From Candidatus Moraniibacteriota bacterium (GTDB taxonomy: Bacteria > Patescibacteriota > Minisyncoccia > Moranbacterales > UBA1568): a stretch of DNA of 64,000 nt. The position numbers were made by a program, and so were the translations under genes. Of the stretch, positions 1 to 64,000 are shown piece after piece. The DNA is taken from positions 654,098 through 718,097 of the forward strand of contig CP064975.1 in NCBI GenBank assembly GCA_016699425.1, in the 5' to 3' direction. The notes under the pieces are model-generated. The model worked only from the letters and a program-made list of their open reading frames with translations, was not told the DNA's origin and did not search any database. How positions within the stretch are numbered: position 1 is the stretch's first letter; each line of letters starts with the position of its first letter.

Positions 1-20
1 AGATTCATTTGTCATAAGCG

Positions 21-1124
21 TTACGAGTTATTTCTTGAAAGGATATGAATAATACCATCGTTCTTTTCTGCGCTGACACTGATCCTATCACCCGTACGAA
101 TAATCTCTGTAGCATCCGAGACCGCCACGATACACGGGATGTGAAGCTCACGACTTGTAATAGCTGCATGAGAGTTCAGTCCGCCCTGATTTGTAATAAT
201 CGCCACAGCTTTTCGTAAAATCACCATAAACTGTACCGTCGTATTTTCAGTAACGAGGATTTCTCCCTCCTGCATTTCAGCGATTTGATTTTCGACAGCA
301 CGGAAGTCATCGCTGTAATCGGCCAATATCACCCGCGCTCTCCCTTCAACCTTACCGAGGCTCGCGCTCGTGCCATGAAGCTCTCTGGTATCCAGATTTT
401 TTGGACGAAATTGTTCTATGACTTTTTTTGTTTCTTCAAAATTAGGCTCTTCGATTTTCCCGCCTGTTCCATACAAAATGTACGCTCTTTGCCGTCGCTC
501 TACAATTTCTTGTTCGGGCATCTTTCCAGAGAAGAGATTTTTCACTTCATCCTCGGAAAAGAACTTGATATCTTGCGGGGCAACACGAAACTGCGTTGCT
601 ATCATATCAAGTACGCGGTAGAAAATATCCAAGCCAAGCTTATGCAATATTTCGCTCGAGGGAAATTTGATTTCGCCCAGTCGCTGCAAGTTATTTTGAA
701 GAAGTGTATTCTCTTTCGACTGTGAGAAGGCAAGGTCCGTAAAAATTGCTTCCGTCTTATCATGGTATACCCATATTTCTTTCAATGTAGTGGACAAGTC
801 TATCCAATCCGATTCTGTAATATTTTCCTTATCAGTAAATCGATCAATGGTCTGTCTCGCTTTTTCCAAATACACTTCGAAGTCTTTCAAATATGCATCA
901 AACTTCTCTCGGTCAGAAAAAAGTTCCAATCCCTCCTGCAATGTCCGATTCATTCCTTCTCGAAAAATAAAGCTTCGAAAAAACCCTTTATCATATATAG
1001 TCAACGTATCATGCTGACTATATTGATAAAGAAAATGCTGAGCGAACAGATACCCGATTCCTTTAAATGCAAAAAGTGGATGAAATCCCTCTTGCGTTAA
1101 AAGTGTAAAATCTGTCTTATCCAT
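21..1124 (-). CDS. Module protein: ~260 aa N-terminal domain of unknown function plus a C-terminal PEP-utilizing (swivel phosphohistidine) domain
   Basis: The C-terminus reads '...VTENTTVQFMVILRKAVAIITNQGGLNSHAAITSRELHIPCIVAV...', matching the PEP-utilizers mobile His-domain signature (GG.TSHAAI.SRE.GIP.VVG). I moved the start to the ATG at 1124 (MDKTDF...), because the ORF-track start at 1217 would overlap the upstream gene. Confidence 0.55.
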   Translation of the reverse strand: MDKTDFTLLTQEGFHPLFAFKGIGYLFAQHFLYQYSQHDTLTIYDKGFFRSFIFREGMNRTLQEGLELFSDREKFDAYLKDFEVYLEKARQTIDRFTDKENITESDWIDLSTTLKEIWVYHDKTEAIFTDLAFSQSKENTLLQNNLQRLGEIKFPSSEILHKLGLDIFYRVLDMIATQFRVAPQDIKFFSEDEVKNLFSGKMPEQEIVERRQRAYILYGTGGKIEEPNFEETKKVIEQFRPKNLDTRELHGTSASLGKVEGRARVILADYSDDFRAVENQIAEMQEGEILVTENTTVQFMVILRKAVAIITNQGGLNSHAAITSRELHIPCIVAVSDATEIIRTGDRISVSAEKNDGIIHILSRNNS

Positions 1125-1134
1125 ATGTCTTATA

Positions 1135-4100
1135 CTATGTTTTCTCCAAAATCCGCACCACCCCCTGATCCGCATCCACCTCAACCAGGTCGCCGTCGTG
1201 GAGGATTTGTGTTGCAATTTTCGTACCGATGATACAGGGTTTCCTCATTTCACGTGCGATGATGGCAGCGTGGCATGTCACCCCTCCTTCATCAGTCACG
1301 AACGCAATGGCCTTCTTCATAATCGTCATCATATCCGGCGTCGTCATCGCCGTGACGAGTACATCACCCTCCAGAACACCATCGAAGTCTTTTCTCCTTA
1401 CCACCAACCTCACCCGTCCTTGAATCTTTCCTTTGAACGCCACTGTCCCACGCACCTCACCTCCTTTTACAGGTTGATCGATATACTGTTCCTTGAGCCT
1501 CGCAATCTCTTCTTGGTCGGCAGTGAAAATGGTCGATCCCGGAGTAACGGTCGCGAGAAAATAATCTTTCTTCCGGTTCTCGATTTCTTCTTTGGTAGGA
1601 ATAGTGCCGTCGAGGATTTCAGCTACCCGTAACCTCATCAGGTCTTTCAGACTCATATCGTAGACGTCTGCCACTGCTCGCAAGAGTGGTCTCACCGTTG
1701 AGATAATACGATTGAGGTAGTCCGTACGATAGGTGCGGAAATACACCAGCTCTTTTGCTACTCTTACTATCTCCTTCTCTTCACCTGAGAGATTGAGGCG
1801 CTGTAGGTATTTCTCAGACTCAACACTATGCTTTTTTTTCCTTTCAATATTTTCAACACTCTCTTTTTCAAAATCAATATCCATCCCGACGATACGGTCA
1901 TAGATATCTTGCGGACTCCAGCTTTCATCGAGTCCCCCGCGCGCGTTGATCCAACCGTACTCATCAGCATGTTGGACCAGAAGCCTTTTCGCCTGGTCGG
2001 AAAGTGCTGCATAGGAGGAGGCCTCTTCCGCGACAACTACCGCTCCTATCTTATAAAGATTTTCCTGCTCAAAAGCAGCGAGATTTTCCTTTTCTGGAAA
2101 GGATAAAAATGAGAGTGCCTCATCGGGATTGCCTGCTCTCTGTGCAATTTTCCTCAATGCCTTTTCAATCGGGCTTTCGAGATAGAAACCCAGCAAGGAA
2201 ATCGAAAAAATCTTGTACCTTTCAAAGAATTCACGTGCCAATTTCAAGACATCTCCTTTCTTCATGTCTCGATAATCTCTCTTTGAGAGTGCGAGAGCCA
2301 CATCGTATACTTCTTCACCATACCGATAGATATTGGTGAACATGGTATCAAAATATCCTTTCTCATTTTTTGATTTCTCGTAAAGGTGTTCCCCAAATCC
2401 AGTGGCATCTGGTCCATAATTATATGTCCCACTCACATACGCAGAACGGACATAATAATCCGTGAGGAATATCTTCTGATACGTGCCAAAATCGGCGTAC
2501 GCCTGGATGAAGAGATCCGATATCAACGGCACATACTCTCGAGCAACGACCTTCTTCAGTTTCGATCCGCCAAAGGAAGCCTGCGAGAGTATGACCCGCA
2601 CCATCCCGTGGTCCGCCACGCCTGAGGACGGGCAGGCATCGACCTCCACCAGGTCACCGTCTTTCAAAACCTGGGTTGCGATCTTGGTCCCGATGATGCA
2701 GGGTTTCTTCATCTCCCGTGCGACAATCGCCGCATGGGAAGTGATTCCGCCCAAATTTGTCACGAAAGCAGAGGCTTTTTTCATGCCCATGATATATTCC
2801 GGCATCGTTTCATTGGCCACGACGACATCGCCTGCCTGTATTTTCTCGAGATCTCTCACATCAATAACAATCCTTGCGACACCGGTTACGTGACCCTTGA
2901 AGGCTACCGTTCCAGAAACAGATTGCTGATGAGATAAATCTACACTTCCGAATATTTTCAATTTTTCCTCAAGTTCCTTTCCAAAATAAAGCCGGAAATC
3001 ATCTCCGATGAAAGACATTCCGAAGCTATTTGATCGCTCAATGAGATTTTCAGGTAAGCTACCCCCCCGACACAAATCAGCGATTTCAGCAGGCATCATC
3101 AAGTCAAGTTCTGTCCTCGTAATACCGAACTTCAAAGCGAGCGCATCAAATGCATCCCAACAGGTACACATGACCTTGTTGATAGTCTCCGCATTGACTG
3201 ACCGATAATAAATAAGTTTCCGAAGCACTGAAAGTTTTTCAGTCAGAGATTCCCCTAAGAAGGTAATATTTTCTCCGGGCTCCTGTATTCCCTCTGCGAG
3301 TGCCATCACCTTTTCATGTTCAATCTCCTCTCGTTTCAATTTCTTCCCACCGAGATAACTCGCTCCCATCCAATAATATTTTTTAAGAAAATCTTCTTCC
3401 TCTCCGGGAACCAGATTCCGAAGCGCTTCCTTATACTGCATCAGATACGTCGGCTTGAAGGGAATAAGCAACTTCGCAAAGGTATCCGATGACAAATCGC
3501 ATTCCTCCGCAAACTCGGGAACGATCGGCTCCAACCCCCTGTCACAAAAGTGTATGAGCATCGAACAGCAGGCAATATCGGCGTATGCATCCATAAGAGC
3601 AGGGATGTCTTTTCCCAGAGCAGCCTCATTGGCGCGACGCAATGATTCCTCGCATACGGAGAAAAAATCTTGAAACCAGGATCGATCCTCTGAAAACTTT
3701 TTCTGAATGAATACCTCGAATAATTGATGATCCTTTTCCAAGGCATAGACAAAGCCATCCACATTTATGGCACCCGCCAAAAATCCATCCGGCACTACCA
3801 ATTGCTTGTATGCCCGGCTGCGCGCATAGCAATTCCATGGACCATTCCCGAAAATAGACATCCTCCATCTCCCCCAAAACCGCCACTTATTCACATTAGT
3901 AAGGAGATCCCATTCCACTTTGTCTACTACCCGCACCACCCCGTTGTCTGCATCGACTTCGACCAGGTCGCCGTCATGCAGGACCTGGGTCGCGATCTTG
4001 GTCCCGATGATGCAGGGCTTTTTCATCTCCCGTGCGACAATCGCCGCGTGGCACATGACACCGCCCTCGTCGGTGACAAAGGCGGTGGCTTTCTGCATCG

Positions 4101-4521
4101 CGGGCACATAGTCGGGTTCTGTCAACACGGAGACGATCACATCGCCTTCCCTAACCTTCACCAAGTCACGGCGACCGGTGATGACACGTACCACACCCTT
4201 CACATGACCCCGGTACGCAACCGCCCCAGAAAACTCGTCGATATCTACATCGACCGTTTCAAACATCAGGTTATTTTCCGTCATCTTTACGGCTAACGTA
4301 GACATTGGATAGACACTGCCATCGAGTATGAATGCTCCTTCCGTTACCCGCATCTCCAGTTCATTCACCAGCTCATCGTCCCCTCCGGCCGCAAGCCTGG
4401 GTATCTCTGCAGCCGCGATGACATCAGAGAATCGTGCATATTCCGGTAGCAATTTCTCGAACGACTCCTTGAGGAACATCGCCATTGAAGCCTGAAATAT
4501 ATCGTGCTCATCGCATACCAA
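1135..4521 (-). CDS. Large multidomain protein with three PEP-utilizing swivel phosphohistidine domains, each preceded by a ~300 aa domain of unknown function
   Basis: Three copies of '...VTDEGG(V/I)(M/T)CHAAI(V/I)AREM(K/R)KPCIIGTKIATQ(V/I)L(H/K)DGDLVEVDA...' lie at roughly aa 100-200, 540-640 and 1030-1128. The more likely start is the ATG at 4485; the track start at 4521 is a TTG. The gene overlaps the 3' end of the upstream 1521-aa ORF in another frame. Confidence 0.6.
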   Translation of the reverse strand: MVCDEHDIFQASMAMFLKESFEKLLPEYARFSDVIAAAEIPRLAAGGDDELVNELEMRVTEGAFILDGSVYPMSTLAVKMTENNLMFETVDVDIDEFSGAVAYRGHVKGVVRVITGRRDLVKVREGDVIVSVLTEPDYVPAMQKATAFVTDEGGVMCHAAIVAREMKKPCIIGTKIATQVLHDGDLVEVDADNGVVRVVDKVEWDLLTNVNKWRFWGRWRMSIFGNGPWNCYARSRAYKQLVVPDGFLAGAINVDGFVYALEKDHQLFEVFIQKKFSEDRSWFQDFFSVCEESLRRANEAALGKDIPALMDAYADIACCSMLIHFCDRGLEPIVPEFAEECDLSSDTFAKLLIPFKPTYLMQYKEALRNLVPGEEEDFLKKYYWMGASYLGGKKLKREEIEHEKVMALAEGIQEPGENITFLGESLTEKLSVLRKLIYYRSVNAETINKVMCTCWDAFDALALKFGITRTELDLMMPAEIADLCRGGSLPENLIERSNSFGMSFIGDDFRLYFGKELEEKLKIFGSVDLSHQQSVSGTVAFKGHVTGVARIVIDVRDLEKIQAGDVVVANETMPEYIMGMKKASAFVTNLGGITSHAAIVAREMKKPCIIGTKIATQVLKDGDLVEVDACPSSGVADHGMVRVILSQASFGGSKLKKVVAREYVPLISDLFIQAYADFGTYQKIFLTDYYVRSAYVSGTYNYGPDATGFGEHLYEKSKNEKGYFDTMFTNIYRYGEEVYDVALALSKRDYRDMKKGDVLKLAREFFERYKIFSISLLGFYLESPIEKALRKIAQRAGNPDEALSFLSFPEKENLAAFEQENLYKIGAVVVAEEASSYAALSDQAKRLLVQHADEYGWINARGGLDESWSPQDIYDRIVGMDIDFEKESVENIERKKKHSVESEKYLQRLNLSGEEKEIVRVAKELVYFRTYRTDYLNRIISTVRPLLRAVADVYDMSLKDLMRLRVAEILDGTIPTKEEIENRKKDYFLATVTPGSTIFTADQEEIARLKEQYIDQPVKGGEVRGTVAFKGKIQGRVRLVVRRKDFDGVLEGDVLVTAMTTPDMMTIMKKAIAFVTDEGGVTCHAAIIAREMRKPCIIGTKIATQILHDGDLVEVDADQGVVRILEKT

Positions 4522-7500
4522 AATGCGCAGACATCAGCATACAGACGACCGAATTCCGCGACATCTTCTATTTTTTTCTCCCCCCGGAGATACGGCACGA
4601 CCTTTTGCCACTGCGATTCCGTATGGTCGATCATCCGTTTCCGTAATACTGAATCGGCGTTTATTCGCTTCAGTGCTTCAGCTTCAATTTCAGCAAGCTC
4701 GGCCGCATCATACCAGACACTGCGCGCCCGACCTTTCGGGGGGACCAGCATAATCGTATGTGATATGGACTGTCGCGTGAAACGCTCTAGCCCTTCCTTA
4801 TCACTCTGATACCAGATCATCATATACATGAGCGGTCGGCCATCGCGTTCGAAAAACTTTGAAAGAACTTGCGGAGTCGTTGTACTCGGATCACTGCTTT
4901 CGTTATTCTGCGCGACATCGTCCCGCTCACTGATTTCTTGTTCATTCCCCGTATGACCCCGTCTTCCCACCCGCTCGATCATCCGCACCACCCCGTTGTC
5001 TGCATCGACTTCGACCAGGTCGCCGTCTTTCAAGACTTGTGTCGCAATCTTGGTGCCGACGACACAAGGAATCTTCAATTCGCGAGACACTATCGCGGCA
5101 TGACAAGTTATGCCTCCCGTATCGGTAACAATAGCAGCCGCTTTATTCATTGCCGGAACCAAAGAGGGGTTGGTAGATATACTGACCAAGATATCCCCTT
5201 CGTTGAACTTCACCAGGTCATGTTTTGAGTTAACTATTTTCACGGTACCTTTCGCACCTCCATGGTACGCAACAGCACCTTTCAACGTACCCATCTCATC
5301 GATATCTTTGTCCTCGGCCATGCTGAACAGAGCCTTCATCCCTTTTGCCTCATCTCCAGAATATATCTCGTCTTTGCCATCCACCATTATGTAGGAACAG
5401 CATGTATATCTTTTTTTCATCTCCTCCTTTGTCACGGAAAGCCCGCCATCTACAAGCATTTTTCTAAATTCCTTTGGTAACAGATATCTTGTGTGCAACT
5501 TATTGAGAGAGAACCTTTTCGATACTTCTTCATACCATCTATCCATTGCAAAATTCAGAAGGAATGAATACTCTTTCCTCAATTCTTTCAAAAGTGACAA
5601 ATCTTTCAGAGAATTGATAGTCGACACCTCTTCTTCGCTTAATCCTTCACACGCTCTTGCCTGAAGATCTTTAAGGTCCCGAGATTCCTGCTCTCTCTTT
5701 ATTATTTCGTCTTCAACAGCAGTGGGGATCTTACGTTTCAGTAGATAAAAATAGTAGTCCGGTTTAGCGGCTGGTCCTAAATAATAATATTGCAACCAAC
5801 CAAAGTTTACCGAGAGCGCTTCCAGCTTGTCACGAATACCCTTTGGAAGTTCTGTGTACGTTTTTGCACGGAGCAATCTTTCCTCTTGCAGCTTATCGTT
5901 TTTTACGTCTCTCGCGAGGTTCAACACAGCATTTATCTCTGCGGTTAATACATTTGGCTCTGTTGGCGATACCAATTTACTAAAAATGATTTCCGGGTTT
6001 CCAAACTTTTCAAGTTTCTTCCAGACATCATTTTTTACCTTATCGGATAGTTTTTCTTCTCCCATGTCAATAAACTGACCGACCAGGCCCCAAGCCCACA
6101 TGTCGATCCACGTTCGATAGTTTTCATCGTATAGAGCGAATAATTCTCTACTTGTCTTCTTGCTAAGATCCGAATCAATAAGTTCTCTCGAGAATTTTTT
6201 TATGAACTCAAATGAATTGTTCAAGCCGTTTGAAATATCGTCTAAGAATGCTGGATTCTCTTTTAGCTTATGAGAAAAGTATTTTCCTGCTTTGGAAAAC
6301 TGATCAGCATCAGCACCCCACAAGACAACCTCTTTTTCAAAATAGAACAGGTTGTCTAACGGTGGTAAATCACCATGAGACAATTCGGAGAGACTCTTCC
6401 TAAACACGTCGTTAAGCACACACCAAGGATTCAGGGGAACGTCTCTGTCCTCAACAAAAATAGAAAACTTTCTCTCCCTCGTTCCATTTGCCTCTTGCCG
6501 CAGTGTCGTGATTGGCCGGCTTTGCACATCGTCAGACTTCTCGCTCGCCCGCTCGATCACCCGCACCACCCCATGATCCGCATCCACCTCCACCAGATCA
6601 CCATCATGGAGAACTTGCGTCGCGATCTTGGTTCCAACAATACACGGAATGTTGAGTTCTCTCGAAACAATAGCCGCATGTGAGGTCGCACCACCAGTAT
6701 CAGTTACAACCGCAAGTGCCTTCTTCATAGCAGGAACAAACTCCGGAGCGGTATATTCGGTCACCAGTACCTGCCCTTCCTGAAATTGCTGGATTTCTCT
6801 GCTCGATCTGATTATCTTCACAACGCCCCTGGCGTACCCATGACATCCGATCTTTCCGCTGATCACATTTTGGTCAGGGGTTTCTAGATGATCAATGTAC
6901 TGCGCTTTCAGCAGCGCCACTCGCTCCACCGCCTCGTCCCCTTCGCTTATTTCGATATCGTCGAAAGGCACGTGGAAATAAAGCGTCGCTTGCCGGCGTT
7001 TATCCATGAGCTCTTTCATGCCTTCTCTTTCGCCCCGTAAAGCCCTCTGTATATCTGGGATATGCAACTCTTGAAGTTCCGCGATACTGCATCTGAGTGT
7101 TTGTGCACAGTTATCCCATAATCTCTCAAAAGCAAATTTGGTATACGGCACCACGTACGTCGATATCTCATCTTTGAAGAAGAGTATGTGACTCAGGTAT
7201 TCAACCTCAGTTTGAATGACCGATGGGATCACAGGTTCCCGCTTCAAGCCCGTATGGACGGCGGAAGCGATATCGGGGATAAATGATTCAGGTGTGCGCT
7301 TACCGAGATTGAGCGCAGTCAAATACGCATACTTTGCAGCAAAAGCCGAAAACGCCTCCCCAAAGGATGGGTCACTCTTGCGCAAGTTTTCGACATCCGC
7401 TGTGCTCGGTTGCGTATCTTTGAAATACCTCTCTTTCAAAGCCACTGCATCCACGTGATGTTGTCCGAGATACGTCGCTCGTTTCGGATAGATGTACGCG

Positions 7501-8930
7501 CTCACTGATGTGTCGAATCCGCTCTCCTTGAGCTTTCCATTTGCCTGTTCTTCGATCGCTTCACTCAGGAGATAGAGTGCATTACTCATCGGATATATCT
7601 TTGCAGTCGCCTGAGAGAGTACCTCTAGATACCGGGTAAGCTCTTCGGCCGTATAGTTTCTATCTGCTTCCAGTTCCTTTTCCAGGTCATAGAGATGCTT
7701 CATTTGCATCGAATACTCGTCATACAGATTCTCGAAGAAAGTATCAGAAAGTCTGTCTTTGAGCGCTTCGTACAATATATTTTTCGCACCGACTTGGATG
7801 TGCCCCTCAAACTGGTCGTCTTTCACAATATAAAACACCCCGACATCGGTACCGGAAATATTTCGGTACTGCTTCAGATATTCATCGTTGATCCACAGAG
7901 AGAGCCAGAGTGGCGGATGATACTCCTTAAAGGTCAGTTCGAATTTCAAATCTTTCTCGATAATATTTTCTTCGGTCGGAGCGTCGAGCGTCGTGATGGG
8001 CCGGCTCTGGACAATGTAAAACTTACCGTCTTCATACGCCCACTCGATATCACAGGGGAAACCATAGTGATTCTCTATCTTTATGATGAGATCGGAAAGC
8101 TCGAGGATTTGCTCATCGGAAAGTTTCTGCTGATTTTTTTTCTCGAGAGAAATTTCCTGCCACTCATTCCCTCCTGATCCGGCACGATAAATCCCCCGCT
8201 CTTGTTCAGCGATGTTTTTGTCGATGATACGGCGCGGCTCTTTCTCGACAACATAGCTATCCGGCGTGATCTGACCCGAGACGATCGCCTCACCGAGGCC
8301 AAAGCCGGCTTCGATGATGAGCTGATTGTGGTCCTCGGTCACCGGATGCACCGAAAACGCGATGCCGGAAACTTCCGACTCGACCATTTTCTGTACGACG
8401 ACCGCCACGGAAATCTTCTCTGCATGCAATCCTTTTTCGAAACGATAGAAGACGGCGCGGGGTGTGAACAAAGACGCCCAGCACCGCTGCACATTCTGAA
8501 GGAGCGTCGCCTCGGTCGTATTCAGGAAACTGTCGAGCTGCCCGGCCCAGGCAGCGCTCGCCGAGTCTTCGGCCGTCGCGCTCGATCGCACCGCCACGAA
8601 TGGTGCGTCCAGTTTTCTGAACGTCTCGAGGACTTCACTCGCGATATCCTCCGGCATCTTCGCCTCGAGGATAAATTTCTGGATTTTCTCCGAGGCGTGC
8701 TCGACACTCCGCATCTCGTCTGTCTTCACGGTATGCAGGATCGCATCGATCTCCACACTGAGATCGGTTTCGTCGAGGAACCGTTCGAACGCGTCAGCGA
8801 GCAAGACGAACCCAGGCGGCACGGGTATCCCCGCTCGAGTCATCTCCCCGAGTGACGCCCCCTTTCCACCCGCGATCGCGGCATTATTCTTTGAAAGCTG
8901 TTTAAAATCTCTTACAAATCCCATAAGCAT
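4365..8930 (-). CDS. PEP-synthase-like (PpsA/PPDK N-domain) ATP-binding protein fused to two (unknown domain + swivel phosphohistidine domain) modules; no PEP/pyruvate TIM-barrel domain
   Basis: The N-terminal ~330 aa align to the E. coli PpsA nucleotide-binding domain: 'AIAGGKGASLGEMTRAGIPVPPGFVL', 'AVRSSATAEDSASAAWAGQLDSFLN' and 'DIEWAYEDGKFYIVQSRPITTL'. Swivel domains sit at ~aa 690-790 ('TDTGGATSHAAIVSRELNIPCIVGTKIATQVLHDGDLVEVDADHGV') and ~1290-1390 ('TDTGGITCHAAIVSRELKIPCVVGTKIATQVLKDGDLVEVDADNGV'). The last ~40 aa look like out-of-frame translation (Arg/Ser-rich). Confidence 0.65.
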   Translation of the reverse strand: MLMGFVRDFKQLSKNNAAIAGGKGASLGEMTRAGIPVPPGFVLLADAFERFLDETDLSVEIDAILHTVKTDEMRSVEHASEKIQKFILEAKMPEDIASEVLETFRKLDAPFVAVRSSATAEDSASAAWAGQLDSFLNTTEATLLQNVQRCWASLFTPRAVFYRFEKGLHAEKISVAVVVQKMVESEVSGIAFSVHPVTEDHNQLIIEAGFGLGEAIVSGQITPDSYVVEKEPRRIIDKNIAEQERGIYRAGSGGNEWQEISLEKKNQQKLSDEQILELSDLIIKIENHYGFPCDIEWAYEDGKFYIVQSRPITTLDAPTEENIIEKDLKFELTFKEYHPPLWLSLWINDEYLKQYRNISGTDVGVFYIVKDDQFEGHIQVGAKNILYEALKDRLSDTFFENLYDEYSMQMKHLYDLEKELEADRNYTAEELTRYLEVLSQATAKIYPMSNALYLLSEAIEEQANGKLKESGFDTSVSAYIYPKRATYLGQHHVDAVALKERYFKDTQPSTADVENLRKSDPSFGEAFSAFAAKYAYLTALNLGKRTPESFIPDIASAVHTGLKREPVIPSVIQTEVEYLSHILFFKDEISTYVVPYTKFAFERLWDNCAQTLRCSIAELQELHIPDIQRALRGEREGMKELMDKRRQATLYFHVPFDDIEISEGDEAVERVALLKAQYIDHLETPDQNVISGKIGCHGYARGVVKIIRSSREIQQFQEGQVLVTEYTAPEFVPAMKKALAVVTDTGGATSHAAIVSRELNIPCIVGTKIATQVLHDGDLVEVDADHGVVRVIERASEKSDDVQSRPITTLRQEANGTRERKFSIFVEDRDVPLNPWCVLNDVFRKSLSELSHGDLPPLDNLFYFEKEVVLWGADADQFSKAGKYFSHKLKENPAFLDDISNGLNNSFEFIKKFSRELIDSDLSKKTSRELFALYDENYRTWIDMWAWGLVGQFIDMGEEKLSDKVKNDVWKKLEKFGNPEIIFSKLVSPTEPNVLTAEINAVLNLARDVKNDKLQEERLLRAKTYTELPKGIRDKLEALSVNFGWLQYYYLGPAAKPDYYFYLLKRKIPTAVEDEIIKREQESRDLKDLQARACEGLSEEEVSTINSLKDLSLLKELRKEYSFLLNFAMDRWYEEVSKRFSLNKLHTRYLLPKEFRKMLVDGGLSVTKEEMKKRYTCCSYIMVDGKDEIYSGDEAKGMKALFSMAEDKDIDEMGTLKGAVAYHGGAKGTVKIVNSKHDLVKFNEGDILVSISTNPSLVPAMNKAAAIVTDTGGITCHAAIVSRELKIPCVVGTKIATQVLKDGDLVEVDADNGVVRMIERVGRRGHTGNEQEISERDDVAQNNESSDPSTTTPQVLSKFFERDGRPLMYMMIWYQSDKEGLERFTRQSISHTIMLVPPKGRARSVWYDAAELAEIEAEALKRINADSVLRKRMIDHTESQWQKVVPYLRGEKKIEDVAEFGRLYADVCAFWYAMSTIYFRLQWRCSSRSRSRNCYRNMHDSLMSSRLQRYPGLRPEGTMSW

Positions 8931-10027
8931 TAAATTTGTTCGCCTAAAACTTCTTGTGCAAATTTCGCGATACCAAACAGATTTTTGTACTCGTCGATAT
9001 CTGTCATCATTTTTCCACGGGGCAGTATGCCGTCGAGCAACGCCTTGCCGACTATCCGCTTTTTCATCTCCTCTGTCGGTTGCCAGTCAATGCCAGCGGA
9101 ATCGAACATCTTCTTCAATTGATAGCACTCTTGAAGCATTACTTTTGACTTCAGTTTCTCAAAATCCATTTTTCGAATCTCTCGGTAGAGAACCTCAGCT
9201 TTTTGCGATATCTCGCTAACCAAAATGTGAATCTGTTCGGTAGATAAGTATTTGCCGTCCGCTGTGACCGCGAACGTTCTCATCCCCTGGACAGGGACAC
9301 CACTCCTACTTATGGTGTGGCAACCGACCCCCAAGATTTCCCATTCAACACTTTCATACGTGGCATAAATGAGAATCTCTTTTATTGAGGACAGGTATTC
9401 TTTCGACCACAACTCTTTCGGCGACAAATCTGGAAAATGTCTAATGAGAAACGAACGTTCATTGCCCTCTATAGTTACCGAGTACGGGCCATAAACATCC
9501 CAACCAAAATCCGTCACAAGATCGTTGTATAATCCATGGACTAGTGAGCCCGCGGCAGTAATGAGTTGTCCGATACTTCTTGCTTTCTTCACATCCGCGT
9601 CCGTCCACTGAAGACGTTTTACAGTTTGATTGACTTCATCTTCGGAGTGATACGGATTTGATGAAATAGCAAAGGGGTCGTCAGGACAACCTTCCACCAG
9701 CATTCTCGCCAGAAAATTCACGACTAACCGACAATCATCAATGTTTTGTTCTCGATACCCCTGATAGGTGGGAATTATTTTTACGAGAATGGCCCGAATA
9801 TTGGAAGGTGGTGGCAACAGATGTCTCACTTCCTGAAAACTCTTATTCTCCAAATTTAATATGCGGATTACTTCGGCAATCCTTTTGATCCACAGGTCAT
9901 ACCACAAGGGGAAAAAATGATAAAAATCGATCGGCTGAAGCCCTTCAATGACTTGGCCTGCAAAAAGTCCAAACGTGCCTTTTGCGAATTGGTTAATCCA
10001 ATGCATAAATTTCACCTTTAGTTCCAT
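8930..10027 (-). CDS. Hypothetical protein (365 aa), no recognisable domain
   Basis: A long ORF that fits tightly, on the same strand, between the PpsA-like gene and the stand-alone swivel-domain gene. Composition is protein-like. Confidence 0.35.
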   Translation of the reverse strand: MELKVKFMHWINQFAKGTFGLFAGQVIEGLQPIDFYHFFPLWYDLWIKRIAEVIRILNLENKSFQEVRHLLPPPSNIRAILVKIIPTYQGYREQNIDDCRLVVNFLARMLVEGCPDDPFAISSNPYHSEDEVNQTVKRLQWTDADVKKARSIGQLITAAGSLVHGLYNDLVTDFGWDVYGPYSVTIEGNERSFLIRHFPDLSPKELWSKEYLSSIKEILIYATYESVEWEILGVGCHTISRSGVPVQGMRTFAVTADGKYLSTEQIHILVSEISQKAEVLYREIRKMDFEKLKSKVMLQECYQLKKMFDSAGIDWQPTEEMKKRIVGKALLDGILPRGKMMTDIDEYKNLFGIAKFAQEVLGEQI

Positions 10028-10331
10028 CCACTAAAATTCGGGAACCATCTTTTATGGTTTTCGTGGCTTCTTTAGTATTCACAACGCAGGGAATCCCCAT
10101 CTCGCGACTTAAAATGGCTGGATGTGAAGTAATCCCCCCTATATCAGTTACTATAGCCGCCGCCTTCACCATCGCCTGAACCATTGTTGGATCAGTAAGG
10201 GTAGTGACTAATATATCACCCTCACTAAAGTCAGCTGAATCATCCCCCGAAGAAAACAACCTCGCTCTACCCTCCGCTATTCCAGAATTTGCGGCCATCC
10301 CTTTGAGGATAAGTTTCTTATCTTGGTTCAT
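9993..10331 (-). CDS. Stand-alone PEP-utilizing enzyme mobile (swivel phosphohistidine) domain protein, 112 aa
   Basis: '[72 protein letters not shown]' is a complete PEP-utilizers domain with the conserved His in the TSH motif. Confidence 0.55.
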   Translation of the reverse strand: [112 protein letters not shown]

Positions 10332-10352
10332 ATTGATACATATTATTCTTTT

Positions 10353-11252
10353 TTAACCTTCTTTTTCAATTTGTGCCTGCAGTAGATTTTCCAAAACAGA
10401 GTGGTCAATGTCGTATTCCTCTCCCCTAATTCGTATAATTATTTTTGACCCGCCCGTGTCGCCTGTTGTGACCTCGCTCTGCCAATCTCCTAGAGTCGCT
10501 AAACTGCCACCCAACTGTTGAAGCGTAGTTATTCGTTCACCATTCGATTTTCTGACCAGTACTCCGGAAATTAAAAACGGCTCGGTGATGGTTTTGTGGG
10601 TGACATGAAACAAGTCAATTTCTGATTTGGAATATAATTTGCCCGCTAGTCGCTCATGCCGCCGATTGAATAGGCGTGCAAAGCGGGCAGCGGCCTCTAT
10701 GGGAGGATACGATTTTGATAGCTGGCTTTCCGGATTATCAAGCCATTCTCTTATAATCGGCTCCTCAGCTGCTTCCGCAATTCGTTCCTGTTCTCCTGGT
10801 GACAAGGAAGCAAAACCATTTTCAGGCAATCCCATCTCGCTAAGAATTCTTCTCTTTTGCTCCGTAAACTTCTGATCGTAGAGTGATAAAAATTCTTTTG
10901 GGGTATGTGAAGTTAGTTCTTCTCTAACCCGCATTGAACGAATAGGCTTGTCTGGATTTTCCGTTTGGTACCCTTCTAAAATTTTTTCTAATGTCTGTGC
11001 CGTTCGCCCGGATGAACTTGCGTATCCCTTTACCCCGTGCTCATAACTAACAACTGCTTCGCCATACTGTTTGGATTTCTCCGCGCCGTCCTCAGATATG
11101 AGATCCGACGTTATAGACGTCATTTCTGCGTTAATAATCTCACCGCTCGTTTTTTGAGCATGTCGAACCCAGAAATTCCTTATTACTATACCCGTTCCAA
11201 ACTTCTTTGGTCCCCGCTGTTCTACACTAGCTGTTCTTGGCTCTTGTTCCAT
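10353..11252 (-). CDS. Hypothetical protein, possibly histidine-phosphatase (PGAM-like) superfamily
   Basis: 'FWVRHAQKTSGEI...ISEDGAEKSKQYGEAV' resembles the RHG...(T/S)xxGxxQA motif of branch-1 histidine phosphatases, and a possible second His lies in 'IDLFHVTHKTI'. The assignment is weak. Confidence 0.3.
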   Translation of the reverse strand: MEQEPRTASVEQRGPKKFGTGIVIRNFWVRHAQKTSGEIINAEMTSITSDLISEDGAEKSKQYGEAVVSYEHGVKGYASSSGRTAQTLEKILEGYQTENPDKPIRSMRVREELTSHTPKEFLSLYDQKFTEQKRRILSEMGLPENGFASLSPGEQERIAEAAEEPIIREWLDNPESQLSKSYPPIEAAARFARLFNRRHERLAGKLYSKSEIDLFHVTHKTITEPFLISGVLVRKSNGERITTLQQLGGSLATLGDWQSEVTTGDTGGSKIIIRIRGEEYDIDHSVLENLLQAQIEKEG

Positions 11253-11255
11253 ACA

Positions 11256-12017
11256 TTAGCCCTTTATCAGCGTGCCGACGAATTTCTTGCCAGCGATATA
11301 GCGCGTGACATTGTCGAGATCGCCGCCGTGCAGGATCGCCACCTCCATGCCCTCCGCTTCGGCCATGGCCGAGGCGATCGGGTCGAACGGGACATTCATG
11401 CCCGGATTCCATTTCGAGCCGACGATCTTCCGAAATGCTTTCCAGTCCAGGTTGTCGTAGGACTCGGCATCACTATGACGATGAGGATCCTTGTCATACA
11501 CCCGCTCGATATTCGACAGGTTGATGATACGCTTGATGCCTAGGTACTTGCCCAGCACCACAGCTGCATAGTCGGTCGAACGCCCGGGCCGCCACCCGGC
11601 TGCCACCAGAATCGGCTCCGGCGCTGAGTAGAAATCCTCCAGATCGTGCGGATTGGTATTGATGCGAGGATGCGCGTATTCCCGGAAGATAGTCCGGACG
11701 AGGTGGGCATTCATCCGCGTCGCATGGATGCCGAGCCAGTCCTTGTCTTCGTCATTGATTTTCGTCACGGTCGCAGCGGACTCAATATAATTCCGCGCCG
11801 TTTTCCCGCCACCTGTCACGAGGATGAAATGGTAGCCCTTCTTGATATGGCCGATGACGAACTTTTTGAAATGGGCGACGAAAACATCATCAATCGATTC
11901 GGGGACGAGGAGCGAACCGCCGAGCGAGATGATGATCCGTTCGGGTTCCTTCTTCGATACTCCCGGCTTACTCGGTTTTGCTTTCTGCTTTGCTTGCTGC
12001 TTTGCTTTCTTGGGCAT
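11256..12017 (-). CDS. pyrH: UMP kinase (amino-acid kinase family, archaeal/CPR type)
   Basis: 'IIISLGGSLL...ILVTGGGKTARNYI...HATRMNAHLV...AAGWRPGRSTDYAAVVLG...INLSNIERVYDKDP...AILHGGDL' match UMPK motifs (GGG, TD..AAL, V(D)GVY..DP). The start is taken at the ATG (MPKKAKQQ...) and overlaps the proS 3' end by ~50 nt. Confidence 0.6.
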   Translation of the reverse strand: MPKKAKQQAKQKAKPSKPGVSKKEPERIIISLGGSLLVPESIDDVFVAHFKKFVIGHIKKGYHFILVTGGGKTARNYIESAATVTKINDEDKDWLGIHATRMNAHLVRTIFREYAHPRINTNPHDLEDFYSAPEPILVAAGWRPGRSTDYAAVVLGKYLGIKRIINLSNIERVYDKDPHRHSDAESYDNLDWKAFRKIVGSKWNPGMNVPFDPIASAMAEAEGMEVAILHGGDLDNVTRYIAGKKFVGTLIKG

Positions 12018-13254
12018 AGCGTTCGTGGATATACGCGCTGAGCTGATTACAGGGCACGGATTCGATAGTCTCACCTGATCGCGCCCGCACCTCGGCGGTC
12101 CCGGACTCGAGCGAGCGCTTGCCGATGACCACACAGTATGGGATGCCGAGAAGGTCCGCATCGGCGAACTTTTCCCCCGCACGCATATCCCGATCATCAT
12201 AGAGCACACTGATCCTGTCCCGCGTCAGCGCGGTATACATCTCGGCGGCCTGTTCATCCGCCCCGAGTGAGAGGAGATGGACCTGGAACGGCGCGACACC
12301 CATCGGCCAGACGAGGCCCTTCGCATCGGCAAACTTCTCGACGATGACGCCCATGACCCGCGTGATACCGATACCGTACGAGGCGAGATAGATCGGCTGC
12401 GGTTTCCCTTCGGCGTCCTTGTACGTGATACGCATCTGGTCACTCTTTTCCGCACCGAACTTGAAAATATTGCCCGTCTCGGCGCTCGTCACTGGCGACA
12501 GGGTCTTTTTGTCGATACCGATCTCTTGGCTGGCATCCTCGAGCACTTCCTCGTTGACGGCGATCGTCCGGTCAGCATTCACATACAGCGTATCCTCGCC
12601 CGCCTCGCAAATGGTCTGAAATTCGTGGCTGAATTTTGTGAAAGCACCGCCGCTCGCAAAGGTCACATAGGTCTCGTCGCCGATACCGAGCCGCTGATAG
12701 ACTCGCTTGTAGGCTGCGATGACTTTCTCATAGTACTGGTCCATGTCTGCCTCAGTCGCATGGAGCGAGTACATGTCTTTCATCACGAACTCCCGGCCAC
12801 GCATGATGCCGCTCTTGGCCCGCAGCTCATTCCGCAGCTTGGTTTGAAACTGGTAGACACTGACCGGTAAGTCCCGGTAGCTTTGCACAAAGTGCTGCAT
12901 CATCTCCATGATGGCCTCTTCATGACTCCACGCCAGCCCCAGCTCGGTCCCATCCTGAAGCTTGGTCTTGAACCACACGTCCACAGCCTCCTCGCTCCAC
13001 CGGCCCGTCACCTCCCAGGTATCCTTCCGCTGCAGGTTCGTCATGATCAGCTCCTGGCCGCCGATCGCGTTCATCTCTTCGCGCACGATGCTCTTGATGT
13101 TCTCCAGCACCCGGAGGCCAAGCGGCGTATACGCATACACGCCGGCCATGACTTTGTAGACATATCCCGCCCGGATGAGGAGCGACGCGTTCCGGCTTAC
13201 TTCATCCGATGGCGCAGTTTTAGAGGTTTTGGTGAAGAGAGCGGATTGGCGCAT
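11968..13254 (-). CDS. proS: Prolyl-tRNA synthetase (short form, no editing insertion domain)
   Basis: 'MRQSALFTKTSKTAPSDEVSRNASLLIRAGYV...' matches the ProRS N-terminal signature (FTKT....E..S.N..LL.RAG). Class II motifs and a C-terminal anticodon-binding region are present. The start is at the ATG at 13254. Confidence 0.8.
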   Translation of the reverse strand: MRQSALFTKTSKTAPSDEVSRNASLLIRAGYVYKVMAGVYAYTPLGLRVLENIKSIVREEMNAIGGQELIMTNLQRKDTWEVTGRWSEEAVDVWFKTKLQDGTELGLAWSHEEAIMEMMQHFVQSYRDLPVSVYQFQTKLRNELRAKSGIMRGREFVMKDMYSLHATEADMDQYYEKVIAAYKRVYQRLGIGDETYVTFASGGAFTKFSHEFQTICEAGEDTLYVNADRTIAVNEEVLEDASQEIGIDKKTLSPVTSAETGNIFKFGAEKSDQMRITYKDAEGKPQPIYLASYGIGITRVMGVIVEKFADAKGLVWPMGVAPFQVHLLSLGADEQAAEMYTALTRDRISVLYDDRDMRAGEKFADADLLGIPYCVVIGKRSLESGTAEVRARSGETIESVPCNQLSAYIHERYAQESKAASKAESKTE

Positions 13255-13354
13255 AATCGAGGATTTATTTCTTTCATTGTACGGAATCACCCCCTCCATG
13301 TCAAAGAAAAAAGGCCTTTTCAAGCCTCAAATAAAAGTCTCCCCCATACGGAAG

Positions 13355-14530
13355 TCAGCGTGCCAGATAAAGTGTCAACTCGCTCTCACCCCGCAGGACG
13401 GACAATGTAGCCTCTCCTCCCGAAGCGGCTTCGTAGAGTGCCACTGAGAATGGTCGATCGATACTAATTGCCTGTCCATTCACCGCTGTCACAATATCAC
13501 CATACCGCAGCCCCGCCCGCTCCGCTGCAGAACCCGAGATGACCGCCAAGCTGGACCGCTCCGATGGTGTATAGATGAGCGCTCCCGCATCTCGCGAGAC
13601 ACCCAGCGCCAGCGCAGTCACCTTGGTCAGCGACACATAGTATGCTCCGATATTCGCCCGCGCCCCGGATGCTGTCCCGCCGATCACACGCTGCAGCGAT
13701 TGACGGAGCGCATTCGCCGGGAGGATAAATACTCGCTCGGTGCCATCCAAAGAGAGCGCCCCGATGAGTCCAATCAGCTCGCCGTCCAGCGCAACCGCTG
13801 CACCCCCGATGAATCGCGTATCGATCAACCGATCCGGGAGGAACACCCCTTCCCATTCATCTGTCGCAGCGACTGTCTTGGCGGAGAGATTGAACGTCCG
13901 CGCTCGTTCGCCGATATAACCGGTCGCGAGCCGCCCCTCATCCGGGTCAGTCGTCCCTGCCAGCGCCATGAATCGGCGGCCCTGGCGAATGTCTGTAGAA
14001 TTGGCAAAAGCAATCGCGGGCGTATCGGACCGTTCGGTTCGGAAATACGCGACATGCACCACCGGATCATACGCGACGAACTCTGCCGGCGAACTCTCTC
14101 CATCCGAGAAGAAGACCGTGAACCGCCTCGCCTCCGAAAGCGGCGCCTCATCCATATACGCCGCGACGAATCCGTCGTTGGTGACCAAGAGGCCGGACAC
14201 TTCCTGCACCGTGCCACTCGGCAAAGTCCGCGCCGTCCGTTCAGTAGCAAGAGAAACGATGCTCACGACCGCTGTCCGTGGGGCTGCGGCAAAGCGCTCG
14301 AGCCCTTCCTCCTGCGACAGGACCACTTGCTCGGTCCGCTCGATCACGGTCGGGCCATTGGTCACCGACCCCGGCCAGGCGATATGCGAAGTCAGAGGCC
14401 ATGCGCTGAGGCGCGGCAGGAGCGCGGCATAGGCCACTGCGCCGATAACGCCCGAGGTCAGCACGAAGAGGGCGGACCAACCGGCAAGGCGAAGAGTTTT
14501 CTTGAAAATCGAGAGAAATTTCATAGTCAA
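13355..14530 (-). CDS. HtrA/DegP-like trypsin-fold protein with PDZ domain, predicted catalytically inactive (His and Ser of the triad replaced)
   Basis: The trypsin-like fold plus PDZ ('AGLRYGDIVTAVNGQAI') is clear. The catalytic 'TNxHVV' is 'LVTNDGFVAA' and 'GNSGGPL' is 'FIGGAAVAL'. An N-terminal TM/signal segment is present. Confidence 0.55.
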   Translation of the reverse strand: MTMKFLSIFKKTLRLAGWSALFVLTSGVIGAVAYAALLPRLSAWPLTSHIAWPGSVTNGPTVIERTEQVVLSQEEGLERFAAAPRTAVVSIVSLATERTARTLPSGTVQEVSGLLVTNDGFVAAYMDEAPLSEARRFTVFFSDGESSPAEFVAYDPVVHVAYFRTERSDTPAIAFANSTDIRQGRRFMALAGTTDPDEGRLATGYIGERARTFNLSAKTVAATDEWEGVFLPDRLIDTRFIGGAAVALDGELIGLIGALSLDGTERVFILPANALRQSLQRVIGGTASGARANIGAYYVSLTKVTALALGVSRDAGALIYTPSERSSLAVISGSAAERAGLRYGDIVTAVNGQAISIDRPFSVALYEAASGGEATLSVLRGESELTLYLAR

Positions 14531-14576
14531 TCTAGACGGTTTGTATCACATTTTCCTCTCCCCAGCAACCCAGGCA

Positions 14577-15332
14577 TCAGGCCCGCATCCGCCAGGGCGA
14601 GGTAGCAAGCAGGAGGGTGAGGAGGAGGGCGAGGAGGAGGCCTTCGATGAGGGACTTCTTCCAAGTGAAACTCTCTCGCAAGAGGTCAAGGACACATCGC
14701 CAGAGAAGGTAGAAGAAAAGGAGCATCGCCGAACCGACCGTGAGATACCCCACCGGCCAGAAGTGCACCGCCCAGATCAGTTCCCCCATGATGGTCCCGA
14801 GGGCCAGCGCGGTCAAAAGGATCTCGCGGACATCGTCCCGCCCCGCCCAGTACAGCGTCTGGAAAGCGACGATCGAGGTCACGAGGAAAAAGACAAACAT
14901 GAGGAGTGCCAACGGCACGTCGTAGTTGAGGTACAAACCGTACGCCGCCGCATAGGTGAAGAACAGACTCGCGAGCGCCGCCATATTGAGGAGCGCCCGG
15001 GCGGTCTCGTCACTTGGGATGATCTTCAGCCGATAAATGCCGAGGAGCGTCCCATAAAACAGGGCCGTCGCCGCCCAAACGAACACCTGCTGCTCGAGCG
15101 CAACATCGATGAGTGAAAGGAGGAGGAGCGTACTGAATGACACAACGCCCGGCAAGAAGGCTGGATACCACTTACCGGTGAGCCGCCGCGATGCGATGAG
15201 CGAGAGCAGTATGAACACGAGGAGGGAGAGGCTATACCACGGCCAAGACGGAACGATCGGCTCCCGGATGAGATACGTGAGCATGCCGAAAAAAACGACT
15301 GAGAACCAAAATACGGTGAAGTGAAAAATCAT
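14577..15332 (-). CDS. Integral membrane protein, multi-TM, unknown function
   Basis: Hydrophobic segments throughout a 251-aa ORF. No recognisable motif. Confidence 0.35.
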   Translation of the reverse strand: MIFHFTVFWFSVVFFGMLTYLIREPIVPSWPWYSLSLLVFILLSLIASRRLTGKWYPAFLPGVVSFSTLLLLSLIDVALEQQVFVWAATALFYGTLLGIYRLKIIPSDETARALLNMAALASLFFTYAAAYGLYLNYDVPLALLMFVFFLVTSIVAFQTLYWAGRDDVREILLTALALGTIMGELIWAVHFWPVGYLTVGSAMLLFFYLLWRCVLDLLRESFTWKKSLIEGLLLALLLTLLLATSPWRMRA

Positions 15333-15506
15333 GAGAAAAAATATAGAGCGGGGGGGTTATGAAGTCTCCGTCTCCGCGCCTGGCTCTAGCTTACTCTCAG
15401 CCGATAGCCGTGCCAAGGGCGCCCCCTCCCCGTCCTACTCTGAAGAGGCGCGGCAGCCAAACAAGAGAAGACGGACCGTGCGCAGGGCATCGGTCCGCCG
15501 AGGAAA

Positions 15507-15935
15507 TCACCACTTCGCATAGCGCCGCTTTCTGGGAACAAGGGAGCCGTTCAGACTTCTCTCCGGGTTCTCGAAGATGTATCGGAACGTCTCACGACAG
15601 AAAACTCTCCCGCCGGACAGATACGAGACATCGACGAGGAAGTTACCCGGCCGATCCACGTTGATCTCCCGCAAAGCTACCCGGCCGACTTCGATCTGGA
15701 CTGCCGATCCATCCGATCCCAATGCATCGCGATACTGCTTAGCAATTAGCTTCCGGGCTTTCTCTCGGAATACCCGCTTGAACCTCGTGAGTGAAAATAC
15801 TCCTCTTCCTCTTTCAAGCCTCATCGAGAAAACTTCTTCCCAAGTGAACGCTATTTTCGACGCTTTCATGAGACACTCCCCATTCCAGTTGTAAGAACTA
15901 CCCGCACTGTAGAGCCTCTGACAAGTGGGTGTCAA
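15507..15935 (-). CDS. Hypothetical protein
   Basis: ORF of 142 aa, or shorter from the internal Met 'MKASKIAF'. No domain recognised. Confidence 0.2.
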   Translation of the reverse strand: MTPTCQRLYSAGSSYNWNGECLMKASKIAFTWEEVFSMRLERGRGVFSLTRFKRVFREKARKLIAKQYRDALGSDGSAVQIEVGRVALREINVDRPGNFLVDVSYLSGGRVFCRETFRYIFENPERSLNGSLVPRKRRYAKW

Positions 15936-16019
15936 GACAAGGCCAAGACAAAATAGGGGTTTCCCGAATTCAAACCCCGAAGCCTCTTTTTCTCAGTTCT
16001 CTCTTCTGGATTCGAGCTG

Positions 16020-17327
16020 CTAATTCTTCCGCTCTTCGAGCCGGACGGACAGCTCTTGTTCCTCGCCCTTGTGGAGGATCTTCAACTTCACGGTGTCGCC
16101 GACCTGATGGACGCCGATCAGGTTTGCCAGCGGATGATCGACATCGACACGCTGACCATCGATCTCGAGGATAATATCATTCTCCACCAGTCCAGCCTTG
16201 TCCGCGGGCGAACCCGGGACGATCGCGAGATCGGTGATATTTTGTCCGCGCTGGATGAGCGCACCGTACTCCACCGAGAGACCAGCCGCCTTGGCGACTT
16301 CCTCATCGAGCAGGATATAGCGCACGCCGAGGTACGGGACGGCGATCTTCCCCGTCCGCTTCACTTCATCCACTGCTCGCTTGATCTGGTTCACGGGGAT
16401 AGCGAAACCGATATTCTCTGCGCCCTGGGCGACCGCGACATTGATGCCGATGACCTCACCCGCGAGATTGAGGAGCGGACCACCGGAATTCCCCGGATTG
16501 ATAGCCGCATCAGTCTGGATGATATCGCGGAGGACTTCCTCGTCCCGCCCAACTCCCGAGCCCGCCACCACGCGCCGCTTCAGGCCAGAGATGATGCCCC
16601 GCGAGACGGAATTCGCGAATTCACCGAGCGGGTTTCCGATCGCGATCGCCGTCTGTCCGACACGGATCGTATCCGAATCACCGAGTGAGAGCGCCGGAAA
16701 CGCATCGCCATTCACCTTGATCACCGCGATATCATTCACCGGGTCGAGCGCGAGGACGGTCGCCGGGTATTCCTTCTTATCGCTCGTGATGACCGTGTAT
16801 TCCGCCTTGGTATCAGCGACCACGTGTTTATTCGTGACGATATAGCCATCAGAACTCACGAGGAAGCCCGAGCCACTCCCGATCGTCTGCTTGGTGGATT
16901 CCTCGTCCTCGTCATCGGTGGATGGTCTAGAGGGAGTACCGAAAAATGGCGATCCAAACGGTGAACGGTAGAAATTCCGCACCTTTGGCACGTCCTTGGT
17001 AATGACGATGCTGACGACAGCGGGTGATCCACGCTCCACGACGCTGACGATCGCCTGGTCCTCGAGCGGCACCGAGGCGAGGGAGGGAGACTGACTCCCC
17101 TTCTCTGTCAGGGCCTTGGGACGGAAGAGCGCCGCGAGATCGGCAACGGAATCGAACCGCGTGACGAGGCCACCAATGAGGCCAAAAACAAACGAGAGTA
17201 TCAGGATGCACAGCCACGGTGTGCGCGGGACTCGCACTGGCGACACACTGCGTTCCAGAGAAATTCGTGGTGCCGACTCTCGAGTCGGGTTCCCAGAGAC
17301 GGAGAAATCGGGCTGTTCATCAGACAT
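16020..17327 (-). CDS. htrA: Serine protease HtrA/DegP (S1C) with C-terminal PDZ domain
   Basis: 'GSGFLVSSDGYIVTNKHVV' carries the catalytic His and 'GNSGGPLLNLAGEVIGINVA' the catalytic Ser. The PDZ domain reads 'GSPADKAGLVENDIILEIDGQRV'. An N-terminal TM anchor is present. Confidence 0.8.
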   Translation of the reverse strand: MSDEQPDFSVSGNPTRESAPRISLERSVSPVRVPRTPWLCILILSFVFGLIGGLVTRFDSVADLAALFRPKALTEKGSQSPSLASVPLEDQAIVSVVERGSPAVVSIVITKDVPKVRNFYRSPFGSPFFGTPSRPSTDDEDEESTKQTIGSGSGFLVSSDGYIVTNKHVVADTKAEYTVITSDKKEYPATVLALDPVNDIAVIKVNGDAFPALSLGDSDTIRVGQTAIAIGNPLGEFANSVSRGIISGLKRRVVAGSGVGRDEEVLRDIIQTDAAINPGNSGGPLLNLAGEVIGINVAVAQGAENIGFAIPVNQIKRAVDEVKRTGKIAVPYLGVRYILLDEEVAKAAGLSVEYGALIQRGQNITDLAIVPGSPADKAGLVENDIILEIDGQRVDVDHPLANLIGVHQVGDTVKLKILHKGEEQELSVRLEERKN

Positions 17328-17345
17328 ATGATTGGTGATGAAAGA

Positions 17346-18401
17346 TTAGAAAACGAGGGAGGGGTCGCTCTCGGCGTTCTCGCGTAGCTTCACTTCGAAA
17401 GCGCGCATCTCGGCCGATCGGAATTCGATCCGGGCCGCATCGCGTTGCCATTCGTATTCATCCGAGATGACACTCACCGGCAGCCCGCGCAACTCCTCAG
17501 CGAGCCAATCCGAAAAACCGAGCTTCCGCGTGAAAATCTGCCGGATATGATACCGGCGCGTCCCGTCTTCCAATTTCGAATCTTCCACCAAGACGATATG
17601 AAAGCCGAGCGGACTCTCGATGATGCTCGTCGGCACATTGAGTTTCGCATTGTCTACTGGGCTCCGCAGCTCCGGGGCGAGATCCTCGAGTCGGAACCAG
17701 CCGAGATCGCCACCATCGGCACGTGTCTCTCCCTGCGAGAAACTGCGCGCGACATCGGCAAACGGCTTCTTCGCCTTGAGGGCCTTCTCTGCTTCCGTGA
17801 TCTTGTCCTTGGCGACTGTCTGGTCGACTTCGGACTGGTACGCTGTATGCAGCGCTGCCTCATACATCGCCGGCCGGACGATCTGCACCTGGAAATCAGC
17901 GATGGACCAGCCATACAGTCGGGCGAGGGTCTCTTCGACTTTGTCCGTCGTGCCCAGTTCTTCCATCTTCACCGTCGTTTCGGCCTCCACCTGATCGCTC
18001 GTTACCGTAATCTGGCGCTTTTGGGCGAGGAGTTCGATCGCCTTGTCTTCGAGCATCTTGTTGATCAGGTCCTTCTCGCGAACCTTCAACCGCTTCTTTC
18101 CATCATCTGTCGTAAAGTCAACCCGCATACCGAGATTAGCAAAGTCCTGCGATTCATAGAAATTCCGCAGGGCCTGGCGATTGGCAGCCAACCCCTCGGT
18201 CGTCACCGCTACTCCCTGGCCGATGAATACGAGCGGGAACGGCAGGCGCGTCGCGAACAGCCGACCGAACGTGCTTTCCGGCTTCTTGTAGACCAAGACG
18301 AGCACGCCGATCGCGAGGACGACCGCCAGGACAAATACCGCCAGGACAACTCTCGGCCACTGGGACTTGAACGGTTTGATGGGAAGCTCGACTTCAGCCA
18401 T
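17346..18401 (-). CDS. Parvulin-type peptidyl-prolyl cis-trans isomerase (SurA/PrsA-like), membrane anchored
   Basis: 'ETRADGGDLGWFRLEDLAPELRSPVDNAKLNVPTSIIESPLGFHIVLVED' is the PpiC/rotamase domain. An N-terminal TM helix is present. Confidence 0.7.
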   Translation of the reverse strand: MAEVELPIKPFKSQWPRVVLAVFVLAVVLAIGVLVLVYKKPESTFGRLFATRLPFPLVFIGQGVAVTTEGLAANRQALRNFYESQDFANLGMRVDFTTDDGKKRLKVREKDLINKMLEDKAIELLAQKRQITVTSDQVEAETTVKMEELGTTDKVEETLARLYGWSIADFQVQIVRPAMYEAALHTAYQSEVDQTVAKDKITEAEKALKAKKPFADVARSFSQGETRADGGDLGWFRLEDLAPELRSPVDNAKLNVPTSIIESPLGFHIVLVEDSKLEDGTRRYHIRQIFTRKLGFSDWLAEELRGLPVSVISDEYEWQRDAARIEFRSAEMRAFEVKLRENAESDPSLVF

Positions 18402-18422
18402 AGGGATAGAATTGGTCTTTGT

Positions 18423-18818
18423 TTATCGCGGTTCAGGATTGAAAAAACGGTTCCACCACTTCTGATAATTCGGCCCCTGCCACGCGACCCGCTCGCTCGC
18501 CGCTGGCTCCTGGGGCACTGATTCCGGGACGAGTCGCACATCGCCATCGATCGCGATCACCTGTTCCTCTTGCCGCCGGAGCCCGAGCTTCTCCTTCGCT
18601 TCTTCCTCCTTGAAGTCCGGTGAGGCGAAGTACTGGATTTTCTGCGACAGCGTCTCATTTTCCCGGGCGACCCGTTCCGCTTCGTGTTTCAGAACATCGA
18701 TTTCCTGCTGGATCCGGACGCTCCGCTCATATTGCTGGAAACTCTCCCAGCCGGCCCAGACCGCGATACCGAGCATGAGGACGAATCCCAACCTGGCCCA
18801 GGGCGAGCGCCAGCTCAT
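18423..18818 (-). CDS. ftsB: Septum formation initiator family protein (FtsB/DivIC-like)
   Basis: A short bitopic protein with an N-terminal TM then a coiled coil: 'ERSVRIQQEIDVLKHEAERVARENETLSQKIQYFASPDFKEEEAKEKLGL'. Confidence 0.5.
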   Translation of the reverse strand: MSWRSPWARLGFVLMLGIAVWAGWESFQQYERSVRIQQEIDVLKHEAERVARENETLSQKIQYFASPDFKEEEAKEKLGLRRQEEQVIAIDGDVRLVPESVPQEPAASERVAWQGPNYQKWWNRFFNPEPR

Positions 18819-19092
18819 AGGCTAGTAGAGGAAAAAAGGAGCGACGAGAAACAGCACCATAAACAAAGCGACGAGGGCCGAAATGATGACCCAGGAGAAA
18901 TAAATCTTCTTGTGCCGCGCTTTGAAACTCATAGGTGATTCCGTATGCCAGTATATCATAGGGACTCCCTCTGATTCAACGCACCCCTGCCCTTCCGGCC
19001 AGCCGATTGACAGCCCCTCCCAGACTGATACAATGCCGCCAATCCTCAATTGAGAGGTACTCCTCTTTAATAACCAAATACCGGGAAAGGAA

Positions 19093-19884
19093 GTGGCCAT
19101 GAAATTCCAGTCTCTGTCTGTTAAACCAATATGGGGGATGTCAGGCGTCCAGAACTTCTTCGGTGGGGGCTATCCCTTCCACTGGATGTACCAGGCACTC
19201 TTCGGAAAACGCTTTACCTTTGAAGATGTGCTCTTCGTGGCCAAGACAACGACCCTTAAGCCAAACCAGGGAAACATGCCCATGGAGACCGATGGAGTCA
19301 CCCCCCGTGAGCTCCGACCGAAATGCATCGTCTGCGGCCCCTGGCAATTCCTCATGGGAGTGATGTTGAACGCCGTCGGCCTCAGTGGACCCGGCGCAGA
19401 ACAACTCCTACGACGGAACAGCTGGCAGGATCGGGAGGACGGACCATTCATGATTTCCTTCATGTCGATCACCAAAGGTGCCGATGAGGTTGAGAGCGTA
19501 CGATTACACCTGGAAGAGTTCAAGGAATTCGTAAAACTCCTGGCCGAGCAGAAGTTCAAGTCACGCATGATCTTGCAAATCAACGTGACCTGCCCAAATG
19601 TCGGCGCGACACAACAATCAAAAGCTCGCTTCCTCCAGGAATGCCAAGGCTACCTCGCACTGACAGAACAGTACTTGCCTGGGATCCTAGTCATCTTCAA
19701 GGTCAATGTCTACACCGACATCGACACTCTGGTAAAACTCTCCTCACATCCGCAATTCGCTGGGGTATGCGTCTCCAATACGCTTCCCTGGGCAACACTG
19801 ACACGCTGGCAGCAAATCCGGTACTTCCCGTCGAGTATCTTCACCGGCCGATCCCCACTCTACCAATTCGGTGGTGGTGGGCTT
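19093..19884 (+). pseudogene. pyrD: Dihydroorotate dehydrogenase, 5' portion (aa 1-264), interrupted by an IS insertion. The 3' portion resumes at 21097..21330
   Basis: 'NAVGLSGPGAEQLL' matches the DHOD N(A)xGLxNxG motif and the protein has a TIM-barrel pattern. The reading frame continues exactly across the IS target-site duplication into '...SGRPLLPLVEDWVRRARRAGFEDHINAGGGILHPKDVNRLRKAGADSVSIGSVATLRPW...', the canonical DHOD C-terminus. Confidence 0.7.
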
Positions 19885-20987
19885 GTTACCGTTACCTTTT
19901 CAGTTGATAGTAGGGCGCTTTTTTCAAAAAGTTTTACTGCTTCTACGCCTAGTTTTACTAATGTCTCAGGCCAGCGAGCCTGTTTTTTGATACTCAAAGA
20001 GAGTGAAGGGTAACCGTTCAAATATTTAAATTTAGCTTCACAATCTGTAAAAGGCTTGGTTCTCCTCCGTATCATCCACGCATTCAACCAACACTGAGCC
20101 GAAGCAAAACTCTGAAAACCCTTGATCGTCTTCAGCCTCCCATTGAGATGGGAATTGTAGAGTTCAATGAGATTGGTGTTGTTGGGACAGCCTGGCAGCA
20201 GCAAGTAATTGAAGAGTTCCTCCTGCCGGTACGCTATCTCACTTACGATGTTTTTGAGCAGACGTTTCTCTCTCTTGATGCTCGCGGCAAAAGATCGAAT
20301 GGCGTTCGTCACATCCTCTCGTTCTCCAAACACGCTCTCCTTGAGAGCGTAAAAGAAGGGCCGGTATCGCTCTTCACTCCGCACCCGTAAAGCCACCCGG
20401 ATATTCTCCAGGTAGTGGTTGTGGCAGAGCTGCAGCCGAGCCGACGGAAAAACCTTCAGGAGAGCCTTTTTCAGGCCAGAGCGGTCATCGGCGACCACGA
20501 TCTGAAGATCATAGCCAAGTTGCTTCACTTGATGGAAGAAACGTGAGAAGGACACCTCATCTTCCGCTGTATACAAAGCCCCGAAGGGAATATCGTGGGT
20601 CAAGTAATCAATGCCGTAGAGAAAAGGAATCTTTCTCGCAAAGCCTTTGACCGCCACATACTTCCCATCCATGACAAGGATGCCCGAGAAGCGTCTCGGG
20701 TCACAGAGGGTTTGCGTCAGAGCGTCATTGGAAGGAAGTTGTGCTAATTCTCTTGTAACTCTCACGAAGGCTTGTTTTCCCGAGAGACCATATTCATCTC
20801 CTAATTTACGAAACGGTACCCCATCAATATGCTCGATCCACAGCAGTCTCGGATCATGCCCGAAGTAACGAGAAAAAGAATGTTCACAAGCACGACACAG
20901 GTAGTGATGGCTGTAGCCTTGGGAGCCATTCTTCACCGTCTCACGACTGCTGCAGCGGGGACAGTGACGTGACCATTTTTTTGACAT
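19860..20987 (-). CDS. IS1-family transposase (fused InsA-like zinc-finger/HTH + DDE domain)
   Basis: The N-terminus 'CPRCSSRETVKNGSQGYSHHYLCRACEHSFS' resembles the IS1 InsA zinc finger 'CPSCS...RNGKS..GHQRYLC..C...'. The ORF lies inside the IR/TSD-delimited element. Confidence 0.65.
   Translation of the reverse strand: MSKKWSRHCPRCSSRETVKNGSQGYSHHYLCRACEHSFSRYFGHDPRLLWIEHIDGVPFRKLGDEYGLSGKQAFVRVTRELAQLPSNDALTQTLCDPRRFSGILVMDGKYVAVKGFARKIPFLYGIDYLTHDIPFGALYTAEDEVSFSRFFHQVKQLGYDLQIVVADDRSGLKKALLKVFPSARLQLCHNHYLENIRVALRVRSEERYRPFFYALKESVFGEREDVTNAIRSFAASIKREKRLLKNIVSEIAYRQEELFNYLLLPGCPNNTNLIELYNSHLNGRLKTIKGFQSFASAQCWLNAWMIRRRTKPFTDCEAKFKYLNGYPSLSLSIKKQARWPETLVKLGVEAVKLFEKSALLSTEKVTVTSPPPPNW
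19876..19884. repeat. Left copy of the 9-bp target-site duplication GGTGGGCTT
   Basis: An identical 9-mer sits immediately outside both IS termini. Joining the flanks restores the pyrD ORF. Confidence 0.7.
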
Positions 20988-21087
20988 GCTGAATGAAATT
21001 TAAGGCTTAAAGTCAACTTTACAGCCGGTTTGAGGCTCTAGTCTAACAAGAACAACACTTTCCATCAACTGAAAAGGTAACGGTATC
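19885..21087 (-). mobile_element. IS1-family-like insertion sequence (1203 bp), with 25-bp terminal inverted repeats and a single transposase ORF
   Basis: The left end is 'GTTACCGTTACCTTTTCAGTTGAT' and the right end is its inverted complement (24/25 match). The element is flanked by a 9-bp direct repeat GGTGGGCTT (19876-19884 and 21088-21096), and IS1 makes 8-9 bp TSDs. The transposase N-terminus carries an InsA-like zinc finger. Confidence 0.75.
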
Positions 21088-21096
21088 GGTGGGCTT
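21088..21096. repeat. Right copy of the 9-bp target-site duplication GGTGGGCTT
   Basis: See the left copy. Confidence 0.7.
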
Positions 21097-21330
21097 TCCG
21101 GTCGACCTCTCCTTCCTCTCGTTGAGGATTGGGTACGGAGAGCACGCCGGGCTGGGTTCGAAGACCACATCAATGCTGGCGGGGGCATCCTCCACCCCAA
21201 AGATGTGAATCGTCTCAGAAAGGCTGGAGCTGATTCAGTCTCGATTGGATCAGTTGCAACACTTCGCCCCTGGAGGCTGCGGGCCATCATCGACCGTGCC
21301 TATGACCTGTTTGGATCAACTACGTATTGA
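21097..21330 (+). pseudogene. pyrD: Dihydroorotate dehydrogenase, 3' portion (last 77 codons), displaced by the IS insertion
   Basis: In frame with 19093..19884 once the IS and one TSD copy are removed: 'AGGGILHPKDVNRLRKAGADSVSIGSVATLRPWRLRAIIDRAYDLF'. Confidence 0.65.
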
Positions 21331-21360
21331 TTCCCCCAACCACATGCAAGGAGTGGCACC

Positions 21361-22476
21361 ATGACATTCAAAGTTCTCGAAAGTGACGCCGATGGCCGCA
21401 TAATACGGTTCTCGATAAGGCGTCCTATCAATGCCCACGGGCACGTGCGGAGAGGGCGGCAGATGTACGACGTCATTGCTGCTTCGGCAGTATATGAATG
21501 CATGACCCTCATGCCCAACAATGGTCCGGTGCTGACGACCGCCGACGCCCAGGAGTACTACGACGACGCTGTCCGAGCGTTGATCCTGCAGGGATTCGCA
21601 CCCAAACGCGCCAGGCGTTTCCCACGAATGACGCTGTACCTTCATCCCGGACTCACTCCGGCCGAAATCAAGCTGGCCAAAGAAAGCGGTATCGTGACCG
21701 GGGTTAAGTTCTATCCCAAGAACCCGATTCACGGCACAACCGGTGCGGAATACAGCGTCCCGAGCCTCACGGACATCCCCCGCGAAGTCTTCGAGTCGCT
21801 AAACGAACATCAGTTACACCTTCTGCTCCACGGCGAGTCAGCCAGCCACGATCGCATCCTCGAGCTCGAAGCACACTTCGTGAAGGAGCAACTTGCATGG
21901 ATCGTGGAGGAGTATCCTGGTCTTCCGATCTCGCTCGAACATGTAACCAGTAAAGCCGGTGTGGACTTTGTGATGCGGGCCCCGCCCAACGTAACAGCCA
22001 CCATCACGCCACAACACTTGCTGCACACCTTCGACTCCCTGTTCGAAGGCGGTCTACGGGCATTCCGCTACTGCCTACCGCTCTACAAGCACCCGGAAGA
22101 CCGTGCGGCGCTCATCGAAGCAGCGACTTCGGGCAATCCCAAGTTCTGCTGCGGTGACGATACCGCCCCTCACCCGAAGCACGGCAGCTCGCCGAAGTCA
22201 GCCAAACTCGTGGACTGCGGCTGCGCGGGCGCCTTCGTGGCACCCGTAAGCATTCCTCTCTACACGGCTGTTTTCGAACGAGTTGGAGCACTCGATGATC
22301 GCTTCGAGGCCTTCATGAGCAGGAATGGTGCCATCGCTCGCAGCTGGCCACTCAGCGACGATGACATCATCATCGAGCGCCGTCCATGGACAGTGCCCGA
22401 CGACTACCCATACGCTGACAACGTGGTGGTGCCCTTCTGCGCAGGCGAAGAACTTGCTTGGCAAGTCGCTGCCTAA
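21361..22476 (+). CDS. pyrC: Dihydroorotase, homodimeric (E. coli PyrC) type
   Basis: Collinear with E. coli PyrC. 'RRPINAHGHVRRG' corresponds to RRPDDWHLHLRDG, 'MPNNGPVLTT' to MPNLAPPVTT, 'VKFYP' to AKLYP, 'LLLHGE' to LLVHGE, 'TITPQHLL', 'YCLPLYK' to YCLPILK, 'GDDTAPHPKH' to GTDSAPHARH, and 'CGCAGAF' to CGCAGCF. Confidence 0.85.
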   Translation: MTFKVLESDADGRIIRFSIRRPINAHGHVRRGRQMYDVIAASAVYECMTLMPNNGPVLTTADAQEYYDDAVRALILQGFAPKRARRFPRMTLYLHPGLTPAEIKLAKESGIVTGVKFYPKNPIHGTTGAEYSVPSLTDIPREVFESLNEHQLHLLLHGESASHDRILELEAHFVKEQLAWIVEEYPGLPISLEHVTSKAGVDFVMRAPPNVTATITPQHLLHTFDSLFEGGLRAFRYCLPLYKHPEDRAALIEAATSGNPKFCCGDDTAPHPKHGSSPKSAKLVDCGCAGAFVAPVSIPLYTAVFERVGALDDRFEAFMSRNGAIARSWPLSDDDIIIERRPWTVPDDYPYADNVVVPFCAGEELAWQVAA

Positions 22477-22502
22477 CCCCGGTCCCACGCGACCGAACCC
22501 AC

Positions 22503-22540
22503 GTCCCCTGAGTGCGCAATGCACCAGGGACGTTTTTTTT
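22503..22540 (+). terminator. Rho-independent terminator after pyrC
   Basis: The hairpin GTCCCCTGAGTGCGCAATGCACCAGGGAC is followed by T8. It overlaps the 3' end of the convergent dus gene. Confidence 0.5.
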
Positions 22541-23552
22541 ACCTTTGAACGGAATGCGGGCTGTCTATCTTTTCACTCATGCGGTCAGAATGCTGTCGGA
22601 GGAACGCCGCGATCACGCCTTCCACTTTCTCGACGCTGTGACACTCCATGAGTGCGACCCGCAGTTCTTTGGCGAGCGGAAAATGGTTGATATACGCCTG
22701 ATAGTGTTTCTTCATGAGCTCGAAACTCTTCGTCTCGCCCCAGACGCTCGCAAAGAGCCGCGTGTGTTCGAGTGCGGACGCTATCCGCTCACCGACGGTC
22801 ACTTCCTTGGCGCCGTCAAAGAGCCAGGGGTTACCGAAGATCGCCCGACCGAGCATCACCCCATCGCAACCCGTCGCCTTGGCCTTGGCCCGCGCATCGG
22901 CGATATCCCGGACATCGCCATTTCCCACGATGAGTGTACCGCTCCCCGCCGCGATCTCCACCGCTCGCCCGACGCGTTCCCATCGCGCTGGCACTTGGGA
23001 CAGCTCTTTTTTCGTCCGTGCATGGACCGTGATGAGCGCCGGCTTCGCTTCGAGCAATACCGGGAGCCATGCTTCGAGTGTATCCGCATTGAACCCGAGC
23101 CGAGTCTTGACCGAGATCGGCAACTCCGTCCCGCCAGCGATGCAGCCTTCCCGCGCGGCGATGATGAGCTGTTGGGCCAACTTTGGGTCCTGCATACACA
23201 TGGCTCCGGCACCCTGCTTCATCACGTTTTTGTCCGGACAACCCATATTGATGTCGAGCCCGTCAAACCCGAGCTGGGCGATGAGCTTGGCTGCCTCAAA
23301 CATCTTTTCTGGGTGCGCGGTAAAGAGTTGCGCGACGATCGGCCGCTCCGCTTCCGTGTAGTCCAGGTCACGGAGGAGCGCCGCCCGACCCTTGGGGTGA
23401 CACAATCCGTCGGCGGAAACGAATTCCGTCCACAACACATCGGGCCGGCTGTGCCGGATGATATGCTGCCGAAAGACCGCGTCCGTCACATTGGCCAAAG
23501 GTGCCAAGACGAAGAACGGGCGTGGCAATGTCTGCCAAAAGTTTTTTTCCAT
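22539..23552 (-). CDS. dus: tRNA-dihydrouridine synthase
   Basis: 'FVLAPLANVTDAVFRQ' matches the Dus LAPMAGVTD..FR motif, and 'GFDGLDINMGCPDKNVMKQGAGAMCM' carries the GCP motif. The fold is an FMN TIM barrel. Confidence 0.75.
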   Translation of the reverse strand: MEKNFWQTLPRPFFVLAPLANVTDAVFRQHIIRHSRPDVLWTEFVSADGLCHPKGRAALLRDLDYTEAERPIVAQLFTAHPEKMFEAAKLIAQLGFDGLDINMGCPDKNVMKQGAGAMCMQDPKLAQQLIIAAREGCIAGGTELPISVKTRLGFNADTLEAWLPVLLEAKPALITVHARTKKELSQVPARWERVGRAVEIAAGSGTLIVGNGDVRDIADARAKAKATGCDGVMLGRAIFGNPWLFDGAKEVTVGERIASALEHTRLFASVWGETKSFELMKKHYQAYINHFPLAKELRVALMECHSVEKVEGVIAAFLRQHSDRMSEKIDSPHSVQR

Positions 23553-23654
23553 AGCGTCGCCAGCTTAGCATCCTCCTCAATGCGGCTGCAAACTCGGACA
23601 AAATGAAAGGGACGCACATTCACGTCCCCCAATGCTTGGGATGATTCCCCTTCC

Positions 23655-24014
23655 TCACCTGATCTGACCGATCTTTTGCTGTATCAGTGCAAGCGCCACC
23701 GGAGCCGAATGGCACTGATGAATTTGGTCCCAGTCCATGAAGCGGCCACCGTGGCTATACCCTCCAGCGCGCTTCTTGAGTCGCGAGATATACCCGCTCG
23801 TCCAGATCCTGTCATCCACCACCGGCAGACCGATGATGATTTTATCCGACGGCCAGTCCAGCAAGTCTGACAGGAGGGTACTGAGCCATGGCGGCCGAAC
23901 ATTTGCCGTTAAAGCCCTGAGTTGACCCTTGGTCAACAGATCAACTCCATGCACGACGATTTGCATCATTCTTCTCCTGAGAAACAATCGAAGAAAACCG
24001 ATGGCCGCTGCCAT
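23655..24014 (-). CDS. Hypothetical protein (weak call)
   Basis: The only ORF over 100 aa in a 675-bp gap. No motif recognised, and it may be non-coding. Confidence 0.15.
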   Translation of the reverse strand: MAAAIGFLRLFLRRRMMQIVVHGVDLLTKGQLRALTANVRPPWLSTLLSDLLDWPSDKIIIGLPVVDDRIWTSGYISRLKKRAGGYSHGGRFMDWDQIHQCHSAPVALALIQQKIGQIR

Positions 24015-24165
24015 CGATCACCAGTCCAGACCCAGAAACAGACGCTACGAAAAAACTGCCTCCACTATCGCACCAATCCAGTTTCTGTCAATACCCGATG
24101 CTGCGAGTACCCTTGACAAGAGGTCGCCCGCTCCCTATAGTGGACCTAATTAGTCCGCATTATGA

Positions 24166-24230
24166 ATCCCGTTAGAAACGGGTTCGTTTTCACGAAATAC
24201 CCTCTATAACTCGTGTTTTTCTAACGGGAT
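24166..24230 (+). promoter_or_regulatory. Inverted-repeat operator candidate and promoter region of the rrf2-suf operon
   Basis: ATCCCGTTAGAAACGGG lies at 24166-24183 and its partner TTTCTAACGGGAT at 24217-24230, overlapping the Rrf2 start codon. A -10-like TATAAC lies between them at ~24205. Confidence 0.35.
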
Positions 24231-24672
24231 GAAAGTATCAAAAAAGGCTTACTACGGCCTCCGAGCCGCGATCGCCTTGGTGCAGGCTGGTAGTCCGCTC
24301 TCTATTCACGCCCTCGCAGAGTCCGAGCATCTCCCCGAAGACTATCTCGAGAAAATCCTCCAAGCGCTCCGGAAGGCCGGCATCGTCGAGGCAACCAAAG
24401 GTGTCGCCGGCGGCTACCGGCTCGCTCACTCCGCTCGGGCGACAAATGTCTGGGACATTCTCCGCGTCCTCGATGGCCCAATTGAGACGTTCACTCCGCC
24501 GATCAAAGGCTCCCTCCCCGCCAGCAACGCTGGGCGCGTAACTCCTGCGGGCTGGCCCTGCCCTCCAGCAAGCCACTGTCAGACAAATCAAGTCTGGCGC
24601 ACGCTCGAAGAAAAGATCGAGGAAACGCTCTCGGGTATTTCACTCGAACATTTGTCTCATACCACTCGCTAA
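24229..24672 (+). CDS. Rrf2-family transcriptional regulator (IscR/SufR-like)
   Basis: 'MKVSKKAYYGLRAAIALV...LSIHALAESEHLPEDYLEKILQALRKAGIVEATKGVAGGYRLA' is the Rrf2 wHTH signature. It sits first in the suf operon. Confidence 0.7.
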   Translation: MKVSKKAYYGLRAAIALVQAGSPLSIHALAESEHLPEDYLEKILQALRKAGIVEATKGVAGGYRLAHSARATNVWDILRVLDGPIETFTPPIKGSLPASNAGRVTPAGWPCPPASHCQTNQVWRTLEEKIEETLSGISLEHLSHTTR

Positions 24673-24676
24673 CCCT

Positions 24677-25414
24677 ATGCTCACCATCCAAAATCTCTCC
24701 GTCTCCGTCGAGGGCAAGAAGATCCTCCATGATTTCTCATTCGATTTCAAGGCGAGCAAAACCTATGCGCTCATGGGTCCGAACGGCTCCGGCAAATCGA
24801 CCCTAGCCAGCACCATCATGGGGCACCCGAAGTATCTTCTTTCCCGGAATGCCAAGTTGCTTGTCGGCAAGCCTGCCCGCCCGACTGGCGGGAAGAGCCT
24901 GAAAAACCTCTCGCCCGATGAACGTGCCCGGCTCGGTGTCTTCCTATCGTTCCAAACACCGATGGAACTCGCCGGCGTGACCGTCTTCGAGTTGTTGCGA
25001 CTCGCACTCGAGAAGCGGATCGAACCGGTGGAGCTCCACCAGCTCGTCGCCGAGTATGCCAAGGAACTCCATATCAAGGATGAGCTTTTGAAGCGTTCAC
25101 TCAATGCTGGATTCTCGGGCGGCGAGAAGAAAAAGCTCGAAGCTCTCCAAGCGGTCCTCCTCGCTCCCCGCTTCGCCATTTTCGATGAGCTCGATACCGG
25201 TGTCGACGTCGATGCTCTGAAAACAATCACGAAATTTCTGAAACAACATCTCCCGAAAGAAACGACGCGCGTCTTCATCACACACTCGACCCGGCTCCTG
25301 AAGACGATCGCTCCCGATGAAGTCCTGGTACTGCGTGATGGCCGACTCATAAAGACCGGCCGTGGCGCACTCGCGAAACAGATCGAAGAAAAGGGTTTCG
25401 AAAATCTCTCCTAA
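24677..25414 (+). CDS. sufC: Fe-S cluster assembly ATPase SufC
   Basis: Walker A 'LMGPNGSGKSTL', ABC signature 'GFSGGEKKKLE' and Walker B 'AIFDELDTGVDV'. Confidence 0.85.
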   Translation: MLTIQNLSVSVEGKKILHDFSFDFKASKTYALMGPNGSGKSTLASTIMGHPKYLLSRNAKLLVGKPARPTGGKSLKNLSPDERARLGVFLSFQTPMELAGVTVFELLRLALEKRIEPVELHQLVAEYAKELHIKDELLKRSLNAGFSGGEKKKLEALQAVLLAPRFAIFDELDTGVDVDALKTITKFLKQHLPKETTRVFITHSTRLLKTIAPDEVLVLRDGRLIKTGRGALAKQIEEKGFENLS

Positions 25415-25579
25415 ACCAATTTATAACGGCCATTTTTGCGAGTTCCGCTGAAGTCCGCTTCACAGGAACGAGGAGAAATGGCCGGACTTATCCTCATAAG
25501 CAGATCGTGCGTTTTCTTTTTGAAGACCGCTGAGATATTCCTCACAGGTTTGAAGAAAGAAAGTCAACGATCGAACGAA

Positions 25580-26989
25580 ATGTCCAAGAAAGCCCACCAA
25601 AAAAATATCGATCTCGGAGATTACCAGTTCGGTTTCTCTATGCCTGAACGCTCCGTCCACAAGACGAGCGTCGGCCTCGATGCCGCGACGGTCAGCGAGA
25701 TCTCGGGTGTGAAGGGCGAAGGAAAATGGATGCGCGACTTCCGGCTCAAGAGCTATCAGACTTTCCTGGCTAAGCCGATGCCTGACTGGGGTGCTGATCT
25801 CTCGGGTATCGATTTCGCTGCCATCACCTATTATCTGAAGGCCACCACCGAACAGTCGCAGACTTGGGAGGACCTGCCCAAAGAAATCCGTGATACCTAT
25901 GACAAAATCGGCGTGCCCGAAGCAGAGAAGAATTTCCTCGCCGGTGTCTCCGCCCAGTACGAGTCCGAAGTCGTCTATGAAAGTGTCCACAAGGAACTGA
26001 CTAAGCTCGGCGTCATTTTCTGTGACATGGATACAGCCGTGAAAAAATATCCGAAAATTGTGAAGGAGTATTTGGGTAAACTCATCCCACCCAACGATAA
26101 CAAATTTGCCGCCCTCAATTCGGCGGTCTGGTCGGGTGGCTCCTTTGTCTATGTCCCAAAAGGTGTCAAAGTTGATCTGCCGCTCCAGGCCTATTTCCGC
26201 ATCAATGCTGAATCGTTTGGCCAATTCGAGCGCACCCTCATCATCGCCGAGGAAGGCAGCTCGGTGCACTATATCGAAGGCTGCACCGCGCCGATCTACC
26301 GGTCGAGCTCGCTGCACTCGGCCGTCGTCGAAATCTTTGTGAAGAAAAATGCTCGGGTTCGCTACACGACCGTTCAGAACTGGTCAAAGAACATTTATAA
26401 CCTCGTGACCAAACGGGCTCGGGCCGAAGAAAATGCCGTCATGGAGTGGATCGACTGCAATATTGGCTCTGGCGTCACGATGAAATACCCGGCCGTGTAC
26501 CTCGCTGGCCGCGGGGCCCGGGGTGAGGTCCTCTCGATCGCCTATGCCGGAGCGGGTCAGCACCAGGATGCCGGTGCCAAGATGGTCCACCTCGCGCCCG
26601 ACACCACTTCACGGGTCGTCTCGAAATCAATCTCGAAGGACGGCGGGCGCACTTCGTACCGTGGTCTGGTCCACATCGCCCAAGGCGCGACCAATGCGAA
26701 GGCGTCTGTCGTCTGCGATGCCCTCCTCCTCGATGAGCACTCGCGCTCGGATACGTACCCCACGATACGAGTCAACGAAGAGACTGCCGTGGTCGAGCAC
26801 GAGGCGACTATCGAACGTATCGGTGAGGAAAAGCTCTTCTATCTCATGTCGCGCGGCATCTCAAAGTCAGACGCCGAGGGACTGCTCGTCAACGGTTTCA
26901 TCGATCCTGTGGTCAAAGAAATCCCGCTGGAATACTCGATTGAACTCAACCGTCTCATGAATCTTGAAATGAAAGGCTCAATCGGCTAA
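25580..26989 (+). CDS. sufB: Fe-S cluster assembly scaffold SufB
   Basis: SufB/SufD beta-helix family, with 'FVYVPKGVKVDLPLQAYFRINAESFGQFERTLIIAEEGSSVHYIEGCTAP' and the conserved C-terminal region. The start is taken at the ATG (MSKKAHQK) rather than the track start at 25436. Confidence 0.85.
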   Translation: MSKKAHQKNIDLGDYQFGFSMPERSVHKTSVGLDAATVSEISGVKGEGKWMRDFRLKSYQTFLAKPMPDWGADLSGIDFAAITYYLKATTEQSQTWEDLPKEIRDTYDKIGVPEAEKNFLAGVSAQYESEVVYESVHKELTKLGVIFCDMDTAVKKYPKIVKEYLGKLIPPNDNKFAALNSAVWSGGSFVYVPKGVKVDLPLQAYFRINAESFGQFERTLIIAEEGSSVHYIEGCTAPIYRSSSLHSAVVEIFVKKNARVRYTTVQNWSKNIYNLVTKRARAEENAVMEWIDCNIGSGVTMKYPAVYLAGRGARGEVLSIAYAGAGQHQDAGAKMVHLAPDTTSRVVSKSISKDGGRTSYRGLVHIAQGATNAKASVVCDALLLDEHSRSDTYPTIRVNEETAVVEHEATIERIGEEKLFYLMSRGISKSDAEGLLVNGFIDPVVKEIPLEYSIELNRLMNLEMKGSIG

Positions 26990-26993
26990 CCGT

Positions 26994-27608
26994 ATGCAGT
27001 ACCGCGATATCTCAACCGATACTCAGACTGTCTATCGCCTCGCCGCAAACGAGAAAATGGTTTTTTTCATGTTGAATCGTACGGGCGACATTACCATCGA
27101 GCTCGCTGGGTCAGGCGCGACCGCTCATGTCTTCGCTCTTTATTCAGGAAAGGGTACTCTGAAACAATCGCTCACACTCACTCAAAAGCACCTCGCTCCG
27201 GATACTATCTCATCAGTGCTCATCAAATCCGCACTCGATGACCAATCTTCCTTTACATACGATGGGGCAATTGAAATCGCTCCCGATGCTCATCGCTCCG
27301 ATGCCAGTCTAGAGAGTCGCGCTCTCCTCCTCTCTGCCGACGCCCGGGCCACCGCACGACCGACACTCGAGATCCTCGCTCACGATGTCAGCTGCCACCA
27401 TGCGGCGGCGACTAGCCCGATCAATGCTGAAGCCCTTTACTTTGCCCAATCCCGTGGGCTCTCGGCTGCCAAAGCGAGAGACCTCCTCGTGCAAGGGTTT
27501 TTCCAAGAAGCTATAGAAAAAATGCAGACACTATGTGTCAATTTTCAATTTCCCATTCACAATGTCCAGACAATGTTCAATGAATCAATTTCAGAATTAC
27601 AGCATTGA
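26994..27608 (+). CDS. sufD: SufD-like protein (short, beta-helix core only)
   Basis: It sits between sufB and sufS, with SufBD-fold segments 'SLESRALLLSADARATARPTLEILAHDVSCHHAAATSPI'. The last ~25 codons are encoded by an AT-rich repeat element, so the true C-terminus is uncertain. Confidence 0.5.
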   Translation: MQYRDISTDTQTVYRLAANEKMVFFMLNRTGDITIELAGSGATAHVFALYSGKGTLKQSLTLTQKHLAPDTISSVLIKSALDDQSSFTYDGAIEIAPDAHRSDASLESRALLLSADARATARPTLEILAHDVSCHHAAATSPINAEALYFAQSRGLSAAKARDLLVQGFFQEAIEKMQTLCVNFQFPIHNVQTMFNESISELQH

Positions 27609-27623
27609 AATTCTCCCAACACT
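27538..27623. repeat. AT-rich repeat element, copy 1, upstream of sufS and overlapping the sufD 3' end
   Basis: It shares 'AATTTTCAATTTCC' and 'CAATGAATCAATTTCA.AATT' with the copy at 28848-28958. It is far below the local GC content. Confidence 0.5.
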
Positions 27624-28847
27624 ATGTCCAATCTACTAGCTATCAAGAAAGACTTTCCGATCTACGAATCCCAGCCGGATCTCGTCTATCTCGATAGTGC
27701 CGCCACCGCACTCAAACCGAAAGTCGTCATTGACGCGATGAATGGTTACTATTTCGAGTACTCGGCCAATGTTGCCCGCGGACTCTATCCGCTGGCCGAA
27801 GGGGCGACTACGGCACTGGATGCCGCACGGAAAACCGTCGCTCGCTTCGTCGGGGCCGAAAGCGCTGCATCAGTTGTCTTCACGGCCAATGCGACCCACG
27901 CGATCAACCTGGTCGCCCTCGGCCTCGAGGCAACCGTGACGCCACAAAATAATATCGTCGTCACCGAACTCGAACATCATTCGAATTACCTCCCCTGGAA
28001 AGAACTCGCGCGACGGACCGGCGCTGAATTCCGAGTCACCCGTTTCAAGGCAGACGGCCAAATCGACCTTGATCACCTCGTTTCCCTCATCGATGAACAG
28101 ACGGCTGTCGTGGCTCTCTCGGCTGTTTCCAATGTCTTCGGCATCATCAATCCAGTCGAGACAATCATCCAAAGTATCCGGAGGAAGAATCCCCACACCC
28201 GCACCCTCATCGATGCCTGCCAAGCGGCCGGACATATCCCGATCGATATCCAGGCCTGGGATACAGACTTCGTCGTTTTCTCGGGTCACAAACTCTTCGG
28301 ACCGACCGGTATCGGTGTCCTCGCGGGGAAAAAGCAATCACTCGAGATACTCACCCCGATGAATGTCGGCGGCGGCACCGTGCTCGATGCCTGCAGTCCA
28401 ATCACCGAATACAAGCCCGTCCCAGAAAATCTCGAGGGCGGCACACCGAACATCGCTGGTGCGATCGGTCTCGCGGCAGCGATCGAGTATGTCGAATTAC
28501 TCGATGTGAAAGCTATCCACGAGCATGAAAAGAGTCTCACCCGATACACCATCGAGAAACTCTTGGAAACCTTCGGTGGTACCATCCATATCTTGGGCAT
28601 TCTGGATGCTGAGAAGCGGGCCGGGATCATTTCCTTCACCTTCGATGGCCTCCACCCGCATGACTTGGCCCACCTCCTCGGCGAGGAAAGTATCTGTGTC
28701 CGAGCCGGTGAACACTGTGCCTCTCCGCTCCACCGGGCACTGCATCTCTCGGCTACGACCCGAATAAGCTTTTCGATTTATAATGATACCAACGATGTTG
28801 ATAAGCTTATCGAAACATTGAAAAAAATATCCCTCATATTCAAGTGA
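27624..28847 (+). CDS. sufS: Cysteine desulfurase SufS (class V aminotransferase)
   Basis: 'YLDSAATALKPKVVIDAM', the PLP-lysine region 'FVVFSGHKLFGPTGIGVLAG' and the active-site Cys loop 'VRAGEHCASPLH'. Confidence 0.85.
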   Translation: MSNLLAIKKDFPIYESQPDLVYLDSAATALKPKVVIDAMNGYYFEYSANVARGLYPLAEGATTALDAARKTVARFVGAESAASVVFTANATHAINLVALGLEATVTPQNNIVVTELEHHSNYLPWKELARRTGAEFRVTRFKADGQIDLDHLVSLIDEQTAVVALSAVSNVFGIINPVETIIQSIRRKNPHTRTLIDACQAAGHIPIDIQAWDTDFVVFSGHKLFGPTGIGVLAGKKQSLEILTPMNVGGGTVLDACSPITEYKPVPENLEGGTPNIAGAIGLAAAIEYVELLDVKAIHEHEKSLTRYTIEKLLETFGGTIHILGILDAEKRAGIISFTFDGLHPHDLAHLLGEESICVRAGEHCASPLHRALHLSATTRISFSIYNDTNDVDKLIETLKKISLIFK

Positions 28848-28958
28848 TAATTTTCAATTTCCAGTTCTCAATTTTCAATCAATTTCCAATGAATCAATTT
28901 CAAAATTGAAAACTTGAAAATTCAATGAAAATTAGAAATTGAAAACTGAAAATTTCTT
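28848..28958. repeat. AT-rich palindrome-rich repeat element, copy 2, between sufS and sufU
   Basis: A string of short perfect palindromes (TTTCAAAATTGAAA, TTGAAAATTCAA, AGAAATT..AATTTCT). It shares two blocks with the copy at 27538-27623. Confidence 0.5.
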
Positions 28959-29339
28959 ATGAGCCTCTATCACGATCTCATCCTCGACCACTACCGCAAC
29001 CCCCGCCACTATGGATCCCTCGATCGAGCGACCCACCGTGCGGATGCCCAGAACCCCACCTGTGGCGACTCGCTCCATATGGACTTAAATGTCAGGCATG
29101 GTACTATTTCTGAGGTGAGATTTACCGGTTCCGGCTGCGCGATTTCCCAGGCTTCGGCCTCCCTTTTGACCGAACACGTGAAAGGGAAGCGAGTGGATGA
29201 GGCCTTGGCCCTGGAGCCGAAGACGGTGCTCGATTTCCTTGGCGTCACGCTTTCGCCCGCGCGACTGAAATGCGGACTCCTCTCGCTCGAGACACTCCAG
29301 CGAGCTCTGAGCCAAGCATCAGATAGCTCGGAAATCTAA
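28959..29339 (+). CDS. sufU: SufU/IscU-like Fe-S/sulfur-transfer scaffold
   Basis: 'HYRNPRHYGSL...NPTCGDSLHMDL...VRFTGSGCAISQASASLLTEHVKGK' is the NifU N-terminal-like fold with the SufU Cys pattern. Confidence 0.7.
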   Translation: MSLYHDLILDHYRNPRHYGSLDRATHRADAQNPTCGDSLHMDLNVRHGTISEVRFTGSGCAISQASASLLTEHVKGKRVDEALALEPKTVLDFLGVTLSPARLKCGLLSLETLQRALSQASDSSEI

Positions 29340-29372
29340 AATTCATAATTCGTAATTCTTTATTCTCAACAT

Positions 29373-29642
29373 ATGGCATGGAAAGATGAAAGTAAGCCTG
29401 CGGGTCCCGTCACCCTTCAGAATGGTTGGACGGTCGAAGTTGATACCGCCGTCTGTATCGGCGCTGCCCCCTGTACCGCTATGGCTCCGAATTCATTTGC
29501 GCTCGATGACAGTGGTAAAGCCGCCATCCTCTCTACCGCTGACACCGATGATCAGGAGACTATACTGAACGCCGCGCGTGGCTGTCCCGTCGGTGCCATC
29601 CGCATCAAGGACGCTACCGGCAAGCAAATTTTCCCGGAATAA
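29373..29642 (+). CDS. Small ferredoxin (divergent single-cluster 4Fe-4S type)
   Basis: 'VDTAVCIGAAPCTAMAPNSFALDDSGKAAIL...ARGCPVGAIRI' follows the C..A..C....P / CP..AI pattern. Confidence 0.5.
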   Translation: MAWKDESKPAGPVTLQNGWTVEVDTAVCIGAAPCTAMAPNSFALDDSGKAAILSTADTDDQETILNAARGCPVGAIRIKDATGKQIFPE

Positions 29643-29706
29643 GCTCCTTGTTTCCTGTCATTCCGATCCGCAAACCGGTGGAGAGGAAACTACGTGAATA
29701 AGTCGA

Positions 29707-29997
29707 ATGGTCGTCATGAGAAGCTACTGTGTCTACATTCTCGCCAGTCATTCTCGGACTTTATATGTTGGCGTTACGAGCAACCTCCCGAGAAGAATCT
29801 GGGAGTACAAAAATAAAGCTGTCGAGGGCTTCACGAAAAAATATAATGTCGATCAACTCGTCTACTTCGAGCAGACGGGTGATGTCTACAGCACTCTCGC
29901 TAGAGAAAAGCAGTTAAAATCTTGGCGAAGAGAAAAGAAAATTCTGTTGATTGAGAAGGAAAATCCCCAATGGTTAGATATGTCAGGCGCGTTGTAA
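29707..29997 (+). CDS. GIY-YIG nuclease-domain protein (UPF0213-like)
   Basis: 'YCVYILASHSRTLYVGVTSNLPRRIWEYKNK...VYFEQ' is the GIY-YIG motif. Confidence 0.6.
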   Translation: MVVMRSYCVYILASHSRTLYVGVTSNLPRRIWEYKNKAVEGFTKKYNVDQLVYFEQTGDVYSTLAREKQLKSWRREKKILLIEKENPQWLDMSGAL

Positions 29998-30034
29998 ACA
30001 GATCCCTCGACTACGCTCGGGATGACAAGACTCT

Positions 30035-30358
30035 ATGTCCAAAGCTGTCACAAGAAAGCCCATCGAGGTCCTGGTCCGCGAAAAGCTCCACCTCGTCCTC
30101 GACCCCGAACTCGGTATCTCGATTGTCGAACTCGGCTTGATTTATACTATCTCGGTCGACACCGACGGAAAGTGCACGATCACCATGACCCTGACTACCA
30201 TGGGATGTCCGCTCTTCGGTCAGATCCAGAAAGAGATCGAGGATCGGGTCATGGAGCTCGAGGGTATCGAAGATGTCGAAACCTCGCTCACCTTTGATCC
30301 GCCCTGGACGATCGAGAAGATGACTCCTGAAGCCAAGATCCAGCTCGGTTTGGATTAA
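30035..30358 (+). CDS. sufT: DUF59/MIP18-family Fe-S assembly protein (SufT-like)
   Basis: 'VLDPELGISIVELGLIY...TMTLTTMGCPLFGQI' is the FeS_assembly_P (DUF59) signature with its conserved Cys. Confidence 0.65.
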   Translation: MSKAVTRKPIEVLVREKLHLVLDPELGISIVELGLIYTISVDTDGKCTITMTLTTMGCPLFGQIQKEIEDRVMELEGIEDVETSLTFDPPWTIEKMTPEAKIQLGLD

Positions 30359-30690
30359 AGACAGGACGGCTCGCAGATACAATTTTCTCCCACTGGACAT
30401 TTTTCTCGGCAGGCAAATAGCTCCTGTCTGTATTTATATTCTTGGTAGCCAAAGAGAACGAGACTTGTCACAAAACTCCCGATTGCTACCAGAAGAATGA
30501 TGGAAAGTACTCTTTTGACCTTCTCATTTTTCCCATAGATTTTGTAGCTGAATATCATCAGCACGAGAAGAAACAGGACACCTCCTAAAGGAAGTGCGAT
30601 AGCTGCATGCACCCGAGAACAAGCAAAGGCAATCTGCGGTAGAAAAATTCCTATCGCAGCAATGCTAAGAAATTTTTGAGATCCCTTCAT
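30355..30690 (-). CDS. Small membrane protein with C-terminal Cys cluster
   Basis: Three hydrophobic helices, then 'CREKCPVGENCICEPSC'. Confidence 0.3.
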   Translation of the reverse strand: MKGSQKFLSIAAIGIFLPQIAFACSRVHAAIALPLGGVLFLLVLMIFSYKIYGKNEKVKRVLSIILLVAIGSFVTSLVLFGYQEYKYRQELFACREKCPVGENCICEPSCL

Positions 30691-30701
30691 AAAGGTAGGT
30701 C

Positions 30702-31559
30702 TTATCGATACGTTTCGAGCAGCGTCGTGAGTTTCACTGGATCTAACTTCTTCGTATAGAGCGGGTCATCCCCTTCGCGCACGACGGTCTCATAGCTCGG
30801 GCGGCCGGTTTCTTGATAAAGGACACCGAGCGCCATCTTTTCGGTATCGAGGGCGAGGCTGAGCGCTTTGACCTTGTCGCTTTTGTCATGGCTCACATCC
30901 AGATAGTAGGTGTGATCCTTGAACCACTGAAAGGTGTTCTGCTTGTTGAAAACGACACACGGTTGGAAGATATCGACAAGCGCATAGCCTTGGTGCTCGA
31001 TCGCGGCTTTCACGATTTCCTTAGCTTGTGGAATATCGCCTGAGAAAGCACGGGCGACAAACGTCGCTCCCGCTGAGATCGCAATCGCCATAGGATTGAA
31101 GGGCTCGAGCATGACGCCATCTGTCTGCAGTGGTGTCTGCATCCCTTTCTCGGATGTCGGCGAGGCTTGGCCCTTGGTCAGGCCATAGACCATGTTGTTG
31201 TGGACGATGTTCGTGATATCGGGATTGCGCCGGATCGTATGCAGAAAGTGATTGCCCCCCTCGCCATACATGTCCCCATCGCCGGACTCAGCGATCACGG
31301 TCAGTCCTGGATTCGCCGTCTTGATCGCGATCGCCGGCGGGAGAGCGCGGCCATGCAGCCCATTGAAGTAATGCACCCGGAGATAATGTGGCGTCTTGGC
31401 CGCCTGGCCGATGCCAGAGCAGATGACGACGTCCGTCGGCGGGATATCCATCTCAGCGAGCACACCCTTCATGATATTCAGGATCGGGAAATTGCCACAG
31501 CCCGGACACCAGGCTATGTCGGTCCCATGCGGCATATCGTAGAGTTTCTTGTCGATCAT
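30702..31559 (-). CDS. 2-oxoacid:ferredoxin oxidoreductase beta subunit (TPP-binding)
   Basis: '[13 protein letters not shown]' and the TPP motif '[16 protein letters not shown]' are typical of PorB/KorB. Confidence 0.8.
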
Positions 31560-33259
31560 AAGTCTTTCAGTTTTTTCACAACTTCTTCGACGGAAAATGG
31601 GTTGCCATCATATTTCAGAATTCGCTCCGTGACAGTGATGCTATATTCACGCTCGAGGAGATCGGCGAATTGCCCGGCGGCATTGTTCTCGATCACGACG
31701 ATCTGTTTCATTTTGGCCAAAAGCCTCTTACCAGACGCAGGGAGCGGATAGACCTGAGGGAAGTGCACCTGAGCGAACGATTCATCACCGATCCGGTCGA
31801 GTGCTTCCTCGACAACGCCGCGATTTGATCCCCAGGTAACCACCGCCGTCTTGGCTTTCTTCAATCGAGCCACCGAGGCCACAGGTGGAAGCGCTTCCTT
31901 GGCGACAGCCACCCCTTTTTGGAGCCGCTTGCTGTGTTGTTCCTGACGGACGAGATGACTTTCCGTGATATGTCCCGCCGTATCGTGTTCATCGCTATCC
32001 ACTCCGACGAGTCCTTTGCCGTAGCCTGGGATACCGCGTGGTGATACACCATCCTTGGTGACGGCATAGCGTTCATACTCTGCGTCTGTTTCGACGATAT
32101 ATGCCTGATTTGGAGCCGCTTTCAGATCACCGTCGTTGACCGTCGTGACCGAGTCGAGGAAAAACTGATCTGTCAAGACGAAGGCAGGTACTTGGTACTT
32201 GTCTGCAATATAAAACGCCTGTGACATCGCATGGTATGCTTCCTCGGGCGTGCCCGGCGCAAAAATAGCACGCGGAAATTCACCATGCCCGGCATAGAGG
32301 ACCAGATTCAGGTCTGCTTGCTCGGTCCGGGTGGGGAGCCCCGTCGCCGGACCGGGTCGCTGGCCGACATGGATGACGATCGGCGTCTCGATCATCCCAG
32401 CCAAACTTACTCCCTCACACATGAGGTCGAACCCACCACCCGAGGTCGTGACCACCGCGCGCGCGCCGGCATACCAAGCACCCAAGCCCTGGTTGATCGC
32501 GGCAATTTCGTCTTCGGCCTGATCGACGACGATACCGAAGTCCTTCTTGTGTGTGGCGAGGAAGGTCAGTAATCCCGTCCCCGGCGACATCGGATACGAA
32601 CTGATATAATTGCAGCCTGCTGCGAGTGTCCCCAGGCCCACGCTCTCCATCCCATCGAGGAGGAGTCCGGTATCGGCTGCTTTGGCTCGCGGCACAGATA
32701 GCTCTACACCCTCCAAAAAAGCGATGTGCGTCCCATGGACATACCCTTTTTGCGCCGCCTCAATATTTTTTGCGACGACTTCCTCACCCTTCCGAGCGAA
32801 ATGTCCACGCAGATATTCATGAAACACACTCTCGTCAGCTCGGAGCATACCGAGAACGACCCCGACGGCGACGGTACTCGTATAGATCGGGTGTCCGAGT
32901 TCATTGGCAAACCGCGTGAAAGGGACGTCGACGACCTGACACTCCGTCTCGCAGACCTTTTCCTTCTCACCGATGATGACCGTCTTCTCTGTGATCCGAT
33001 GTGCGAGATGCGGCACGACATTCTTGTCGAGCGCAAAGAGGAGGTCGATGCGATCAACATAGGCCCGCCGTTTCTTCGACGTCAGTCGGATTTCGGTCGA
33101 ATTACTCCCGCCGCGGATCCGCGACATATACTCTTTGGACGCGAAGACATAATAGCCCTCCTTCTTGAGCACCTGAACGAGGAGTGTCTCGACAGTCTGA
33201 ATCCCCTGTCCCGCCGCTCCACCAAGCACGATAGAAATATCACTTGAGAACCGATGCAT
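31556..33259 (-). CDS. 2-oxoacid:ferredoxin oxidoreductase alpha subunit with fused N-terminal gamma domain
   Basis: The gamma-domain motif '[13 protein letters not shown]' sits at the N-terminus, followed by the PorA/KorA alpha fold. It overlaps the beta-subunit gene by 4 nt, suggesting translational coupling. Confidence 0.8.
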
Positions 33260-33308
33260 GATAAAGATATTTTCTTTGTTTTGTATACCCAGTATAGCAG
33301 AGTGACTA

Positions 33309-33521
33309 CTACGAAGCCGTACCGTCGAGCTCTTTTTTTACGATCTCAAACTCATTCTCTACTTCGCGGAGTCGCTCCTTGCTTGATTTGATGAGTACGA
33401 CTCCTTCCTTCACTTTCTCAAGCGCTTTTTCCACATCAATTTCTTCCTGATTTTCGAACCAGTCTGTGATACCTTCGAGTTTCTTGAGCGCCTCGCCGAG
33501 TGATTCTTTCTTGGTTGTCAT
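33309..33521 (-). CDS. xseB: Exodeoxyribonuclease VII small subunit
   Basis: 'SLGEALKKLEGITDWFENQEEIDVEKALEKVKEGVVLIKSSKERLREVENE' is XseB-like, and it lies immediately downstream of xseA. Confidence 0.7.
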   Translation of the reverse strand: MTTKKESLGEALKKLEGITDWFENQEEIDVEKALEKVKEGVVLIKSSKERLREVENEFEIVKKELDGTAS

Positions 33522-33525
33522 AGCC

Positions 33526-35094
33526 TTACGTTATCCCTATTACTTCTGATTCTATACTGCCTTGGCCCAGTTGTATATCGATCCGATCACCGACTGCTAC
33601 CCTGGCAGCGTCCCGAATGATGCGCCCCTCTCTCCGCACCAGACTATAGCCGAGTTGGAGCGCCCGCGCTGGATCATACTGACGGAGCCGCGCCTCAAGG
33701 GCCTTCACCTGATCACGTGTATTGAGTACCGCTGCATCCGTCTTTGCCTGCCAGAGCGCTGCATCGGTCCCGAGCCGAAGAGTGACTCGGTGACAATACG
33801 CCGGAAAAAGCGCGACGGCTTCGCGAAAGGCCGCCTGTGCCATACCGACCCGCTCCACGATATCACCGAGTGCGCGACGGATCGACTCCTCTCCGACGCG
33901 AACTCGTTCACATACCAACATGCGAAATTCCTGCATCACTCGAGACAGAGCCGATGAATATAGACCCAGTCTGGCTCGTGCCTCGTCCCAAGAGATCGAG
34001 AGATAACGAGCGGCCGCCGTTGGTGTCGAGACCATATGATCAGCCACGAGCGCCGCAAGTGAAACATCACGTTCATGACCGATACCAGCCAGTACCGGAA
34101 TCCGAGAAGAAACAATCTCTTGGACGAGAGCTTCGGTATTGAACGCCTGCAGACTCTCGAGACTACCACCGCCTCGGATGAGTACGAGGACATCGTAGCG
34201 GTCCGGTGTTTGATTGAAATAACGGATCGCTTCGATGATATCAAATACTGCTTTTTTCCCTTCGACGAGTGTCGGATAGAAATCAACATGGATGCCGGCA
34301 CGCGCCAGATTCATCGTGAAGTCGCCGATGGCGGCACCCTGTTCCGAGGTGATGAGTGCGATCTTCTCCGCAAATTCGGGTATCGGCCGTTTCCGCTCGA
34401 GAGAAAACGCACCCACCAGCTCCAGCTTCTTGTGAAGCGCATCATAAGCCTTCTTCAGCTCGCCCTCGCCCGCATACTCGATGACACCCACCTGAAGCGA
34501 GAGTTCGCCGCGCGGCTTGTACATCTTCGGAAAACCCTCGACGATGACTTCGTCCCCGACTTTCACATCGACGCCGCAGACCTGATACCGAGCATACGGC
34601 ATACCGCATTTCAGGACACTGCCATCCTGACTGTCTTTCAGCGAGAAGAAAACAAAAGAGTTATTCCAGATGTTGAATTCAGAAACCTCGCCGCACAAAC
34701 GCGCGGCCATGCCCGAGAGCTCAAGATTCAGGCTATCGAGGAATTGCGACACCGTGAGTGGCGCTTCGACGGCCGATGGCAACGCTTCCGGTCCGACTGA
34801 CTCGGCAACCTGCTCTCTTGATTCCACTCCTCGGACCTCACCCGTTTCGGCATCGCCCCCCGCATCACCCGATGACGCCTGCGCCTGTAGCATCTGCAGC
34901 AGCGCTTTCCCATAGCGCCGACTCTTCGCTTCCTTAATTCCTTTCACTTCGAGGAGCTCAGCGAGAGTCGACGGCCTCCGGGCGATGAGCGCTTCGAGCG
35001 TCGCATTGTTCATGACACGATATGTCTCGACCCCCTCGATCCGGGCCTGCTCGTCGCGCCACTGTTTCAGTTGTTGGAGGAGCTCATAGTTCAT
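33526..35094 (-). CDS. xseA: Exodeoxyribonuclease VII large subunit with an N-terminal HRDC domain fusion
   Basis: The XseA OB fold plus catalytic region reads '...CGEVSEFNIWNNSFVFFSLKDSQ...DVLVLIRGGGSLESL...'. The N-terminus 'LLQQLKQWRDEQARIEGVETYRVMNNATLEALIARRPSTLAELLEVKGIKEAKSRRYGKALLQML' matches the HRDC domain of RecQ/RNase D. The start is taken at the ATG at 35094. Confidence 0.7.
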   Translation of the reverse strand: MNYELLQQLKQWRDEQARIEGVETYRVMNNATLEALIARRPSTLAELLEVKGIKEAKSRRYGKALLQMLQAQASSGDAGGDAETGEVRGVESREQVAESVGPEALPSAVEAPLTVSQFLDSLNLELSGMAARLCGEVSEFNIWNNSFVFFSLKDSQDGSVLKCGMPYARYQVCGVDVKVGDEVIVEGFPKMYKPRGELSLQVGVIEYAGEGELKKAYDALHKKLELVGAFSLERKRPIPEFAEKIALITSEQGAAIGDFTMNLARAGIHVDFYPTLVEGKKAVFDIIEAIRYFNQTPDRYDVLVLIRGGGSLESLQAFNTEALVQEIVSSRIPVLAGIGHERDVSLAALVADHMVSTPTAAARYLSISWDEARARLGLYSSALSRVMQEFRMLVCERVRVGEESIRRALGDIVERVGMAQAAFREAVALFPAYCHRVTLRLGTDAALWQAKTDAAVLNTRDQVKALEARLRQYDPARALQLGYSLVRREGRIIRDAARVAVGDRIDIQLGQGSIESEVIGIT

Positions 35095-35200
35095 AGGACA
35101 AGTAAGAGGCCAGTGTCGTTTAATTACATACTCCGTGTTCACAACAAACAAGAAACGAGCCACCATGGGTCGTTCTACCATTGTGAACGCCTCCAGTATA

Positions 35201-35620
35201 TCATCGCCCCCTCCGTTGGCGGAGAATGAGGAGTGTAACCAGGACAAGCAAGATACCGACACTGTCGATCATGACATCGGTCAGCCGCGCGCCCCGACCA
35301 AAGACGAATGCCTGGTGGAGCTCGTCGAGTGCACCGTAAGCGAGCGCGAACACGGCCGCGAGCGCTGCGATCCGGGCCAATGCCTCGCGCGAGTACACCG
35401 AACGGAAAAATCGGTACGCGAGGAGGGTGAGGATGGCGTACTCGACGACATGAGCCGATTTGCGCTCGACAATATACCACGCTGTAGGTTCAATCGCTCG
35501 CCCGCTTCCCGGCATCTGGGAAAACGCGAAAATCACCGCACACCAGAGGAGTAGCGGCCACAGTCGGAGATGGATGTCTCTGGCGGAGACAGGCTCGTTC
35601 ATACTCACCTTTGCGCTCAT
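35201..35620 (-). CDS. VanZ-family membrane protein
   Basis: 'HVVEYAILTLLAYRFF...ALDELHQAFVFGRGARLTDVMIDSVG' is the VanZ-like motif. Confidence 0.5.
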   Translation of the reverse strand: MSAKVSMNEPVSARDIHLRLWPLLLWCAVIFAFSQMPGSGRAIEPTAWYIVERKSAHVVEYAILTLLAYRFFRSVYSREALARIAALAAVFALAYGALDELHQAFVFGRGARLTDVMIDSVGILLVLVTLLILRQRRGR

Positions 35621-35831
35621 TTTTTCTCCCTGAGCTGAGTGCTAAATTCCTTCAAGAGTGCTTGAAGAGCGTAAAATGGCAGCCAGAGCCAGAGCGTCTT
35701 CCGGAGGAAATTATCGAGTGAGCTGTTGAGGTTGAAGGCCATAAGAGGGTAAACTCGAAATACGAAATCTTAAATTCTAAACCGGGAACCATCTAAATAC
35801 GAAATGAAGATCCGAAACTCTAAACAAATAC

Positions 35832-36209
35832 TTATCCTCCGGGCTGAACTTTCTTAATAATAGCACCGAGGATTTTCATGAGTTCTGTACATTCCAGAAT
35901 CAGTGCTTCTTTTTCGGTCTCCAGCTCTTTCTCGGGTTGGCTCAGGTTTAACCAGAATATACTCTCCTTCGCTTCTTTCTTGGAAATTTTCACTCTCATC
36001 AGGAAGTCTCTGCGACTCAGTCCATCATTCGCCTCGATATAGTTGGCTCCGACTGAACCAGCCGAGCGTACCAACTGCTTCCCATTTTCGATATTCGAGA
36101 TAGTGCGCGGCAGTCCGTTTACATAGGCATTGACTCGGTGCGCGAAGGCCAGTGTTCGCTCTTCCAAATCATATTTTTTCTCTGTGCTGTCCATAGGGAT
36201 ATCTAGCAA
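35832..36209 (-). CDS. Four-helix-bundle protein (23S rRNA intervening-sequence protein family, TIGR02436)
   Basis: 'LAFAHRVNAYVNGLPRTISNIENGKQLVRSAGSVGANYIEANDGLSRRDFLMRVKISKKEAKESIFWL' is diagnostic of this family. Confidence 0.6.
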   Translation of the reverse strand: MLDIPMDSTEKKYDLEERTLAFAHRVNAYVNGLPRTISNIENGKQLVRSAGSVGANYIEANDGLSRRDFLMRVKISKKEAKESIFWLNLSQPEKELETEKEALILECTELMKILGAIIKKVQPGG

Positions 36210-36226
36210 TTGTAGCGCGTATCCGT

Positions 36227-36961
36227 TTAGAATTTCTGGTTTCGAGCTTCGGATTTTGAGCCTATCTCATAGATCACATCTTTCTTTTCGATGACGATGC
36301 GCCAGCCCTCGGCATCGGCCAGCGCTTTCAGGTTCTGGTTTGGGTTGAAGGCGATCGGGTGGGTCGCCATGCGGAGGATGCTCGCATCGGACTCAGTGTC
36401 ACCCATCGCGTATGAATCCTCGAGCGAGAGCCCATGTTCATACACATACTGCTGAAGCACTTCGCCTTTATTCCGCGAGGGCTCGAATTCGGCGGCTCCT
36501 GTGTATATCCCCTTCTCATCTTTGGAGTAGATACTCCCGAACACGCGGTCGAAATGGAGATAGTGTTTATTGTACTCCTCGACGATCTCGATCGGCGAAC
36601 CCGAGATAGCGAGCAAGTGATACCCTTTGGCGCGCAACTCCTTGATCAGCGCTTCGGAAAAGATGTACGTGCGCTTGGCATGGAACGGCACGACGATATG
36701 TGCCGCTTCATGGACCGAAGTCTCGCTGACTCCCGCGATGTGTTCAGCGTAGATACGGACAATCGCCTTACGGTACTCCTCATACGTACCGGAGTGCTCG
36801 AGCCAATGACTGTAGACCTCGCTCAGCTCGCGGCGCACCGAATTCGGGAACACCTTCAGCCACGCCAATTCATTGATAAGCTCAAAGTGGAGATTCTTCC
36901 GAAATATCGTGCCATCGATATCGAAGATGGCGATCTTCTTCGGTTTGTTTTCTTTTTTCAT
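36227..36961 (-). CDS. HAD-superfamily hydrolase (subfamily IB, phosphoserine-phosphatase-like)
   Basis: 'IAIFDIDGTIF' is motif I, and '...MGDTESD' is motif IV. Confidence 0.6.
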   Translation of the reverse strand: MKKENKPKKIAIFDIDGTIFRKNLHFELINELAWLKVFPNSVRRELSEVYSHWLEHSGTYEEYRKAIVRIYAEHIAGVSETSVHEAAHIVVPFHAKRTYIFSEALIKELRAKGYHLLAISGSPIEIVEEYNKHYLHFDRVFGSIYSKDEKGIYTGAAEFEPSRNKGEVLQQYVYEHGLSLEDSYAMGDTESDASILRMATHPIAFNPNQNLKALADAEGWRIVIEKKDVIYEIGSKSEARNQKF

Positions 36962-37046
36962 TATTCCAGAAGTTATTAGTGACTAGAGCAGAAAGAGTGA
37001 CTAGAGTAAGCGCGTTTCTTAAACACTAGTAACTAGCTACTATCCC

Positions 37047-37556
37047 CTAGTTACGAGAGACTCTCGTTTCCATTGTAGCCGAGAGGTAGTACAAGGCAAT
37101 ACTACCTGCTACTGACACATTGAGCGAATGTTTCATCCCGCGCATCGGCAGATGCATGAGCGTATCAACGGTTGCGAGCGAATCCTCCGCGATGCCAGCG
37201 ACTTCGTTGCCGACGATCAAGGCCGGCTCACGCCCCCGTTTCGGCCGCCACAGACGGTAGTCGATGCTCGCGATACCTGTCCCTTCTTCGAGGGCGATGA
37301 TCTCATACTGCCTCGCTTTAAGGCGGGTGATGAGGCGGGCGAGCGACTTCATGCTCGACCAAGGCACCACACGCTCCGCACCGAGCGCGGTTTTCCGCAG
37401 TGCCTTTTCGGCGGGCGAGAGGACGGCTTGGTCGGGCTTCGGCGGGGGCGGCGTGATCCCCACGAGATACACATGTGTCACCCCCGCGCCATCGGCCGAC
37501 CGGAACAGGGCGCCGACATTGTACGCGCTCCGGAGATTGTCGAGGATGAGGATCAT
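37047..37556 (-). CDS. SpoU/TrmH-family RNA 2'-O-methyltransferase
   Basis: 'MILILDNLRSAYNVGALFRSADGAGVTHVYLVG...IALEEGTG...LIVGNEVAG...HLPMRGMKHSLNVSVAGSIALY' are SPOUT motifs. Confidence 0.65.
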   Translation of the reverse strand: MILILDNLRSAYNVGALFRSADGAGVTHVYLVGITPPPPKPDQAVLSPAEKALRKTALGAERVVPWSSMKSLARLITRLKARQYEIIALEEGTGIASIDYRLWRPKRGREPALIVGNEVAGIAEDSLATVDTLMHLPMRGMKHSLNVSVAGSIALYYLSATMETRVSRN

Positions 37557-37562
37557 GAGTGT

Positions 37563-38624
37563 TTACGGATACCGTCGGAAGAGTTCTTTGCCTTTTTCCC
37601 AAACCGCCGGCGAATCTTTTTTGGTTTTCAGCCAATACCACCACTCCCCGCCCCAGAGATAGATGTCCTCGAACCCGACGCGCCTCGCATAGGTGACATT
37701 GTCCTCAAGCAGTTGCTCATTCATCGTGATGAATTGTTCTTCGAGCGGCACATTGGCGACCCACCCGGAAGCCCAGGGCTCAGCCTGGAGTTCGATAATT
37801 GAAAAGTGCCGCTGGTGCGTGAGGAGTCGGACGAGCTGTTCCTTCGCGCGGAAGAAATTCGGCCCGATTGGATACGTCACATAGCCGAGACGGCCCTTGT
37901 AAATCTTGCGATACATGGTCGTGCCGAACTGGTCGCCGCGTGCCGCCGCCCGATACCAGACCGAGAGTTCACCGCTATCCGTCAGGAGCACGGGCCGTGC
38001 TGGATCAAGTGACTTCACCAGTGCCACTTCCTCCTCGAGGAAAGCGACATCGAGCGGTGGGCATTCTCCGAAGAAAACGAGGAATGGCTCATTCTCCACC
38101 TGCCAGGTCGTAATGATCGAACGATCGCGATACCGCTCCACGGTTTCACGCATAAACGCCTTCAGAGCTGCCTGCCGATCAGCGTCCCCACGCGACTTCG
38201 CCCACCCAGGGATATGACACTCGGGCCAGCGCGGCACCCGCTGACCGATCGAGAGGATAACCGTAGCGCCGGATTCTTCGGCCACATCCAGCTGCCAGTC
38301 GACATCAGTATAGTCGCGTTTCCCCGGTTCGCGTTCGACGAGATCCCAGTACACTGGGAGACGGAGCCGCTTCACGCCGGCATCATCAAGCAACGCCCGA
38401 TACGTCTCTCGCCAATCCAGACCTAGATCCGTCGCATAGCGCGAGGAAAACGTCATACCGAGATGCACGTCTTCGCGCGGCGCCGGCCCAGGCAGATTGA
38501 AGTAGCCGAAGATGAGTCCGACAAGAAGTAAACATCCGAGCAAAGTATAACCAATTGTTTTGATGACACCCCACCAATGCGAATGCGTCGACTCAGACTG
38601 CGGATTCAGGAGTGTTTGATTCAT
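37563..38624 (-). CDS. Glycoside hydrolase, clan GH-A (GH5-like), N-terminally membrane anchored
   Basis: 'TTWQVENEPF' matches the acid/base NEP motif, and 'FSIIELQAEPW' is a candidate nucleophile strand. An N-terminal TM helix is present. Confidence 0.4.
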   Translation of the reverse strand: MNQTLLNPQSESTHSHWWGVIKTIGYTLLGCLLLVGLIFGYFNLPGPAPREDVHLGMTFSSRYATDLGLDWRETYRALLDDAGVKRLRLPVYWDLVEREPGKRDYTDVDWQLDVAEESGATVILSIGQRVPRWPECHIPGWAKSRGDADRQAALKAFMRETVERYRDRSIITTWQVENEPFLVFFGECPPLDVAFLEEEVALVKSLDPARPVLLTDSGELSVWYRAAARGDQFGTTMYRKIYKGRLGYVTYPIGPNFFRAKEQLVRLLTHQRHFSIIELQAEPWASGWVANVPLEEQFITMNEQLLEDNVTYARRVGFEDIYLWGGEWWYWLKTKKDSPAVWEKGKELFRRYP

Positions 38625-38633
38625 AGGGCTTGT

Positions 38634-39602
38634 CTAGAGGAAAAGAAAATCGACGCCCTGAGTCACCGCCAACCACATCCCGAGACCGATGAGAATAACG
38701 GCCACCCCTTTCTGGAACCAATCCCAGAAGTAGAGCTTTTCTCCAAATATCTTCGGGTAGCGGAATGCCAGAGGAATCGCGAGGATGAGCACGAACGCAT
38801 ACTGAACGCCGTTCAAGGCCTGGATGAAGGTCACTGGGCCGAGGAAGGTCGCATAGGTCAGGAAGAAAGAAGCCGCTGCACCAAAAATCTTGTTCAAGAT
38901 GAAAAGGATGCCAGTCGTCACATCACGCCGGTTCGACGACGAAAGACCGCGGGTATTGGCGAGGATAGCCCGACGATACTCGGGGATGATGAACAGACTG
39001 AAGCCGCCGATGATGAATCCCATCCGCGACCAGAGAAGACCGTTCACAAAATCCACATTATTGCGGTACCCGGTCTTCAGAAACAGAAGCGAGAGTGCCA
39101 TGAGCGCGCCGGCCAAGAGTGTCGACTTCATGAGCGCGTCATTTTTCTTGAGCGGCAAGTCGAAGGCGATAAAGAACGCGCCTGTCAGGAGAAGGAGAAG
39201 CGAGAGGAGGTGGCCTGGTGAAAACGATAGCGTCGCGGCTGGACCAAATGCGAGTGAAGCAACACCGGCAATGATGGAAATCGTGATGCCGACGAGCGGT
39301 GCGACCCGTGAGATCTCGCTTCGCTTGACCGCATTATAGAAAGCGACCAATCCGTAGAGGAACAACACTCCCGAGATGACGAACACGACCATGGTCTGCC
39401 AAGGGATCGGCTGATAACCGAAAGGGACAAGCACAATCGCAAAGAGCGAGAGGACGGAAACGAAAAAAGCATACACGACCGGCTCCTTGATCCGACCGGC
39501 GAGGAGAAACTTGTCGAAGAGCGCCGTAACGGCATTGAAGAAATAGCCCGCAAGCGCAAAAGTGAGCCAGTGCATGAGGATTTGTTTTCTCAAGTATACC
39601 AC
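38634..39602 (-). CDS. Multi-TM membrane protein, DMT/EamA-like transporter
   Basis: ~10 hydrophobic segments with a two-repeat organisation. No specific motif. Confidence 0.35.
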   Translation of the reverse strand: MVYLRKQILMHWLTFALAGYFFNAVTALFDKFLLAGRIKEPVVYAFFVSVLSLFAIVLVPFGYQPIPWQTMVVFVISGVLFLYGLVAFYNAVKRSEISRVAPLVGITISIIAGVASLAFGPAATLSFSPGHLLSLLLLLTGAFFIAFDLPLKKNDALMKSTLLAGALMALSLLFLKTGYRNNVDFVNGLLWSRMGFIIGGFSLFIIPEYRRAILANTRGLSSSNRRDVTTGILFILNKIFGAAASFFLTYATFLGPVTFIQALNGVQYAFVLILAIPLAFRYPKIFGEKLYFWDWFQKGVAVILIGLGMWLAVTQGVDFLFL

Positions 39603-39678
39603 CCCTGCCAGACCACTGGCGGGGGTAATACCCCACTTCTCAGCCTAGCAGTGCGATAACCGAGTCTGTCGTCCAGTA

Positions 39679-40434
39679 CTATTTCCGTGCAATGGCGCGG
39701 AAGTAGAGGTCAACGTCCGAGATCCACTTCCGGACGCTTTCGGGTGAATGACCCGCACAAGATGATCCACATTTCCAAATAACCAGATTTGCCGGTTCGC
39801 TCGTCTGACGAAGGGCCGTGAGTTCTTGGAGCCGACCGCCGATAGCGTGCACCGCCTCGGCTGATTCGCCGAAACAGCCATGTCCCATCGCGATGCCACG
39901 CGCACCCGCACCCTTGTAGCCCCAGTAATTGAAACAGTCATCGCCCGATGCTGTCCGTGGCACCCGTTTCCCCCAATTACTCTCTTTCTTGGCGATCCCA
40001 ACGATGAGACCGGCGATATCCCGATCGTACTCGGCAATCACCGGGACCATCGCTTCAATCGGGTATCCCGACACGATTGCCCGGAGTTCAGCTTCAAAGG
40101 AAGCCTTCTCACCGCTCGGGGGCATGTCCCGCTCTGCCTGATCAGAAGCGACTGTCACAGCCCGTCGGAAAGCCGCCTCACAGGGATTGGTCTCAACCTT
40201 ATCTGCTTTCGGGGCCTTGGCAAAGAAGTGATAGTCCCGCTGCCAATCGCACAGGCTCGCACGAGACAAAGGGTCATCAGACTGCGCCTCCGAACCCGAA
40301 TCGCTCGCTCCATCTGCTGTCTGGCCGAGGGAAAGGAAGAGTACTCCGACGAGACTGAGTGTCTGGCATGATCGCAGGATCCGGCCGCGCTTGTGTCGTC
40401 GCCTACCCATCGAAACCAGCTGGGGAATTCGCAT
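39679..40434 (-). CDS. Secreted/membrane-anchored protein of unknown function; paralog of 40644..41633
   Basis: Its C-terminal 140 aa align with the neighbour at roughly 50-55% identity (by-eye estimate): 'KESNWGKRVP...DCFNYWGY(K/R)G...GHGCF...IWKCGSSCAGHSPESVRKWISDVDLYF'. An N-terminal signal/TM segment is present. Confidence 0.45.
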   Translation of the reverse strand: MRIPQLVSMGRRRHKRGRILRSCQTLSLVGVLFLSLGQTADGASDSGSEAQSDDPLSRASLCDWQRDYHFFAKAPKADKVETNPCEAAFRRAVTVASDQAERDMPPSGEKASFEAELRAIVSGYPIEAMVPVIAEYDRDIAGLIVGIAKKESNWGKRVPRTASGDDCFNYWGYKGAGARGIAMGHGCFGESAEAVHAIGGRLQELTALRQTSEPANLVIWKCGSSCAGHSPESVRKWISDVDLYFRAIARK

Positions 40435-40564
40435 AGAATATCGTTAGAAATTATGCCCTTTTCCGGAATATCCCGCTTGGGACGCAAGCCTGAGAATAGC
40501 ATTTTTACACGCCTCGGTCAAAGCTTTTGTCCCAGAAATGAGCTCATTTATGGCTTTTATAAAG

Positions 40565-40590
40565 GATAAAACCGCCTCAAAGGGCGGCCG
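40565..40590 (-). terminator. Rho-independent terminator after gene 40644..41633
   Basis: On the minus strand, the hairpin CCGCCCTTTGAGGCGG is followed by TTTTATCC. Confidence 0.45.
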
Positions 40591-40643
40591 ATATCACACA
40601 ATACGAAAATGCCGTGTCAAGGGTTTTGTGAGCCCCCACTATA

Positions 40644-41633
40644 CTACTCAAGCGGACCGCCCTCAGCTTGGTTCAATTCCTTGAAATACATGTCCACGTC
40701 GGCGATCCACTTCCGGACACTCTCCCGGCTATGGCCGTCACAGCTATAGCCACATTTCCAGATAATCATCTTGGCCGGAGTATCGATCTTGGATGAATAG
40801 ATAAGAGACTCGATCCGAAGCGCAACCGTGTCGACGGCATCCTTACGACTATTGAAGCAGGTGTGTCCACCCGTTCCCATGAGCCGCCGCACCCCCCGAT
40901 ACCCCCAATAATTGAAGCAGTCCTGACCGTCCAAGACTGGCACCCGCTTCCCCCAATTACTCTCTTTCTTGCCGATGCCAATGAGGAAGGCCGCAACAAT
41001 TCGATCCTTCTCGAGGATATAGGGTAACATGTCTTCAATCGGATACCCCTTCACCAATTCATGAATCTGATCACTGTACTCTTCCTTTTCTGCCTCGCTG
41101 AAAAATTGGAGGAAGAGATCATCATTCGGATCATACTTCTTCTTCTCTTCGGAGACTTCGTTCGCTATTTTGTCTGATTCGTCCGTCGCGACTGCCACCA
41201 CCGCCGGAGCTGGTGAGCCTGCATTCGCCTCATCCGCTCCGATATCCTTGATGACTGACATCGACACCATGCCAAAGCTCACGCCCGCAAAGAGTGAAGC
41301 ATAGAGTGCTTTCTTGGGCGACAAATTTCCCGGTGCTGGCAGCCAGCGACCCAAGCGCCGACTGAAACGACGTGACACGACAAAGACCCGCCGAAACAGC
41401 ATCAGTTTCTTCCACTTGCGTTGGAACCCGAAAAAACTCTCGCGCGCGCCAGTGTGTTCCTTCAAAAGTACCGCGTCAAGCTGTCGCCGGGCGCGAATCA
41501 TCGCCGGTGAGACGAGTGGGCGAGGCGCCAAACCCGGCCGCGGTGAGCGGTATTCATGACCATGAGCGACGCCATCGAACAGCATCTTGGCGTGCGATAT
41601 TGATTTTGCTTTGGGCGGAAAAATTTCACGCAT
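40644..41633 (-). CDS. Secreted/membrane-anchored protein of unknown function; paralog of 39679..40434
   Basis: Shares the conserved C-terminal domain 'KKESNWGKRVP..DGQDCFNYWGYRG...GGHTCF...IWKCGYSCDGHSRESVRKWIADVDMYF' with the neighbour at 39679..40434. Confidence 0.45.
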   Translation of the reverse strand: MREIFPPKAKSISHAKMLFDGVAHGHEYRSPRPGLAPRPLVSPAMIRARRQLDAVLLKEHTGARESFFGFQRKWKKLMLFRRVFVVSRRFSRRLGRWLPAPGNLSPKKALYASLFAGVSFGMVSMSVIKDIGADEANAGSPAPAVVAVATDESDKIANEVSEEKKKYDPNDDLFLQFFSEAEKEEYSDQIHELVKGYPIEDMLPYILEKDRIVAAFLIGIGKKESNWGKRVPVLDGQDCFNYWGYRGVRRLMGTGGHTCFNSRKDAVDTVALRIESLIYSSKIDTPAKMIIWKCGYSCDGHSRESVRKWIADVDMYFKELNQAEGGPLE

Positions 41634-41637
41634 GGAT

Positions 41638-42015
41638 TCAGATACCAGCTTTTTGTTTGAAGAATCCGATCACATCCGGCGTCCCGACCAGACATTTCCC
41701 TTCTGAGAAGACGAAGGGAACAGCAATCTTCGTCGTGTCCAAGGCACAGATTCCCGCCGCCTCACGCATCAATCGGGCATTGGACTGATCGCTCCACACT
41801 TCACGCTTCACAAAGCTGAACTTGCTCGCAATATCATTCTCATCGAGGAATTTCTGAACATCCCGACAGTGTGGACAGGTCTCTCCATAGAAATAGGTCG
41901 TCACTGTCTGATCCAAGGATGGTTTCGACTGGTCTTCATACACTCCCCACCAGATGAGAGCACCGATGAGTACAACCAAACCAAGCGCGAGCGCGATGCT
42001 GTGTTTCTTCTCCAT
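41638..42015 (-). CDS. Membrane-anchored thioredoxin/glutaredoxin-like protein (CPHC active site)
   Basis: An N-terminal TM helix, then 'YFYGETCPHCRDVQKFLDENDI', a CxxC thioredoxin-fold motif. Confidence 0.5.
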   Translation of the reverse strand: MEKKHSIALALGLVVLIGALIWWGVYEDQSKPSLDQTVTTYFYGETCPHCRDVQKFLDENDIASKFSFVKREVWSDQSNARLMREAAGICALDTTKIAVPFVFSEGKCLVGTPDVIGFFKQKAGI

Positions 42016-42030
42016 AGGTATTTGTTACCC

Positions 42031-42855
42031 CTAGTATACCACGCGTTTCCGAGTAACGAGGAGGACGATGCTTCCGAGGAGTGCCATCGCGACCGAGAGC
42101 GCCTGACCAGTAGTCAAGACTCCATATACCAGGTTCCCCTCGAGCGGCAAGGCCCGGTAGTATTCGGCGCCGTACCGGATACCAGCATACAGGAAGAGGA
42201 AAAGGGCGGTGATTCGTCCTGGACGGCTCGCTTGTCGGCTCAAGACAGCCAGCAGGAGGAAAAGAAGCACCCCCTCGAACGCGGCTTCATAGAGTGTCAC
42301 CGGATGGAGCAAGAGCGACCCTGATCCAGGAAAATGCATCCCCCAAGGTAGGGCCGACGGGCGGCCGAGGATTTCCTGATTGAGAAAGTTCCCAATCCGA
42401 CCAAAGAAGATCGCGATTGGCACCGCCTGAACGAGCACATCCGAAAACCGGAGGAACTCACGCCTTGCTTCACGAGTAAACATAAAGAGTCCGATGGCTC
42501 CCCCGATGAGTCCACCGTGGAAACTCATCCCCCGGATACCGACCCATGCATCCTGTCCGAAATCATAAGGCAGGATAATCCGCCACGGTTCCTGGATGAA
42601 GTCCGATCCACCATAAAAGGCAACGTATCCGAGACGGGCACCAATGAGTACACCCCAGAGGACACTGACAATGACTTCGACGGTCGCATCCGCATCGACG
42701 AGCAAGCCCCGCCGACGAGCCAGCTTCACAAAATACAGCGCGGAAAACAAGACCCCCGCAATATACATGACCGCATACCAGGTCACCGGCAACCCGCCGA
42801 TACGCACGACAACTGGGTCGATCGAAAGTGGCAGTGACTGCCACAGGGCGGCCAT
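42031..42855 (-). CDS. lgt: Prolipoprotein diacylglyceryl transferase
   Basis: 'YAVMYIAGVLF' matches the Lgt N-terminus, and 'FFGRIGNFLNQEILGRP' is the Lgt signature G(R)xGNFxNxE. Confidence 0.8.
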   Translation of the reverse strand: MAALWQSLPLSIDPVVVRIGGLPVTWYAVMYIAGVLFSALYFVKLARRRGLLVDADATVEVIVSVLWGVLIGARLGYVAFYGGSDFIQEPWRIILPYDFGQDAWVGIRGMSFHGGLIGGAIGLFMFTREARREFLRFSDVLVQAVPIAIFFGRIGNFLNQEILGRPSALPWGMHFPGSGSLLLHPVTLYEAAFEGVLLFLLLAVLSRQASRPGRITALFLFLYAGIRYGAEYYRALPLEGNLVYGVLTTGQALSVAMALLGSIVLLVTRKRVVY

Positions 42856-42858
42856 AGA

Positions 42859-43919
42859 CTAATCGTTATTATATTCTGCGAGCTGCCCCTTGAATTCGAT
42901 CGCATAGATCTCACCGAGCGCCATAAACAGTGAGACAATGATAGGACCAATGATGAAGCCCGGCAGTCCGAAGAGTGAGATACCGCCCAAGGTGGCAAAA
43001 AATATCATCAACGGATGCATCTGCGTGTCCTTGCCGACGAGTTTCGGACGGAGAATATTATCAATCAGCGAGATAACACCAAAGCCGACGATGAGGAGGA
43101 ACACCCCTTGCCAGACCTGCCCCATGAGGAGGAGAATGATACCCGCCGGGAGCCAAACCAGGGCCGAACCGACCAACGGGATGATGGAGAGCAGGATCAT
43201 GAGAAGTCCCCAGATAGCCGGCGATGGGACACCGACGATCCAAAAGGCGAGCCCCCGAGGAGGCCTTGGATCGCACCGACCACCAGCGTCCCCTTGAGCG
43301 TCGCGCGACTGATCGAGATGAATTTCGAAGCGAGCAATGTCTCATGCTCGGTCTTCAAGGGCGACAGTTGAATAAGACGGTGGAAGGCACGATCGCCATC
43401 GATCAGGAAGTAGAACAGCGTGAAGAACATGACGAAAACCCAGAACACAAAATGGGTCACGCTCTGATACGCTGTCTGAAGCAATCCCAAGGCGTTCTGG
43501 CTGAATTGCTGGATATCTTCCATGACGCTTTCTGTGGTGAAGGCAGAATCCTTGAAGACGATCTGGCCGAACGATGTTTCTTGAACCGTCTGCACTCCGA
43601 TTTCAACAACGCTCGAGAACGAACGTTCCTCGGCGATGGCGTGGTACAGGTGATTCGCCTCTGCCACCGCGAGCGAGAGCACCGAGAGCACCGGGGTCAC
43701 GATGATCACGCCAACCAAGAGACAAGTCAGAAATGAGGCGCTCCCCGGCTGTCCCGGGATCATCCGGAGAAGCGTCTGATAGGCGGGACGGAAGAGAACG
43801 GAAAGAATTGCCGCCGCGACAATCGCTGTCAGAAACGGCTGGAAAATGAAAAACACCGTCACGCCCACGAGAAGCATGATGAGGAAGAAAAAGTAGACAT
43901 TGAGATGACGGACCTGCAT
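42859..43919 (-). pseudogene. AI-2E family transporter (PerM/YhhT-like), split by a frameshift near 43200-43260
   Basis: The upstream ORF (43197..43919) ends in '...TLKGTLVVGAIQGLLGGSPFGSSVSHRRLSGDFS*', where the junk tail begins after the conserved QGLLGG. The downstream ORF (42859..43200), in another frame, continues the family sequence 'ILLSIIPLVGSALVWLPAGIILL...PGFIIGPIIVSLFMALGEIY'. Confidence 0.5.
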
Positions 43920-43989
43920 AGAGTTCGACGCGTAACTACCATCCCCAGTATAGCGGAGAATGCACTCTAAGAAAACCGATGCCGGATGT

Positions 43990-45054
43990 TCAATACTTCT
44001 GTGCTATTTCAGTTGCAGCGAAGGCGCGAAATGCCGGCTGACCGAGCAAGATCTGAGCGTGGACGAAGATCTTCGGCTGCTGACCCTCGACGCGTTTCGC
44101 ATGCGGCGGCCGGACAGCCAGTGTCAGTCCGTACTTTTCCAAAAAGAAAGCCTTGATCCCGGCGCGCGTATTGTAACCTATAGGGAGGACAAATGGCGCA
44201 TATACTGTCCGCTTCGAGGAATAGTAGACCCGGTGTCTATCATGCAGGATGACGACCGCTTCCGCTCTTGCCCAATCCTGCCGGGGTAACGTTTTCCCTG
44301 CCGTCTTTCTCTTCTCTTGTTTTCCGCCTTCTCGAGTGTAGAGACAACGGGATCGCAAGGGACATGCTTCACACTTTGGTCGAGCAACACAGAGCGCGCT
44401 GCCAAAGTCCATCAGTGCCGCATTCAACGATTTTCTCGAACTGGTAAACTTTGACTCAAAGTAGTTCGTATCAATCACCGCATTCCTATTTCCAAGAAAG
44501 AATCGCCCCACGACACGTTTCAGATTTGTGTCCCAAGCCAAATGCCGATCGCCATACGCGAAGCTCATGATTGCCGCCGCCGTATATGGTCCGATGCCTG
44601 GAAGTCCTCGCAAGGCTTCGACATCCCGAGGGAATTTCCCTTGATGCTTAGCGACGACTTCTTTGGCCGCGGAAAGCATGTTCCGGCCGCGGGCATAATA
44701 GCCCAGGCCTTCATAATACGGGAGGAATTCCTCCCAAGAGGCGGCTGCCAATGACTCGACCGTCGGAAAGCGCTCAAGGAAACGCGTGTAGTAGCCGATG
44801 ACGCGCGACACCTGCGTCTGCTGGAGCATGATCTCCGACACCCAGACTTCATACGCGGTGATCTTTGGGCGACGCCACGGCAAATGCTCCCGCCCAGCTT
44901 TCCGGAAGAAATCCATGAGTACTCGCTCAAAGAATGCAATTTTCTCTCGCCGGATTGACATAGTGTTCATGTCATTGTAGACTTTTTCTTCATGCCGAAC
45001 AAGGTATGAATGACCCAGCACCTTCCCATTCACTACTGCAGAGGAGACTCGCAT
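43990..45054 (-). CDS. mutY: A/G-specific adenine DNA glycosylase (MutY) / HhH-GPD family
   Basis: 'EIMLQQTQVSRVIGYYTRFLERFPT' and HhH-GPD 'LRGLPGIGPYTAAAIMSFAYG', plus the [4Fe-4S] loop 'CVARPKCEACPLRSRC'. The 354-aa length includes a MutY C-terminal domain. Confidence 0.7.
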   Translation of the reverse strand: MRVSSAVVNGKVLGHSYLVRHEEKVYNDMNTMSIRREKIAFFERVLMDFFRKAGREHLPWRRPKITAYEVWVSEIMLQQTQVSRVIGYYTRFLERFPTVESLAAASWEEFLPYYEGLGYYARGRNMLSAAKEVVAKHQGKFPRDVEALRGLPGIGPYTAAAIMSFAYGDRHLAWDTNLKRVVGRFFLGNRNAVIDTNYFESKFTSSRKSLNAALMDFGSALCVARPKCEACPLRSRCLYTREGGKQEKRKTAGKTLPRQDWARAEAVVILHDRHRVYYSSKRTVYAPFVLPIGYNTRAGIKAFFLEKYGLTLAVRPPHAKRVEGQQPKIFVHAQILLGQPAFRAFAATEIAQKY

Positions 45055-45551
45055 GCGCTACCGACCATTCCCTTCGTTCATCCGGGTCGTTCCTGGCCCA
45101 GGCGACGAAACCTACTTCGGACTCCAGGTCCCTCGTCAGCCCTGGCTACCACCAGGAGCAAAGAATATCGATGTTCTCCCAATGTCTTTTGTGGATCATC
45201 TACAGCTAGAAATCCGAACCGCGGCAGGTTCACATATGATTTCGCGAGACCAGTTCCACCAGCTGATGGTCACGGTGATCACAATCAGTAATAGGTTCTG
45301 TTCAGGGGTCGGGTACCCCTGCCATCTGGCAGTGATCGCGTCCGGTGAGATCGTCAACGATTTCGGAAGTCAGAGCGCGGCACAATTCTGTTCCAATGGA
45401 CTCGTCTTCGAAGTCAGCAGGCTCTGCATCGATCTGCTGCAGGAATACCTCCTGGTGCCAGAATATCCTTCTTCAGTAAACAGCGACGCAGAGAATCGTC
45501 TCTATGCCTCGTCCGTGGTGCTGAAAGATAGAGTCCTCCACCAGTTCGTCC

Positions 45552-46700
45552 TCAACCGCTGATCACGCCGCCGCCCAAACAATAGTCACCGCGGTAAAAT
45601 ACCGCATACTGCCCCGACGCCACCCCGGTGTCGGTTTCTTTTTGGAGAAACACTTCCAGCGTCTCAGTATCCTGCCACTGTACCTGACACTCGTATTCTT
45701 TCGGGCCATGGCGAAGCTTCACCGAGAGCTCGGCGCCATCTTCGGGCCATTCACCGAACCAATTCAGATCGCGGACCATAAAGGTAGCTCGCGCCCGCTC
45801 AGTCCGATGCTCGGCATGCGAGATACAGACGGTGTTTTTCTCTACGTCCTTGGCCACCACATACCAGGGTCCACCCGACAGCCCGATCCCCTCGCGTTGT
45901 CCGATGGTGAAGTACCAAAAGCCATGGTGCTCACCCAAGACTTTCCCCGTCTCGAACTCGACGAGCGGGCCTTTTTTTATTCCGAGATGGTGGCGAAGAA
46001 ATTCGTCGAACGGGATCTTGCCGAGGAAACAAATCCCCTGACTGTCACGGCGCTTGGCATTGGGAAGCTGGAATTTCTCGGCGAGCGCGCGCACCTGGGG
46101 CTTGGTATACTGGCCGATCGGAAACAGCGCCCGGGACAGCTGTGACTTCGACAGTTGAGAGAGAAAGTACGTCTGGTCCTTCACTGGATCAATGGCACGT
46201 TTCAAGAAACGGGTGGCCGGCCAGCTCGGCGTTCGCGTTGTGTCCGACCGCGAGCGTAAACGATCAGCGAAAGAAAACTGCGTGTTGAAATTGACCACGG
46301 CATCCGTCTGAGCATAGTGCCCGGTCGCGACTTTCGTATATCCATCCCCAATCGCGTCCCAGAACGCGCCGAACTTGATCCGCGCATTACAGAGCATATC
46401 CGGATTCGGCGTCCGACCAGCCTTCACCTCGCGGATCGCTTCTGCCACGACATACTCCCAATACTCCTTTTGAAGTGGCACGATTTCAAGCGACACACCG
46501 AGCTTTTCCGTCACCGCGCGGACATATGCTAGATCCTCTTCCCAGGGACAGTCCCCCAAGAAAGCCAGCTCGTCCTCGAGCCAGATCTTGATATAGAACG
46601 CGGTCACATCGAAACCCGCTTCCACCAGGAGTGCGAGCGCGACCGAACTATCCACGCCACCCGAAACCAGGACAGCGATTTTTTCCTTACTGTGATCCAT
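45552..46700 (-). CDS. mnmA: tRNA-specific 2-thiouridylase MnmA
   Basis: PP-loop 'KIAVLVSGGVDSSVALALL', 'ATGHYAQ' and the C-terminal MnmA domains. Confidence 0.85.
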   Translation of the reverse strand: MDHSKEKIAVLVSGGVDSSVALALLVEAGFDVTAFYIKIWLEDELAFLGDCPWEEDLAYVRAVTEKLGVSLEIVPLQKEYWEYVVAEAIREVKAGRTPNPDMLCNARIKFGAFWDAIGDGYTKVATGHYAQTDAVVNFNTQFSFADRLRSRSDTTRTPSWPATRFLKRAIDPVKDQTYFLSQLSKSQLSRALFPIGQYTKPQVRALAEKFQLPNAKRRDSQGICFLGKIPFDEFLRHHLGIKKGPLVEFETGKVLGEHHGFWYFTIGQREGIGLSGGPWYVVAKDVEKNTVCISHAEHRTERARATFMVRDLNWFGEWPEDGAELSVKLRHGPKEYECQVQWQDTETLEVFLQKETDTGVASGQYAVFYRGDYCLGGGVISG

Positions 46701-46786
46701 AGGAATCGTTGCCCGCGGAACAAGAACAAGCTCTAAGTCTAAGGGGTGTCCCGAGACCCGTCAGCCTATCAGAATCATGTGAGAAA

Positions 46787-48931
46787 TCAAGTCTCCTCGT
46801 CTTTCTCCTGCCGCGCTTCGTCGATGAGGGCTCGGACGGCACTCACATTGATATCCGGCTTGCGACGTATGGCCTTGAATTTTTTGGGTTCGATATGCTG
46901 TGCCTGAGAGAGTTTCATCGGTCGTTCAACTGAAGCATACACCCGGTGCTCCGAAGTGCGGTGATCTGTCCGGTTCGTCGGCCCATCTGTCGACTGTTGT
47001 CGGCCTGCAGGAGGGGTTTTCCCTGCGATCTGATTGCGCTCCCTGGCCACCGCTCGCTGATAGTCACGGAGACAGTCCTTGCAAAATGTCGGACGTGAGG
47101 CATCCGGCACAAACGGTACTTCGATCTCGAGACCACAAGTGGCACACACTGCCGGGTACAACACTTTCTCTGGGATGTTCACCGGCGCTTCGGTAGCCAA
47201 GGTCCCTTCGGCTGCCTCGAGCGTCGTGATAGCTGGCACGACTTCAGGTTTCGCTACAGACACCACCGGAGTCGGCATTGCTTCAAGGGGTTGGGTCGGG
47301 GTGTCCGACGACTCTTCTGGTAAATCAACAGCCACCAGCGGCGTCGCGACAGGTACCGAAACAGTTTCGGCTTTTACTCCTGGTTCCGCCATCACACGTG
47401 ACCGATCAGGCTCTGGCAGTTTCACTGGTATCGGCTGGGGAGCAATCGGCTTGGCCACTGGTTTTGGTGTCGGTGCTTCGACAACCCGTTCACGCTTCGT
47501 GATACTCTCGGTGCCATGCTGCGGCACACGCTCGCGCGGAGCCGGCCGAGGGGTCGGAGTACTCGGAGTACGTGAGGTAGTTGCTGGGCGCGGAGTGGCT
47601 GGTACTGCTAGCGGAGCACGAAGGGCTTGCTTCTCTTCTTCGGTCAGCATGCCGGTCCAGCGGCGGATCTTGTCCTCCACCTCTTCCCGCGCTGAAGCAT
47701 AGCGTTCTCGGGTCACTGCGATGACCTTGTCGTCGATACCCGGTGTCTCGACGAGGATCGGTGGCAAAGTCGTCGCCGAAAACGCATCCCCCGCGATCCC
47801 GTCGATCATGAGCTTCAGGTAGACCTGATACTTCGGCAAATTCACCATGTCATTCAACATGAAAACCGGCTCGAATTCTTTCTCGAGAAACTCCGCATCC
47901 ATCGCCCCGACGCGGAAGGAAATAATTGTCCCCGCGTTGCCGAAGATGGCGTCCCGGATCTCTTCTTCAAATTGAGTGATGTACTGATTGGCCAAGATGA
48001 GCGAGAGTCGATATTTACGTGCTTCTGAGAGGATGTTGGCAAATGAGAGGGTCGCAAAGTTCTGGAACTCATCGATGTAGAGGTAGAAGTCATTTCGCTC
48101 CTCCTCGGGCGTATCCACTCGGCCCATCGCGGCTTGCTGGATCTTCGTGACCATCATCGCGCCCAAGAGCGCTGTCGAGTCCTCACCAATCTTGCCCTTG
48201 GCGAGGTTCATGATGAGAATCTTCCTCTCGTCCATGATTTTCCGCACATCAAACGCGCTCGTCGGCTGGCCGATGATATTGCGGATGAGGCTATTCGAGG
48301 TGAACTGCCCGACCTTGTTCTGAATTGGCGAGATAACTTCCTGCAACACGCGCTCATTCCAACCGGCGAATTCGACAGTCCAGAATTGCTTCACTACCGG
48401 ATCGGTCACTTTCTCCATCACCCGCTCACGGTACGATTTGTCGACGAGGATGCGCATCACTCCCAAGAGCGTCGCACCCGGATATTCGAGGAGGGCGAGG
48501 ATGGCATTCCTGAGGATGTACTCAAGCCGCGGCCCCCACGAATCGGCCCAGATTTTCTTGAAGACACTGACGAGACCGGACGCGACGACTGAGCGTTGAT
48601 CGGCACCAACTTGCTCGAGCACATTGAAAGCGATCGGGAAGTCCTGGTCCGCCGGGTCGAAGTAGATAACGTCGTTGATACGCTCGGGCGGAATCGCCTT
48701 GATGAGTTTCAGGGCGACATCGCCGTGCGGGTCGATGAAGCAAATACCGTGACCCTGCTGGATATCCTGGATCGCCAGGTTCTCGAGCAAGTTGGTCTTA
48801 CCCATACCGGTCTTCCCCAAGATGTACATGTGCCGGCGCCGGTCATCGGCCTTGATACCGAAGACCCGCTCTTGATTGCGAAAATTGGTCTTAGCAAAGA
48901 CGGTAATCGGATTGGTATCGAGCTCGGACAT
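46787..48931 (-). CDS. FtsK/HerA/TraD-VirD4-like P-loop ATPase (DUF87/AAA_10-like) with a long Pro/Thr/Ala-rich linker and a C-terminal zinc ribbon
   Basis: Walker A 'HMYILGKTGMGKTNLL' and 'GICFIDPHGD' (compare TraD '...VDPNGD'), and Walker B 'FYLYIDEFQNF'. A low-complexity ~250 aa region (TPRPATTSRTPSTPTPRPAP...) ends in 'CATCGLEIEVPFVPDASRPTFCKDCL', a CxxC...CxxC ribbon. Confidence 0.55.
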   Translation of the reverse strand: MSELDTNPITVFAKTNFRNQERVFGIKADDRRRHMYILGKTGMGKTNLLENLAIQDIQQGHGICFIDPHGDVALKLIKAIPPERINDVIYFDPADQDFPIAFNVLEQVGADQRSVVASGLVSVFKKIWADSWGPRLEYILRNAILALLEYPGATLLGVMRILVDKSYRERVMEKVTDPVVKQFWTVEFAGWNERVLQEVISPIQNKVGQFTSNSLIRNIIGQPTSAFDVRKIMDERKILIMNLAKGKIGEDSTALLGAMMVTKIQQAAMGRVDTPEEERNDFYLYIDEFQNFATLSFANILSEARKYRLSLILANQYITQFEEEIRDAIFGNAGTIISFRVGAMDAEFLEKEFEPVFMLNDMVNLPKYQVYLKLMIDGIAGDAFSATTLPPILVETPGIDDKVIAVTRERYASAREEVEDKIRRWTGMLTEEEKQALRAPLAVPATPRPATTSRTPSTPTPRPAPRERVPQHGTESITKRERVVEAPTPKPVAKPIAPQPIPVKLPEPDRSRVMAEPGVKAETVSVPVATPLVAVDLPEESSDTPTQPLEAMPTPVVSVAKPEVVPAITTLEAAEGTLATEAPVNIPEKVLYPAVCATCGLEIEVPFVPDASRPTFCKDCLRDYQRAVARERNQIAGKTPPAGRQQSTDGPTNRTDHRTSEHRVYASVERPMKLSQAQHIEPKKFKAIRRKPDINVSAVRALIDEARQEKDEET

Positions 48932-48994
48932 ACTTCAGATGCGTTGATCTTTTAGAGGGAAAGAAATCGGCCTACCGAACGGCCAGAGTGCTCA

Positions 48995-50272
48995 TCATTG
49001 TACCGGCAAATTGCCCGGCGCGCCACCCCGCTTCGTCATGACGCGCGAGAACGACGGAGCGAGCACCTGCATATCCGGGAGGTGATAGATAGTTGCCAAT
49101 TCTTCGGATGAAAACATGAACCGGTTTTCCTGAGGATCGGGATCACGCGTGATATACCGGCGGAGGAGTCGGCGCTGCCGATACCGGAGACGCGGCTCGA
49201 CCATAACATAGCTCGCATAGGTCTTGGTGAGATCGTCTGGTATCATGCTATTCATCGCGAGATCATTGAATTGTTTGATGGCCCCGATAAACGCCGAGAC
49301 TCCCGTCGCTTTGGAAAAGTGCTCCTTCTTCCCAAGATAGACATGGCGCATTTTGATCTTGAACATCGGTTTCCCGATATTGCTCTCGAGCGCTTTCAGG
49401 ATATCCTTCTGTCCGGGTGTGAGACGGAATTCGACGGGCTGTTCCTCGGCTTTGGCCGCCTCCTCCTGGCTGGTCCACTCCAGTTCACTCCCCATCATGC
49501 CGGAAAACAGGTTATGAAAAACGTCAGCCAGGTCATGCCAAACGCGTGAAAATATTCCCGGCCGCTCGACTTCCTCATGACCGAGAAATTCTTCGATGGT
49601 TAGCGCGCCTTTCTTCGGGCCCCAGTCCTCCTTCACCGGCGTCGCGATGAATTGCAGCCAGAGATGCTGCCCCGGACCGAGCTTCCCCATGGTTTCGATC
49701 AGTCCGGCCATTGGGTCGAGCATCTTGCCGGTCACCGATTCCTCGAAAAATTTGTAGGTCCGAATTGGATAGAGATCGGGCTTGAGGAGCTTGAACTCCG
49801 TCCCCCAGAGGTCCCAGTCCTTGTTCGGCACGGTCCGCGGCACCTGCTTCGTATAATCCTCGGCTTCCACGATCTCGACATCCGGGTACTGGGCATAGAA
49901 ATGCGCTTCGACCAGATTGCGAAACGCCTTCTGCGTCCGGATGAACATATGGACCTTGCCCTCAGCACTCACGAGCTCGAGCGAAAAACTCACCGGGTAT
50001 TCACCGAGGATGAATTCTTCATACGCCGATGATGTTTTGATCACTCCAGCAAACCCAGAGTAGATGAGCTCCATCGGATGCGGGCTCTTCTCCAGCAGTT
50101 TCGGAGCGACGATCTCGAGCAGCACCCATTCGATCTTGCCCCCGAACACATTGTTCCGGCTATCGATCCAGAGAAATATGAAAATCGGGTAAAAAATGAA
50201 CGGAATGATATAGAACCAAACATCGCTTGCGACTGAAGCGATAGTGGCTATGTTATGGAAAAATTCGAACAT
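48995..50272 (-). CDS. Membrane-anchored protein of unknown function, probable partner of the downstream ATPase
   Basis: An N-terminal TM hairpin ('VWFYIIPFIFYPIFIFLWI'), then a ~370 aa soluble domain. It lies 63 bp upstream on the same strand as the ATPase. Confidence 0.4.
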   Translation of the reverse strand: MFEFFHNIATIASVASDVWFYIIPFIFYPIFIFLWIDSRNNVFGGKIEWVLLEIVAPKLLEKSPHPMELIYSGFAGVIKTSSAYEEFILGEYPVSFSLELVSAEGKVHMFIRTQKAFRNLVEAHFYAQYPDVEIVEAEDYTKQVPRTVPNKDWDLWGTEFKLLKPDLYPIRTYKFFEESVTGKMLDPMAGLIETMGKLGPGQHLWLQFIATPVKEDWGPKKGALTIEEFLGHEEVERPGIFSRVWHDLADVFHNLFSGMMGSELEWTSQEEAAKAEEQPVEFRLTPGQKDILKALESNIGKPMFKIKMRHVYLGKKEHFSKATGVSAFIGAIKQFNDLAMNSMIPDDLTKTYASYVMVEPRLRYRQRRLLRRYITRDPDPQENRFMFSSEELATIYHLPDMQVLAPSFSRVMTKRGGAPGNLPVQ

Positions 50273-50423
50273 GCGACAGTGTCACTACATTACGAAGAAC
50301 GTTGTCTTCATCTAGCAGTATAAAGAGTTTTCACCCGGGAGCAAACTCCTTCCCATCCCGAGTGCTCTCGATGAGTCCCGCTACTCAGGAACGTACCAAA
50401 ACTATTCAGTTCAGGAACCCGAG

Positions 50424-51500
50424 TTACCGCTGCTTGTCAGAAAGAGAATAGATGTTCTTCCCAACCTTTGTGAAGAAGCTGTTGAGATTGATGATCACGG
50501 TCGAACGCTTTACTTGACGGACCTTCATGACCGCCTTCAGGAGTTCTTCACGCGTCATCGGTGTCTCGTGTTCCTTCAAAATGGACGAGAGTACCTCGCG
50601 GACCGTGCCCGGACGGAAACCCCAATCGGAGAGCGCATAGGTCCCGCGTCCGACCAAGACGAAACGCTGGTCCTTGATGAGTTCATTATGCACCGTCTGT
50701 GGATGCGTCTTCTTGCCGGTCTTGTAGAGGCCGTGTTCATCGATGAGACGAGCAATCTCACGGAAATGCAGTGGCTTCTTCATTACCTGGAGGATGAGGT
50801 GGGCGCGCTCGCGAGTTCCGCGCGGACGAACCGCACTCCAGTGCGAGAGACCATAGCGACCGAAAGCATTCTTCTCGATTTCAGCCGATGGCGCAATGAA
50901 TGACTCGAACGTCTCTTTCGTGAGGTCAGTGTCCCCCGACTGCTTCACATACATCGAATAGAGTTCTTCCAGTGACTGGACTTCACCAGATTTTTGAAGG
51001 AGGTTCGTTACTGACGTAATCATCGCTTCCCACTCGTCCAGCGAAAAAGCATCCGTTGTGACCACCAATTTCCGCTCGGCCGTCTCTTTGCTAATCTGGA
51101 CACCGGGAAATGCCGGGAGGAGCGCAAGCAGCGATTTTTGTTCTGATACTTTCCCTCCACCGAGGGCCGCGAGCAAATCATCCACGGACAGAATACCGCC
51201 GCGCGCCTGCACCGTCTCGATGACGCGCCTCACGAGAATGTGGTCACCTGCCTCTGCCATGACTTCCTTGACCCGCTTCATGATGACATCGACGATCTGA
51301 CGAACTCGTTCGCGCGTGATGCCGTGAGTCTTCCCGATTTCCTCAAGGGTCTTTTCCTGACCATCAGAAACACCATAACGCTCACGTGTGATAACTCCGG
51401 AACGCTCTGGGAAAGACGACAACAGAGCACCCAAAAGCTCTTCGGCAGAGCGGGTGCTTGACAGACGAGTGGAATCGATCGGTTTCCTTCTTTCAGCCAT
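50424..51500 (-). CDS. DNA-binding protein with an N-terminal sigma-70 region-4-like HTH and a C-terminal HARE-HTH-like winged helix
   Basis: 'EKTLEEIGKTHGITRERVRQIVDVIMKRV' is like RpoD region 4.2 ('TLEEVG..F.VTRERIRQIE'). The C-terminus 'LHFREIARLIDEHGLYKTGKKTHPQTVHNELIKDQRFVLVGRGTYALSDW' resembles HARE-HTH. No sigma region 2 is present. Confidence 0.45.
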   Translation of the reverse strand: MAERRKPIDSTRLSSTRSAEELLGALLSSFPERSGVITRERYGVSDGQEKTLEEIGKTHGITRERVRQIVDVIMKRVKEVMAEAGDHILVRRVIETVQARGGILSVDDLLAALGGGKVSEQKSLLALLPAFPGVQISKETAERKLVVTTDAFSLDEWEAMITSVTNLLQKSGEVQSLEELYSMYVKQSGDTDLTKETFESFIAPSAEIEKNAFGRYGLSHWSAVRPRGTRERAHLILQVMKKPLHFREIARLIDEHGLYKTGKKTHPQTVHNELIKDQRFVLVGRGTYALSDWGFRPGTVREVLSSILKEHETPMTREELLKAVMKVRQVKRSTVIINLNSFFTKVGKNIYSLSDKQR

Positions 51501-51617
51501 AAAAAACTTCAGTAATTAGCATTTCTGAGAACGCCTCATATTAACGCATATTACCATATTTTGTCAAGAGCCGTAATAGAACCGACATTCTCCGGTCCAG
51601 TTTCCTCTCGATCACAG

Positions 51618-51647
51618 TTTGCAGTTGACAAATATGTCTTGTATAAT
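51618..51647 (+). promoter_or_regulatory. Candidate sigma-70-type promoter for gene 51707..52474
   Basis: TTTGCA, an 18-bp spacer and TATAAT (51642-51647), lying ~60 bp upstream of the start codon. Confidence 0.25.
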
Positions 51648-51706
51648 TTCAGACAGGGAAACGCCAAAGAAAGTTTCCCTCTAAAAACAGAGACAACAAA
51701 AAAAGT

Positions 51707-52474
51707 ATGGCTGATTCTTCGACCGAACCCAATTCCCAAACTGCTCCGGACAATGGCAACAAGATCCAAGCCCTCCGGGACATGATTTTGAACGCTGAAC
51801 GCACCATCCAAGGAGCCAAGGCGATGCTGCTCCAGATTGAGGGAAAGAAGAAAACTGGCCGGCCGAAGAAGTCAGATGATGATGCGCTCGGGATTGTGGT
51901 TGAGGGTACCTTTGATGGCCAGATCATGCTCGGAACGGATGGCAAGCAATATCCTGTTCCCGCCAATTACGCGTCCAAGTCCAAACTCGTCGAAGGTGAC
52001 ATGCTGAAGCTCACCATCACTCCCGATGGCTCGTTCATCTACAAACAAATTGGACCGATTGACCGGCGCCATGCCATCGGCATCGTGAGTCAGGACGAAA
52101 ACGGCAATTACCACATCGTGGTTGAGGGTGAACCGTTTCGTGTCCTGCTCGCTTCCATCACCTATTTCCGAGCTGAGCCAGGTGATGAAGTCGCTGTCAC
52201 CATGCCCCGCGATCTCTCGGCCTCCTGGGTTGCGATCGAGAACATCCTGCAGAAAGGTGCTTTCGGAGCACCCGCCCCGATTGTGAAGCCCGCCGGCGAA
52301 CGCCACTTGAACGCCGACTGGAAGAAAGATCTCGCCGAAAAGAAACCAGTTGATACTCCAGTCCCAGCCGAACCAGCCGTCCCCGACGCGACCGCCAATG
52401 CCAACCTCTCCCCGCTCGATGCCTGGGTGAAAGACATGGAAGCGATCGAGAAGGAGATCGCCGAAGGACGCTAG
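51707..52474 (+). CDS. Hypothetical protein (255 aa)
   Basis: Protein-like composition with a C-terminal acidic/Pro-rich tail. No domain recognised. Confidence 0.4.
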   Translation: MADSSTEPNSQTAPDNGNKIQALRDMILNAERTIQGAKAMLLQIEGKKKTGRPKKSDDDALGIVVEGTFDGQIMLGTDGKQYPVPANYASKSKLVEGDMLKLTITPDGSFIYKQIGPIDRRHAIGIVSQDENGNYHIVVEGEPFRVLLASITYFRAEPGDEVAVTMPRDLSASWVAIENILQKGAFGAPAPIVKPAGERHLNADWKKDLAEKKPVDTPVPAEPAVPDATANANLSPLDAWVKDMEAIEKEIAEGR

Positions 52475-52514
52475 TGCAGTACATAAATTATTCTATACTT
52501 CGTCACCCAATATC

Positions 52515-53006
52515 ATGGAAACTCCTGTTGTCACAGTCGAGAGCGCAGTCGTCGTTGGAGCTGAAAATCGAGTGGTCCGCATCGTAAAGCAGTTCTCGAA
52601 ATTCATCATCGTCGGCGGAGTAAATACGGGAATTGATTTTCTCGTTTTGAATATTCTTATGTTCATGACGCACATCAATTCCGGACCGATGCTTTTTGTG
52701 CTGAATTGCATTTCGTTCTCTGTCGCAGTCGTCAACAGTTACTATATGAATCGACGCTGGACCTTCAAAGAGGCAGCGGCGGGGCTGGGCGAAAAGAAAG
52801 CCACTGTCCAATTCTCACAATTCTTTGTGGTTTCGGTCATCGGTATTATCCTGAACGGTACCGTCCTCACTGGCATCACCTCGGCGATTACCGCACCGTT
52901 CGGCATCGGGCCCCAACTCTGGGCCAATGTTGCCAAGCTCTTCGCGACCGGTGTCTCGCTCGTCTGGAACTTTATCGGCTACAAGCTCTTCGTCTTCAAG
53001 AAATAG
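52515..53006 (+). CDS. GtrA-family membrane protein (polysaccharide synthesis/flippase accessory)
   Basis: 'FSKFIIVGGVNTGIDFLVLNILMF' and 'RRWTFKE' are GtrA-like motifs. The protein has 4 TM helices. Confidence 0.6.
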   Translation: METPVVTVESAVVVGAENRVVRIVKQFSKFIIVGGVNTGIDFLVLNILMFMTHINSGPMLFVLNCISFSVAVVNSYYMNRRWTFKEAAAGLGEKKATVQFSQFFVVSVIGIILNGTVLTGITSAITAPFGIGPQLWANVAKLFATGVSLVWNFIGYKLFVFKK

Positions 53007-53103
53007 CTCCCCGCTCGATCCTAGCCCCGCTCAAACGGCGGGGTTTTGTTTTGCTCGCCCGAAGACGGTATAATAGGAGTCACTGTTTCACCCTACACGA
53101 ATT

Positions 53104-54738
53104 ATGTCCGAAACCTTCTACCGCAAATACCGCCCGCTCCAATTCAAAGACGTCATTGGACAAGAAACGGCTGTCACCGTCCTCACTCAGAGCCTCGTCA
53201 CAGGGAAACTCGCTCATGCCTATCTCTTCACTGGACCGCGCGGCACCGGTAAGACGACCTTGGCCCGCCTCTTCGCACGTGCGCTCAACTGCTCCAGTCG
53301 GAAAGACAAATCTGCGGAACCCTGCGGACGGTGTACGCATTGTCTCGCGATGGCCGATGGCCGTTCACTCGATGTCATCGAGATCGATGCTGCTTCCCAC
53401 ACCGGGGTCGACAATATCCGTGAACTCCGCGAGACCGTCACGAGCGCCCCGGTTCTCGGCAGCCACAAAGTCTATATCATTGACGAGGCGCACATGCTCT
53501 CCATCGGTGCCTGGAATGCTCTCCTGAAGACCCTCGAGGAACCGCCCGCCCATGTCGTCTTCGTCCTCGCCACTACCAACGCCGCCAAAGTACCCGAAAC
53601 CATCCTTTCCCGTACCCTACGTCTCGACCTGCGTCGCTTCCCCGTAGAAATGATCGTGACCAAGCTCGAAAAGATCGCCAAAGCTGAAAAACTGAAGGTC
53701 GAGAAAGACGCTCTCACCCTTATAGCCCGTACCGCTCAGGGCGGGATGCGCGATGCCGAAGTACTCTTCACCCAGATCGCGACGCTCGAGGAGTCCCCCA
53801 TCGATGCGGCCCGGGTCGCACTCCTCCTCGGGACGACAACCCTCGCCGCCAATCACGCTCTCATGCAGGCCGTTGCTGAGCGCGATCTGACCCGTGCTTT
53901 TGCGACCGTCACCGAACTGAAAGACACCGGTGCCCAGCTCGCCGGCTTCACTCTGTCGCTCCTCGAATACTGCCGCAAGCTTCTCTTCGCATCCGTCGAT
54001 AGGGCAACAGCGGAGAAACTCATCGATGATTTCACGAAAGAAGAAAAGGCCGAGCTCTTCACGCTCGCCACGACCCTCGGTTCCAGCCGTATCGTCGAAT
54101 GCCTCGAGCGTTTCCAGGAGGCCGACCGCCTCATCAAGGTCTCGCCGCTCCCGGAGCTTCCGATCGAGATCGCTCTGGTGAAGCTCATCCAAAGCGAACA
54201 GCCGCCCATCATAGCTTCAGCTGCGCCGAAAGTCACACCTCTGGCGGCGCCCGCGAGCCAGCCGAAAGTGGTCACTCCCGATCGATCCCAGCCCGCTCCA
54301 GCTGCTCCCAGCGCACCCGAGAAGTCAGCTTTGACCCCCACCTCAGTACTATCCTCTGCCGAGGAAGAACGGGCCGAGACTGATGCTCCAGTCGATCTCG
54401 GGCTGGCACTCCGCCAGTGGCCCGCTATCATGACTCATGCCCTCCGGCTGAACGCCTCGCTCGGTGTCGCCCTCTCGACGGCCACACCTGTCATCAAAAG
54501 CGAAAAGCTCTTGCTCCAGGTGAAGTATCCCTTTCACAAAGAGCGCCTGGAGCAAAAGTCGAATCGATTGACACTCGACCAGGCCTTTGTTACGATCTTG
54601 GGGTTTCGTACGCCGTGGAGCATCACCACGGAGAAAGATGCCGCGACTGAGGCACCTGCCGCCTCAGCTGAACGCCCCGCCATCATCGATGAAGCAATAA
54701 GCATGCTCGGTGGCCAGCTCGTTCAAGAGAGTTCCTAG
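53104..54738 (+). CDS. dnaX: DNA polymerase III subunit gamma/tau
   Basis: 'FYRKYRPLQFKDVIGQE...LAHAYLFTGPRGTGKTTLARLFARALNC' and the Zn module 'CGRCTHC', then 'VYIIDEAHMLS' and sensor 'LKTLEEPPAHVVFVLATT'. Confidence 0.85.
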   Translation: MSETFYRKYRPLQFKDVIGQETAVTVLTQSLVTGKLAHAYLFTGPRGTGKTTLARLFARALNCSSRKDKSAEPCGRCTHCLAMADGRSLDVIEIDAASHTGVDNIRELRETVTSAPVLGSHKVYIIDEAHMLSIGAWNALLKTLEEPPAHVVFVLATTNAAKVPETILSRTLRLDLRRFPVEMIVTKLEKIAKAEKLKVEKDALTLIARTAQGGMRDAEVLFTQIATLEESPIDAARVALLLGTTTLAANHALMQAVAERDLTRAFATVTELKDTGAQLAGFTLSLLEYCRKLLFASVDRATAEKLIDDFTKEEKAELFTLATTLGSSRIVECLERFQEADRLIKVSPLPELPIEIALVKLIQSEQPPIIASAAPKVTPLAAPASQPKVVTPDRSQPAPAAPSAPEKSALTPTSVLSSAEEERAETDAPVDLGLALRQWPAIMTHALRLNASLGVALSTATPVIKSEKLLLQVKYPFHKERLEQKSNRLTLDQAFVTILGFRTPWSITTEKDAATEAPAASAERPAIIDEAISMLGGQLVQESS

Positions 54739-54820
54739 AGGCTATAAAACTTAGGGGTTAGAGAGAACACTGGCTCAGCTCTCTAGAATCTATCTTCTAG
54801 TCACTAGTAACTGAATTTAA

Positions 54821-54892
54821 TGGGGAGTAGCCAAGTGGTAAGGCAGGGGCCTTTGAAGCCTCCATGCGATGGTTCGATCCCATCCTCCCCAG
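54821..54892 (+). tRNA. tRNA-Gln (anticodon UUG)
   Basis: Manual fold: acceptor TGGGGAG/CTCCCCA with U1:A72 (typical of bacterial tRNA-Gln), D-arm GCC-AAGTGGTAA-GGC, anticodon stem GGGGC/GCCTC with loop CTTTGAA (anticodon TTG), T-arm GATGG-TTCGATC-CCATC and discriminator G. CCA is not encoded. Confidence 0.75.
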
Positions 54893-54913
54893 CATAAAGA
54901 ACATCTTGTAAAT

Positions 54914-55480
54914 ATGGATATCGGTATTTGGGGAGACAGCATTACGTATGGCGAAGGCGATCGTGAAGGTCTGGGATGGGTAGGAAGACTCCGAAGATCA
55001 CGCCTCACTACTGACTATTGCGTTTATAATTTTGGTGTCTGTGGCGATACCACAGAAGACCTCTTGAAACGTTTTGTTATAGAAGCAAATTCAATTCAGC
55101 CAGATATAGTGGTGTTTGCTATAGGTATCAATGATTCAAAGATTCCAGCAAATGAAACTGCCAATAAAGTTACGATTGAAAAGTATCAGAAAAATATTCA
55201 AGAGCTCCTTAAGATGGCTAGAGGCTATACGGATAAGATTTATATAGTTGGGGCAACAAAAGTGAACGATCAGACCATAAGAGACAGCGGGACAAGATTT
55301 AAAAACGAAACTATTCAAACGTATAATAAATACCTCAAAGAGCTGTCTTTATCAGAAAACCTTATTTTCATAGATGTGTTTGAGATTCTGGATACAAACA
55401 ATGACTTAGAAGATGGGTTACATCCAAACGCTCGAGGTTACGAAAAGCTTTATCAGATTTTAAGCAAACTTGTAAAATAA
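54914..55480 (+). CDS. SGNH/GDSL-family hydrolase
   Basis: 'IGIWGDSITYGEGD' is the GDS(L) block I, and a block V-like 'DGLHPNARGYEKL' (DxxH) is present. The start is at the ATG at 54914, because the track start at 54869 lies inside the tRNA. Confidence 0.65.
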   Translation: MDIGIWGDSITYGEGDREGLGWVGRLRRSRLTTDYCVYNFGVCGDTTEDLLKRFVIEANSIQPDIVVFAIGINDSKIPANETANKVTIEKYQKNIQELLKMARGYTDKIYIVGATKVNDQTIRDSGTRFKNETIQTYNKYLKELSLSENLIFIDVFEILDTNNDLEDGLHPNARGYEKLYQILSKLVK

Positions 55481-55500
55481 TTTTAGTTCCTCAGCTACGC

Positions 55501-55540
55501 CTTTCCAATCTTCAGTTCTGAACACATCCAATAAGACCAG
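55501..55540 (+). repeat. Intergenic repeat family A, copy 1
   Basis: 'CTTTCCAATCTTCAGTTCTGAACACATCCAATAAGACCAG' fits the consensus ..TTTTTCCAATC.ACAGTTC.GAACAC.TATCCAATAAGCC.AG. Confidence 0.6.
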
Positions 55541-55716
55541 CTTTTGTTAACGGAAATACCCCTTGTGGGTGTTATTGTTTATAATGGGACGGATGGGAGC
55601 GAACAGGAAAGGCCTGCCTGCCGGTAGGCAGGGGTCGGGAAAACGGAAGTTTTCCTGTGGCGGAGAGCAGCGAGTCATCGAGTGTTGAGAACCGAGGGGT
55701 TCTCAAAGAGCGAAGC

Positions 55717-55745
55717 GAGTAAGATTCCCATCCTCCCCAGCACAC
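55717..55745 (+). repeat. Degenerate direct repeat of the tRNA-Gln 3' end (att-like)
   Basis: 'GCGAGTAAGATTCCCATCCTCCCCAGCA' parallels the tRNA 3' end 'GCGATGGTTCGATCCCATCCTCCCCAGCA'. The last 17 nt are identical. It lies 850 bp downstream of the tRNA. Confidence 0.6.
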
Positions 55746-55751
55746 AAACTT

Positions 55752-56309
55752 ATGCAAAAAGTAGTCATCGTACATTGTTGGGACGGATATCCAGACTACT
55801 GTTGGTATTCGCAAACTAAGAAAGAGCTTCAGGAAAAAGGATTCGAAGTTCTCGTGCCAGAAATGCCTGAAACAGGTACTCCAAACCTCACTTTGTGGCT
55901 GCCTACGCTTCAGGCTCTTGCCTCAGAGCCGAATGAGAGTCTCCATTTCGTTGGACATAGTGCTGGATGTATTACAATCCTGAGATATCTAGAGCAGCTG
56001 AAAGATAGCCAAAAGATAGGAAAGGTTATCTTAGTAGCTGGCTTTACGGATGATCTTGGCTATGAGGAACTCAAAAACTTCTTCACAACGCCTATTCTTT
56101 TTGAAAAGATAAAACAAAGAGCGGAACATTTCGTGGCAATCCATTCAGACAACGATCCTTTTGTAGATCTAAAATATGGTACAATTTTCAAAGAAAAGTT
56201 AGGCGCAGACCTCATTATAAAAAACAAGATGGGTCATTTTTCTGGCGAGCGCGACAAAGAAGGGAGTTGCGTTTCACTTCCCGAAGTGTCAGAGGCTTTG
56301 ACTAGATAA
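55752..56309 (+). CDS. Alpha/beta serine hydrolase, RBBP9/YdeN family
   Basis: 'VVIVHCWDGYPDYCWY...' and the nucleophile elbow 'FVGHSAGC' are characteristic of PF06821. Confidence 0.55.
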   Translation: MQKVVIVHCWDGYPDYCWYSQTKKELQEKGFEVLVPEMPETGTPNLTLWLPTLQALASEPNESLHFVGHSAGCITILRYLEQLKDSQKIGKVILVAGFTDDLGYEELKNFFTTPILFEKIKQRAEHFVAIHSDNDPFVDLKYGTIFKEKLGADLIIKNKMGHFSGERDKEGSCVSLPEVSEALTR

Positions 56310-56310
56310 G

Positions 56311-56374
56311 TTGGAGCAACCTAGTCCGCAATCTTTTTCCAATCAACAGCTCCGAACGCATCCAATAAGCCTAG
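56311..56374 (+). repeat. Intergenic repeat B+A, copy 2
   Basis: 'TTGGAGCAACCTAGTCCGCA' is B-like, and 'ATCTTTTTCCAATCAACAGCTCCGAACGCATCCAATAAGCCTAG' is A. It ends 11 nt before the ATG of the next gene. Confidence 0.6.
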
Positions 56375-56385
56375 CAAAATACCAT

Positions 56386-56886
56386 ATGCCAAAAATATTA
56401 GTACTAGGCCCCTCTGGTTCGGGAAAAACATATATTTCTGCCGCGCTTCGTGAGAAAGGGATCAATGCTCTCGACGGAGACCTCATCGAAAACTTATCAG
56501 ATTGGTTTGATGGCACCGGTAACAAAGTCGGGTGTCCGCCTGATGCTAATAAAGAATTTCTCGATACCCATGAATTTCTTTGGGATAGGGAGGTACTGAA
56601 AGACTTTCTAAAACAACAAGACAGCGTCTATCTTTTTGGAATGTCAGGCAATGCTTTTGATATGGTTGATCTTTTTGATAAAACCTATTTTCTAAAAGCG
56701 ACTCCCGAGATTCTCGCAAATAGACTACGACACGAGAGCAGAGAGAACCCTATGGGTAAAACTGACTACCAACTTCAAAATGCTCTTGATTGGGCAAAAG
56801 AAATAGAGCAAGAAGCCTCAAGCCGAGGAATTGCTACGCTTGACGCAAATAAATCTCCTGAAGAAATTTTTGATGAAATAGTTTAA
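56386..56886 (+). CDS. P-loop NTPase, small-molecule/nucleotide kinase-like
   Basis: Walker A 'ILVLGPSGSGKTYIS'. The ~165-aa length and overall pattern suggest the shikimate/chloramphenicol-phosphotransferase/AAA_33-like kinase family. Confidence 0.45.
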   Translation: MPKILVLGPSGSGKTYISAALREKGINALDGDLIENLSDWFDGTGNKVGCPPDANKEFLDTHEFLWDREVLKDFLKQQDSVYLFGMSGNAFDMVDLFDKTYFLKATPEILANRLRHESRENPMGKTDYQLQNALDWAKEIEQEASSRGIATLDANKSPEEIFDEIV

Positions 56887-56895
56887 TGTCTTCCG

Positions 56896-56942
56896 AAATC
56901 TTTTTCCAGTCCATAGTCCTGATACGTATCCAATAAGCCCAG
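56896..56942 (+). repeat. Intergenic repeat family A, copy 3
   Basis: 'AAATCTTTTTCCAGTCCATAGTCCTGATACGTATCCAATAAGCCCAG'. Confidence 0.6.
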
Positions 56943-56953
56943 TGAAATATTTC

Positions 56954-57994
56954 ATGAAAACTTTTACCCCAACAAAAAAATTATCCAATGGCGACAAAGT
57001 CGCTATTCTATCACCATCATTTGCTGCTCCCGGAAAATGGCCTCATGTCTACGAACTTGGACTAAAAAGATTGCGGGAAAATTTTCAATTAGAACCTGTA
57101 GAATTTCCAACCACAAAAAAGATTGACGCATCCAATGATGAGAGGACTCAAGACTTGATAGCTGCATTTGAAGATAAGAACATACAAGCGATCATCTCTT
57201 CCTTGGGCGGTAACGACCAAGTAACTTATATAAAGAATCTTCCTTCGAAGCCATTCACAGATAATCCGAAACCATTTTTCGGATATAGTGATAACACTCA
57301 TTTTATGAATTTCCTGTGGCTCCATGGAATTCCTTCCTATTATGGAGGCGCTCTTTTTACCCAGTTTGCCGAGTCGGGAAAAATAAACGAATACACGGCC
57401 CAGCATTTGAAAATCGCGCTCTTTCAACGCGGTGAAGTTAGCATTCAGGCAAGCGACTCCTATTGTGATCAGGGCCTGAGCTGGGACGACCAAAAAAATC
57501 TCGAGGTGAGTAAGTCGTATGAACCCAATGCAGGCTGGTTTTGGGATGGCGACCAAAACGCAACGGGCATTACTTGGGGAGGTTGTCTGGAATCAATTGA
57601 TGAATTACTCCGTCATGCCATTCCCATTCCATCACTACAAGATTTTGAGAATATCATTTTACTAACAGAAACATCTGAAGAAATTCCTTCACCGGAGTAT
57701 GTCAGACGTGTTTATAGAGCGCTAGGAGAGCGAGGAATACTGGAAAGGATCAAGGGTTTCCTCGTGGGACGGCCCAAAGCCTGGGAATTCGATACTCAAA
57801 AAAGTAGCGAAGAAAAAGAAGAGTATCGAAAAAAACAACGAGAGGCTACTCTGCAAATCATACGGCAATACAATAAAACCGCACCGATTGTACAAAATGT
57901 AGATTTTGGCCATACTGATCCACAGATTCCCATGCCCTACGGCATGCCTGTCCAGATAAACGCAGAAAATAAGGAGGTAATCGTCAATTTCTAA
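56954..57994 (+). CDS. LD-carboxypeptidase (peptidase S66, LdcA/MccF-like)
   Basis: 'GDKVAILSPSFA' and the nucleophile motif 'FFGYSDNTHFMNFL' (GYSDxT). The ~345-aa length fits the family. Confidence 0.6.
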   Translation: MKTFTPTKKLSNGDKVAILSPSFAAPGKWPHVYELGLKRLRENFQLEPVEFPTTKKIDASNDERTQDLIAAFEDKNIQAIISSLGGNDQVTYIKNLPSKPFTDNPKPFFGYSDNTHFMNFLWLHGIPSYYGGALFTQFAESGKINEYTAQHLKIALFQRGEVSIQASDSYCDQGLSWDDQKNLEVSKSYEPNAGWFWDGDQNATGITWGGCLESIDELLRHAIPIPSLQDFENIILLTETSEEIPSPEYVRRVYRALGERGILERIKGFLVGRPKAWEFDTQKSSEEKEEYRKKQREATLQIIRQYNKTAPIVQNVDFGHTDPQIPMPYGMPVQINAENKEVIVNF

Positions 57995-58020
57995 AGACCT
58001 GTGTTTCCTGTAGGAGATAC

Positions 58021-58041
58021 GTTCCAACCTCGTCCCAGAGC
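58021..58041 (+). repeat. Intergenic repeat family B, copy a
   Basis: 'GTTCCAACCTCGTCCCAGAGC' fits the consensus GCTCCAAC.TCGTCC.AGAGC. Confidence 0.55.
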
Positions 58042-58087
58042 CGCAGCCACCGTTGCTCGCGAACGACGTGGCCAGCACCGATCATCT

Positions 58088-58897
58088 ATGACAACATACG
58101 AGACATACTTTAAAGACTTCATTGGACGAGCGGAAAAGTTATCTGCGGTAAAACGATATCGTGCATACGACACGATGTTCTACCGGACCAACCTCGCCAC
58201 GCACTCGAAGCGCGTCGGTTGGCAGACAATGGCGCTCCTCGCGATGCTCCCCGACGATATCCGCCAGACGCTCGACCAAGAAAAAATACTCCTCCTTGCC
58301 TGGGTTCACGATGATCACGAGATATTTGCTGGCGATCACCAATCAGCAAGCGAGTGGCATATGACCAGGCAGCAATGTACCGATCAGGAAACAAAGGAGG
58401 CATGGGCTGTCGAAAAAACTGCCAAGATATTCCCGCATCAGCTCGGACGACATGTCTATCACGATCTCCTCGCAGAGGCCGTGCGCGTCGACACGATTGA
58501 ATCACAACTAGTAAAGCTCGCTGACAAGATCGAGGGCTGTGGCGAGGCGCTCCATGAAATCTTTGGCGGGAATGTGGGCTTTACTGTCGAAGTGAAGGAC
58601 CCCGACCATGACTATGGTAAAACCAACCCCATTCCTCCGGTGTACTACGGTCACTATTTTGACCATCTTCCAAAAAAACTCCCTCTCCTCGAACCCTGGA
58701 GAGCCTTCCTTGTACCTCCCCTCGTGAGCTGTCACGACAATATCAACTTTTCCGAGCTCGCCGCATTACATACTCCGCACACGAGAGCCTCACTGGATAT
58801 CCCGATTGGATTCGCGCCATACGACTATTGGAAAGCCACCTTCCTCGCCTCTGGGAGCGAAGATGAAATCCATCAGCTGTTTGTCCGCGCGGGATGA
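58088..58897 (+). CDS. HD-domain phosphohydrolase (YfbR-like 5'-deoxynucleotidase family)
   Basis: 'THSKRVGWQTMALLAML' and 'LLLAWVHDDHEIFAGDHQ' are the H...HD...D metal-binding motifs. Confidence 0.5.
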   Translation: MTTYETYFKDFIGRAEKLSAVKRYRAYDTMFYRTNLATHSKRVGWQTMALLAMLPDDIRQTLDQEKILLLAWVHDDHEIFAGDHQSASEWHMTRQQCTDQETKEAWAVEKTAKIFPHQLGRHVYHDLLAEAVRVDTIESQLVKLADKIEGCGEALHEIFGGNVGFTVEVKDPDHDYGKTNPIPPVYYGHYFDHLPKKLPLLEPWRAFLVPPLVSCHDNINFSELAALHTPHTRASLDIPIGFAPYDYWKATFLASGSEDEIHQLFVRAG

Positions 58898-58945
58898 TTT
58901 TCAAGCACCAGCACCCATAATCTCGTCTATTATCACAACCCCACT

Positions 58946-59449
58946 ATGACAGAAAACATCTCACACGATAGCGAAACACCAGCCCAGGGTCAGCAAGTTA
59001 TCACAGCTTGTGCCTTTATTCATCACAACTTTGATGAAATTGAAAAAGTATTCCTCCCCAAACGGGCTGACACCAAAAAATTCTTGCCCGGAGTCTATGA
59101 GCTTCCGGGTGGGCATATTGATTACGGTGAGGACATCGTCAAAGGACTTGAGCGTGAGATTATGGAGGAGTTCGGCATGAAGGTGACAATCGGAGACCCC
59201 TTTGCTACTTTTACCTACCTCAACGAGATAAAAGGCTCCCACTCAGTAGAAATCATCTATTATGCAGCGTTTGTCGATTCTCTAGAAAATATCACTCTTC
59301 ATCCCGAAGATCACTCTCAATTTGAATGGGTTGCAGAAGATGAGCTGCAAAAAGTCTTTACCGAACACAAAAAAGGCGACGATCCAGAAATACAAGCCAT
59401 AGAGAAAGGCTTTTCTCTGCTCAGAGGAGAATCATTAGCCTTTCACTAA
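58946..59449 (+). CDS. NUDIX hydrolase
   Basis: The NUDIX box reads 'GGHIDYGEDIVKGLEREIMEEFG' (GX5EX7REUXEEXGU). Confidence 0.7.
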   Translation: MTENISHDSETPAQGQQVITACAFIHHNFDEIEKVFLPKRADTKKFLPGVYELPGGHIDYGEDIVKGLEREIMEEFGMKVTIGDPFATFTYLNEIKGSHSVEIIYYAAFVDSLENITLHPEDHSQFEWVAEDELQKVFTEHKKGDDPEIQAIEKGFSLLRGESLAFH

Positions 59450-59471
59450 AGTAACTTCATCCAGTAGAAAA

Positions 59472-59492
59472 GCTCCAACTTCATCCCAGAGC
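59472..59492 (+). repeat. Intergenic repeat family B, copy b
   Basis: 'GCTCCAACTTCATCCCAGAGC'. Confidence 0.55.
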
Positions 59493-59548
59493 CTAGGAAG
59501 ACAAACTTTAATTACATTTAGAAACTCACAAAGCGTACACGTAAGAAC

Positions 59549-60172
59549 ATGTTTACATTACTCACTACCAGTATATATTTTGGTGTATCAGCAGCTCACT
59601 GGCTTGTGATTTTGTCAGCGCTTATAAGTTTCAGCGGGGCATTCGCGTACATACGCGACATGATAAGAGGTAAATCGAAGCCAAACTTAGTGACTTGGGG
59701 TCTTTGGGCATTTGCTCCTCTCATCGCCACCGGCGCTGCTCTGAGTGCAGACTCCGATTTGTGGTCAACTGTCAGAATCTTTATGTCTGGCTTCGGACCA
59801 CTTTTAGTTTTTGTCGCTGCTCTTTTAGTTTCTCAAGGCTACTGGAAATTATCAAAATTCGACTACTTTTGTGGTCTCATATCGCTTTTCGCTCTTGGCG
59901 CTTGGACTCTTGCTGATGAACCTATCCTAGCAATATTATTTGCTGCTACAGCAGATTTATTTGCAACCATTCCGACCGTTCTAAAGGCCTGGAAGTATCC
60001 CGAGACAGAGACGCTTTATACCTATTTCGTTGGTCTCTTTACTGCTACAATAGTCATTCCTGCAATTCCTATTTGGAATATCGAAAATGCTGCTTTCCAA
60101 GCGTATCTGTTGGCAGCAAACGTTGTATTATTTTTTGTGGTTTTAAAAGGAAAGCTCCGGAAGGAAAGTTAG
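59549..60172 (+). CDS. Integral membrane protein (6 predicted TM helices), unknown function
   Basis: Continuous hydrophobic helices. No motif recognised. Confidence 0.4.
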   Translation: MFTLLTTSIYFGVSAAHWLVILSALISFSGAFAYIRDMIRGKSKPNLVTWGLWAFAPLIATGAALSADSDLWSTVRIFMSGFGPLLVFVAALLVSQGYWKLSKFDYFCGLISLFALGAWTLADEPILAILFAATADLFATIPTVLKAWKYPETETLYTYFVGLFTATIVIPAIPIWNIENAAFQAYLLAANVVLFFVVLKGKLRKES

Positions 60173-60225
60173 GTTTCTTAGTAAAAAAAGTTCTAGCCCA
60201 TCTTAAACCTCAACATGTACAGTCT

Positions 60226-60660
60226 ATGGATATCGAAAACACCATTCGCGAATATATTAGCGATGTGCTCCACATGTCACTCGCCACCTGTAAGGATAGT
60301 AAGCCCTGGGTATGCGAGGTGCATTTTTCTTTTGATAATGACCTCAACTTTTACTTCCTCTCCAAACCTGAGAGACGCCATAGCCAGGAGATATCGTTCA
60401 ATCCACACGTTTCAGGAAACATCATCCATGAGCACGCCATTGGCGAATCAGTGAGAGGAGTCTATTTTGAAGGTCGAGCGGAATTCATCCCCAATATAAG
60501 TGAAGAGCACCCTGCCTATCGTACTTATTGCCAACGTTTCAATATGGGACCAGAAATTCTCGATCATGGATTCTACGCCATAAAAGTGACTGACCTCTAT
60601 CTTTTTGATAATAAAGAAACCGAACCTGGTCAAAAGTATCACCTCCCCTGGTCTCAATAA
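60226..60660 (+). CDS. Pyridoxamine-5'-phosphate-oxidase-like FMN-binding split-barrel protein
   Basis: 'IREYISDVLHMSLATCKDSKPWVCEVHFSFDNDLNFYFLS' is the PNPOx-like (general stress protein 26 type) N-terminal pattern. The start is at the ATG at 60226. Confidence 0.45.
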   Translation: MDIENTIREYISDVLHMSLATCKDSKPWVCEVHFSFDNDLNFYFLSKPERRHSQEISFNPHVSGNIIHEHAIGESVRGVYFEGRAEFIPNISEEHPAYRTYCQRFNMGPEILDHGFYAIKVTDLYLFDNKETEPGQKYHLPWSQ

Positions 60661-60680
60661 GCTCCAACATCGTCCTAGAG
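60661..60680 (+). repeat. Intergenic repeat family B, copy c
   Basis: 'GCTCCAACATCGTCCTAGAG' sits directly after the stop codon. Confidence 0.55.
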
Positions 60681-60694
60681 TATCAGCACACCCT

Positions 60695-61225
60695 ATGTAC
60701 TATCTTTATCATAAAGTACCCAAAGAGCTCGAAGGAAATATTCTCTATCCTCTAAATCAATTAGAAACTCTTCTCCCGCGTACCTTTGAAAAAGAGAAAG
60801 AAAAATACAGGGGGAGGGAAATGCTTCTGCAGGTAAAGATACCTTTTCTCGACTGTCTTTGGAATGATGTCCTACACCTCACGGCCGTTCCTCCAGTCGA
60901 GATAAAAAAGGCACTGATTGAAGCAGGGCGAACGCCTGATTTTAACATGAACTGTTTTCAAATTGACCCAGCAATGCTTGAGGCGGAGAACACCGTTATT
61001 TATCTCTACACTCAGAATAGCCTCCAAGATATATCAGAAGAAAATAACTTTAGACCATACGATGCGACAAAAATATCCCAATACTCAGAAGTACCACAAA
61101 AAACGAGAGCCTATTACGAAGAGCTCCTGAGCGAAGGAAAGAAACCACTCCTCTATCATTTTATTCCACACATTCTCTATAAAGGGTCTATCGATACGAA
61201 AAACTTAGAACGTATCACCGTGTAG
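60695..61225 (+). CDS. Hypothetical protein (176 aa)
   Basis: An ORF starting at the ATG (MYYLYHKVPKEL), with low GC like the rest of the island. Confidence 0.35.
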   Translation: MYYLYHKVPKELEGNILYPLNQLETLLPRTFEKEKEKYRGREMLLQVKIPFLDCLWNDVLHLTAVPPVEIKKALIEAGRTPDFNMNCFQIDPAMLEAENTVIYLYTQNSLQDISEENNFRPYDATKISQYSEVPQKTRAYYEELLSEGKKPLLYHFIPHILYKGSIDTKNLERITV

Positions 61226-61254
61226 CATTGAGATACTCAATATTTAAAAGTGTT

Positions 61255-61309
61255 AATCTTTTTTGACTTTTCCCCAATCCACAGTTCCAAACACGTATCC
61301 AATAGCCAA
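61255..61309 (+). repeat. Intergenic repeat family A, copy 4
   Basis: 'ATCTTTTTTGACTTTTCCCCAATCCACAGTTCCAAACACGTATCCAATAGCCAAG'. Confidence 0.6.
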
Positions 61310-61387
61310 GCATCGACAGACGGGACGCTGTGTGCTATTATCCAATGTTGCAAAATCGCAACAGCCCATTACGAAAAGGAGGTACCG

Positions 61388-61591
61388 ATGGCCACGTGGC
61401 ACAGCGTAAGAATGGTGGATGACAGGGAACAGAACGCCGAGGAGAAGATTGCTACCGCATTGAATCTCTGGCAGACCAAGCATCCCGACAGAAAGATTGT
61501 GAACCTACACCTCACGACGGGCCGACTCCTTGGTTCCAAGGGCGTATATGTCATCGGCATCTTCACCTCAGAGGAATGGCAGAGTAAGTAA
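61388..61591 (+). CDS. Small hypothetical protein (67 aa)
   Basis: A strong SD (AAGGAGG) 6 nt upstream of the ATG. No domain recognised. Confidence 0.35.
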   Translation: MATWHSVRMVDDREQNAEEKIATALNLWQTKHPDRKIVNLHLTTGRLLGSKGVYVIGIFTSEEWQSK

Positions 61592-61698
61592 TCCCGAAAG
61601 GCATGGCGACCCGCCACAAGTGGTCGTCTTCTTTTTTTCACAAAGAAGCTCTCTGAGCAATACTTCACTCGATAGTTGGTATGCTATCCTGAAAATAT

Positions 61699-62355
61699 AT
61701 GAACAAAACCGTCATCTTCGACCTGGATGGTACACTGGTGGATATCGAGCCGGTTTTTCTTCGCATCTACAATACGCTGGCAGCGGAATTTGGACTCGCG
61801 CCCATTCGACCAGATGAACTTCCGGCTCTGAGGAAGCTCCATCTGAAACAGGTGATGTTTCGGCGGCTCGGCTGGCGGATAGTTTTCCTTCCGCGGATTT
61901 TGAAACGGGGCCAGACAGAATACCGGTTGCTCGTCCCCGAGGTCGAGCTCTTTCCCGGTATCCAGGAAACCCTCACACACCTCCGAGCCTTCGGTTATCG
62001 GATCGGTATCATCTCTTCGAGCGAACGAACGACGGTCCTCGCGCTCATCGAAAAATTTGGTCTCGATATCGATTTTGTCTATCAGAGTTCGCTCTTCGGA
62101 AAGGCCGCGATCCTGAAGGAAACGGCCGAAAAGGAATCATTTGCCCTTGCCGATACGGTCTATATCGGTGATGAGATACGCGATATCGATGCTTGTCGGA
62201 AGGCCGGCCTTGATATCATCGCGGTCACGTGGGGGCTAAACGACCGCTCAGCCTTGATCGCGACCGGTGCCCCGACAGCCGACACGCCTGCCGAACTCGA
62301 GGCGAAAATCCTCGCCCTCCTTCCGCTTAGTCACTCTCTCAAATCTCAACGCTGA
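61699..62355 (+). CDS. HAD-superfamily hydrolase, subfamily IA (phosphoglycolate-phosphatase/beta-PGM-like)
   Basis: 'VIFDLDGTLVD' is motif I, 'IGIISSSER' motif II, and 'YIGDEIRDIDACRKAG' motif IV. Confidence 0.65.
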   Translation: MNKTVIFDLDGTLVDIEPVFLRIYNTLAAEFGLAPIRPDELPALRKLHLKQVMFRRLGWRIVFLPRILKRGQTEYRLLVPEVELFPGIQETLTHLRAFGYRIGIISSSERTTVLALIEKFGLDIDFVYQSSLFGKAAILKETAEKESFALADTVYIGDEIRDIDACRKAGLDIIAVTWGLNDRSALIATGAPTADTPAELEAKILALLPLSHSLKSQR

Positions 62356-62516
62356 TAGATAAAAGAAACCAACCGCTTATCTCATAAAATACTCAGATTT
62401 CGGCTGAAAACCTCTCAGCGCTCGTCAGGATATCTCGATAGCCTTCCTCGCTTTTCAAGATTTTCCTCTCGTCCCGCCAGGGCGGGATCTCGAGACATGA
62501 GATTTGAGAGAGTGAC

Positions 62517-62879
62517 TTACCAGCTCTTCCCATCAAACGGCGTCAGCGTAAGTTTCGCAATATCGACATCCGTGAGCGTCCGGACATTGATGGCCACCGT
62601 CTCGGCACCCGTCGTTGGGTCTTTCCCTTTCGCAATCGGTTGGACACCGCAAAACCGACAGAACAGGTGCTGCAGTGTCTTCTTGTTGAAGCGATACTCC
62701 ACCAAATCATCCACCCCAGAAAGTAATCGGAACTGAGCGCCCGGAACAAAGGCGAGGAGCATCCCTTTCATGCTGCAGTGAGAACAATTGCACTCGAGCA
62801 CAGACGCGAGATCAGTTTCAACCTCGAAAGCGACCTTTCCACAGTGGCATTTTCCCTGGTATTGATTGGCCATTGGCAT
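62517..62879 (-). CDS. GFA/CENP-V family zinc protein (glutathione-dependent formaldehyde-activating enzyme-like, Mss4-like fold)
   Basis: 'GKCHCGKVAFEV...CNCSHCS...CRFCGVQ' is the CxC...CxC...CxxC Zn pattern of the family. Confidence 0.6.
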   Translation of the reverse strand: MPMANQYQGKCHCGKVAFEVETDLASVLECNCSHCSMKGMLLAFVPGAQFRLLSGVDDLVEYRFNKKTLQHLFCRFCGVQPIAKGKDPTTGAETVAINVRTLTDVDIAKLTLTPFDGKSW

Positions 62880-63025
62880 AATTTAGTACTCCTACTATAG
62901 CATGGATAAGCCTAGAATGGGGCTTGCTTTTTCCAGAGAAAGCTGTTATCATGGACCCATAGAAGTTGAGGAATATAGTCGAGTTTCCCGCTTTCTAGAC
63001 TAATTGAACATAGAGCAGCACCATT

Positions 63026-63223
63026 ATGACTGGTACTATCAAGACGCTCACGGATCGTGGATTCGGTTTCATCGCTCGCGAAGGCGAAGTGAAGGACCTG
63101 TTCTTCCACTCCAAGGAGCTCTCCGGCGTGACGTTCGATGAGCTCAAGGTTGGCGATGTCGTCAGCTTCGAAGTCGTCGACGGTGAGAAGGGCCCGGCCG
63201 CGGTCAATGTGACCCGCGCCTAA
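63026..63223 (+). CDS. csp: Cold-shock protein (CspA family)
   Basis: 'MTGTIKTLTDRGFGFIAREGEVKDLFFHSKEL...GDVVSFEVVDGEKGPAAVNV' carries the RNP1 'RGFGFI' and RNP2-like motifs. Confidence 0.85.
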   Translation: MTGTIKTLTDRGFGFIAREGEVKDLFFHSKELSGVTFDELKVGDVVSFEVVDGEKGPAAVNVTRA

Positions 63224-63246
63224 GGCGTTCTCCCACGAACAAAAAT

Positions 63247-63273
63247 ACCGTCCCTTCGAGGGCGGTTTTTTTG
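63247..63273 (+). terminator. Rho-independent terminator after csp
   Basis: ACCGTCCCTTCGAGGGCGGT followed by TTTTTTT. Confidence 0.55.
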
Positions 63274-63364
63274 TTGCTCCATTTTGACTAAGACGTGCCC
63301 ACCAGAGAATCTTGTTTAACAAAAATCTACGGCACCAATCTACGATTGGTGCCGTTTCATATTG

Positions 63365-63715
63365 TCAACTTGTGATCATCGCTTCGGGACGATAAAAAGG
63401 AATCGCGTCCTTTGCTGAATGCTTCCAACCCCGCCCCCCCAAGCATCGAAACGTTACATCAGCGGCGAGGTCACCGAAATCGAGCAATATGCCAACTGGC
63501 AATAGAATGAGCGGTAAAGGGTTATCCGCATGTCCCGACTCAGATCGGTCACTATCACTTGCAAGTGCTCGAGCAAGTCTGTGGCGCACACCTGTCACGG
63601 TGTTTACGGGAAAATGAACAACGTTATCGTGCACGAAACCACCTCCTTCGTTGAGCTGTGGTAGATGACAATAGTGTAGCGCATTCCAGAAAAAAAGGAA
63701 GTCCCTCCCCGACAT
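63365..63715 (-). CDS. Hypothetical protein (weak)
   Basis: The only sizeable ORF in the interval, lying downstream of the NuoD-like gene on the same strand. No motif recognised. Confidence 0.2.
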   Translation of the reverse strand: MSGRDFLFFWNALHYCHLPQLNEGGGFVHDNVVHFPVNTVTGVRHRLARALASDSDRSESGHADNPLPLILLPVGILLDFGDLAADVTFRCLGGRGWKHSAKDAIPFYRPEAMITS

Positions 63716-63723
63716 GAACGCAC

Positions 63724-63970
63724 CTACAGATCATTGCCTGAGTAGGAGAGATTCAGGCTCTTGTTGATAAGTGGAAAATCCGGCACTATATCGTTCGTTA
63801 CGAGATAGGGAAATACCTGCCAATTCAGGAAAGATGGATCGCGCACTTTTACTCGGGTGATCATGCCGTTTGCATCCGTCATGATGAAATAGACGATATC
63901 ACCGCGCCAACCTTCGACGATACCGATGGCGTGAGCGTTCGGCATCAGACTCCCGATTCCGATCGCGACC
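63724..63970 (-). CDS. NuoD/NiFe-hydrogenase-large-subunit-like protein, C-terminal fragment (gene continues beyond the window)
   Basis: 'GIVEGWRGDIVYFIMTDANGMITRVKVRDPSFLNWQVFPYLVTNDIVPDFPLINKSLNLSYSGNDL' matches the conserved C-terminus of complex-I 49-kDa / group-4 hydrogenase large subunits. It lacks the DPCxxC maturation motif, so it is NuoD-like rather than a true NiFe subunit. Confidence 0.5.
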
Positions 63971-64000
63971 GGACCAGGATTCGAGACGGCCCGATCGATT

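Follow-up and report, generated by a model that had tools for sequence, protein, structure and literature searches.

An insertion sequence (IS) of the Mutator/IS256 superfamily has very probably transposed into a dihydroorotate dehydrogenase (DHODH)-family gene of a Candidatus Moraniibacteriota bacterium, duplicating 9 bp of its target. The window, that is, the whole 64-kb stretch of DNA analyzed here, holds the filled site, and we found the empty site in a near-identical strain, which makes the insertion a recent and polymorphic one. Taken by itself it is genuine yet unremarkable, a gene knocked out by an IS in textbook fashion. It nevertheless captures live transposition in a reduced, ~1.2-Mb CPR genome in which all IS copies are identical, and with filled and empty sites both on record it provides a natural polymorphism for strain dynamics. 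The features of the locus, in window coordinates, are as follows.

19007..19034, + strand: promoter-like site upstream of the pyrD-like gene, TTGACA-16-TACAAT, 11/12, with TG
19099..19884, + strand: 5′ fragment of the pyrD-like gene, codons 1–262
19876..19884: left 9-bp target-site duplication, GGTGGGCTT, codons G260 G261 L262
19885..21087, − strand: insertion sequence, 1203 bp here, canonically 1205 bp in ten short-read contigs
19885..19908: IRR, 3′ terminal inverted repeat relative to the transposase gene
21064..21087: IRL, 5′ terminal inverted repeat relative to the transposase gene
21088..21096: right 9-bp target-site duplication, GGTGGGCTT
21097..21330, + strand: 3′ fragment of the pyrD-like gene, codons 263–339 and stop, with SGxPL, GGGI and IGS motifs

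As assembled, the IS occupies 1203 bp (19885–21087) between two copies of GGTGGGCTT, a 9-mer that occurs exactly twice in the window (19876–19884 and 21088–21096). It starts with GTTACCGTTACCTTTTCAGTTGAT and ends with the reverse complement of GATACCGTTACCTTTTCAGTTGAT, and its GC content is 47%, compared with 57% in the flanks. An earlier note on this DNA had recognized the terminal inverted repeats and given them as 25 bp with 24/25 matches; the repeats exist, with slightly different figures of 24 bp and 23/24 matches (24/26 if extended). Their 21-nt core occurs in the window at these two ends only (0 expected, 100 shuffles). Tips, repeats and flanking GGTGGGCTT copies bear out the precise delimitation of a 1203-bp element, whose insertion point falls exactly at the boundary of codons 262 and 263 in a DHODH-family gene of 339 codons. 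A chance direct repeat is rejected; a 9-mer match at fixed positions has a probability of 3.8e-6, and the perfect repeat is a genuine target duplication. Removal of the IS and one repeat copy joins the two fragments in frame, as had been claimed, and leaves an open frame of 339 aa (ATG 19099) or 341 aa (GTG 19093), not the 342 aa given previously. The C-terminus was indeed displaced by the insertion, with codons 263–339 now lying beyond the IS at 21097–21330. Homologues with an intact 339-aa product show an ungapped alignment over the junction, through the invariant GGGGLSGxPL motif.

The empty site is found on a Logan contig from run ERR14173749 (L001), which we located by exact protein look-up of the product of the downstream pyrC-like gene. 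This contig joins window positions 19018–19884 to 21088–22716 without interruption, is 99.8–99.9% identical to both window flanks, and carries one GGTGGGCTT copy and an intact 339-aa gene (L001 82–1101) whose product differs from the repaired window protein by a single residue, G36R. Because the contig is uninterrupted, this closely identical and equipped with one GGTGGGCTT only, we conclude that a genuine insertion with precise boundaries took place here, and recently. The recent date given to it earlier is supported, and so is its polymorphism, which lies between near-identical strains. A homologue search with the repaired protein returned a best match of 74% identity and missed this intact allele, at 99.7%. 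The window IS shows no substitutions relative to ten identical short-read copies, which points to recent activity.

An uninterrupted allele on record elsewhere is also what one would see if the long-read assembly had misplaced an IS copy in a gene that is intact in the real genome, and both the IS and an AI-2E transporter gene seem to contain homopolymer indels in the same assembly. However, a mis-join would not yield a perfect 9-bp target duplication exactly at both IS tips, 9 bp is the duplication length made elsewhere by this IS clade, and the low chance of such a match (above) applies here too; we reject the artefact as extremely improbable. Alternatively, the ERR14173749 allele could be a revertant that arose by precise excision between the 9-bp repeats, at a locus that switches on and off. 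Precise excision can use perfect 9-bp repeats as its substrate, IS256 is known to excise in this way at the ica genes in staphylococci, and the filled and empty alleles differ by only three SNPs in 2.5 kb. Against this, every homologue in other species is uninterrupted, so an ancestral empty site is the simpler reading, and we regard reversion as very unlikely.

Starting from an ancestral empty site, the two target strands would have been cut 9 bp apart, and repair of the gaps would have duplicated GGTGGGCTT. Staggered-cut, copy-out/paste-in chemistry is known from IS256, and by analogy we infer the same for the window IS. The insertion site between codons 262 and 263 falls within the conserved GGGGLSG loop. 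The frame of the 5′ fragment runs on into the IS and stops at 20011–20013, giving products of 304 aa (ATG 19099) or 306 aa (GTG 19093) whose last 42 residues are IS-encoded. The truncated product lacks the last two β/α units, which bear the FMN-phosphate motifs (GGGI, IGS), and because these units are missing the interrupted allele is almost certainly null, with predicted loss of enzyme function.

The identity of the disrupted gene is less firm than the structure of the insertion. The repaired protein matches DHO_dh (PF01180) with 40.3 bits (cut-off 27), and its best curated pyrD equivalog, NF005574, reaches 42.6 bits, below the cut-off of 269. Its earlier identification as a DHODH holds for family and motifs; the curated pyrD thresholds are missed by far, and its standing as a bona fide pyrD is uncertain. 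When the repaired translation is aligned to the class 1 DHODH of Lactococcus lactis (PyrD of DHODB, PDB 1ep1_A), the class-1 motifs match: K49, N91, C165 in SCPN, NAVGL, GGLSG, GGI and IGS all find their counterparts, and SCPN (C165), NAVGL, K49, GGLSG, GGI and IGS are invariant in the DHODH-like family. By these motifs the two proteins appear to be alike as TIM-barrel flavoenzymes, sharing K...GN, NAxGL, the SCPN Cys, GGLSG, GGI/V and IGS/T. Unlike 1ep1_A, however, the pyrD-like protein contains extra segments, inserted behind the GN motif and ahead of GGLSG, it is very divergent (profile E = 9e-12 only), and no pyrK-like partner is seen next to its gene. The family is essentially confined to Patescibacteria in our homologue search, its members are annotated by NCBI as hypothetical proteins, and a literature search returned nothing on DHODH in Patescibacteria. 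Together with the motifs, the adjacent gene makes the pyrD label a reasonable one to apply by inference.

21361..22476, + strand: dihydroorotase-like (pyrC-like) gene; pyrC_dimer TIGR00856, 247 bits (cut-off 293)

This pyrC-like gene starts 31 bp downstream of the pyrD-like gene and is probably co-transcribed with it, and the same pair is present in a 63% identical relative. Through polarity, the pyrC-like gene has probably lost its promoter; promoter prediction gave no outward promoter at the IS end facing it. A different reading, which we consider possible but unlikely, is that the disrupted gene is a Patescibacteria-specific paralogue of DHODH/dihydropyrimidine-dehydrogenase fold that acts on another substrate, in which case the insertion would be silent on pyrimidine synthesis. 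The low DHO_dh score, the distance from every curated pyrD equivalog and the hypothetical-protein labels of the homologues fit this reading, as does the 64-kb window, where pyrB, pyrE, pyrF and carAB are absent and the pyrC-like neighbor is the sole other pyr gene. Also in its favor, CPR bacteria are generally described as lacking a de novo route to nucleotides. In contrast, retention of all class-1 DHODH signatures (SCPN catalytic Cys, and the Asn, Lys and Gly motifs for orotate and FMN binding), the adjoining homolog of homodimeric-type dihydroorotase and the conservation of the gene pair in the relative argue for a pyrD-like enzyme. Loss of de novo pyrimidine synthesis through the insertion, the consequence proposed earlier, is uncertain. 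The target is one of few nucleotide-metabolism-like genes kept by these organisms, and if it is dispensable in some strains, this bears on their degree of host dependence.

19860..20987, − strand: transposase ORF as assembled, 375 aa

The transposase ORF runs through IRR, and its stop lies 25 nt beyond the end of the IS. Its product combines an N-terminal CxxC...CxxC zinc ribbon with a Mutator/IS256-type DDE domain: Transposase_mut (PF00872) matches residues 140–298 with 43.8 bits (cut-off 21), and MULE (PF10551) falls just below its cut-off (26.9 against 27.6 bits). The best NCBIfam matches are IS256 (NF033543, 58.2 bits) and IS256_Zn_var (NF048019, 47.7 bits), and because both cut-offs are 150, the transposase is best described from its profile scores as a distant IS256 relative and not as a certified family member. 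D107, D167/D168 and E275, a putative catalytic triad, do not vary among 23 homologues, of which the most distant is 51% identical. The closest annotated plasmid relatives are of the IS256 family, at 22–26% identity.

The earlier note had instead assigned the element to IS1, on the strength of an InsA-like zinc finger in its one transposase and of the 9-bp duplication, which is typical of IS1. Only the ribbon resembles IS1: it reaches the threshold of the IS1/IS1595 zinc-domain model NF050000 (28.4 bits, cut-off 28) and weakly resembles InsA (PF03811, 17.4 bits, below the cut-off of 26.1). It also passes the IS256-type zinc-domain model NF048018 (28.2 bits, cut-off 27), and such a ribbon occurs in more than one IS family, an IS256 variant (NF048018 and NF048019 matches) included. 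The remainder of the protein is Mutator/IS256-type. The model transpos_IS1 (NF033558) covers residues 9–40 only, with 21.4 bits against a cut-off of 100, a Pfam scan gave no match to DDE_Tnp_IS1, and the catalytic region is instead recognized by the PF00872, MULE and IS256 models. Nor does the architecture fit, since a single long ORF (~360 codons) fills the 1.2 kb of the element where IS1 has ~0.77 kb with insA and insB. The domain scans thus refute IS1 membership, which we consider scarcely credible, and correct the family to the IS256/Mutator type.

Comparison with the IS256 family, which corresponds to prokaryotic p-MULT 1 within the Mutator superfamily (Guerillot et al. 2014, PMC3942029), shows a shared general plan. 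Both have an element of 1.2 kb with a single long gene for the transposase, ~24-bp inverted repeats starting with G, 8–9-bp target duplications, a stop codon inside the terminal repeat, and a Mutator-type DDE domain (PF00872) with the NxxE..N..R signature around the catalytic Glu. The window IS differs by its low identity to annotated members, its scores under the NCBIfam IS256 and IS256_Zn_var cut-offs and its four-cysteine zinc ribbon at the N-terminus, and its clade differs by a conserved A8 run after the start codon that leaves the ATG out of frame.

The source genome, a 1,217,328-bp Candidatus Moraniibacteriota contig (proteins QQR78061–QQR79197), carries the IS in several copies: seven products of the IS transposase gene are recorded for it, among them GenBank QQR78101.1, to which the window ORF is identical. 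A further perfect 9-bp duplication, TCCTTTGCG, is seen across two contigs with an identical IS (L015 and L016). The tips GATACCGTT...AACGGTAAC recur in related elements of other Patescibacteria, and the IS belongs to a clade found in this group and so far seen mainly there. Among seven complete related elements, 4/7 have perfect 9-bp duplications (L003, L004, L006 and L009) and the copies L005, L007 and L013 have none; the last of these was the one related IS recovered by a metagenome scan with the 21-nt repeat core. The same scan also hit 24 nt within an unrelated coding gene (L012), and we attribute this match to chance. A viral-contig scan with the transposase alignment found no relatives. 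Exact look-up in the contig index returned no record of the 375-aa transposase, the 304-aa truncated pyrD product, the PpiC-like neighbor, P0121 or P0242.

Two homopolymer runs distinguish the window copy from the canonical element.

20976..20982, − strand: 5′ homopolymer directly after ATG-TC, A7 here with the ATG in frame
19919..19924, − strand: 3′ homopolymer, A6 here, A7 in canonical copies

At the 3′ run, the missing base replaces ...FEKKRPTIN* by ...FEKSALLSTEKVTVTSPPPPNW*; the canonical stop is lost, and the stop codon within IRR (TCA on the + strand at 19900–19902, that is, TGA) is out of frame in this copy. At the 5′ run, the canonical copy and eight other lineages have A8, with the ATG out of frame. 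ATG-NN-A8 is conserved in nine lineages of the clade (46–100% transposase identity), in which the entire transposase ORF, including the first zinc-ribbon CxxC, lies in the +1 frame; in most of them no start codon in this frame precedes the ribbon. Because the ORF is in the +1 frame, the full-length transposase needs an mRNA one A shorter or a +1 slide, and could be made by transcriptional slippage (one A fewer) or by ribosomes sliding +1 at the lysine codons. We lean, with limited assurance, towards programmed recoding near the start codon as a control of the transposase in this IS256-like clade of Patescibacteria, a reading drawn from sequence conservation.

Precedents differ in where the frame changes. 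In IS1, expression likewise depends on a frame change at an A run (A6C), and that element shares the CxxC...CxxC ribbon and 9-bp duplications with ours; its catalytic domain is unrelated, its length is 0.77 kb against 1.2 kb, and its change is −1 between the DNA-binding and catalytic ORFs, whereas in the window clade it would be +1 (one A fewer) at codons 3–5, before the ribbon. Other parallels are IS elements with transcriptional slippage at A8/A9 runs (Baranov et al. 2005, PMC1088944) and, among Mutator-like transposases, the ISMich2 group, in which a −1 frameshift is conserved (PMC3942029). As in these, A-run length and frame offset persist across diverged copies, which argues for recoding as the route to full-length transposase. 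In contrast to their runs, which join orfA to orfB mid-gene, the run of the window clade lies 5 nt after the ATG, so near that the zero-frame product is a peptide of only 5–18 residues. Frameshifting is given for IS1, IS3, IS5 and IS630, not IS256, in one review (PMC5009743), and a literature search returned nothing on frameshifting in IS256 proper. The start-proximal A8 run of this clade may be a new way to throttle a Mutator-type transposase.

Whether the A7 of the window copy is genuine is doubtful; both A7 and A6 may be homopolymer assembly errors. Because the window assembly seems to carry homopolymer indels, single-base details of the IS are unreliable, and such differences, like the apparent indel in the AI-2E transporter gene, are not to be read as biology without read support. 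If the A7 is real, the window copy would be a constitutively "on" allele with the ATG fused in frame, which could account both for the burst of identical copies and for the fresh insertion in the window.

The element that splits the pyrD-like gene (19099–21330) is sharply bounded. The window contains just two copies of the 9-mer GGTGGGCTT, at 19876–19884 and 21088–21096, which enclose 1203 bp (19885–21087) that start with GTTACCGTTACCTTTTCAGTTGAT and terminate in the reverse complement of GATACCGTTACCTTTTCAGTTGAT. These terminal repeats match at 23/24 positions; their 21-nt core is found at no other place in the window, against an expectation of none from shuffled sequence. Removing the element and one 9-mer fuses 19099–19884 in frame to 21097–21330, with the insertion point precisely at the boundary of codons 262 and 263; the duplicated 9-mer encodes G260-G261-L262. 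The repaired product has 339 aa from ATG or 341 aa from an upstream GTG; the 342 aa given in the earlier note is slightly off.

An uninterrupted allele shows the event directly. Exact look-up of the downstream gene product (21361–22476) returned a sole Logan contig, L001 (run ERR14173749, 2487 bp). Its positions 1–867 match window 19018–19884 with 2 mismatches and 859–2487 match 21088–22716 with 1 mismatch. The overlap between these matches is precisely the 9-mer, which is single-copy in L001. The gene there is unbroken (339 aa); relative to the repaired window protein its product has a single replacement, G36R, and the gene has one synonymous change. Distant intact homologues (best 74% identity, also 339 aa) likewise span the junction gap-free, through an invariant GGGGLSGxPL motif. 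The element's boundaries, duplication and recency are therefore directly shown, which bears out the earlier note's proposal of a precisely delimited, recent insertion with a 9-bp duplication. An assembly mis-join was rejected, since it would not give a target duplication at both tips. The homologue search with the repaired protein, whose top hit was 74% identical, did not return the 99.7%-identical allele (L001 82–1101) even though the contig index includes it; failure to find a sequence in this way does not show that it is absent.

The target belongs to a large family of Patescibacteria proteins of 315–345 aa, hypothetical according to NCBI and DHODH according to JGI. The repaired protein matches DHO_dh (PF01180) at 40 bits (cut-off 27) and falls below all curated pyrD equivalogs (top score 42.6 bits vs 269). 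The family profile matches Lactococcus lactis PyrD (1ep1_A) at E = 9e-12, and the family-invariant SCPN (C165), GGLSG, GGI and IGS align with its catalytic cysteine and FMN motifs. The following gene is a homologue of homodimeric-type dihydroorotase (TIGR00856, 247 bits vs 293), and the same pair occurs in a Moraniibacteriota relative. Domain match, motif alignment and neighbor together make the label "pyrD-like" well founded for the predicted product, in keeping with the DHODH-family target first proposed. Truncation costs this protein its last two beta/alpha units, including the FMN-phosphate motifs, which makes loss of whatever activity it has very likely. Loss of de novo pyrimidine synthesis, the consequence suggested in the earlier note, is an inference and would be a possible outcome. 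No further pyr genes were found across the 64-kb window, and no promoter was predicted out of the IS toward pyrC. Other features of the interrupted locus are:

19007–19034: predicted near-consensus promoter upstream of the pyrD-like gene
20987 to 19860, minus strand: transposase ORF, 375 aa, the sole long ORF of the element

The transposase points away from IS1, the family to which the element had been assigned. The IS1 model covers only residues 9–40, a zinc ribbon (21 bits vs cut-off 100), whereas Transposase_mut (PF00872) scores 43.8 bits against a cut-off of 21, with MULE slightly under threshold. Among NCBIfam models, IS256 (58 bits) and its zinc-binding variant (48 bits) rank highest, with neither reaching the strict cut-off of 150, and the closest annotated plasmid relatives are IS256-family transposases (22–26% identity). 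D107, D167/D168 and E275 (within NTNLIELYNSHLNGRLK) are invariant among 23 homologues. These matches place the element in the IS256/Mutator superfamily, as a distant and unnamed member whose transposase has a zinc ribbon at its N-terminus; it is not an IS1.

Related elements make the same kind of duplication. We compared eight loci from species-representative genomes (Doudnabacteria, Saccharibacteria and one further bacterium; 46–61% identity) and one from a metagenome; wherever both ends could be read, the tips are GATACCGTT...AACGGTAAC. Perfect 9-bp duplications flank 4/7 complete related elements (TTGGGGGAA, GGGTAAGGG, CACCAAATG and TATTGGTTG), and for the IS identical to that in the window a further one, TCCTTTGCG, emerges from two samples taken together. 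The check on whether this family makes no duplication thus came out in favor of a real duplication in the window. The other 3/7 have intact tips and no target duplication, as expected if copies recombine with one another:

L005 2899–4108: related IS copy without target duplication
L007 2893–4102: related IS copy without target duplication
L013 457–1672: related IS copy without target duplication

L004 and L005 lie in inverted orientation on one Doudnabacteria contig, which suggests IS-mediated rearrangement. An exact 24-nt match to the terminal repeat at L012 1978–2001 lies within an unrelated 428-aa coding gene (peptide TVTFSVDG), and we treat it as chance. More distant relatives of the transposase (L025 1682–2328; L029 73–498) have as neighbors a reverse transcriptase of group II intron type (RVT_1) and a Y1 (IS200/IS605-type) transposase.

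Several signatures point to an element that is active at present and has spread recently. Seven products in the closest homologue's 90% cluster are recorded on one 1,217,328-bp Candidatus Moraniibacteriota/Moranbacteria MAG contig, and one of these, QQR78101.1, has the same sequence as the window ORF throughout, down to the read-through tail coded by the pyrD flank; the window therefore derives from that genome, in which the IS is multi-copy. A 1205-bp version, here called the canonical copy (L014), occurs in ten mutually identical short-read contigs from ten runs, with zero substitutions and two one-base gaps relative to the window copy. GC content is 47% in the element and 57% in the flanks.

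Differences between the window and canonical copies are confined to two A runs. The 3′ run (19919–19924) is A6 in the window and A7 in the canonical copy, whose transposase ends ...FEKKRPTIN with a TGA stop within the terminal repeat; in the window (19860–19905) the frame is shifted, this stop is lost and the ORF continues 25 nt into the pyrD flank, as in QQR78101.1. The 5′ run, after ATG-TC (20976–20982, minus strand), is A7 in the window, which places the ATG in frame, and A8 in the canonical copy. With A8, the ATG frame codes for a peptide of only 5–18 residues, and the transposase frame, including the first zinc-ribbon CxxC, is offset by +1. ATG-NN-A8 with this offset recurs in nine lineages: L014 (403–415), L032, L002, L003, L006, L007, L008, L009 and L013. 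The downstream ORF is intact (344–362 codons) in 8/9, L009 having an internal stop; a stop codon lies immediately upstream in the transposase frame in L007, L008, L009 and L013, and 6/7 lineages checked have no usable start codon in that frame before the run. One relative (L024) carries ATG-A9, in frame, and the run is absent from more distant relatives (L025 and L028). That the A8 arrangement is conserved among transposases as little as 46% identical speaks for a programmed frame change, which could proceed by transcriptional slippage that yields A7 or by a +1 slide of the ribosome. Slippage at A8/A9 is known from other IS families (PMC1088944), frameshifting from IS1, IS3, IS5 and IS630 (PMC5009743), and a −1 frameshift from the Mutator-like ISMich2 group (PMC3942029); we found no literature report of either process in IS256-like elements.

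Should the A7 and A6 runs be genuine, the window would carry a fused-frame allele. Their reality is doubtful: both runs are one base short and other run-associated frame breaks occur in the same genome; we judge homopolymer under-calls roughly twice as probable. Further IS copies of this genome are disrupted at short A runs (P0246, the product of one, ends in KRLLKTS and a stop), and an AI-2E-family transporter gene (42859–43919, minus strand) is frameshifted at a G5 run into ORFs of 240 and 113 aa. The relative has a single 352-aa gene instead; the split could be either a pseudogene or a homopolymer assembly error.

This IS knock-out is ordinary and well documented, and the element behind it is a new member of a superfamily already known. 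The conserved A8 run close to the start codon offers a lead of modest interest. Elsewhere in the window, three successive, partly overlapping ORFs (21–8930, minus strand; 1521, 1128 and 398 aa) jointly carry six PEP-utilizers mobile-domain repeats, with one PPDK_N domain in the 1521-aa ORF, and are possibly one gene of unusual giant repeat architecture. A 714-aa protein (46787–48931, minus strand) combines TrwB/TraG-type coupling-protein domains with a treble-clef zinc finger; the region of this CPR genome around it is otherwise housekeeping.

What the first reader, a model, noticed from the sequence alone, without database searches (positions are those of the whole stretch)
46787..50272. Two-gene module: a membrane-anchored protein plus a TraD/VirD4/HerA-like ATPase with a Pro/Thr-rich linker and C-terminal zinc ribbon
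The ATPase carries Walker A 'ILGKTGMGKT', the 'IDPHGD' block typical of conjugative coupling proteins and HerA/FtsK translocases, and Walker B 'LYIDEFQNF'. After these comes an ~250-aa low-complexity PT-rich spacer, and then a CxxCG...FxP..RP.FCxxC ribbon. The upstream partner has an N-terminal TM hairpin and a large domain of unknown function. No other type-IV-secretion or pilus genes are nearby. I infer a minimal DNA or protein translocation, uptake or partition module of the kind common in reduced genomes. A defence-system role (HerA-partner systems) cannot be excluded.
Basis: partly seen in the sequence, partly recalled or inferred. Interest (0 to 1): 0.55.

Follow-up and report, generated by a model that had tools for sequence, protein, structure and literature searches.

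The report
Split type-IV coupling ATPase of Patescibacteria
The two genes are the two halves of one conjugation-type "coupling" motor protein that is a single fused polypeptide in Gram-positive plasmids and Bacillus phages. In this ultra-small (CPR/Patescibacteria) bacterium it is a slowly evolving chromosomal core gene set, joined by a third gene for a DNA-binding protein and located away from any secretion-system genes.

Summary
The window comes from a Candidatus Moraniibacteriota genome.

- **ATPase (46787-48931, minus strand).** It is a VirD4/TrwB-type coupling-protein (T4CP) ATPase with no membrane segment. It carries a ~150-aa (not ~250-aa) disordered Pro/Ala/Val/Thr linker, a CxxC-x17-CxxC zinc ribbon and a conserved basic tail.
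- **Partner (48995-50272, minus strand).** It belongs to Pfam DUF8128. It is not an unrelated protein. It is homologous to the N-terminal domain of fused ~800-900-aa ATPases of Bacillus phage G and a Peribacillus conjugative-type plasmid. One PHROG profile covers both genes end to end. Its predicted fold matches only full-length VirB4 (TrwK).
- **Split point.** It maps onto a single linker of the fused proteins.
- **Conservation.** The pair is adjacent in 79/80 Moranbacteria genomes and in 56/68 diverse metagenome loci. A sigma-region-4 + HARE-HTH gene (50424-51500) usually lies upstream.
- **Context.** No T4SS, pilus, relaxase or mobile-element genes flank the module. The ATPase domain evolves more slowly than DnaX.

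Best reading: a domesticated, split coupling ATPase that acts as a membrane-tethered translocation motor. Its substrate (DNA or protein) and its channel are inferred, not shown. Novelty: a new variant of a known kind.

The parts
50424..51500 (-). Upstream gene of the cassette: 358-aa DNA-binding protein. It has a sigma-70 region-4 HTH (aa 28-79, nt 51264-51419) and a HARE-HTH winged helix (aa 231-293, nt 50622-50810).
   Evidence: Pfam Sigma70_r4 E 2.9e-9 and HARE-HTH E 1.5e-16. The N-terminal HTH matches region 4 of primary sigma factors in the PDB. It lies directly upstream of DUF8128 in 79/80 Moranbacteria loci, in the 4 retrieved loci of three distant Parcubacteria DUF8128 proteins, one of them Falkowbacteria, and in 38/63 diverse metagenome loci with room upstream.
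51538..51567 (-). Promoter-like site (TTGACA-18-TAATAT) 38 bp upstream of the HTH gene; a possible cassette promoter.
   Evidence: 10/12 match. The number of such sites in the region is not above the shuffled expectation, so this is only a candidate.
48995..50272 (-). DUF8128 (PF26449) protein, 425 aa. It is the detached N-terminal, VirB4-NTD-like half of the coupling ATPase, with its own membrane anchor.
   Evidence: Precomputed Pfam PF26449/DUF8128. PHROG phrog_5156 positions 78-358. hhalign to the phage G gp156 N-part, prob 95.6%, and to the Peribacillus 870-aa protein N-part, prob 97%. Foldseek against PDB: the top 13 hits are all TrwK/VirB4. Foldseek against BFVD: phage G gp156 E 1.3e-15.
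50159..50251 (-). N-terminal hydrophobic membrane anchor of DUF8128 (aa 8-38, IATIASVASDVWFYIIPFIFYPIFIFLWIDS).
   Evidence: It is the only Kyte-Doolittle window above 1.6 in any of the three proteins. AF2 predicts one long helix, aa 2-39. Coordinates checked.
49004..49021 (-). Invariant C-terminal 'AP.NLP' tail of DUF8128 (APGNLP, aa 418-423), at the split junction.
   Evidence: A418, P419, N421, L422 and P423 are invariant in 34 homologues. The tail is disordered in the model. The motif is repeated at the extreme C-terminus of long-tailed homologues. It aligns with the inter-domain linker of the fused Peribacillus and phage G proteins.
48932..48994 (-). 63-bp spacer between the two halves of the split gene.
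   Evidence: Separate ORFs are also present in 79/80 and 56/68 related loci, so the split is ancestral and not a frameshift artefact.
47627..48931 (-). T4CP-type ATPase domain (aa 1-435): nucleotide-binding domain plus all-alpha insert. Walker A at 48794-48817, IDPHGD at 48719-48736, Walker B at 48056-48082.
   Evidence: Pfam TrwB_AAD_bind (aa 29-323), TraG-D_C, DUF87 and T4SS-DNA_transf above threshold. NCBIfam TraD/VirD4-like. PDB sequence hits DotL and TrwB. phrog_5156 positions 408-818, E 1.3e-61. Foldseek order DotL, Cagbeta, TrwB, then HerA, then VirB4. The catalytic motifs are invariant in the aligned homologues.
47168..47626 (-). Disordered Pro/Ala/Val/Thr-rich tether (aa 436-588).
   Evidence: Composition. 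pLDDT is about 30. Length and sequence vary among homologues: median 31% identity, alignable in only 21 of 80 loci.
47066..47161 (-). CxxC-x17-CxxC treble-clef zinc ribbon (aa 591-622).
   Evidence: PF23477 E 9e-11 and TIGR04272 E 7e-12. pLDDT is about 80. The cysteines are invariant or nearly so. Small archaeal proteins with this domain bind zinc experimentally (PMC12704099).
46787..47065 (-). C-terminal tail (aa 623-714) with the conserved basic motif PMKLSQAQHIEPKKFK (46874-46921) and a terminal helix. A candidate adaptor- or substrate-docking element.
   Evidence: P671, L674, Q676, P682, K683, K684, F685, K686, R700 and I703 are invariant in 20 homologues. The function is inferred by analogy with the C-terminal tails of TraD and DotL.

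Best explanation
The locus encodes a VirD4-type type-IV coupling protein (T4CP) that has been split into two polypeptides and fixed in the Patescibacteria chromosome as a core gene set.

**Proposed mechanism**
- DUF8128 (48995-50272) supplies what the ATPase lacks: a membrane anchor and a cytoplasmic domain with a VirB4-N-terminal-domain-like fold.
- Its invariant C-terminal AP.NLP tail sits at the point where the fused relatives continue into the ATPase. It presumably docks onto the N-terminus of the soluble ATPase (46787-48931).
- The assembled protein would form a membrane-tethered ring, hexameric like TrwB. The ring would use ATP to feed a polymer substrate (DNA, or possibly unfolded protein) into a membrane channel.
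- The likely channel is the VirB4/VirB6-type T4SS, which most Patescibacteria encode elsewhere in the genome.
- The zinc ribbon and basic tail sit on a ~150-aa flexible tether. They would act as the substrate or adaptor recruitment arm, as the C-terminal tails of TraD and DotL do.
- The co-transcribed sigma-region-4/HARE-HTH protein is the candidate DNA-binding adaptor. It is the only DNA-binding partner in the cassette, where plasmid and phage relatives have a MOBC (Replic_Relax) relaxase gene beside the ATPase gene.

**Shown here**
- Family assignment of the ATPase.
- Homology of DUF8128 to the N-domain of fused relatives.
- The exact split point.
- Conservation of the cassette.
- Housekeeping genomic context and strong purifying selection.

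**Inferred**
- Physical interaction of the two halves.
- Ring (hexamer) formation.
- Identity of the substrate.
- Link to the T4SS.
- Roles of the tail and of the HTH protein.
For: **1. The ATPase is a T4CP.** Pfam TrwB_AAD_bind, TraG-D_C and T4SS-DNA_transf score above their gathering thresholds. NCBIfam gives TraD and VirD4-like hits. PDB sequence hits are DotL and TrwB. Foldseek ranks DotL (E 2.6e-8), Cagbeta and TrwB ahead of HerA, with the VirB4 C-terminal domain only at rank 36.

**2. The two genes are halves of one protein.**
- One PHROG profile, phrog_5156 (824 positions), is matched by the partner at positions 78-358 and by the ATPase at positions 408-818 (E 1.3e-61).
- In phage G gp156 (825 aa), the C-half matches the ATPase (6e-43) and the N-part matches DUF8128 (hhalign prob 95.6%; Foldseek E 1.3e-15).
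- In the Peribacillus plasmid 870-aa protein, the N-part matches DUF8128 (prob 97%, E 7e-11) and aa 346-759 match the ATPase.
- The end of the partner (SEELATIYHLPD...APGNLPVQ) and the start of the ATPase align to contiguous residues of the fused proteins, about 281-345.

**3. The DUF8128 fold resembles the VirB4 N-terminal domain.**
- The top 13 PDB Foldseek hits are all full-length TrwK/VirB4.
- The structure that holds only the VirB4 C-terminal domain (4ag6) is not among the 50 listed matches, and neither are TrwB or HerA.
- The model also matches phage G gp155, which Pfam identifies as VirB4-like.

**4. The cassette is co-conserved.**
- The pair is adjacent in 79/80 Moranbacteria loci; the one miss is at a contig end.
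- The same HTH-DUF8128-ATPase order occurs in distant Parcubacteria, one of them Falkowbacteria, with different outer neighbours.
- Among diverse metagenome loci, the ATPase lies directly downstream in 56/68 and the HTH gene upstream in 38/63.

**5. It behaves as a core gene.**
- Median identity across 80 Moranbacteria species: ATPase domain 79%, DnaX N-domain 57%, DUF8128 58%.
- The neighbours are mnmA, a MutY-type glycosylase gene, dnaX, gtrA and lgt.
- G+C is the same as in the flanks.

**6. Fused relatives sit in conjugation-type loci.**
- Embleya: PrgI/VirB3, VirB4, the fused T4CP, Replic_Relax, NlpC/P60.
- Peribacillus: fused T4CP, Replic_Relax, then TcpE further on.
- SPO1 and B. subtilis plasmids: fused T4CP followed by Replic_Relax.
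- PF13814 (Replic_Relax) is the MOBC relaxase family, which pairs with VirD4-type coupling proteins (PMC5357655).

**7. Published background.** Quinonero-Coronel et al. 2025 found 5,713 VirD4-like T4CP homologues in 2,918 of 3,035 Patescibacteria genomes. Only 148 lay near virB4, and the function was left open (PMC12102498).
Against: - No channel, VirB4, pilin or relaxase gene lies in the 64-kb window, so coupling to a T4SS is untested for this genome.
- The authors of PMC12102498 report that the T4CP homologue of Southlakia epibionticum was not essential for epibiotic growth while the T4SS genes were. This argues against an obligatory T4SS partnership. Whether that homologue belongs to the DUF8128-associated type is unknown.
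- In 12 of 68 diverse loci DUF8128 is not followed by the ATPase. Examples are HTH-DUF8128-GT4-DUF4012 and SecD-SecF-DUF8128-Dus.
- The AF2 model of the ATPase is poor (pLDDT 53). The TM-scores of the VirB4 matches are low (0.34-0.39).
- DUF8128 shows no detectable sequence similarity to VirB4 or to TrsD.
- The HTH protein is not homologous to Replic_Relax. Its sigma-region-4 domain could instead point to an RNA-polymerase-related role.
Confidence: 0.6

Rival explanations
1. An autonomous housekeeping DNA pump, independent of any T4SS. The HTH protein binds chromosomal or incoming DNA. The membrane-tethered ATPase ring moves that DNA during division, segregation, uptake or export, in an FtsK/SpoIIIE-like or Ced-like manner.
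For: - T4CP-like genes occur in more Patescibacteria genomes (2,918 of 3,035) than virB4 (2,417 of 3,035) and are rarely next to it.
- The ATPase domain is exceptionally conserved.
- The cassette includes a DNA-binding protein.
- In distant Parcubacteria the cassette lies beside murB, a Mur ligase gene and divIC.
- There are weak NCBIfam hits to the archaeal DNA-import ATPases CedB and CedD.
Against: - There is no match to the FtsK_SpoIIIE family and no FtsK gamma domain.
- The closest characterised relatives are conjugative coupling proteins that pair with VirB4 and a relaxase.
- A single-helix anchor cannot form a DNA channel, so a separate pore is still needed.
- Saccharibacteria at least do encode FtsK (papers listed).
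Confidence: 0.22
2. An anti-phage defence module of the HerA/MADS kind, in which a T4CP/HerA-like ATPase works with a sensor or effector partner.
For: The PADLOC mad8 (MADS) profile matches the ATPase at E 6e-19. There are weak HerA and DndH hits. Foldseek also finds the defence HerA complexes 8zir and 8sub at lower rank.
Against: - Neither DUF8128 nor any neighbour matches a defence family. The only other PADLOC hit is the generic HTH of the upstream protein.
- No nuclease, SIR2 or methylase partner is present.
- The module has a fixed position and is vertically conserved in 79/80 species of the class and across Parcubacteria.
- The ATPase is more conserved than DnaX. Defence islands show the opposite pattern.
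- The match to phrog_5156 is far stronger (1e-61 against 6e-19).
Confidence: 0.05
3. A decaying remnant of an integrated conjugative or mobilisable element, or of a prophage, with no current cellular role.
For: The nearest non-CPR relatives are on plasmids and phages. The gene is split. No relaxase is present.
Against: - The reading frames are intact and the catalytic motifs invariant in the aligned homologues.
- Identity across species is 66-97%.
- The split point is conserved phylum-wide.
- No integrase, repeat or composition anomaly is seen at the locus. The nearest transposase gene is 26 kb away.
Confidence: 0.03

Closest known systems
VirD4-type coupling proteins with a large N-terminal domain, encoded next to MOBC (Replic_Relax) relaxases on Firmicutes and Actinobacteria plasmids (Peribacillus NZ_CP068052 870 aa; Embleya NZ_CP108778 812 aa; B. 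subtilis ~25-kb plasmids)
   Same: The ATPase domain is homologous (29-33% identity, E 1e-43 to 1e-70). The N-domain is homologous to DUF8128 (prob 97% for Peribacillus; a collinear but weak match for Embleya). The ELAxxxHLP...P.P junction motif is shared.
   Different: - Those proteins are single polypeptides. The B. subtilis plasmid version is split at a different point (171 aa + 696 aa).
- They lie beside a relaxase gene, and the Embleya and Peribacillus examples also lie among conjugation genes (PrgI/VirB3, VirB4, TcpE).
- The window's version is chromosomal and split after the N-domain.
- It has its own TM anchor, a PT-rich tether, a zinc ribbon and a basic tail.
- It has an HTH neighbour instead of a relaxase.
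Bacillus phage proteins of PHROG phrog_5156 (phage G gp156; the SPO1 gp27.4 group)
   Same: The fused architecture covers both window genes. Fold matches to the partner have E 1e-15 to 1e-12. Phage G gp156 is preceded by a VirB4-like gp155. SPO1 gp27.4 is followed by a Replic_Relax protein.
   Different: These are fused proteins with no N-terminal membrane anchor of their own. SPO1 has a separate 73-aa TM-hairpin gene upstream. They are phage-borne and of unknown function, and they lack the zinc-ribbon tail.
Classical T4CPs: TrwB (R388), TraD (F), VirD4, DotL/IcmO, Cagbeta
   Same: They share the nucleotide-binding domain with an all-alpha insert and the Walker A / DPxGD / Walker B motifs. A C-terminal extension that recruits adaptors (TraD-TraM, DotL-IcmSW) is established knowledge for TraD and DotL and is used here only as an analogy.
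   Different: Classical T4CPs carry their own N-terminal two-helix TM domain and are encoded with T4SS and relaxase genes. Here the anchor is on a separate protein with a ~380-aa VirB4-NTD-like domain, and no T4SS genes are nearby.
VirB4 (TrwK) with VirB3, and the TrsD + TrsE pair of pGO1
   Same: The overall layout is the same: a membrane-associated N-terminal domain followed by a TrwB-like ATPase. The DUF8128 model matches only full-length TrwK in the PDB. In pGO1 a stand-alone protein related to the VirB4 N-part (TrsD) sits directly upstream of the VirB4 ATPase gene TrsE (PMC12102498). This is a precedent for a detached N-domain.
   Different: The ATPase domain is nearer to T4CPs than to VirB4. 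DUF8128 has no detectable sequence similarity to TrsD or to any PDB chain.
The 'orphan' T4CP homologues of Patescibacteria reported by Quinonero-Coronel et al. 2025 (PMC12102498)
   Same: The window's ATPase is almost certainly one of these. They are VirD4-like, present in ~96% of the genomes surveyed, and rarely near virB4.
   Different: None of the passages of that paper read here mentions DUF8128, the split, the fused phage and plasmid relatives or the HTH neighbour. A full-text search for PF26449 or DUF8128 found no paper.

Membership tests
VirD4/TraD/TrwB type-IV coupling proteins (T4CP) | RecA-like nucleotide-binding domain with Walker A, Walker B and the DPxGD/E block | tested here: met
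   The motifs lie at aa 39-46, 66-71 and 284-292 and are invariant in the aligned homologues. Pfam T4SS-DNA_transf, TraG-D_C and TrwB_AAD_bind score above their gathering thresholds.
VirD4/TraD/TrwB type-IV coupling proteins (T4CP) | All-alpha domain inserted between Walker A and Walker B | tested here: met
   The TrwB_AAD_bind match spans aa 29-323. The AF2 model shows helices at aa 110-234 between the P-loop strand and the next core strand (moderate confidence). TrwB, DotL and Cagbeta are the top structural matches.
VirD4/TraD/TrwB type-IV coupling proteins (T4CP) | N-terminal transmembrane domain in the same polypeptide | tested here: not met
   The 714-aa protein has no hydrophobic window. 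The anchor is on the separate DUF8128 protein.
VirD4/TraD/TrwB type-IV coupling proteins (T4CP) | Encoded with, or functionally tied to, a T4SS (VirB4, VirB6) and a relaxase | tested here: not met
   None is found in the 64-kb window. The rest of the genome could not be searched. Fused relatives on plasmids do meet this feature.
VirD4/TraD/TrwB type-IV coupling proteins (T4CP) | Curated NCBIfam equivalog scores (TraD, VirD4 CD1115) | tested here: not met
   The scores are 51.5 bits against a cut-off of 366, and 35.1 against 250. The protein is a divergent branch, not an equivalog.
VirB4/TrwK ATPases | N-terminal domain of the VirB4 fold preceding the ATPase domain | tested here: inconclusive
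   The DUF8128 model hits only full-length TrwK chains (E 1e-4 to 1e-3, prob 1.0) but with TM-scores of 0.34-0.39. It also matches the VirB4-like phage G gp155. No sequence-level support was found.
VirB4/TrwK ATPases | ATPase domain of the VirB4 clade (AAA_10 / CagE_TrbE_VirB / P-loop_TraG profiles) | tested here: not met
   There is no AAA_10 or P-loop_TraG hit. TIGR00929 VirB4 scores only E 6e-4. The VirB4 C-terminal domain 4ag6 ranks 36th, behind the T4CPs and HerA.
FtsK/SpoIIIE translocases | FtsK_SpoIIIE motor domain (PF01580), multi-helix N-terminal TM domain, gamma winged-helix domain | tested here: not met
   PF01580 is not among the hits at E <= 1. The ATPase has no TM segments. There is no gamma domain; the C-terminus is a zinc ribbon.
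HerA-type ATPases (HerA-NurA; defence HerA systems; MADS mad8) | HerA core with HAS-barrel and a nuclease or effector partner encoded alongside | tested here: not met
   Only local DUF87 (aa 32-71) and weak HerA_C hits are found. PADLOC mad8 scores E 6e-19, but no other system gene is present. The neighbours are housekeeping genes.
Pfam DUF8128 (PF26449) | Match to the family model | tested here: met
   The exact protein and its listed relatives carry the precomputed hit PF26449.1, named DUF8128. The local Pfam copy lacks this model.
CxxC-x17-CxxC zinc ribbon (TIGR04272 / PF23477 zf_Tbcl_2) | Two CxxC pairs 17 residues apart, with a model score above the cut-off | tested here: met
   C596/C599 and C617/C620. 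Scores are 44.8 bits against a cut-off of 36 and 41.7 against 27. Zinc binding by this protein was not tested. It has been shown for M. mazei small proteins.

The most novel reading that the evidence does not exclude
The cassette (sigma-region-4/HARE-HTH DNA binder + DUF8128 anchor + T4CP motor with a tethered zinc-ribbon arm) is a self-standing machine that handles DNA or nucleoprotein. It would be specific to Patescibacteria and near-universal among them, and derived from a conjugative coupling protein. It would work independently of the VirB4-type T4SS, for example by exporting or importing DNA across the single membrane at the contact with the host cell, or by tethering and segregating the chromosome.
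Probability: 0.2. Interest if true: 0.75.

Novelty: new variant of a known kind. Interest (0 to 1): 0.52.

Why it matters
Patescibacteria (CPR) make up a large share of bacterial diversity. Their T4SS is the first shown to be essential for the organism that carries it. That system was reported to lack a recognisable coupling protein in its gene cluster (PMC10633639). Thousands of 'orphan' VirD4-like genes are scattered elsewhere in these genomes with no assigned role (PMC12102498).

This analysis makes three points that bear on that gap:
- These orphans are only half of a protein.
- The other half is the widespread DUF8128 family, which supplies the membrane anchor and a VirB4-like N-domain.
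- A specific DNA-binding protein travels with them.

This gives DUF8128 a testable function and explains how a T4CP without a TM domain can reach the membrane. It links the module to MOBC-type conjugation modules and to unexplained Bacillus phage genes (SPO1 gp27.4, phage G gp156). It also defines concrete constructs for interaction, ATPase and genetic tests in the tractable Saccharibacteria systems.

Tried and rejected
- **DUF8128 versus PDB by sequence.** Profiles A1 and A5 found no meaningful hit. Only the fold comparison links DUF8128 to VirB4.
- **DUF8128 versus TrsD of pGO1.** No similarity. The TrsD parallel is one of architecture only.
- **ATPase profile versus pGO1 TrsE (VirB4) and TrsK (VirD4).** Only short, inconclusive matches around Walker B, because the targets were single sequences.
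- **N-domains of the Haladaptatus 1193-aa and Bradyrhizobium 708-aa homologues.** Neither is significantly similar to DUF8128. The haloarchaeal alignment is collinear and keeps an ELAxxxHL motif, so it is suggestive only.
- **CPR HTH protein versus Replic_Relax (MOBC) relaxases.** No homology. The idea that it is a degenerate relaxase is rejected.
- **IMG/VR scan for DUF8128.** Nothing found, but the search patterns were specific to the Moranbacteria clade.
- **Literature search for PF26449 / DUF8128.** No papers found.
- **AF2 model of the full ATPase.** Low confidence (pLDDT 53). It was used only for ranking folds.
- **FtsK-replacement idea.** No FtsK signature is present, and Saccharibacteria do have FtsK.
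- **Operon signals.** Promoter-like and terminator-like sites are not more frequent than in shuffled sequence.
- **Genome-contig scan.** The wider distribution had to be taken from the representative search, one further homologue search and the metagenome scan.

Full report
**1. What is in the sequence**

The two ORFs named in the finding are present on the minus strand. The first, at 46787..48931, encodes 714 aa. The second, at 48995..50272, encodes 425 aa. A 63-bp spacer separates them.

The exact 425-aa protein is on record as a hypothetical protein, IPJ68_03550. It comes from a Candidatus Moraniibacteriota (CPR/Patescibacteria) assembly with a 1.22-Mb contig.

- Walker A GKTGMGKT, aa 39-46
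- IDPHGD, aa 66-71
- Walker B LYIDEFQNF, aa 284-292
- two CxxC pairs at aa 596-599 and 617-620

The low-complexity spacer runs from aa 436 to 588, about 153 aa rather than ~250. It is rich in P, A, V and T, disordered in the AF2 model, and barely alignable among relatives.

The partner protein has one hydrophobic stretch of about 30 aa at its N-terminus. The ATPase has none.

**2. The ATPase**

Pfam gives TrwB_AAD_bind (aa 29-323), TraG-D_C, DUF87 and T4SS-DNA_transf. All four score above their gathering thresholds. It also gives zf_Tbcl_2 for aa 591-622.

NCBIfam gives TraD and VirD4-like models and the CxxC-x17-CxxC domain. The conjugation equivalogs are far below their curated cut-offs.

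Sequence hits in the PDB are DotL/IcmO and TrwB.

The AF2 model of the full protein is poor, with a mean pLDDT of 53. Even so, Foldseek ranks the coupling proteins DotL, Cagbeta and TrwB first. HerA comes next, and the VirB4 C-terminal domain appears only at rank 36.

No FtsK_SpoIIIE match appears.

The protein is therefore a divergent VirD4-type coupling-protein ATPase. It lacks the N-terminal transmembrane domain that classical members carry.

**3. The partner is the missing half**

The partner has no match in the local Pfam or NCBIfam copies. It and its listed relatives carry the precomputed family PF26449, named DUF8128.

Three independent lines show that it is homologous to the N-terminal domain of single-chain relatives of the ATPase.

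(a) One PHROG profile covers both genes. The profile is phrog_5156, 824 positions long and of unknown function. The partner matches positions 78-358 (E 6.5e-8). The ATPase matches positions 408-818 (E 1.3e-61).

(b) Sequence profiles link the partner to two fused proteins.
- Bacillus phage G gp156 (825 aa) matches the ATPase in its C-half (6e-43). It matches DUF8128 in its N-part (hhalign prob 95.6%).
- A Peribacillus plasmid protein of 870 aa matches DUF8128 over aa 54-311 (prob 97%, E 7e-11). It matches the ATPase over aa 346-759.

(c) The AF2 model of the partner (pLDDT 72, pTM 0.70) has these best viral matches:
- phage G gp156, E 1.3e-15
- a 913-aa protein of Bacillus phage JL, which is also among the phage hits of the ATPase search, E 9.7e-13
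- phage Slash, E 2e-12
- phage G gp155, E 1.1e-6

The end of the partner (SEELATIYHLPD...APGNLPVQ) and the start of the ATPase (MSELDTNPITVF...GKTGMGKT) align to contiguous residues of the Peribacillus protein, about 281-345. The break therefore falls in one inter-domain linker, and nothing is lost.

B. subtilis ~25-kb plasmids carry the same protein broken at a different place, as 171 aa + 696 aa. Splitting has thus happened more than once in this family.

**4. Fold of DUF8128**

Against the PDB, the 13 best Foldseek matches are all full-length TrwK/VirB4 chains of the R388 T4SS. E-values run from 1e-4 to 1e-3, with probability 0.99-1.0 and TM-scores of 0.34-0.39.

The structure that holds only the VirB4 C-terminal domain (4ag6) is hit by the ATPase model. 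It is not among the 50 listed matches of the DUF8128 model, and neither are TrwB or HerA.

I infer from this that the similarity is to the VirB4 N-terminal domain. The tool gives no residue ranges, so this remains an inference.

Phage G gp155 also matches DUF8128 structurally. By Pfam it is itself VirB4-like (P-loop_TraG, AAA_10), which fits the inference.

No sequence-level similarity to VirB4 or to TrsD was detectable.

**5. Conservation and context**

*Moranbacteria.* In 80 genomes the ATPase gene follows DUF8128 in 79; the one exception is at a contig end. A 358-aa gene precedes DUF8128 in 79. That gene encodes a sigma-70 region-4 HTH plus a HARE-HTH winged helix.

*Distant Parcubacteria.* In members that share about 30-35% identity with the window's DUF8128, one of them a Falkowbacteria genome, the same three-gene order recurs. 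The outer neighbours differ: ClpB, MurB, glycosyltransferases, DivIC.

*Diverse metagenome loci.* Among 80 loci, the ATPase lies directly downstream in 56 of the 68 that have room. The HTH gene lies upstream in 38 of 63. The second figure is a lower bound, because tblastn may miss divergent copies. Exceptions include HTH-DUF8128-GT4-DUF4012 and SecD-SecF-DUF8128-Dus.

*Family size.* The DUF8128 family has 2,404 representatives at 50% identity clustering with E <= 1e-3. None of the 150 listed is fused to an ATPase.

*The window.* Every ORF of 150 aa or more that was scanned has a housekeeping Pfam match or no match. The matches include pyruvate-phosphate-dikinase-like proteins, ProRS, HtrA, SUF, POR, exonuclease VII, MnmA, a MutY-type glycosylase, DnaX, GtrA and Lgt. 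No T4SS, pilus, relaxase or integrase gene was found. G+C at the locus equals that of the flanks.

*Rate of evolution.* Median identities across the 80 Moranbacteria species:

| Region | Median identity |
|---|---|
| ATPase domain | 79% |
| DnaX N-terminal domain | 57% |
| DUF8128 | 58% |
| Zinc-ribbon tail | 50% |
| HTH protein | 45% |
| Tether | ~31% |

This is the pattern of a constrained core gene. It is not the pattern of a defence island or of a decaying mobile element.

**6. What the fused relatives do**

On an Embleya plasmid the gene order is PrgI/VirB3, XF1762, VirB4-like ATPase, fused T4CP (812 aa), Replic_Relax, NlpC/P60.

On the Peribacillus plasmid the order is fused T4CP, Replic_Relax, then a conjugal transfer protein and TcpE further on.

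In SPO1 and on B. subtilis plasmids a Replic_Relax protein follows the ATPase.

PF13814 (Replic_Relax) is the MOBC relaxase family, which is known to pair with VirD4-type coupling proteins (PMC5357655; see also PMC3756968).

The window's genes therefore descend from the coupling protein of a monoderm-type conjugation or mobilisation module.

**7. Relation to the literature**

Quinonero-Coronel et al. 2025 found VirD4-like T4CP homologues in 2,918 of 3,035 Patescibacteria genomes, 5,713 copies in all. Only 148 lay near virB4.

They noted that the Southlakia copy is not essential, whereas the T4SS genes are. They left open an exaptation of the T4CP.

Wang et al. [quoted passage not shown]

None of the passages I read in these papers mentions DUF8128, the split or the HTH neighbour. 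A full-text search for PF26449 or DUF8128 found no paper.

**8. Mechanism (inferred)**

- DUF8128 sits in the membrane through its N-terminal helix. The residues that follow the helix (DSRNNVFGGK) are basic, which fits a cytoplasmic location for the large domain.
- Its AP.NLP tail and N-domain bind the ATPase and rebuild the fused architecture.
- The ATPase forms a ring, as TrwB does. The ring drives a polymer substrate towards a channel that must be encoded elsewhere.
- The zinc ribbon and the conserved PKKFK-containing tail, on a flexible tether, would recruit substrate or adaptor.
- The HTH protein is the obvious candidate adaptor.
- What is transported, and whether the T4SS is the channel, cannot be decided from this window.

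**9. Verdict**

The module is a split, domesticated, three-gene T4CP cassette. It is a new variant of a known kind and of moderate interest.

I put my confidence in the identity and split-gene claims at about 0.85, and in the specific T4SS-coupling function at about 0.45. The combined figure I report is 0.6.

Noticed in passing
window 1135-4521 (-) and 4365-8930 (-); also 21-1217 (-): Two very large ORFs (1128 and 1521 aa) carry repeated PEP-utilizers mobile domains: three copies in one, and PPDK_N plus two copies in the other. A third ORF has one copy. They lie in a stretch of lower G+C (0.44-0.49, against ~0.55 elsewhere). This is an unusual multi-swivel-domain arrangement.
   Followed up: no
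window 39679-40434 (-) and 40644-41633 (-): Two adjacent paralogues share a ~140-aa C-terminal domain (50% identity, E 4e-51) with the motifs KKESNWGKRVP...DCFNYWGY...WKCG.SC.GHS. Neither matches any Pfam family.
   Followed up: partly
window 51707-52474 (+): A divergently transcribed 255-aa protein has no Pfam match. It is conserved next to the cassette in 60/80 Moranbacteria loci at a median of 62% identity, higher than DnaX. It is absent from the distant Parcubacteria loci examined.
   Followed up: partly
DUF8128 homologues P0323, P0338, P0349, P0390, P0259; window 49004-49021: Long-tailed DUF8128 proteins repeat the invariant 'AP.NLP' motif a second time at their extreme C-terminus, after a 60-230-aa acidic, low-complexity extension. 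This suggests a short linear docking motif present in one or two copies.
   Followed up: no
L120:1578-6293 and L146:1560-6347: In two metagenome lineages DUF8128 is not next to the ATPase. It follows secD (fused to a PPIase domain) and secF directly. This is a possible hint of a link to protein export.
   Followed up: partly
L081:5980-7167 (Sulfitobacter mediterraneus plasmid NZ_CP081110): The closest non-CPR relative of the ATPase domain (42.6% identity over 385 aa) is a stand-alone 395-aa protein. It has no N-domain, anchor or tail. It sits among recombinase and transposase genes on an alphaproteobacterial plasmid.
   Followed up: no
L083:2513-6284 (phage SPO1 genes 27.5-27.3): SPO1 carries a compact trio: gp27.5 (73 aa, TM hairpin), gp27.4 (906-aa fused DUF8128-like + T4CP-like ATPase) and gp27.3 (Replic_Relax/MOBC-like). 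This is a conjugation-type mobilisation module inside a lytic phage genome. The GenBank record gives no product name for any of the three genes.
   Followed up: partly
window 19860-20987 (-): A Mutator-family (MULE) transposase ORF is the only mobile-element gene found in the window. It lies 26 kb from the module.
   Followed up: no
L001-L080 record titles: Many GTDB representative genomes that carry this Moranbacteria-type locus are titled 'uncultured Bdellovibrionales bacterium' in their records. This looks like mislabelling of Patescibacteria MAGs.
   Followed up: no

Follow-up and report, generated by a model that had tools for sequence, protein, structure and literature searches.

The 3' end of a tRNA-Gln gene and a structured mimic of that end located downstream of it probably serve as attachment points in a cassette hotspot of the integron-like or SCC-like kind in Candidatus Moraniibacteriota (CPR). 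By comparing the window (the whole stretch of 64,000 nucleotides that was analysed) with related loci, which came from metagenome assemblies throughout, we demonstrated presence/absence polymorphism with base-precise junctions, the reuse of cassettes across arrays and genomes, and a conserved fold of the module that carries the mimic. The CPR/Patescibacteria have tiny genomes with few recognised mobile elements. At this locus single-gene cassettes turn over with base precision at the strain level at one tRNA end; they encode hydrolases, a kinase, NUDIX and PNPOx proteins and an MccF-like carboxypeptidase, and some are common to lineages between which core-gene identity is down to ~50%. Should a dedicated mechanism be at work, it would represent a gene-capture system distinct from integrons, with a defined DNA site (CCCCAGC/, the slash marking the junction) and a new structured element of ~150 nt that make it directly testable. 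For annotation practice, the locus illustrates that a tRNA repeated in part need not be the scar of an integration event.

The tRNA-Gln 3' end and a strain-specific cassette

The sole tRNA of the window is tRNA-Gln(UUG), placed at 54821-54893 by ARAGORN and at 54821-54892 by Rfam. As the initial annotation had reported, its 3' end recurs downstream: the 17-mer TCCCATCCTCCCCAGCA was present in exact copies at 54878-54894 and 55726-55742, and no third copy was found elsewhere in the window with up to 3 mismatches allowed. The chance expectation for an exact 17-mer is ~1e-5 in 128 kb by our own arithmetic. The repeat had been described as ~29 nt long; the terminal 17 nt are exact, but the similarity 5' of them is weak (GAT-CCC vs GATTCCC, then no match). 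Immediately past tRNA-Gln the GC content drops from ~0.56 to 0.40-0.43. The features of this region are as follows.

54821..54892, + strand: tRNA-Gln(UUG) (ARAGORN; Rfam, 63.1 bits)
54878-54893, + strand: last bases of tRNA-Gln, ...TCCCATCCTCCCCAGC, the putative proximal attachment point; flanks diverge right after ...CAGC
54894..55541, + strand: strain-specific cassette, absent from L125 (blastn, three-way junction alignment, Pfam, other contexts)
54914-55480, + strand: GDSL/SGNH hydrolase ORF (Pfam, 2.7e-29), preceded in the cassette by a 20-nt leader (54894-54913, + strand)
~55505-55541, + strand: repeat A1, the 3' site of the SGNH cassette, ending in CCAGC (junction alignment; 55502-55541 as a copy of the intergenic repeat family)

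The 850 bp enclosed by the two 17-mers do hold the SGNH hydrolase gene, a copy of an intergenic repeat and hairpins, and they contain no integrase: Pfam detected no tyrosine or serine recombinase among the 40 window ORFs that were scanned, and the sole transposase it recognised, of the IS256/Mutator type, lies 35 kb away. The most informative comparator was L125, which is 96% identical to the window at the nucleotide level over 11.8 kb (window 43112-54893), with 99% identity of DnaX; judged from these sequences, L125 and the window genome are the same species. The L125 tRNA-Gln continues directly into the sequence equivalent to window 55537 onward, in the order tRNA-Gln / TTTTGTTAACGG...element...CCCCAGC / one different ORF / HAD. 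It keeps the terminator hairpin, the structured element and a 16-17-nt copy of the tRNA end and is devoid of the SGNH gene, so that the two loci differ by a 648-bp block and by a 5.9-kb array past the element. Since the downstream copy is retained in L125, the pair of 17-mers does not bound one insertion; for the 850-bp segment, this is the outcome that the initial annotation had itself named as a refutation. Of the integration scar proposed initially, the tRNA-Gln 3' end stands as an insertion point, whereas the interpretation of the two copies as attL and attR of an 850-bp segment does not: the intact tRNA and the downstream direct repeat are present, but the segment between the repeats is not the unit that is present or absent. 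That unit, the SGNH block, is flanked by CCAGC at each end. Repeat A1 ends in CCAGC as the tRNA does and, in the junction alignment, is similar to the terminal ~38 nt of the tRNA; by this sequence evidence the distal boundary of the SGNH segment is A1 at 55541, rather than 55742. The difference could be a gain in the window genome or a precise loss in L125.

The same cassette was encountered elsewhere after tRNA-Gln (L135-138), in the middle of an array after another site (L139-141) and at a different tRNA-Gln (L142-144). Its homology always started at ...AGC/AAATAAAA and ended at GTTCCAAC.TCGTCCCAGAGCCTCAGC/, and the SGNH proteins were 71-80% identical between lineages with DnaX only 47-51% identical. 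Exact-protein look-ups with the window DnaX and SGNH sequences returned no record, and homologues were used instead. In more than 40 compared loci, divergence between strains or species started straight after the ...CAGC of tRNA-Gln. With dnaX upstream of tRNA-Gln and the cassettes downstream, the interval from tRNA-Gln to HAD/CSD held a different gene set in each of seven genus-level relatives. In one lineage, 13 contigs break within the element, just past the tRNA. Gain or loss with junctions at the tRNA-Gln 3' end was evident at the strain level both in the window vs L125 and in the L085-type vs L096 vs L105 alleles.

A conserved structured element carrying the second copy

The downstream 17-mer belongs to the following features.

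55555..55573, + strand: terminator-like hairpin AATACCCCTTGTGGGTGTT with a T-rich tail (scan), kept in L125, L098, L133, L094, L109 and L136
55581-55586, + strand: TATAAT, a -10-like box downstream of the terminator-like hairpin
55584..55742, + strand: conserved structured non-coding element of ~160 nt (fold, covariance model, covariation), 95% identical in L125

The element consists of a 5' arm, a multi-hairpin body and a 3' arm that ends in the exact 17-mer at 55726-55742. The 5' arm (~55587-55604) repeats the tRNA 3' half imperfectly and in inverted orientation; this inverted copy, which the initial annotation had overlooked, extends over 55575-55604 (24/30 nt) and pairs with the direct copy, closing the folded element. 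The window copy folds well on either strand (z = -4.6, and -5.6 for the other strand). Covariance model R1, built from four distant members without the window sequence, matched 55584-55742 at 15.2 bits (E 0.009-0.03), and 13 copies were found with the model, the window included. In an alignment that was itself fitted to the model, which limits how the paired-cell and covariation figures are to be read, 86% of the cells were paired compared to 75% in shuffles and ~40% with slid partners, and 20 of 39 base pairs showed double changes. The counts of G.U vs A.C (28:6) favour the + strand, and the helices are conserved between lineages with DnaX only ~50% identical. These comparisons identify the element as a new structured family whose helices appear to be kept via compensatory changes, and the notion that the downstream copy is a decayed remnant had to be abandoned, the 17-mer being the 3' end of such a conserved element.

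As a module of ~150-220 nt, the element follows tRNA-Gln in several related lineages, directly so in L098 and L127-130, and the terminator-like hairpin stands before every copy in relatives. A second copy in L136 lies mid-array with CAGC/ on either side. The distribution is patchy, the element being absent from L101, L126 and L131-L133. The acceptor-like tail is missing from some copies (L095, L136a/L137). A CCA is encoded past the element tail in L084, L099 and L109. By their sequence, the hairpin and TATAAT might function as terminator and promoter; the promoter-like and terminator-like matches in the region were not above chance in the scan against shuffles.

No family was assigned to the element by the 4227 models of Rfam 15 at gathering thresholds in the window, nor did the E-value mode yield a match in 55400-55850 (E ≤ 10, tRNA RF00005 included) or in six relatives (E ≤ 1). 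Known RNA families (tmRNA, RNase P, SRP, 6S, Y RNA, riboswitches) were rejected as neither Rfam nor ARAGORN matched them, and a tRNA or tRNA pseudogene was rejected for the downstream copy, as neither ARAGORN nor Rfam RF00005 recognised a cloverleaf. Phage or viral origin was dismissed as well: matches of the 17-mer and two element motifs in IMG/VR were attributable to chance or to tRNAs, and nhmmer gave none.

The element could instead be a functional small RNA gene, derived from tRNA-Gln or tRNA-like, whose 3' match serves RNA purposes (3' processing, CCA addition, protein binding) with no role in recombination, the neighbouring variability being that of an ordinary tRNA-linked island. We consider this unlikely, even though the conserved secondary structure with its compensatory changes and + strand G.U bias, the upstream terminator-like hairpin and -10-like box, the encoded CCA and a weak nhmmer similarity of the element 3' half to tRNA bodies would suit it. 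However, cassettes begin exactly past the ...CAGC of the element as they do past that of the tRNA, and the L136 copy sits between two CAGC junctions; the patchiness within one genus, the tail-less copies and the lack of tRNA-likeness by ARAGORN or Rfam also argue against such a gene. Among tRNA-like RNAs (tmRNA, bacterial YrlA/Y RNA, viral TLS), the element is comparable in that its ends pair and its 3' end copies the acceptor/T-stem strand, sometimes followed by CCA, but it differs from them in having no T arm, D arm or tag ORF and in its cassette-like distribution.

The variable array, its sites and candidate recombinases

Past the element the window contains an array bounded by a conserved flank.

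55743..61676, + strand: strain-variable array, 9-10 small co-oriented genes that are mostly of low GC (Pfam; L125 comparison)
55752-56309, + strand: Ser_hydrolase (Pfam)
56386-56886, + strand: AAA_18 kinase (Pfam)
56954-57994, + strand: LD-carboxypeptidase, MccF-like (Pfam)
58088-58897, + strand: HD/YfbR-like (Pfam)
58946-59449, + strand: NUDIX (Pfam)
59549-60172, + strand: membrane protein
60226-60660, + strand: PNPOx (Pfam)
60695-61225, + strand: gene without assigned function
61388-61591, + strand: small ORF
~56339-56375, 56906-56943, 58017-58047, + strand: inter-cassette sites
~59470-59495, 60657-60687, 61275-61313, + strand: inter-cassette sites
61677..63223, no strand assigned: conserved distal flank of the hotspot, where L125 homology restarts
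61699-62355, + strand: HAD hydrolase, distal flank
62517-62879, - strand: GFA-family gene, distal flank
63026-63223, + strand: cold-shock protein, distal flank

The homology with L125 ended at window 55754 and restarted at 61677 (blastn), which bears out the earlier suggestion that the downstream copy is the proximal boundary of a larger low-GC region, here the variable array. At this position L125 carries a single 165-aa ORF vs the 9-10 genes of the window. The HAD/GFA/cold-shock flank was also found in L101, L126, L131, L132 and L133. PNPOx is common to L102, the homology ending ≤2 nt from the ORF ends, and NUDIX is common to L097. Window cassettes occur in distant relatives too, always joined after ...CAGC and mostly with a terminal ~31-nt non-hairpin site.

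The typical cassette starts with a short A-rich leader, contains one ORF and in most cases has an unstructured GTTC-box...CAGC 3' site of ~31-55 nt; the HD and membrane-protein cassettes have no recognisable site. An HMM of the sites gave 29 matches in 1.81 Mb of DNA, all of them in the orientation of the tRNA-Gln or cassette genes nearby, and every one (29/29) located after a stop codon and ahead of the following ATG. The sites stand 5-20 nt upstream of that ATG, and no SD sequence is visible for the cassette ORFs. Folding both strands of seven intergenic sites as ssDNA gave no hairpin potential above that of shuffled controls (z -0.9 to +1.6, with 12 of 14 folds at +0.15 to +1.6), and the inter-cassette sites showed no obvious dyad symmetry; attC-like hairpins were discarded because the repeats do not fold. 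The site HMM did not match the tRNA itself, and likeness to the tRNA 3' half reached significance only when summed over sites (single alignments, p = 0.02-0.8). For this reason, we rejected the view that the repeats are nothing more than degenerate tRNA 3' halves; a weak likeness was kept, with descent unproven (A1 is alike at the junction). Remnants of a minus-strand gene were rejected as well, the only ORF there, 61253-61483 (-), being an implausible Cys-rich peptide and one copy being frameshifted.

No recombinase was found in the 20-kb neighbourhoods of L125-L144, and neither an integron integrase gene nor a Xer-type (dif-like) site was seen near the array. In L096 and L105, two different large serine recombinases lie directly against the tRNA-Gln 3' end. 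These two loci are of the same species group as L085, L086, L100, L104 and L108, from which they diverge straight after CCCCAGC, and their contigs stop before the distal ends of the recombinase elements. Enzymes of this type would be the best candidates for the cassette recombinase.

It is improbable, in our estimation, that no site-specific system operates and that reshuffling of the arrays is due to homologous or short-homology recombination following DNA uptake, with the ~31-nt C-rich motifs being expression signals (translation enhancers, Rho or RNase sites) that supply homology. The unstructured nature of the motifs (z > 0), their position just upstream of ATGs of ORFs without visible SD sequences, the arrays without a recombinase, and HAD and tRNA as conserved flanks able to anchor replacement are in line with it. 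Against it, the junctions are base-precise past CAGC even with the tRNA as partner, where only 4-5 nt are shared, the first cassette past the tRNA has no such motif upstream, and the serine recombinase genes adjoin the same tRNA position in relatives.

Proposed mechanism and related systems

The cassette hotspot, which we regard as the probable explanation, would extend from dnaX-tRNA-Gln to the conserved HAD/GFA/CSD flank in the Moranbacteria clade. Its attachment point would be the extreme tRNA-Gln 3' end (...GGTTCGATCCCATCCTCCCCAGC/), and the 17-mer 850 bp downstream would be a second copy of this point, forming the 3' end of the structured module, the 5' arm of which is predicted to be complementary to its tRNA-like 3' arm. 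Cassettes would be joined immediately past the ...CAGC of either the true tRNA or its mimic; in the window, one (SGNH, 54894-55541) would be attached to the tRNA and nine or ten (55743-61676) would follow the mimic. They would be gained and lost by site-specific recombination, and the recombinase would act in trans, as the array itself encodes none. Lying past the terminator-like hairpin and the -10-like box, the module may also be a transcribed leader or expression platform for the promoterless array. We put forward only tentatively the fuller view that Moranbacteria possess an integron-like gene-capture platform of a new type, in which the tRNA-Gln 3' end and its mimic form the capture site, the latter perhaps also an expression leader, and single-ORF cassettes with short non-hairpin GTTC...CAGC sites are moved between lineages by a trans-acting, possibly large serine, recombinase.

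Hairpin attachment sites are represented by the integron attC and by the CTX-phi attP, which is folded from two inverted sites. Similarly, the inverted and direct tRNA-like arms of the element can pair and rebuild a target-like duplex, and the element might act as DNA, folding in single strands to mimic the tRNA-gene end and being recombined as a hairpin like attC or CTX-phi attP(+). The orientation of the arms (the 5' arm an inverted, the 3' arm a direct copy of the tRNA 3' half), the good folding of both window strands and the cassette-like behaviour of the element agree with this possibility, to which we nevertheless assign little probability. Unlike the variable terminal structure of attC, the element interior is conserved in sequence and forms several separate helices, with the G.U bias directed to the transcribed-sense strand; moreover, ordinary cassette sites do not fold, and no intI or dif-like (Xer-type) site accompanies the array. 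It is very improbable that a single integrated element of ~850 bp, its integrase since lost, has the tRNA end and the 17-mer as its attL and attR: the intact tRNA with an exact 17-nt direct repeat, the low GC between the copies and the general precedent of tRNA-integrating elements speak for it, but in L125 both the downstream copy and the complete structured element are present without the SGNH segment, the right junction of which is at 55541 and not 55742, the element also stands straight after the tRNA in L098 and L127-130, and it is conserved with covariation and not decaying.

Several known systems resemble the proposed hotspot in part. Prochlorococcus tycheposons are tRNA-seeded genomic islands built by integrative elements (bioRxiv 10.1101/2020.12.28.424599). 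They share with this locus the tRNA 3' end as attachment site, partial tRNA repeats within the island, newcomers that push older units inward, integrase-less remnants and synteny of the rest of the genome (bioRxiv 10.1101/2020.12.28.424599). Unlike in tycheposons, each unit here is a single ORF of 0.5-1 kb and has base-precise ends, the window elements have no recombinase, the internal sites are mostly a distinct ~31-nt motif and not clear partial tRNAs, and the second copy of the tRNA end is carried by a conserved structured module.

Integrons (sedentary chromosomal, CALIN) contain co-oriented, apparently promoterless single-gene cassettes with 3' site-like repeats and a fixed proximal insertion site. 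The array described here likewise has co-oriented single-ORF cassettes, 3' repeats that are homogeneous within a lineage and a fixed proximal site, and its cassettes (SGNH, PNPOx, NUDIX) recur in different arrays and positions. In contrast to integrons, there is no intI beside the array (dnaX lies upstream, cassettes downstream), the sites are short and unstructured, without the R''-L''/L'-R' palindrome, and, as proximal site, a tRNA 3' end or its mimic takes the place of attI.

A further parallel is offered by the SCC elements of staphylococci and other large-serine-recombinase islands. SCC elements integrate at the extreme 3' end of rlmH through a short shared core by means of large serine recombinases, and their tandem composite arrays include recombinase-less units that are thought to be moved in trans. 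The target here is a tRNA, not rlmH, and the units are far smaller. At the same time, insertion here too would involve the very 3' terminus of a conserved gene with only a short shared core, recombinase-less units form a tandem array, and L096 and L105 have large serine recombinases, the candidates for moving the cassettes, at this tRNA-Gln position.

The tRNA-Gln repeat and what it bounds

Judging from the names attached to the DnaX homologues, the source organism belongs to Candidatus Moraniibacteriota. The initial annotation had stated that the 3' end of the tRNA-Gln gene is repeated downstream, and this was borne out: the last 17 nt of the tRNA, TCCCATCCTCCCCAGCA (54878-54894), have an exact second copy at 55726-55742, and no further copies were detected in the window with up to three mismatches allowed. 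Only GAT(T)CCC is common to both copies 5' of the 17-mer. The repeat is genuine, and a chance match is ruled out.

Features of the tRNA-Gln locus in the window
53104-54738: dnaX (Pfam), upstream neighbour of tRNA-Gln
54821-54892/3: tRNA-Gln(UUG) (ARAGORN; Rfam 63.1 bits), the single tRNA of the window
54894-55541: leader, SGNH ORF and repeat A1 (the site closing this cassette), an extra block absent in L125

Immediately 3' of the tRNA, the GC content falls from about 0.56 to 0.40-0.43. Here begins a series of small genes, all in one orientation, with a recurring motif in the spacers between them. The first five encode a GDSL/SGNH hydrolase, a Ser_hydrolase, an AAA_18 kinase, an LD-carboxypeptidase and an HD protein, and the run continues with NUDIX, a membrane protein, PNPOx and two unknowns. 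The ORF starts of these cassettes (54894-61225) have short A-rich leaders in which a Shine-Dalgarno sequence is not visible, unlike a small ORF at 61388, which has one (AAAGGAGG). This hints that translation of the cassettes starts in a different way, or that they are foreign.

All comparators were metagenome assemblies. In the near-identical strain L125 (GCA_049662085.1), DnaX is 99% identical and the DNA is 96% identical to window 43112-54893. The tRNA-Gln of L125 abuts the counterpart of window 55537 onward (terminator hairpin, element and tRNA-like tail; 94.5% identity). Since L125 lacks the intervening stretch, the window carries an extra 648-bp block with CCAGC at either border (54889-54893 and 55537-55541); its repeat A1 is similar in the left part to the last ~38 nt of tRNA-Gln. 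The proposal that both 17-mer copies are the ends of one inserted segment, left as a plain integration scar, is contradicted by L125, as the block ends at 55541 and L125 keeps the downstream copy without it. 3' of the element's terminal ...CCCCAGC, L125 has a single unrelated 165-aa ORF followed by the HAD gene; in the window, 9-10 genes in 5.9 kb intervene before homology returns at 61677. The 17-mer therefore delimits, on the proximal side, an array that varies between strains, which upholds the alternative first reading of a larger island. One attachment sequence is present in two copies, in the tRNA and in its mimic (the element), and cassettes are gained or lost with base precision after CAGC at both.

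In the genus-level relatives L101, L126, L131, L132 and L133/134 (DnaX 76-82%), the gene sets between tRNA-Gln and the conserved flank of HAD hydrolase, (GFA-family gene) and cold-shock protein were all different. In one lineage, 13 of 13 contigs end within the element, just past the tRNA. Upstream, window 46787-50272 (minus strand) encodes a TrwB/TraG-like ATPase with a zinc finger and DUF8128, then a Sigma70_r4/HARE-HTH protein; all relatives (L125-L133, L142) retain the ATPase and DUF8128 pair on this side of the hotspot.

Inter-cassette sites and cassette reuse

An HMM of the ~31-nt sites that close cassettes (GTTCCAAC.TCGTCCCAGAGCCTCAGC) gave 29 matches in the 1.81 Mb of sequence scanned. 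All 29 point the same way as the tRNA-Gln or cassette genes around them, and every match sits after a stop codon, 5-20 nt ahead of an ATG. No single-strand folding was found in these sites, which sets them apart from attC. They resemble the 3' half of the tRNA only weakly, through a GTTC box followed by ...CAGC; the similarity reaches significance only in the sum over sites, although it is discernible in A1.

PNPOx (60224-60662) has 76% nucleotide identity to a cassette of the related contig L102, with homology stopping at most 2 nt from the ORF ends, and NUDIX is 91% identical to that of L097 at the amino acid level, while the DnaX proteins of L102 and L097 are only ~47-50% identical to that of the window. 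Identity of SGNH is 71-80% where that of DnaX is 47-51%.

Contexts of the SGNH cassette in related loci
L135-138: directly 3' of tRNA-Gln, then terminator and element, as in the window
L139-141: mid-array, behind another site, then a Lactamase_B cassette
L142-144: behind a different tRNA-Gln, then a PNPOx cassette

In all contexts SGNH homology starts exactly at AAATAAAA, directly after ...AGC, with no further similarity between the upstream partners. Cassettes are reused across arrays and genomes and are common to deeply diverged genomes.

The structured element at the downstream copy

The 3' half of the tRNA also has an inverted and imperfect copy (55575-55604, 24/30 nt), which by pairing with the direct copy closes off a fold of several hairpins at 55584-55742 (-72 kcal/mol, z = -4.6). 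Scanning metagenome contigs with the 5' 45 nt of tRNA-Gln yielded 29 related loci. A homologue of the element follows tRNA-Gln directly, behind a terminator-like hairpin, in L084, L094, L095, L098, L099 and L109, and in most of these its 3' end copies the tRNA 3' end of its own genome. Rfam families had no match at the element in the window or at the relatives' element loci.

A covariance model built on four distant members detected the window copy (15.2 bits, E ~0.01-0.03) and 13 copies in total, the sequences on which the family rests. In their alignment, which was fitted to the model, 86% of the cells are paired, versus 75% in shuffles and ~40% with slid partners, and two-sided changes occur in 20 of the 39 pairs, e.g., CUAGAGGGC-GGAA-GCCCUAUAG becomes UUGAGAACC-GAGG-GGUUCUCAA in the window. 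The fold of the module is conserved. G.U pairs exceed A.C pairs 28:6, which favours the + strand as the folding strand; in the window copy taken alone, both strands fold. The element, a candidate new family, is missing from several genus members. In L136 a second copy lies mid-array with CAGC on either side and a near-perfect copy of the host tRNA end, and the element behaves like a non-coding cassette. It could possibly be a hairpin DNA att site or a stand-alone tRNA-like sRNA.

Recombinases and the proposed mechanism

Neither the 40 window ORFs scanned nor the 20-kb neighbourhoods of L125-L144 yielded a tyrosine or serine recombinase; the sole transposase-type gene among the 40 ORFs (19860-20987, minus strand) is of the IS256/Mutator family (Pfam Transposase_mut, 2e-11). 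In the related contigs L096 and L105, the tRNA-Gln 3' end directly adjoins a large serine recombinase gene, a different one in each (Resolvase, Recombinase and Zn_ribbon_recom domains).

L096 114-1652 and L105 117-1586 (tRNA orientation): large serine recombinase genes, in alleles of one species

Their dnaX-tRNA flank is common to L085, L086, L100, L104 and L108, and divergence from relatives begins immediately past CCCCAGC; therefore the tRNA-Gln end is a genuine site of integration in this clade. Enzymes of this type may move the cassettes. By eye, a tyrosine recombinase and a probable DNA methylase were also recognised in L105.

In L001, L083 and L097, a small GIY-YIG nuclease gene lies between tRNA-Gln and an almost perfect partial duplicate of its 3' end. 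The leader motif TTCGC(T)AAGCTAC is common to those of L083 and L001, and a further small GIY-YIG gene adjoins tRNA-Gln on the upstream side in L101 (3143-3403). These genes may be selfish cassettes or take part in cassette mobility. In L001 (CAZQWS010000004.1, 11627-13052; DnaX 58%), tRNA-Gln is inverted between dnaX and the GFA gene, and its strand carries the GIY-YIG gene, then the partial tRNA 3' copy within a ~60-nt hairpin. This layout suggests inversion of a tRNA-plus-array segment, and the inverted tRNA-like arm of the window (55575-55604) could illustrate how inverted copies originate.

Cassettes would move through site-specific recombination catalysed in trans, with the mimic as a putative insertion target that leaves the essential tRNA intact; a possible alternative is that homology between expression signals drives the shuffling. 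The mimic may double as the transcribed leader of a promoterless array, because a terminator-like hairpin and a -10-like box precede it, although promoter-like and terminator-like matches are without statistical support. No terminator-like hairpin is evident between the window element and the first cassette ORF; the second copy in L136 has one downstream.

The locus follows a logic similar to that of tRNA-seeded islands such as tycheposon islands (bioRxiv 10.1101/2020.12.28.424599), integron cassette arrays and SCC-type serine-recombinase islands. It differs from integrons in having neither intI nor an attC fold, and it is not a simple attL/attR pair. For CPR bacteria, we found neither this kind of array nor the element described in the literature; coverage was incomplete and earlier work may exist.

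Other repeats and paralogues in the window
1153-6798: 238-nt direct repeat, five copies, 64-71% identity, spacing 1.05-1.6 kb, low GC, within a pair of giant ORFs on the minus strand (1135-4485 and 4365-8930); likely coding region for repetitive surface proteins
27535-27614 and 28844-28956: AT-rich 76-nt direct repeats, 78% identity, plus an extra short copy, bracketing a class-V aminotransferase (cysteine desulfurase-like) gene (27624-28847)
39679-40434 and 40644-41633, minus strand: adjacent paralogous genes without a Pfam match; DNA blocks 39700-40074 and 40683-41054 are 72-74% identical
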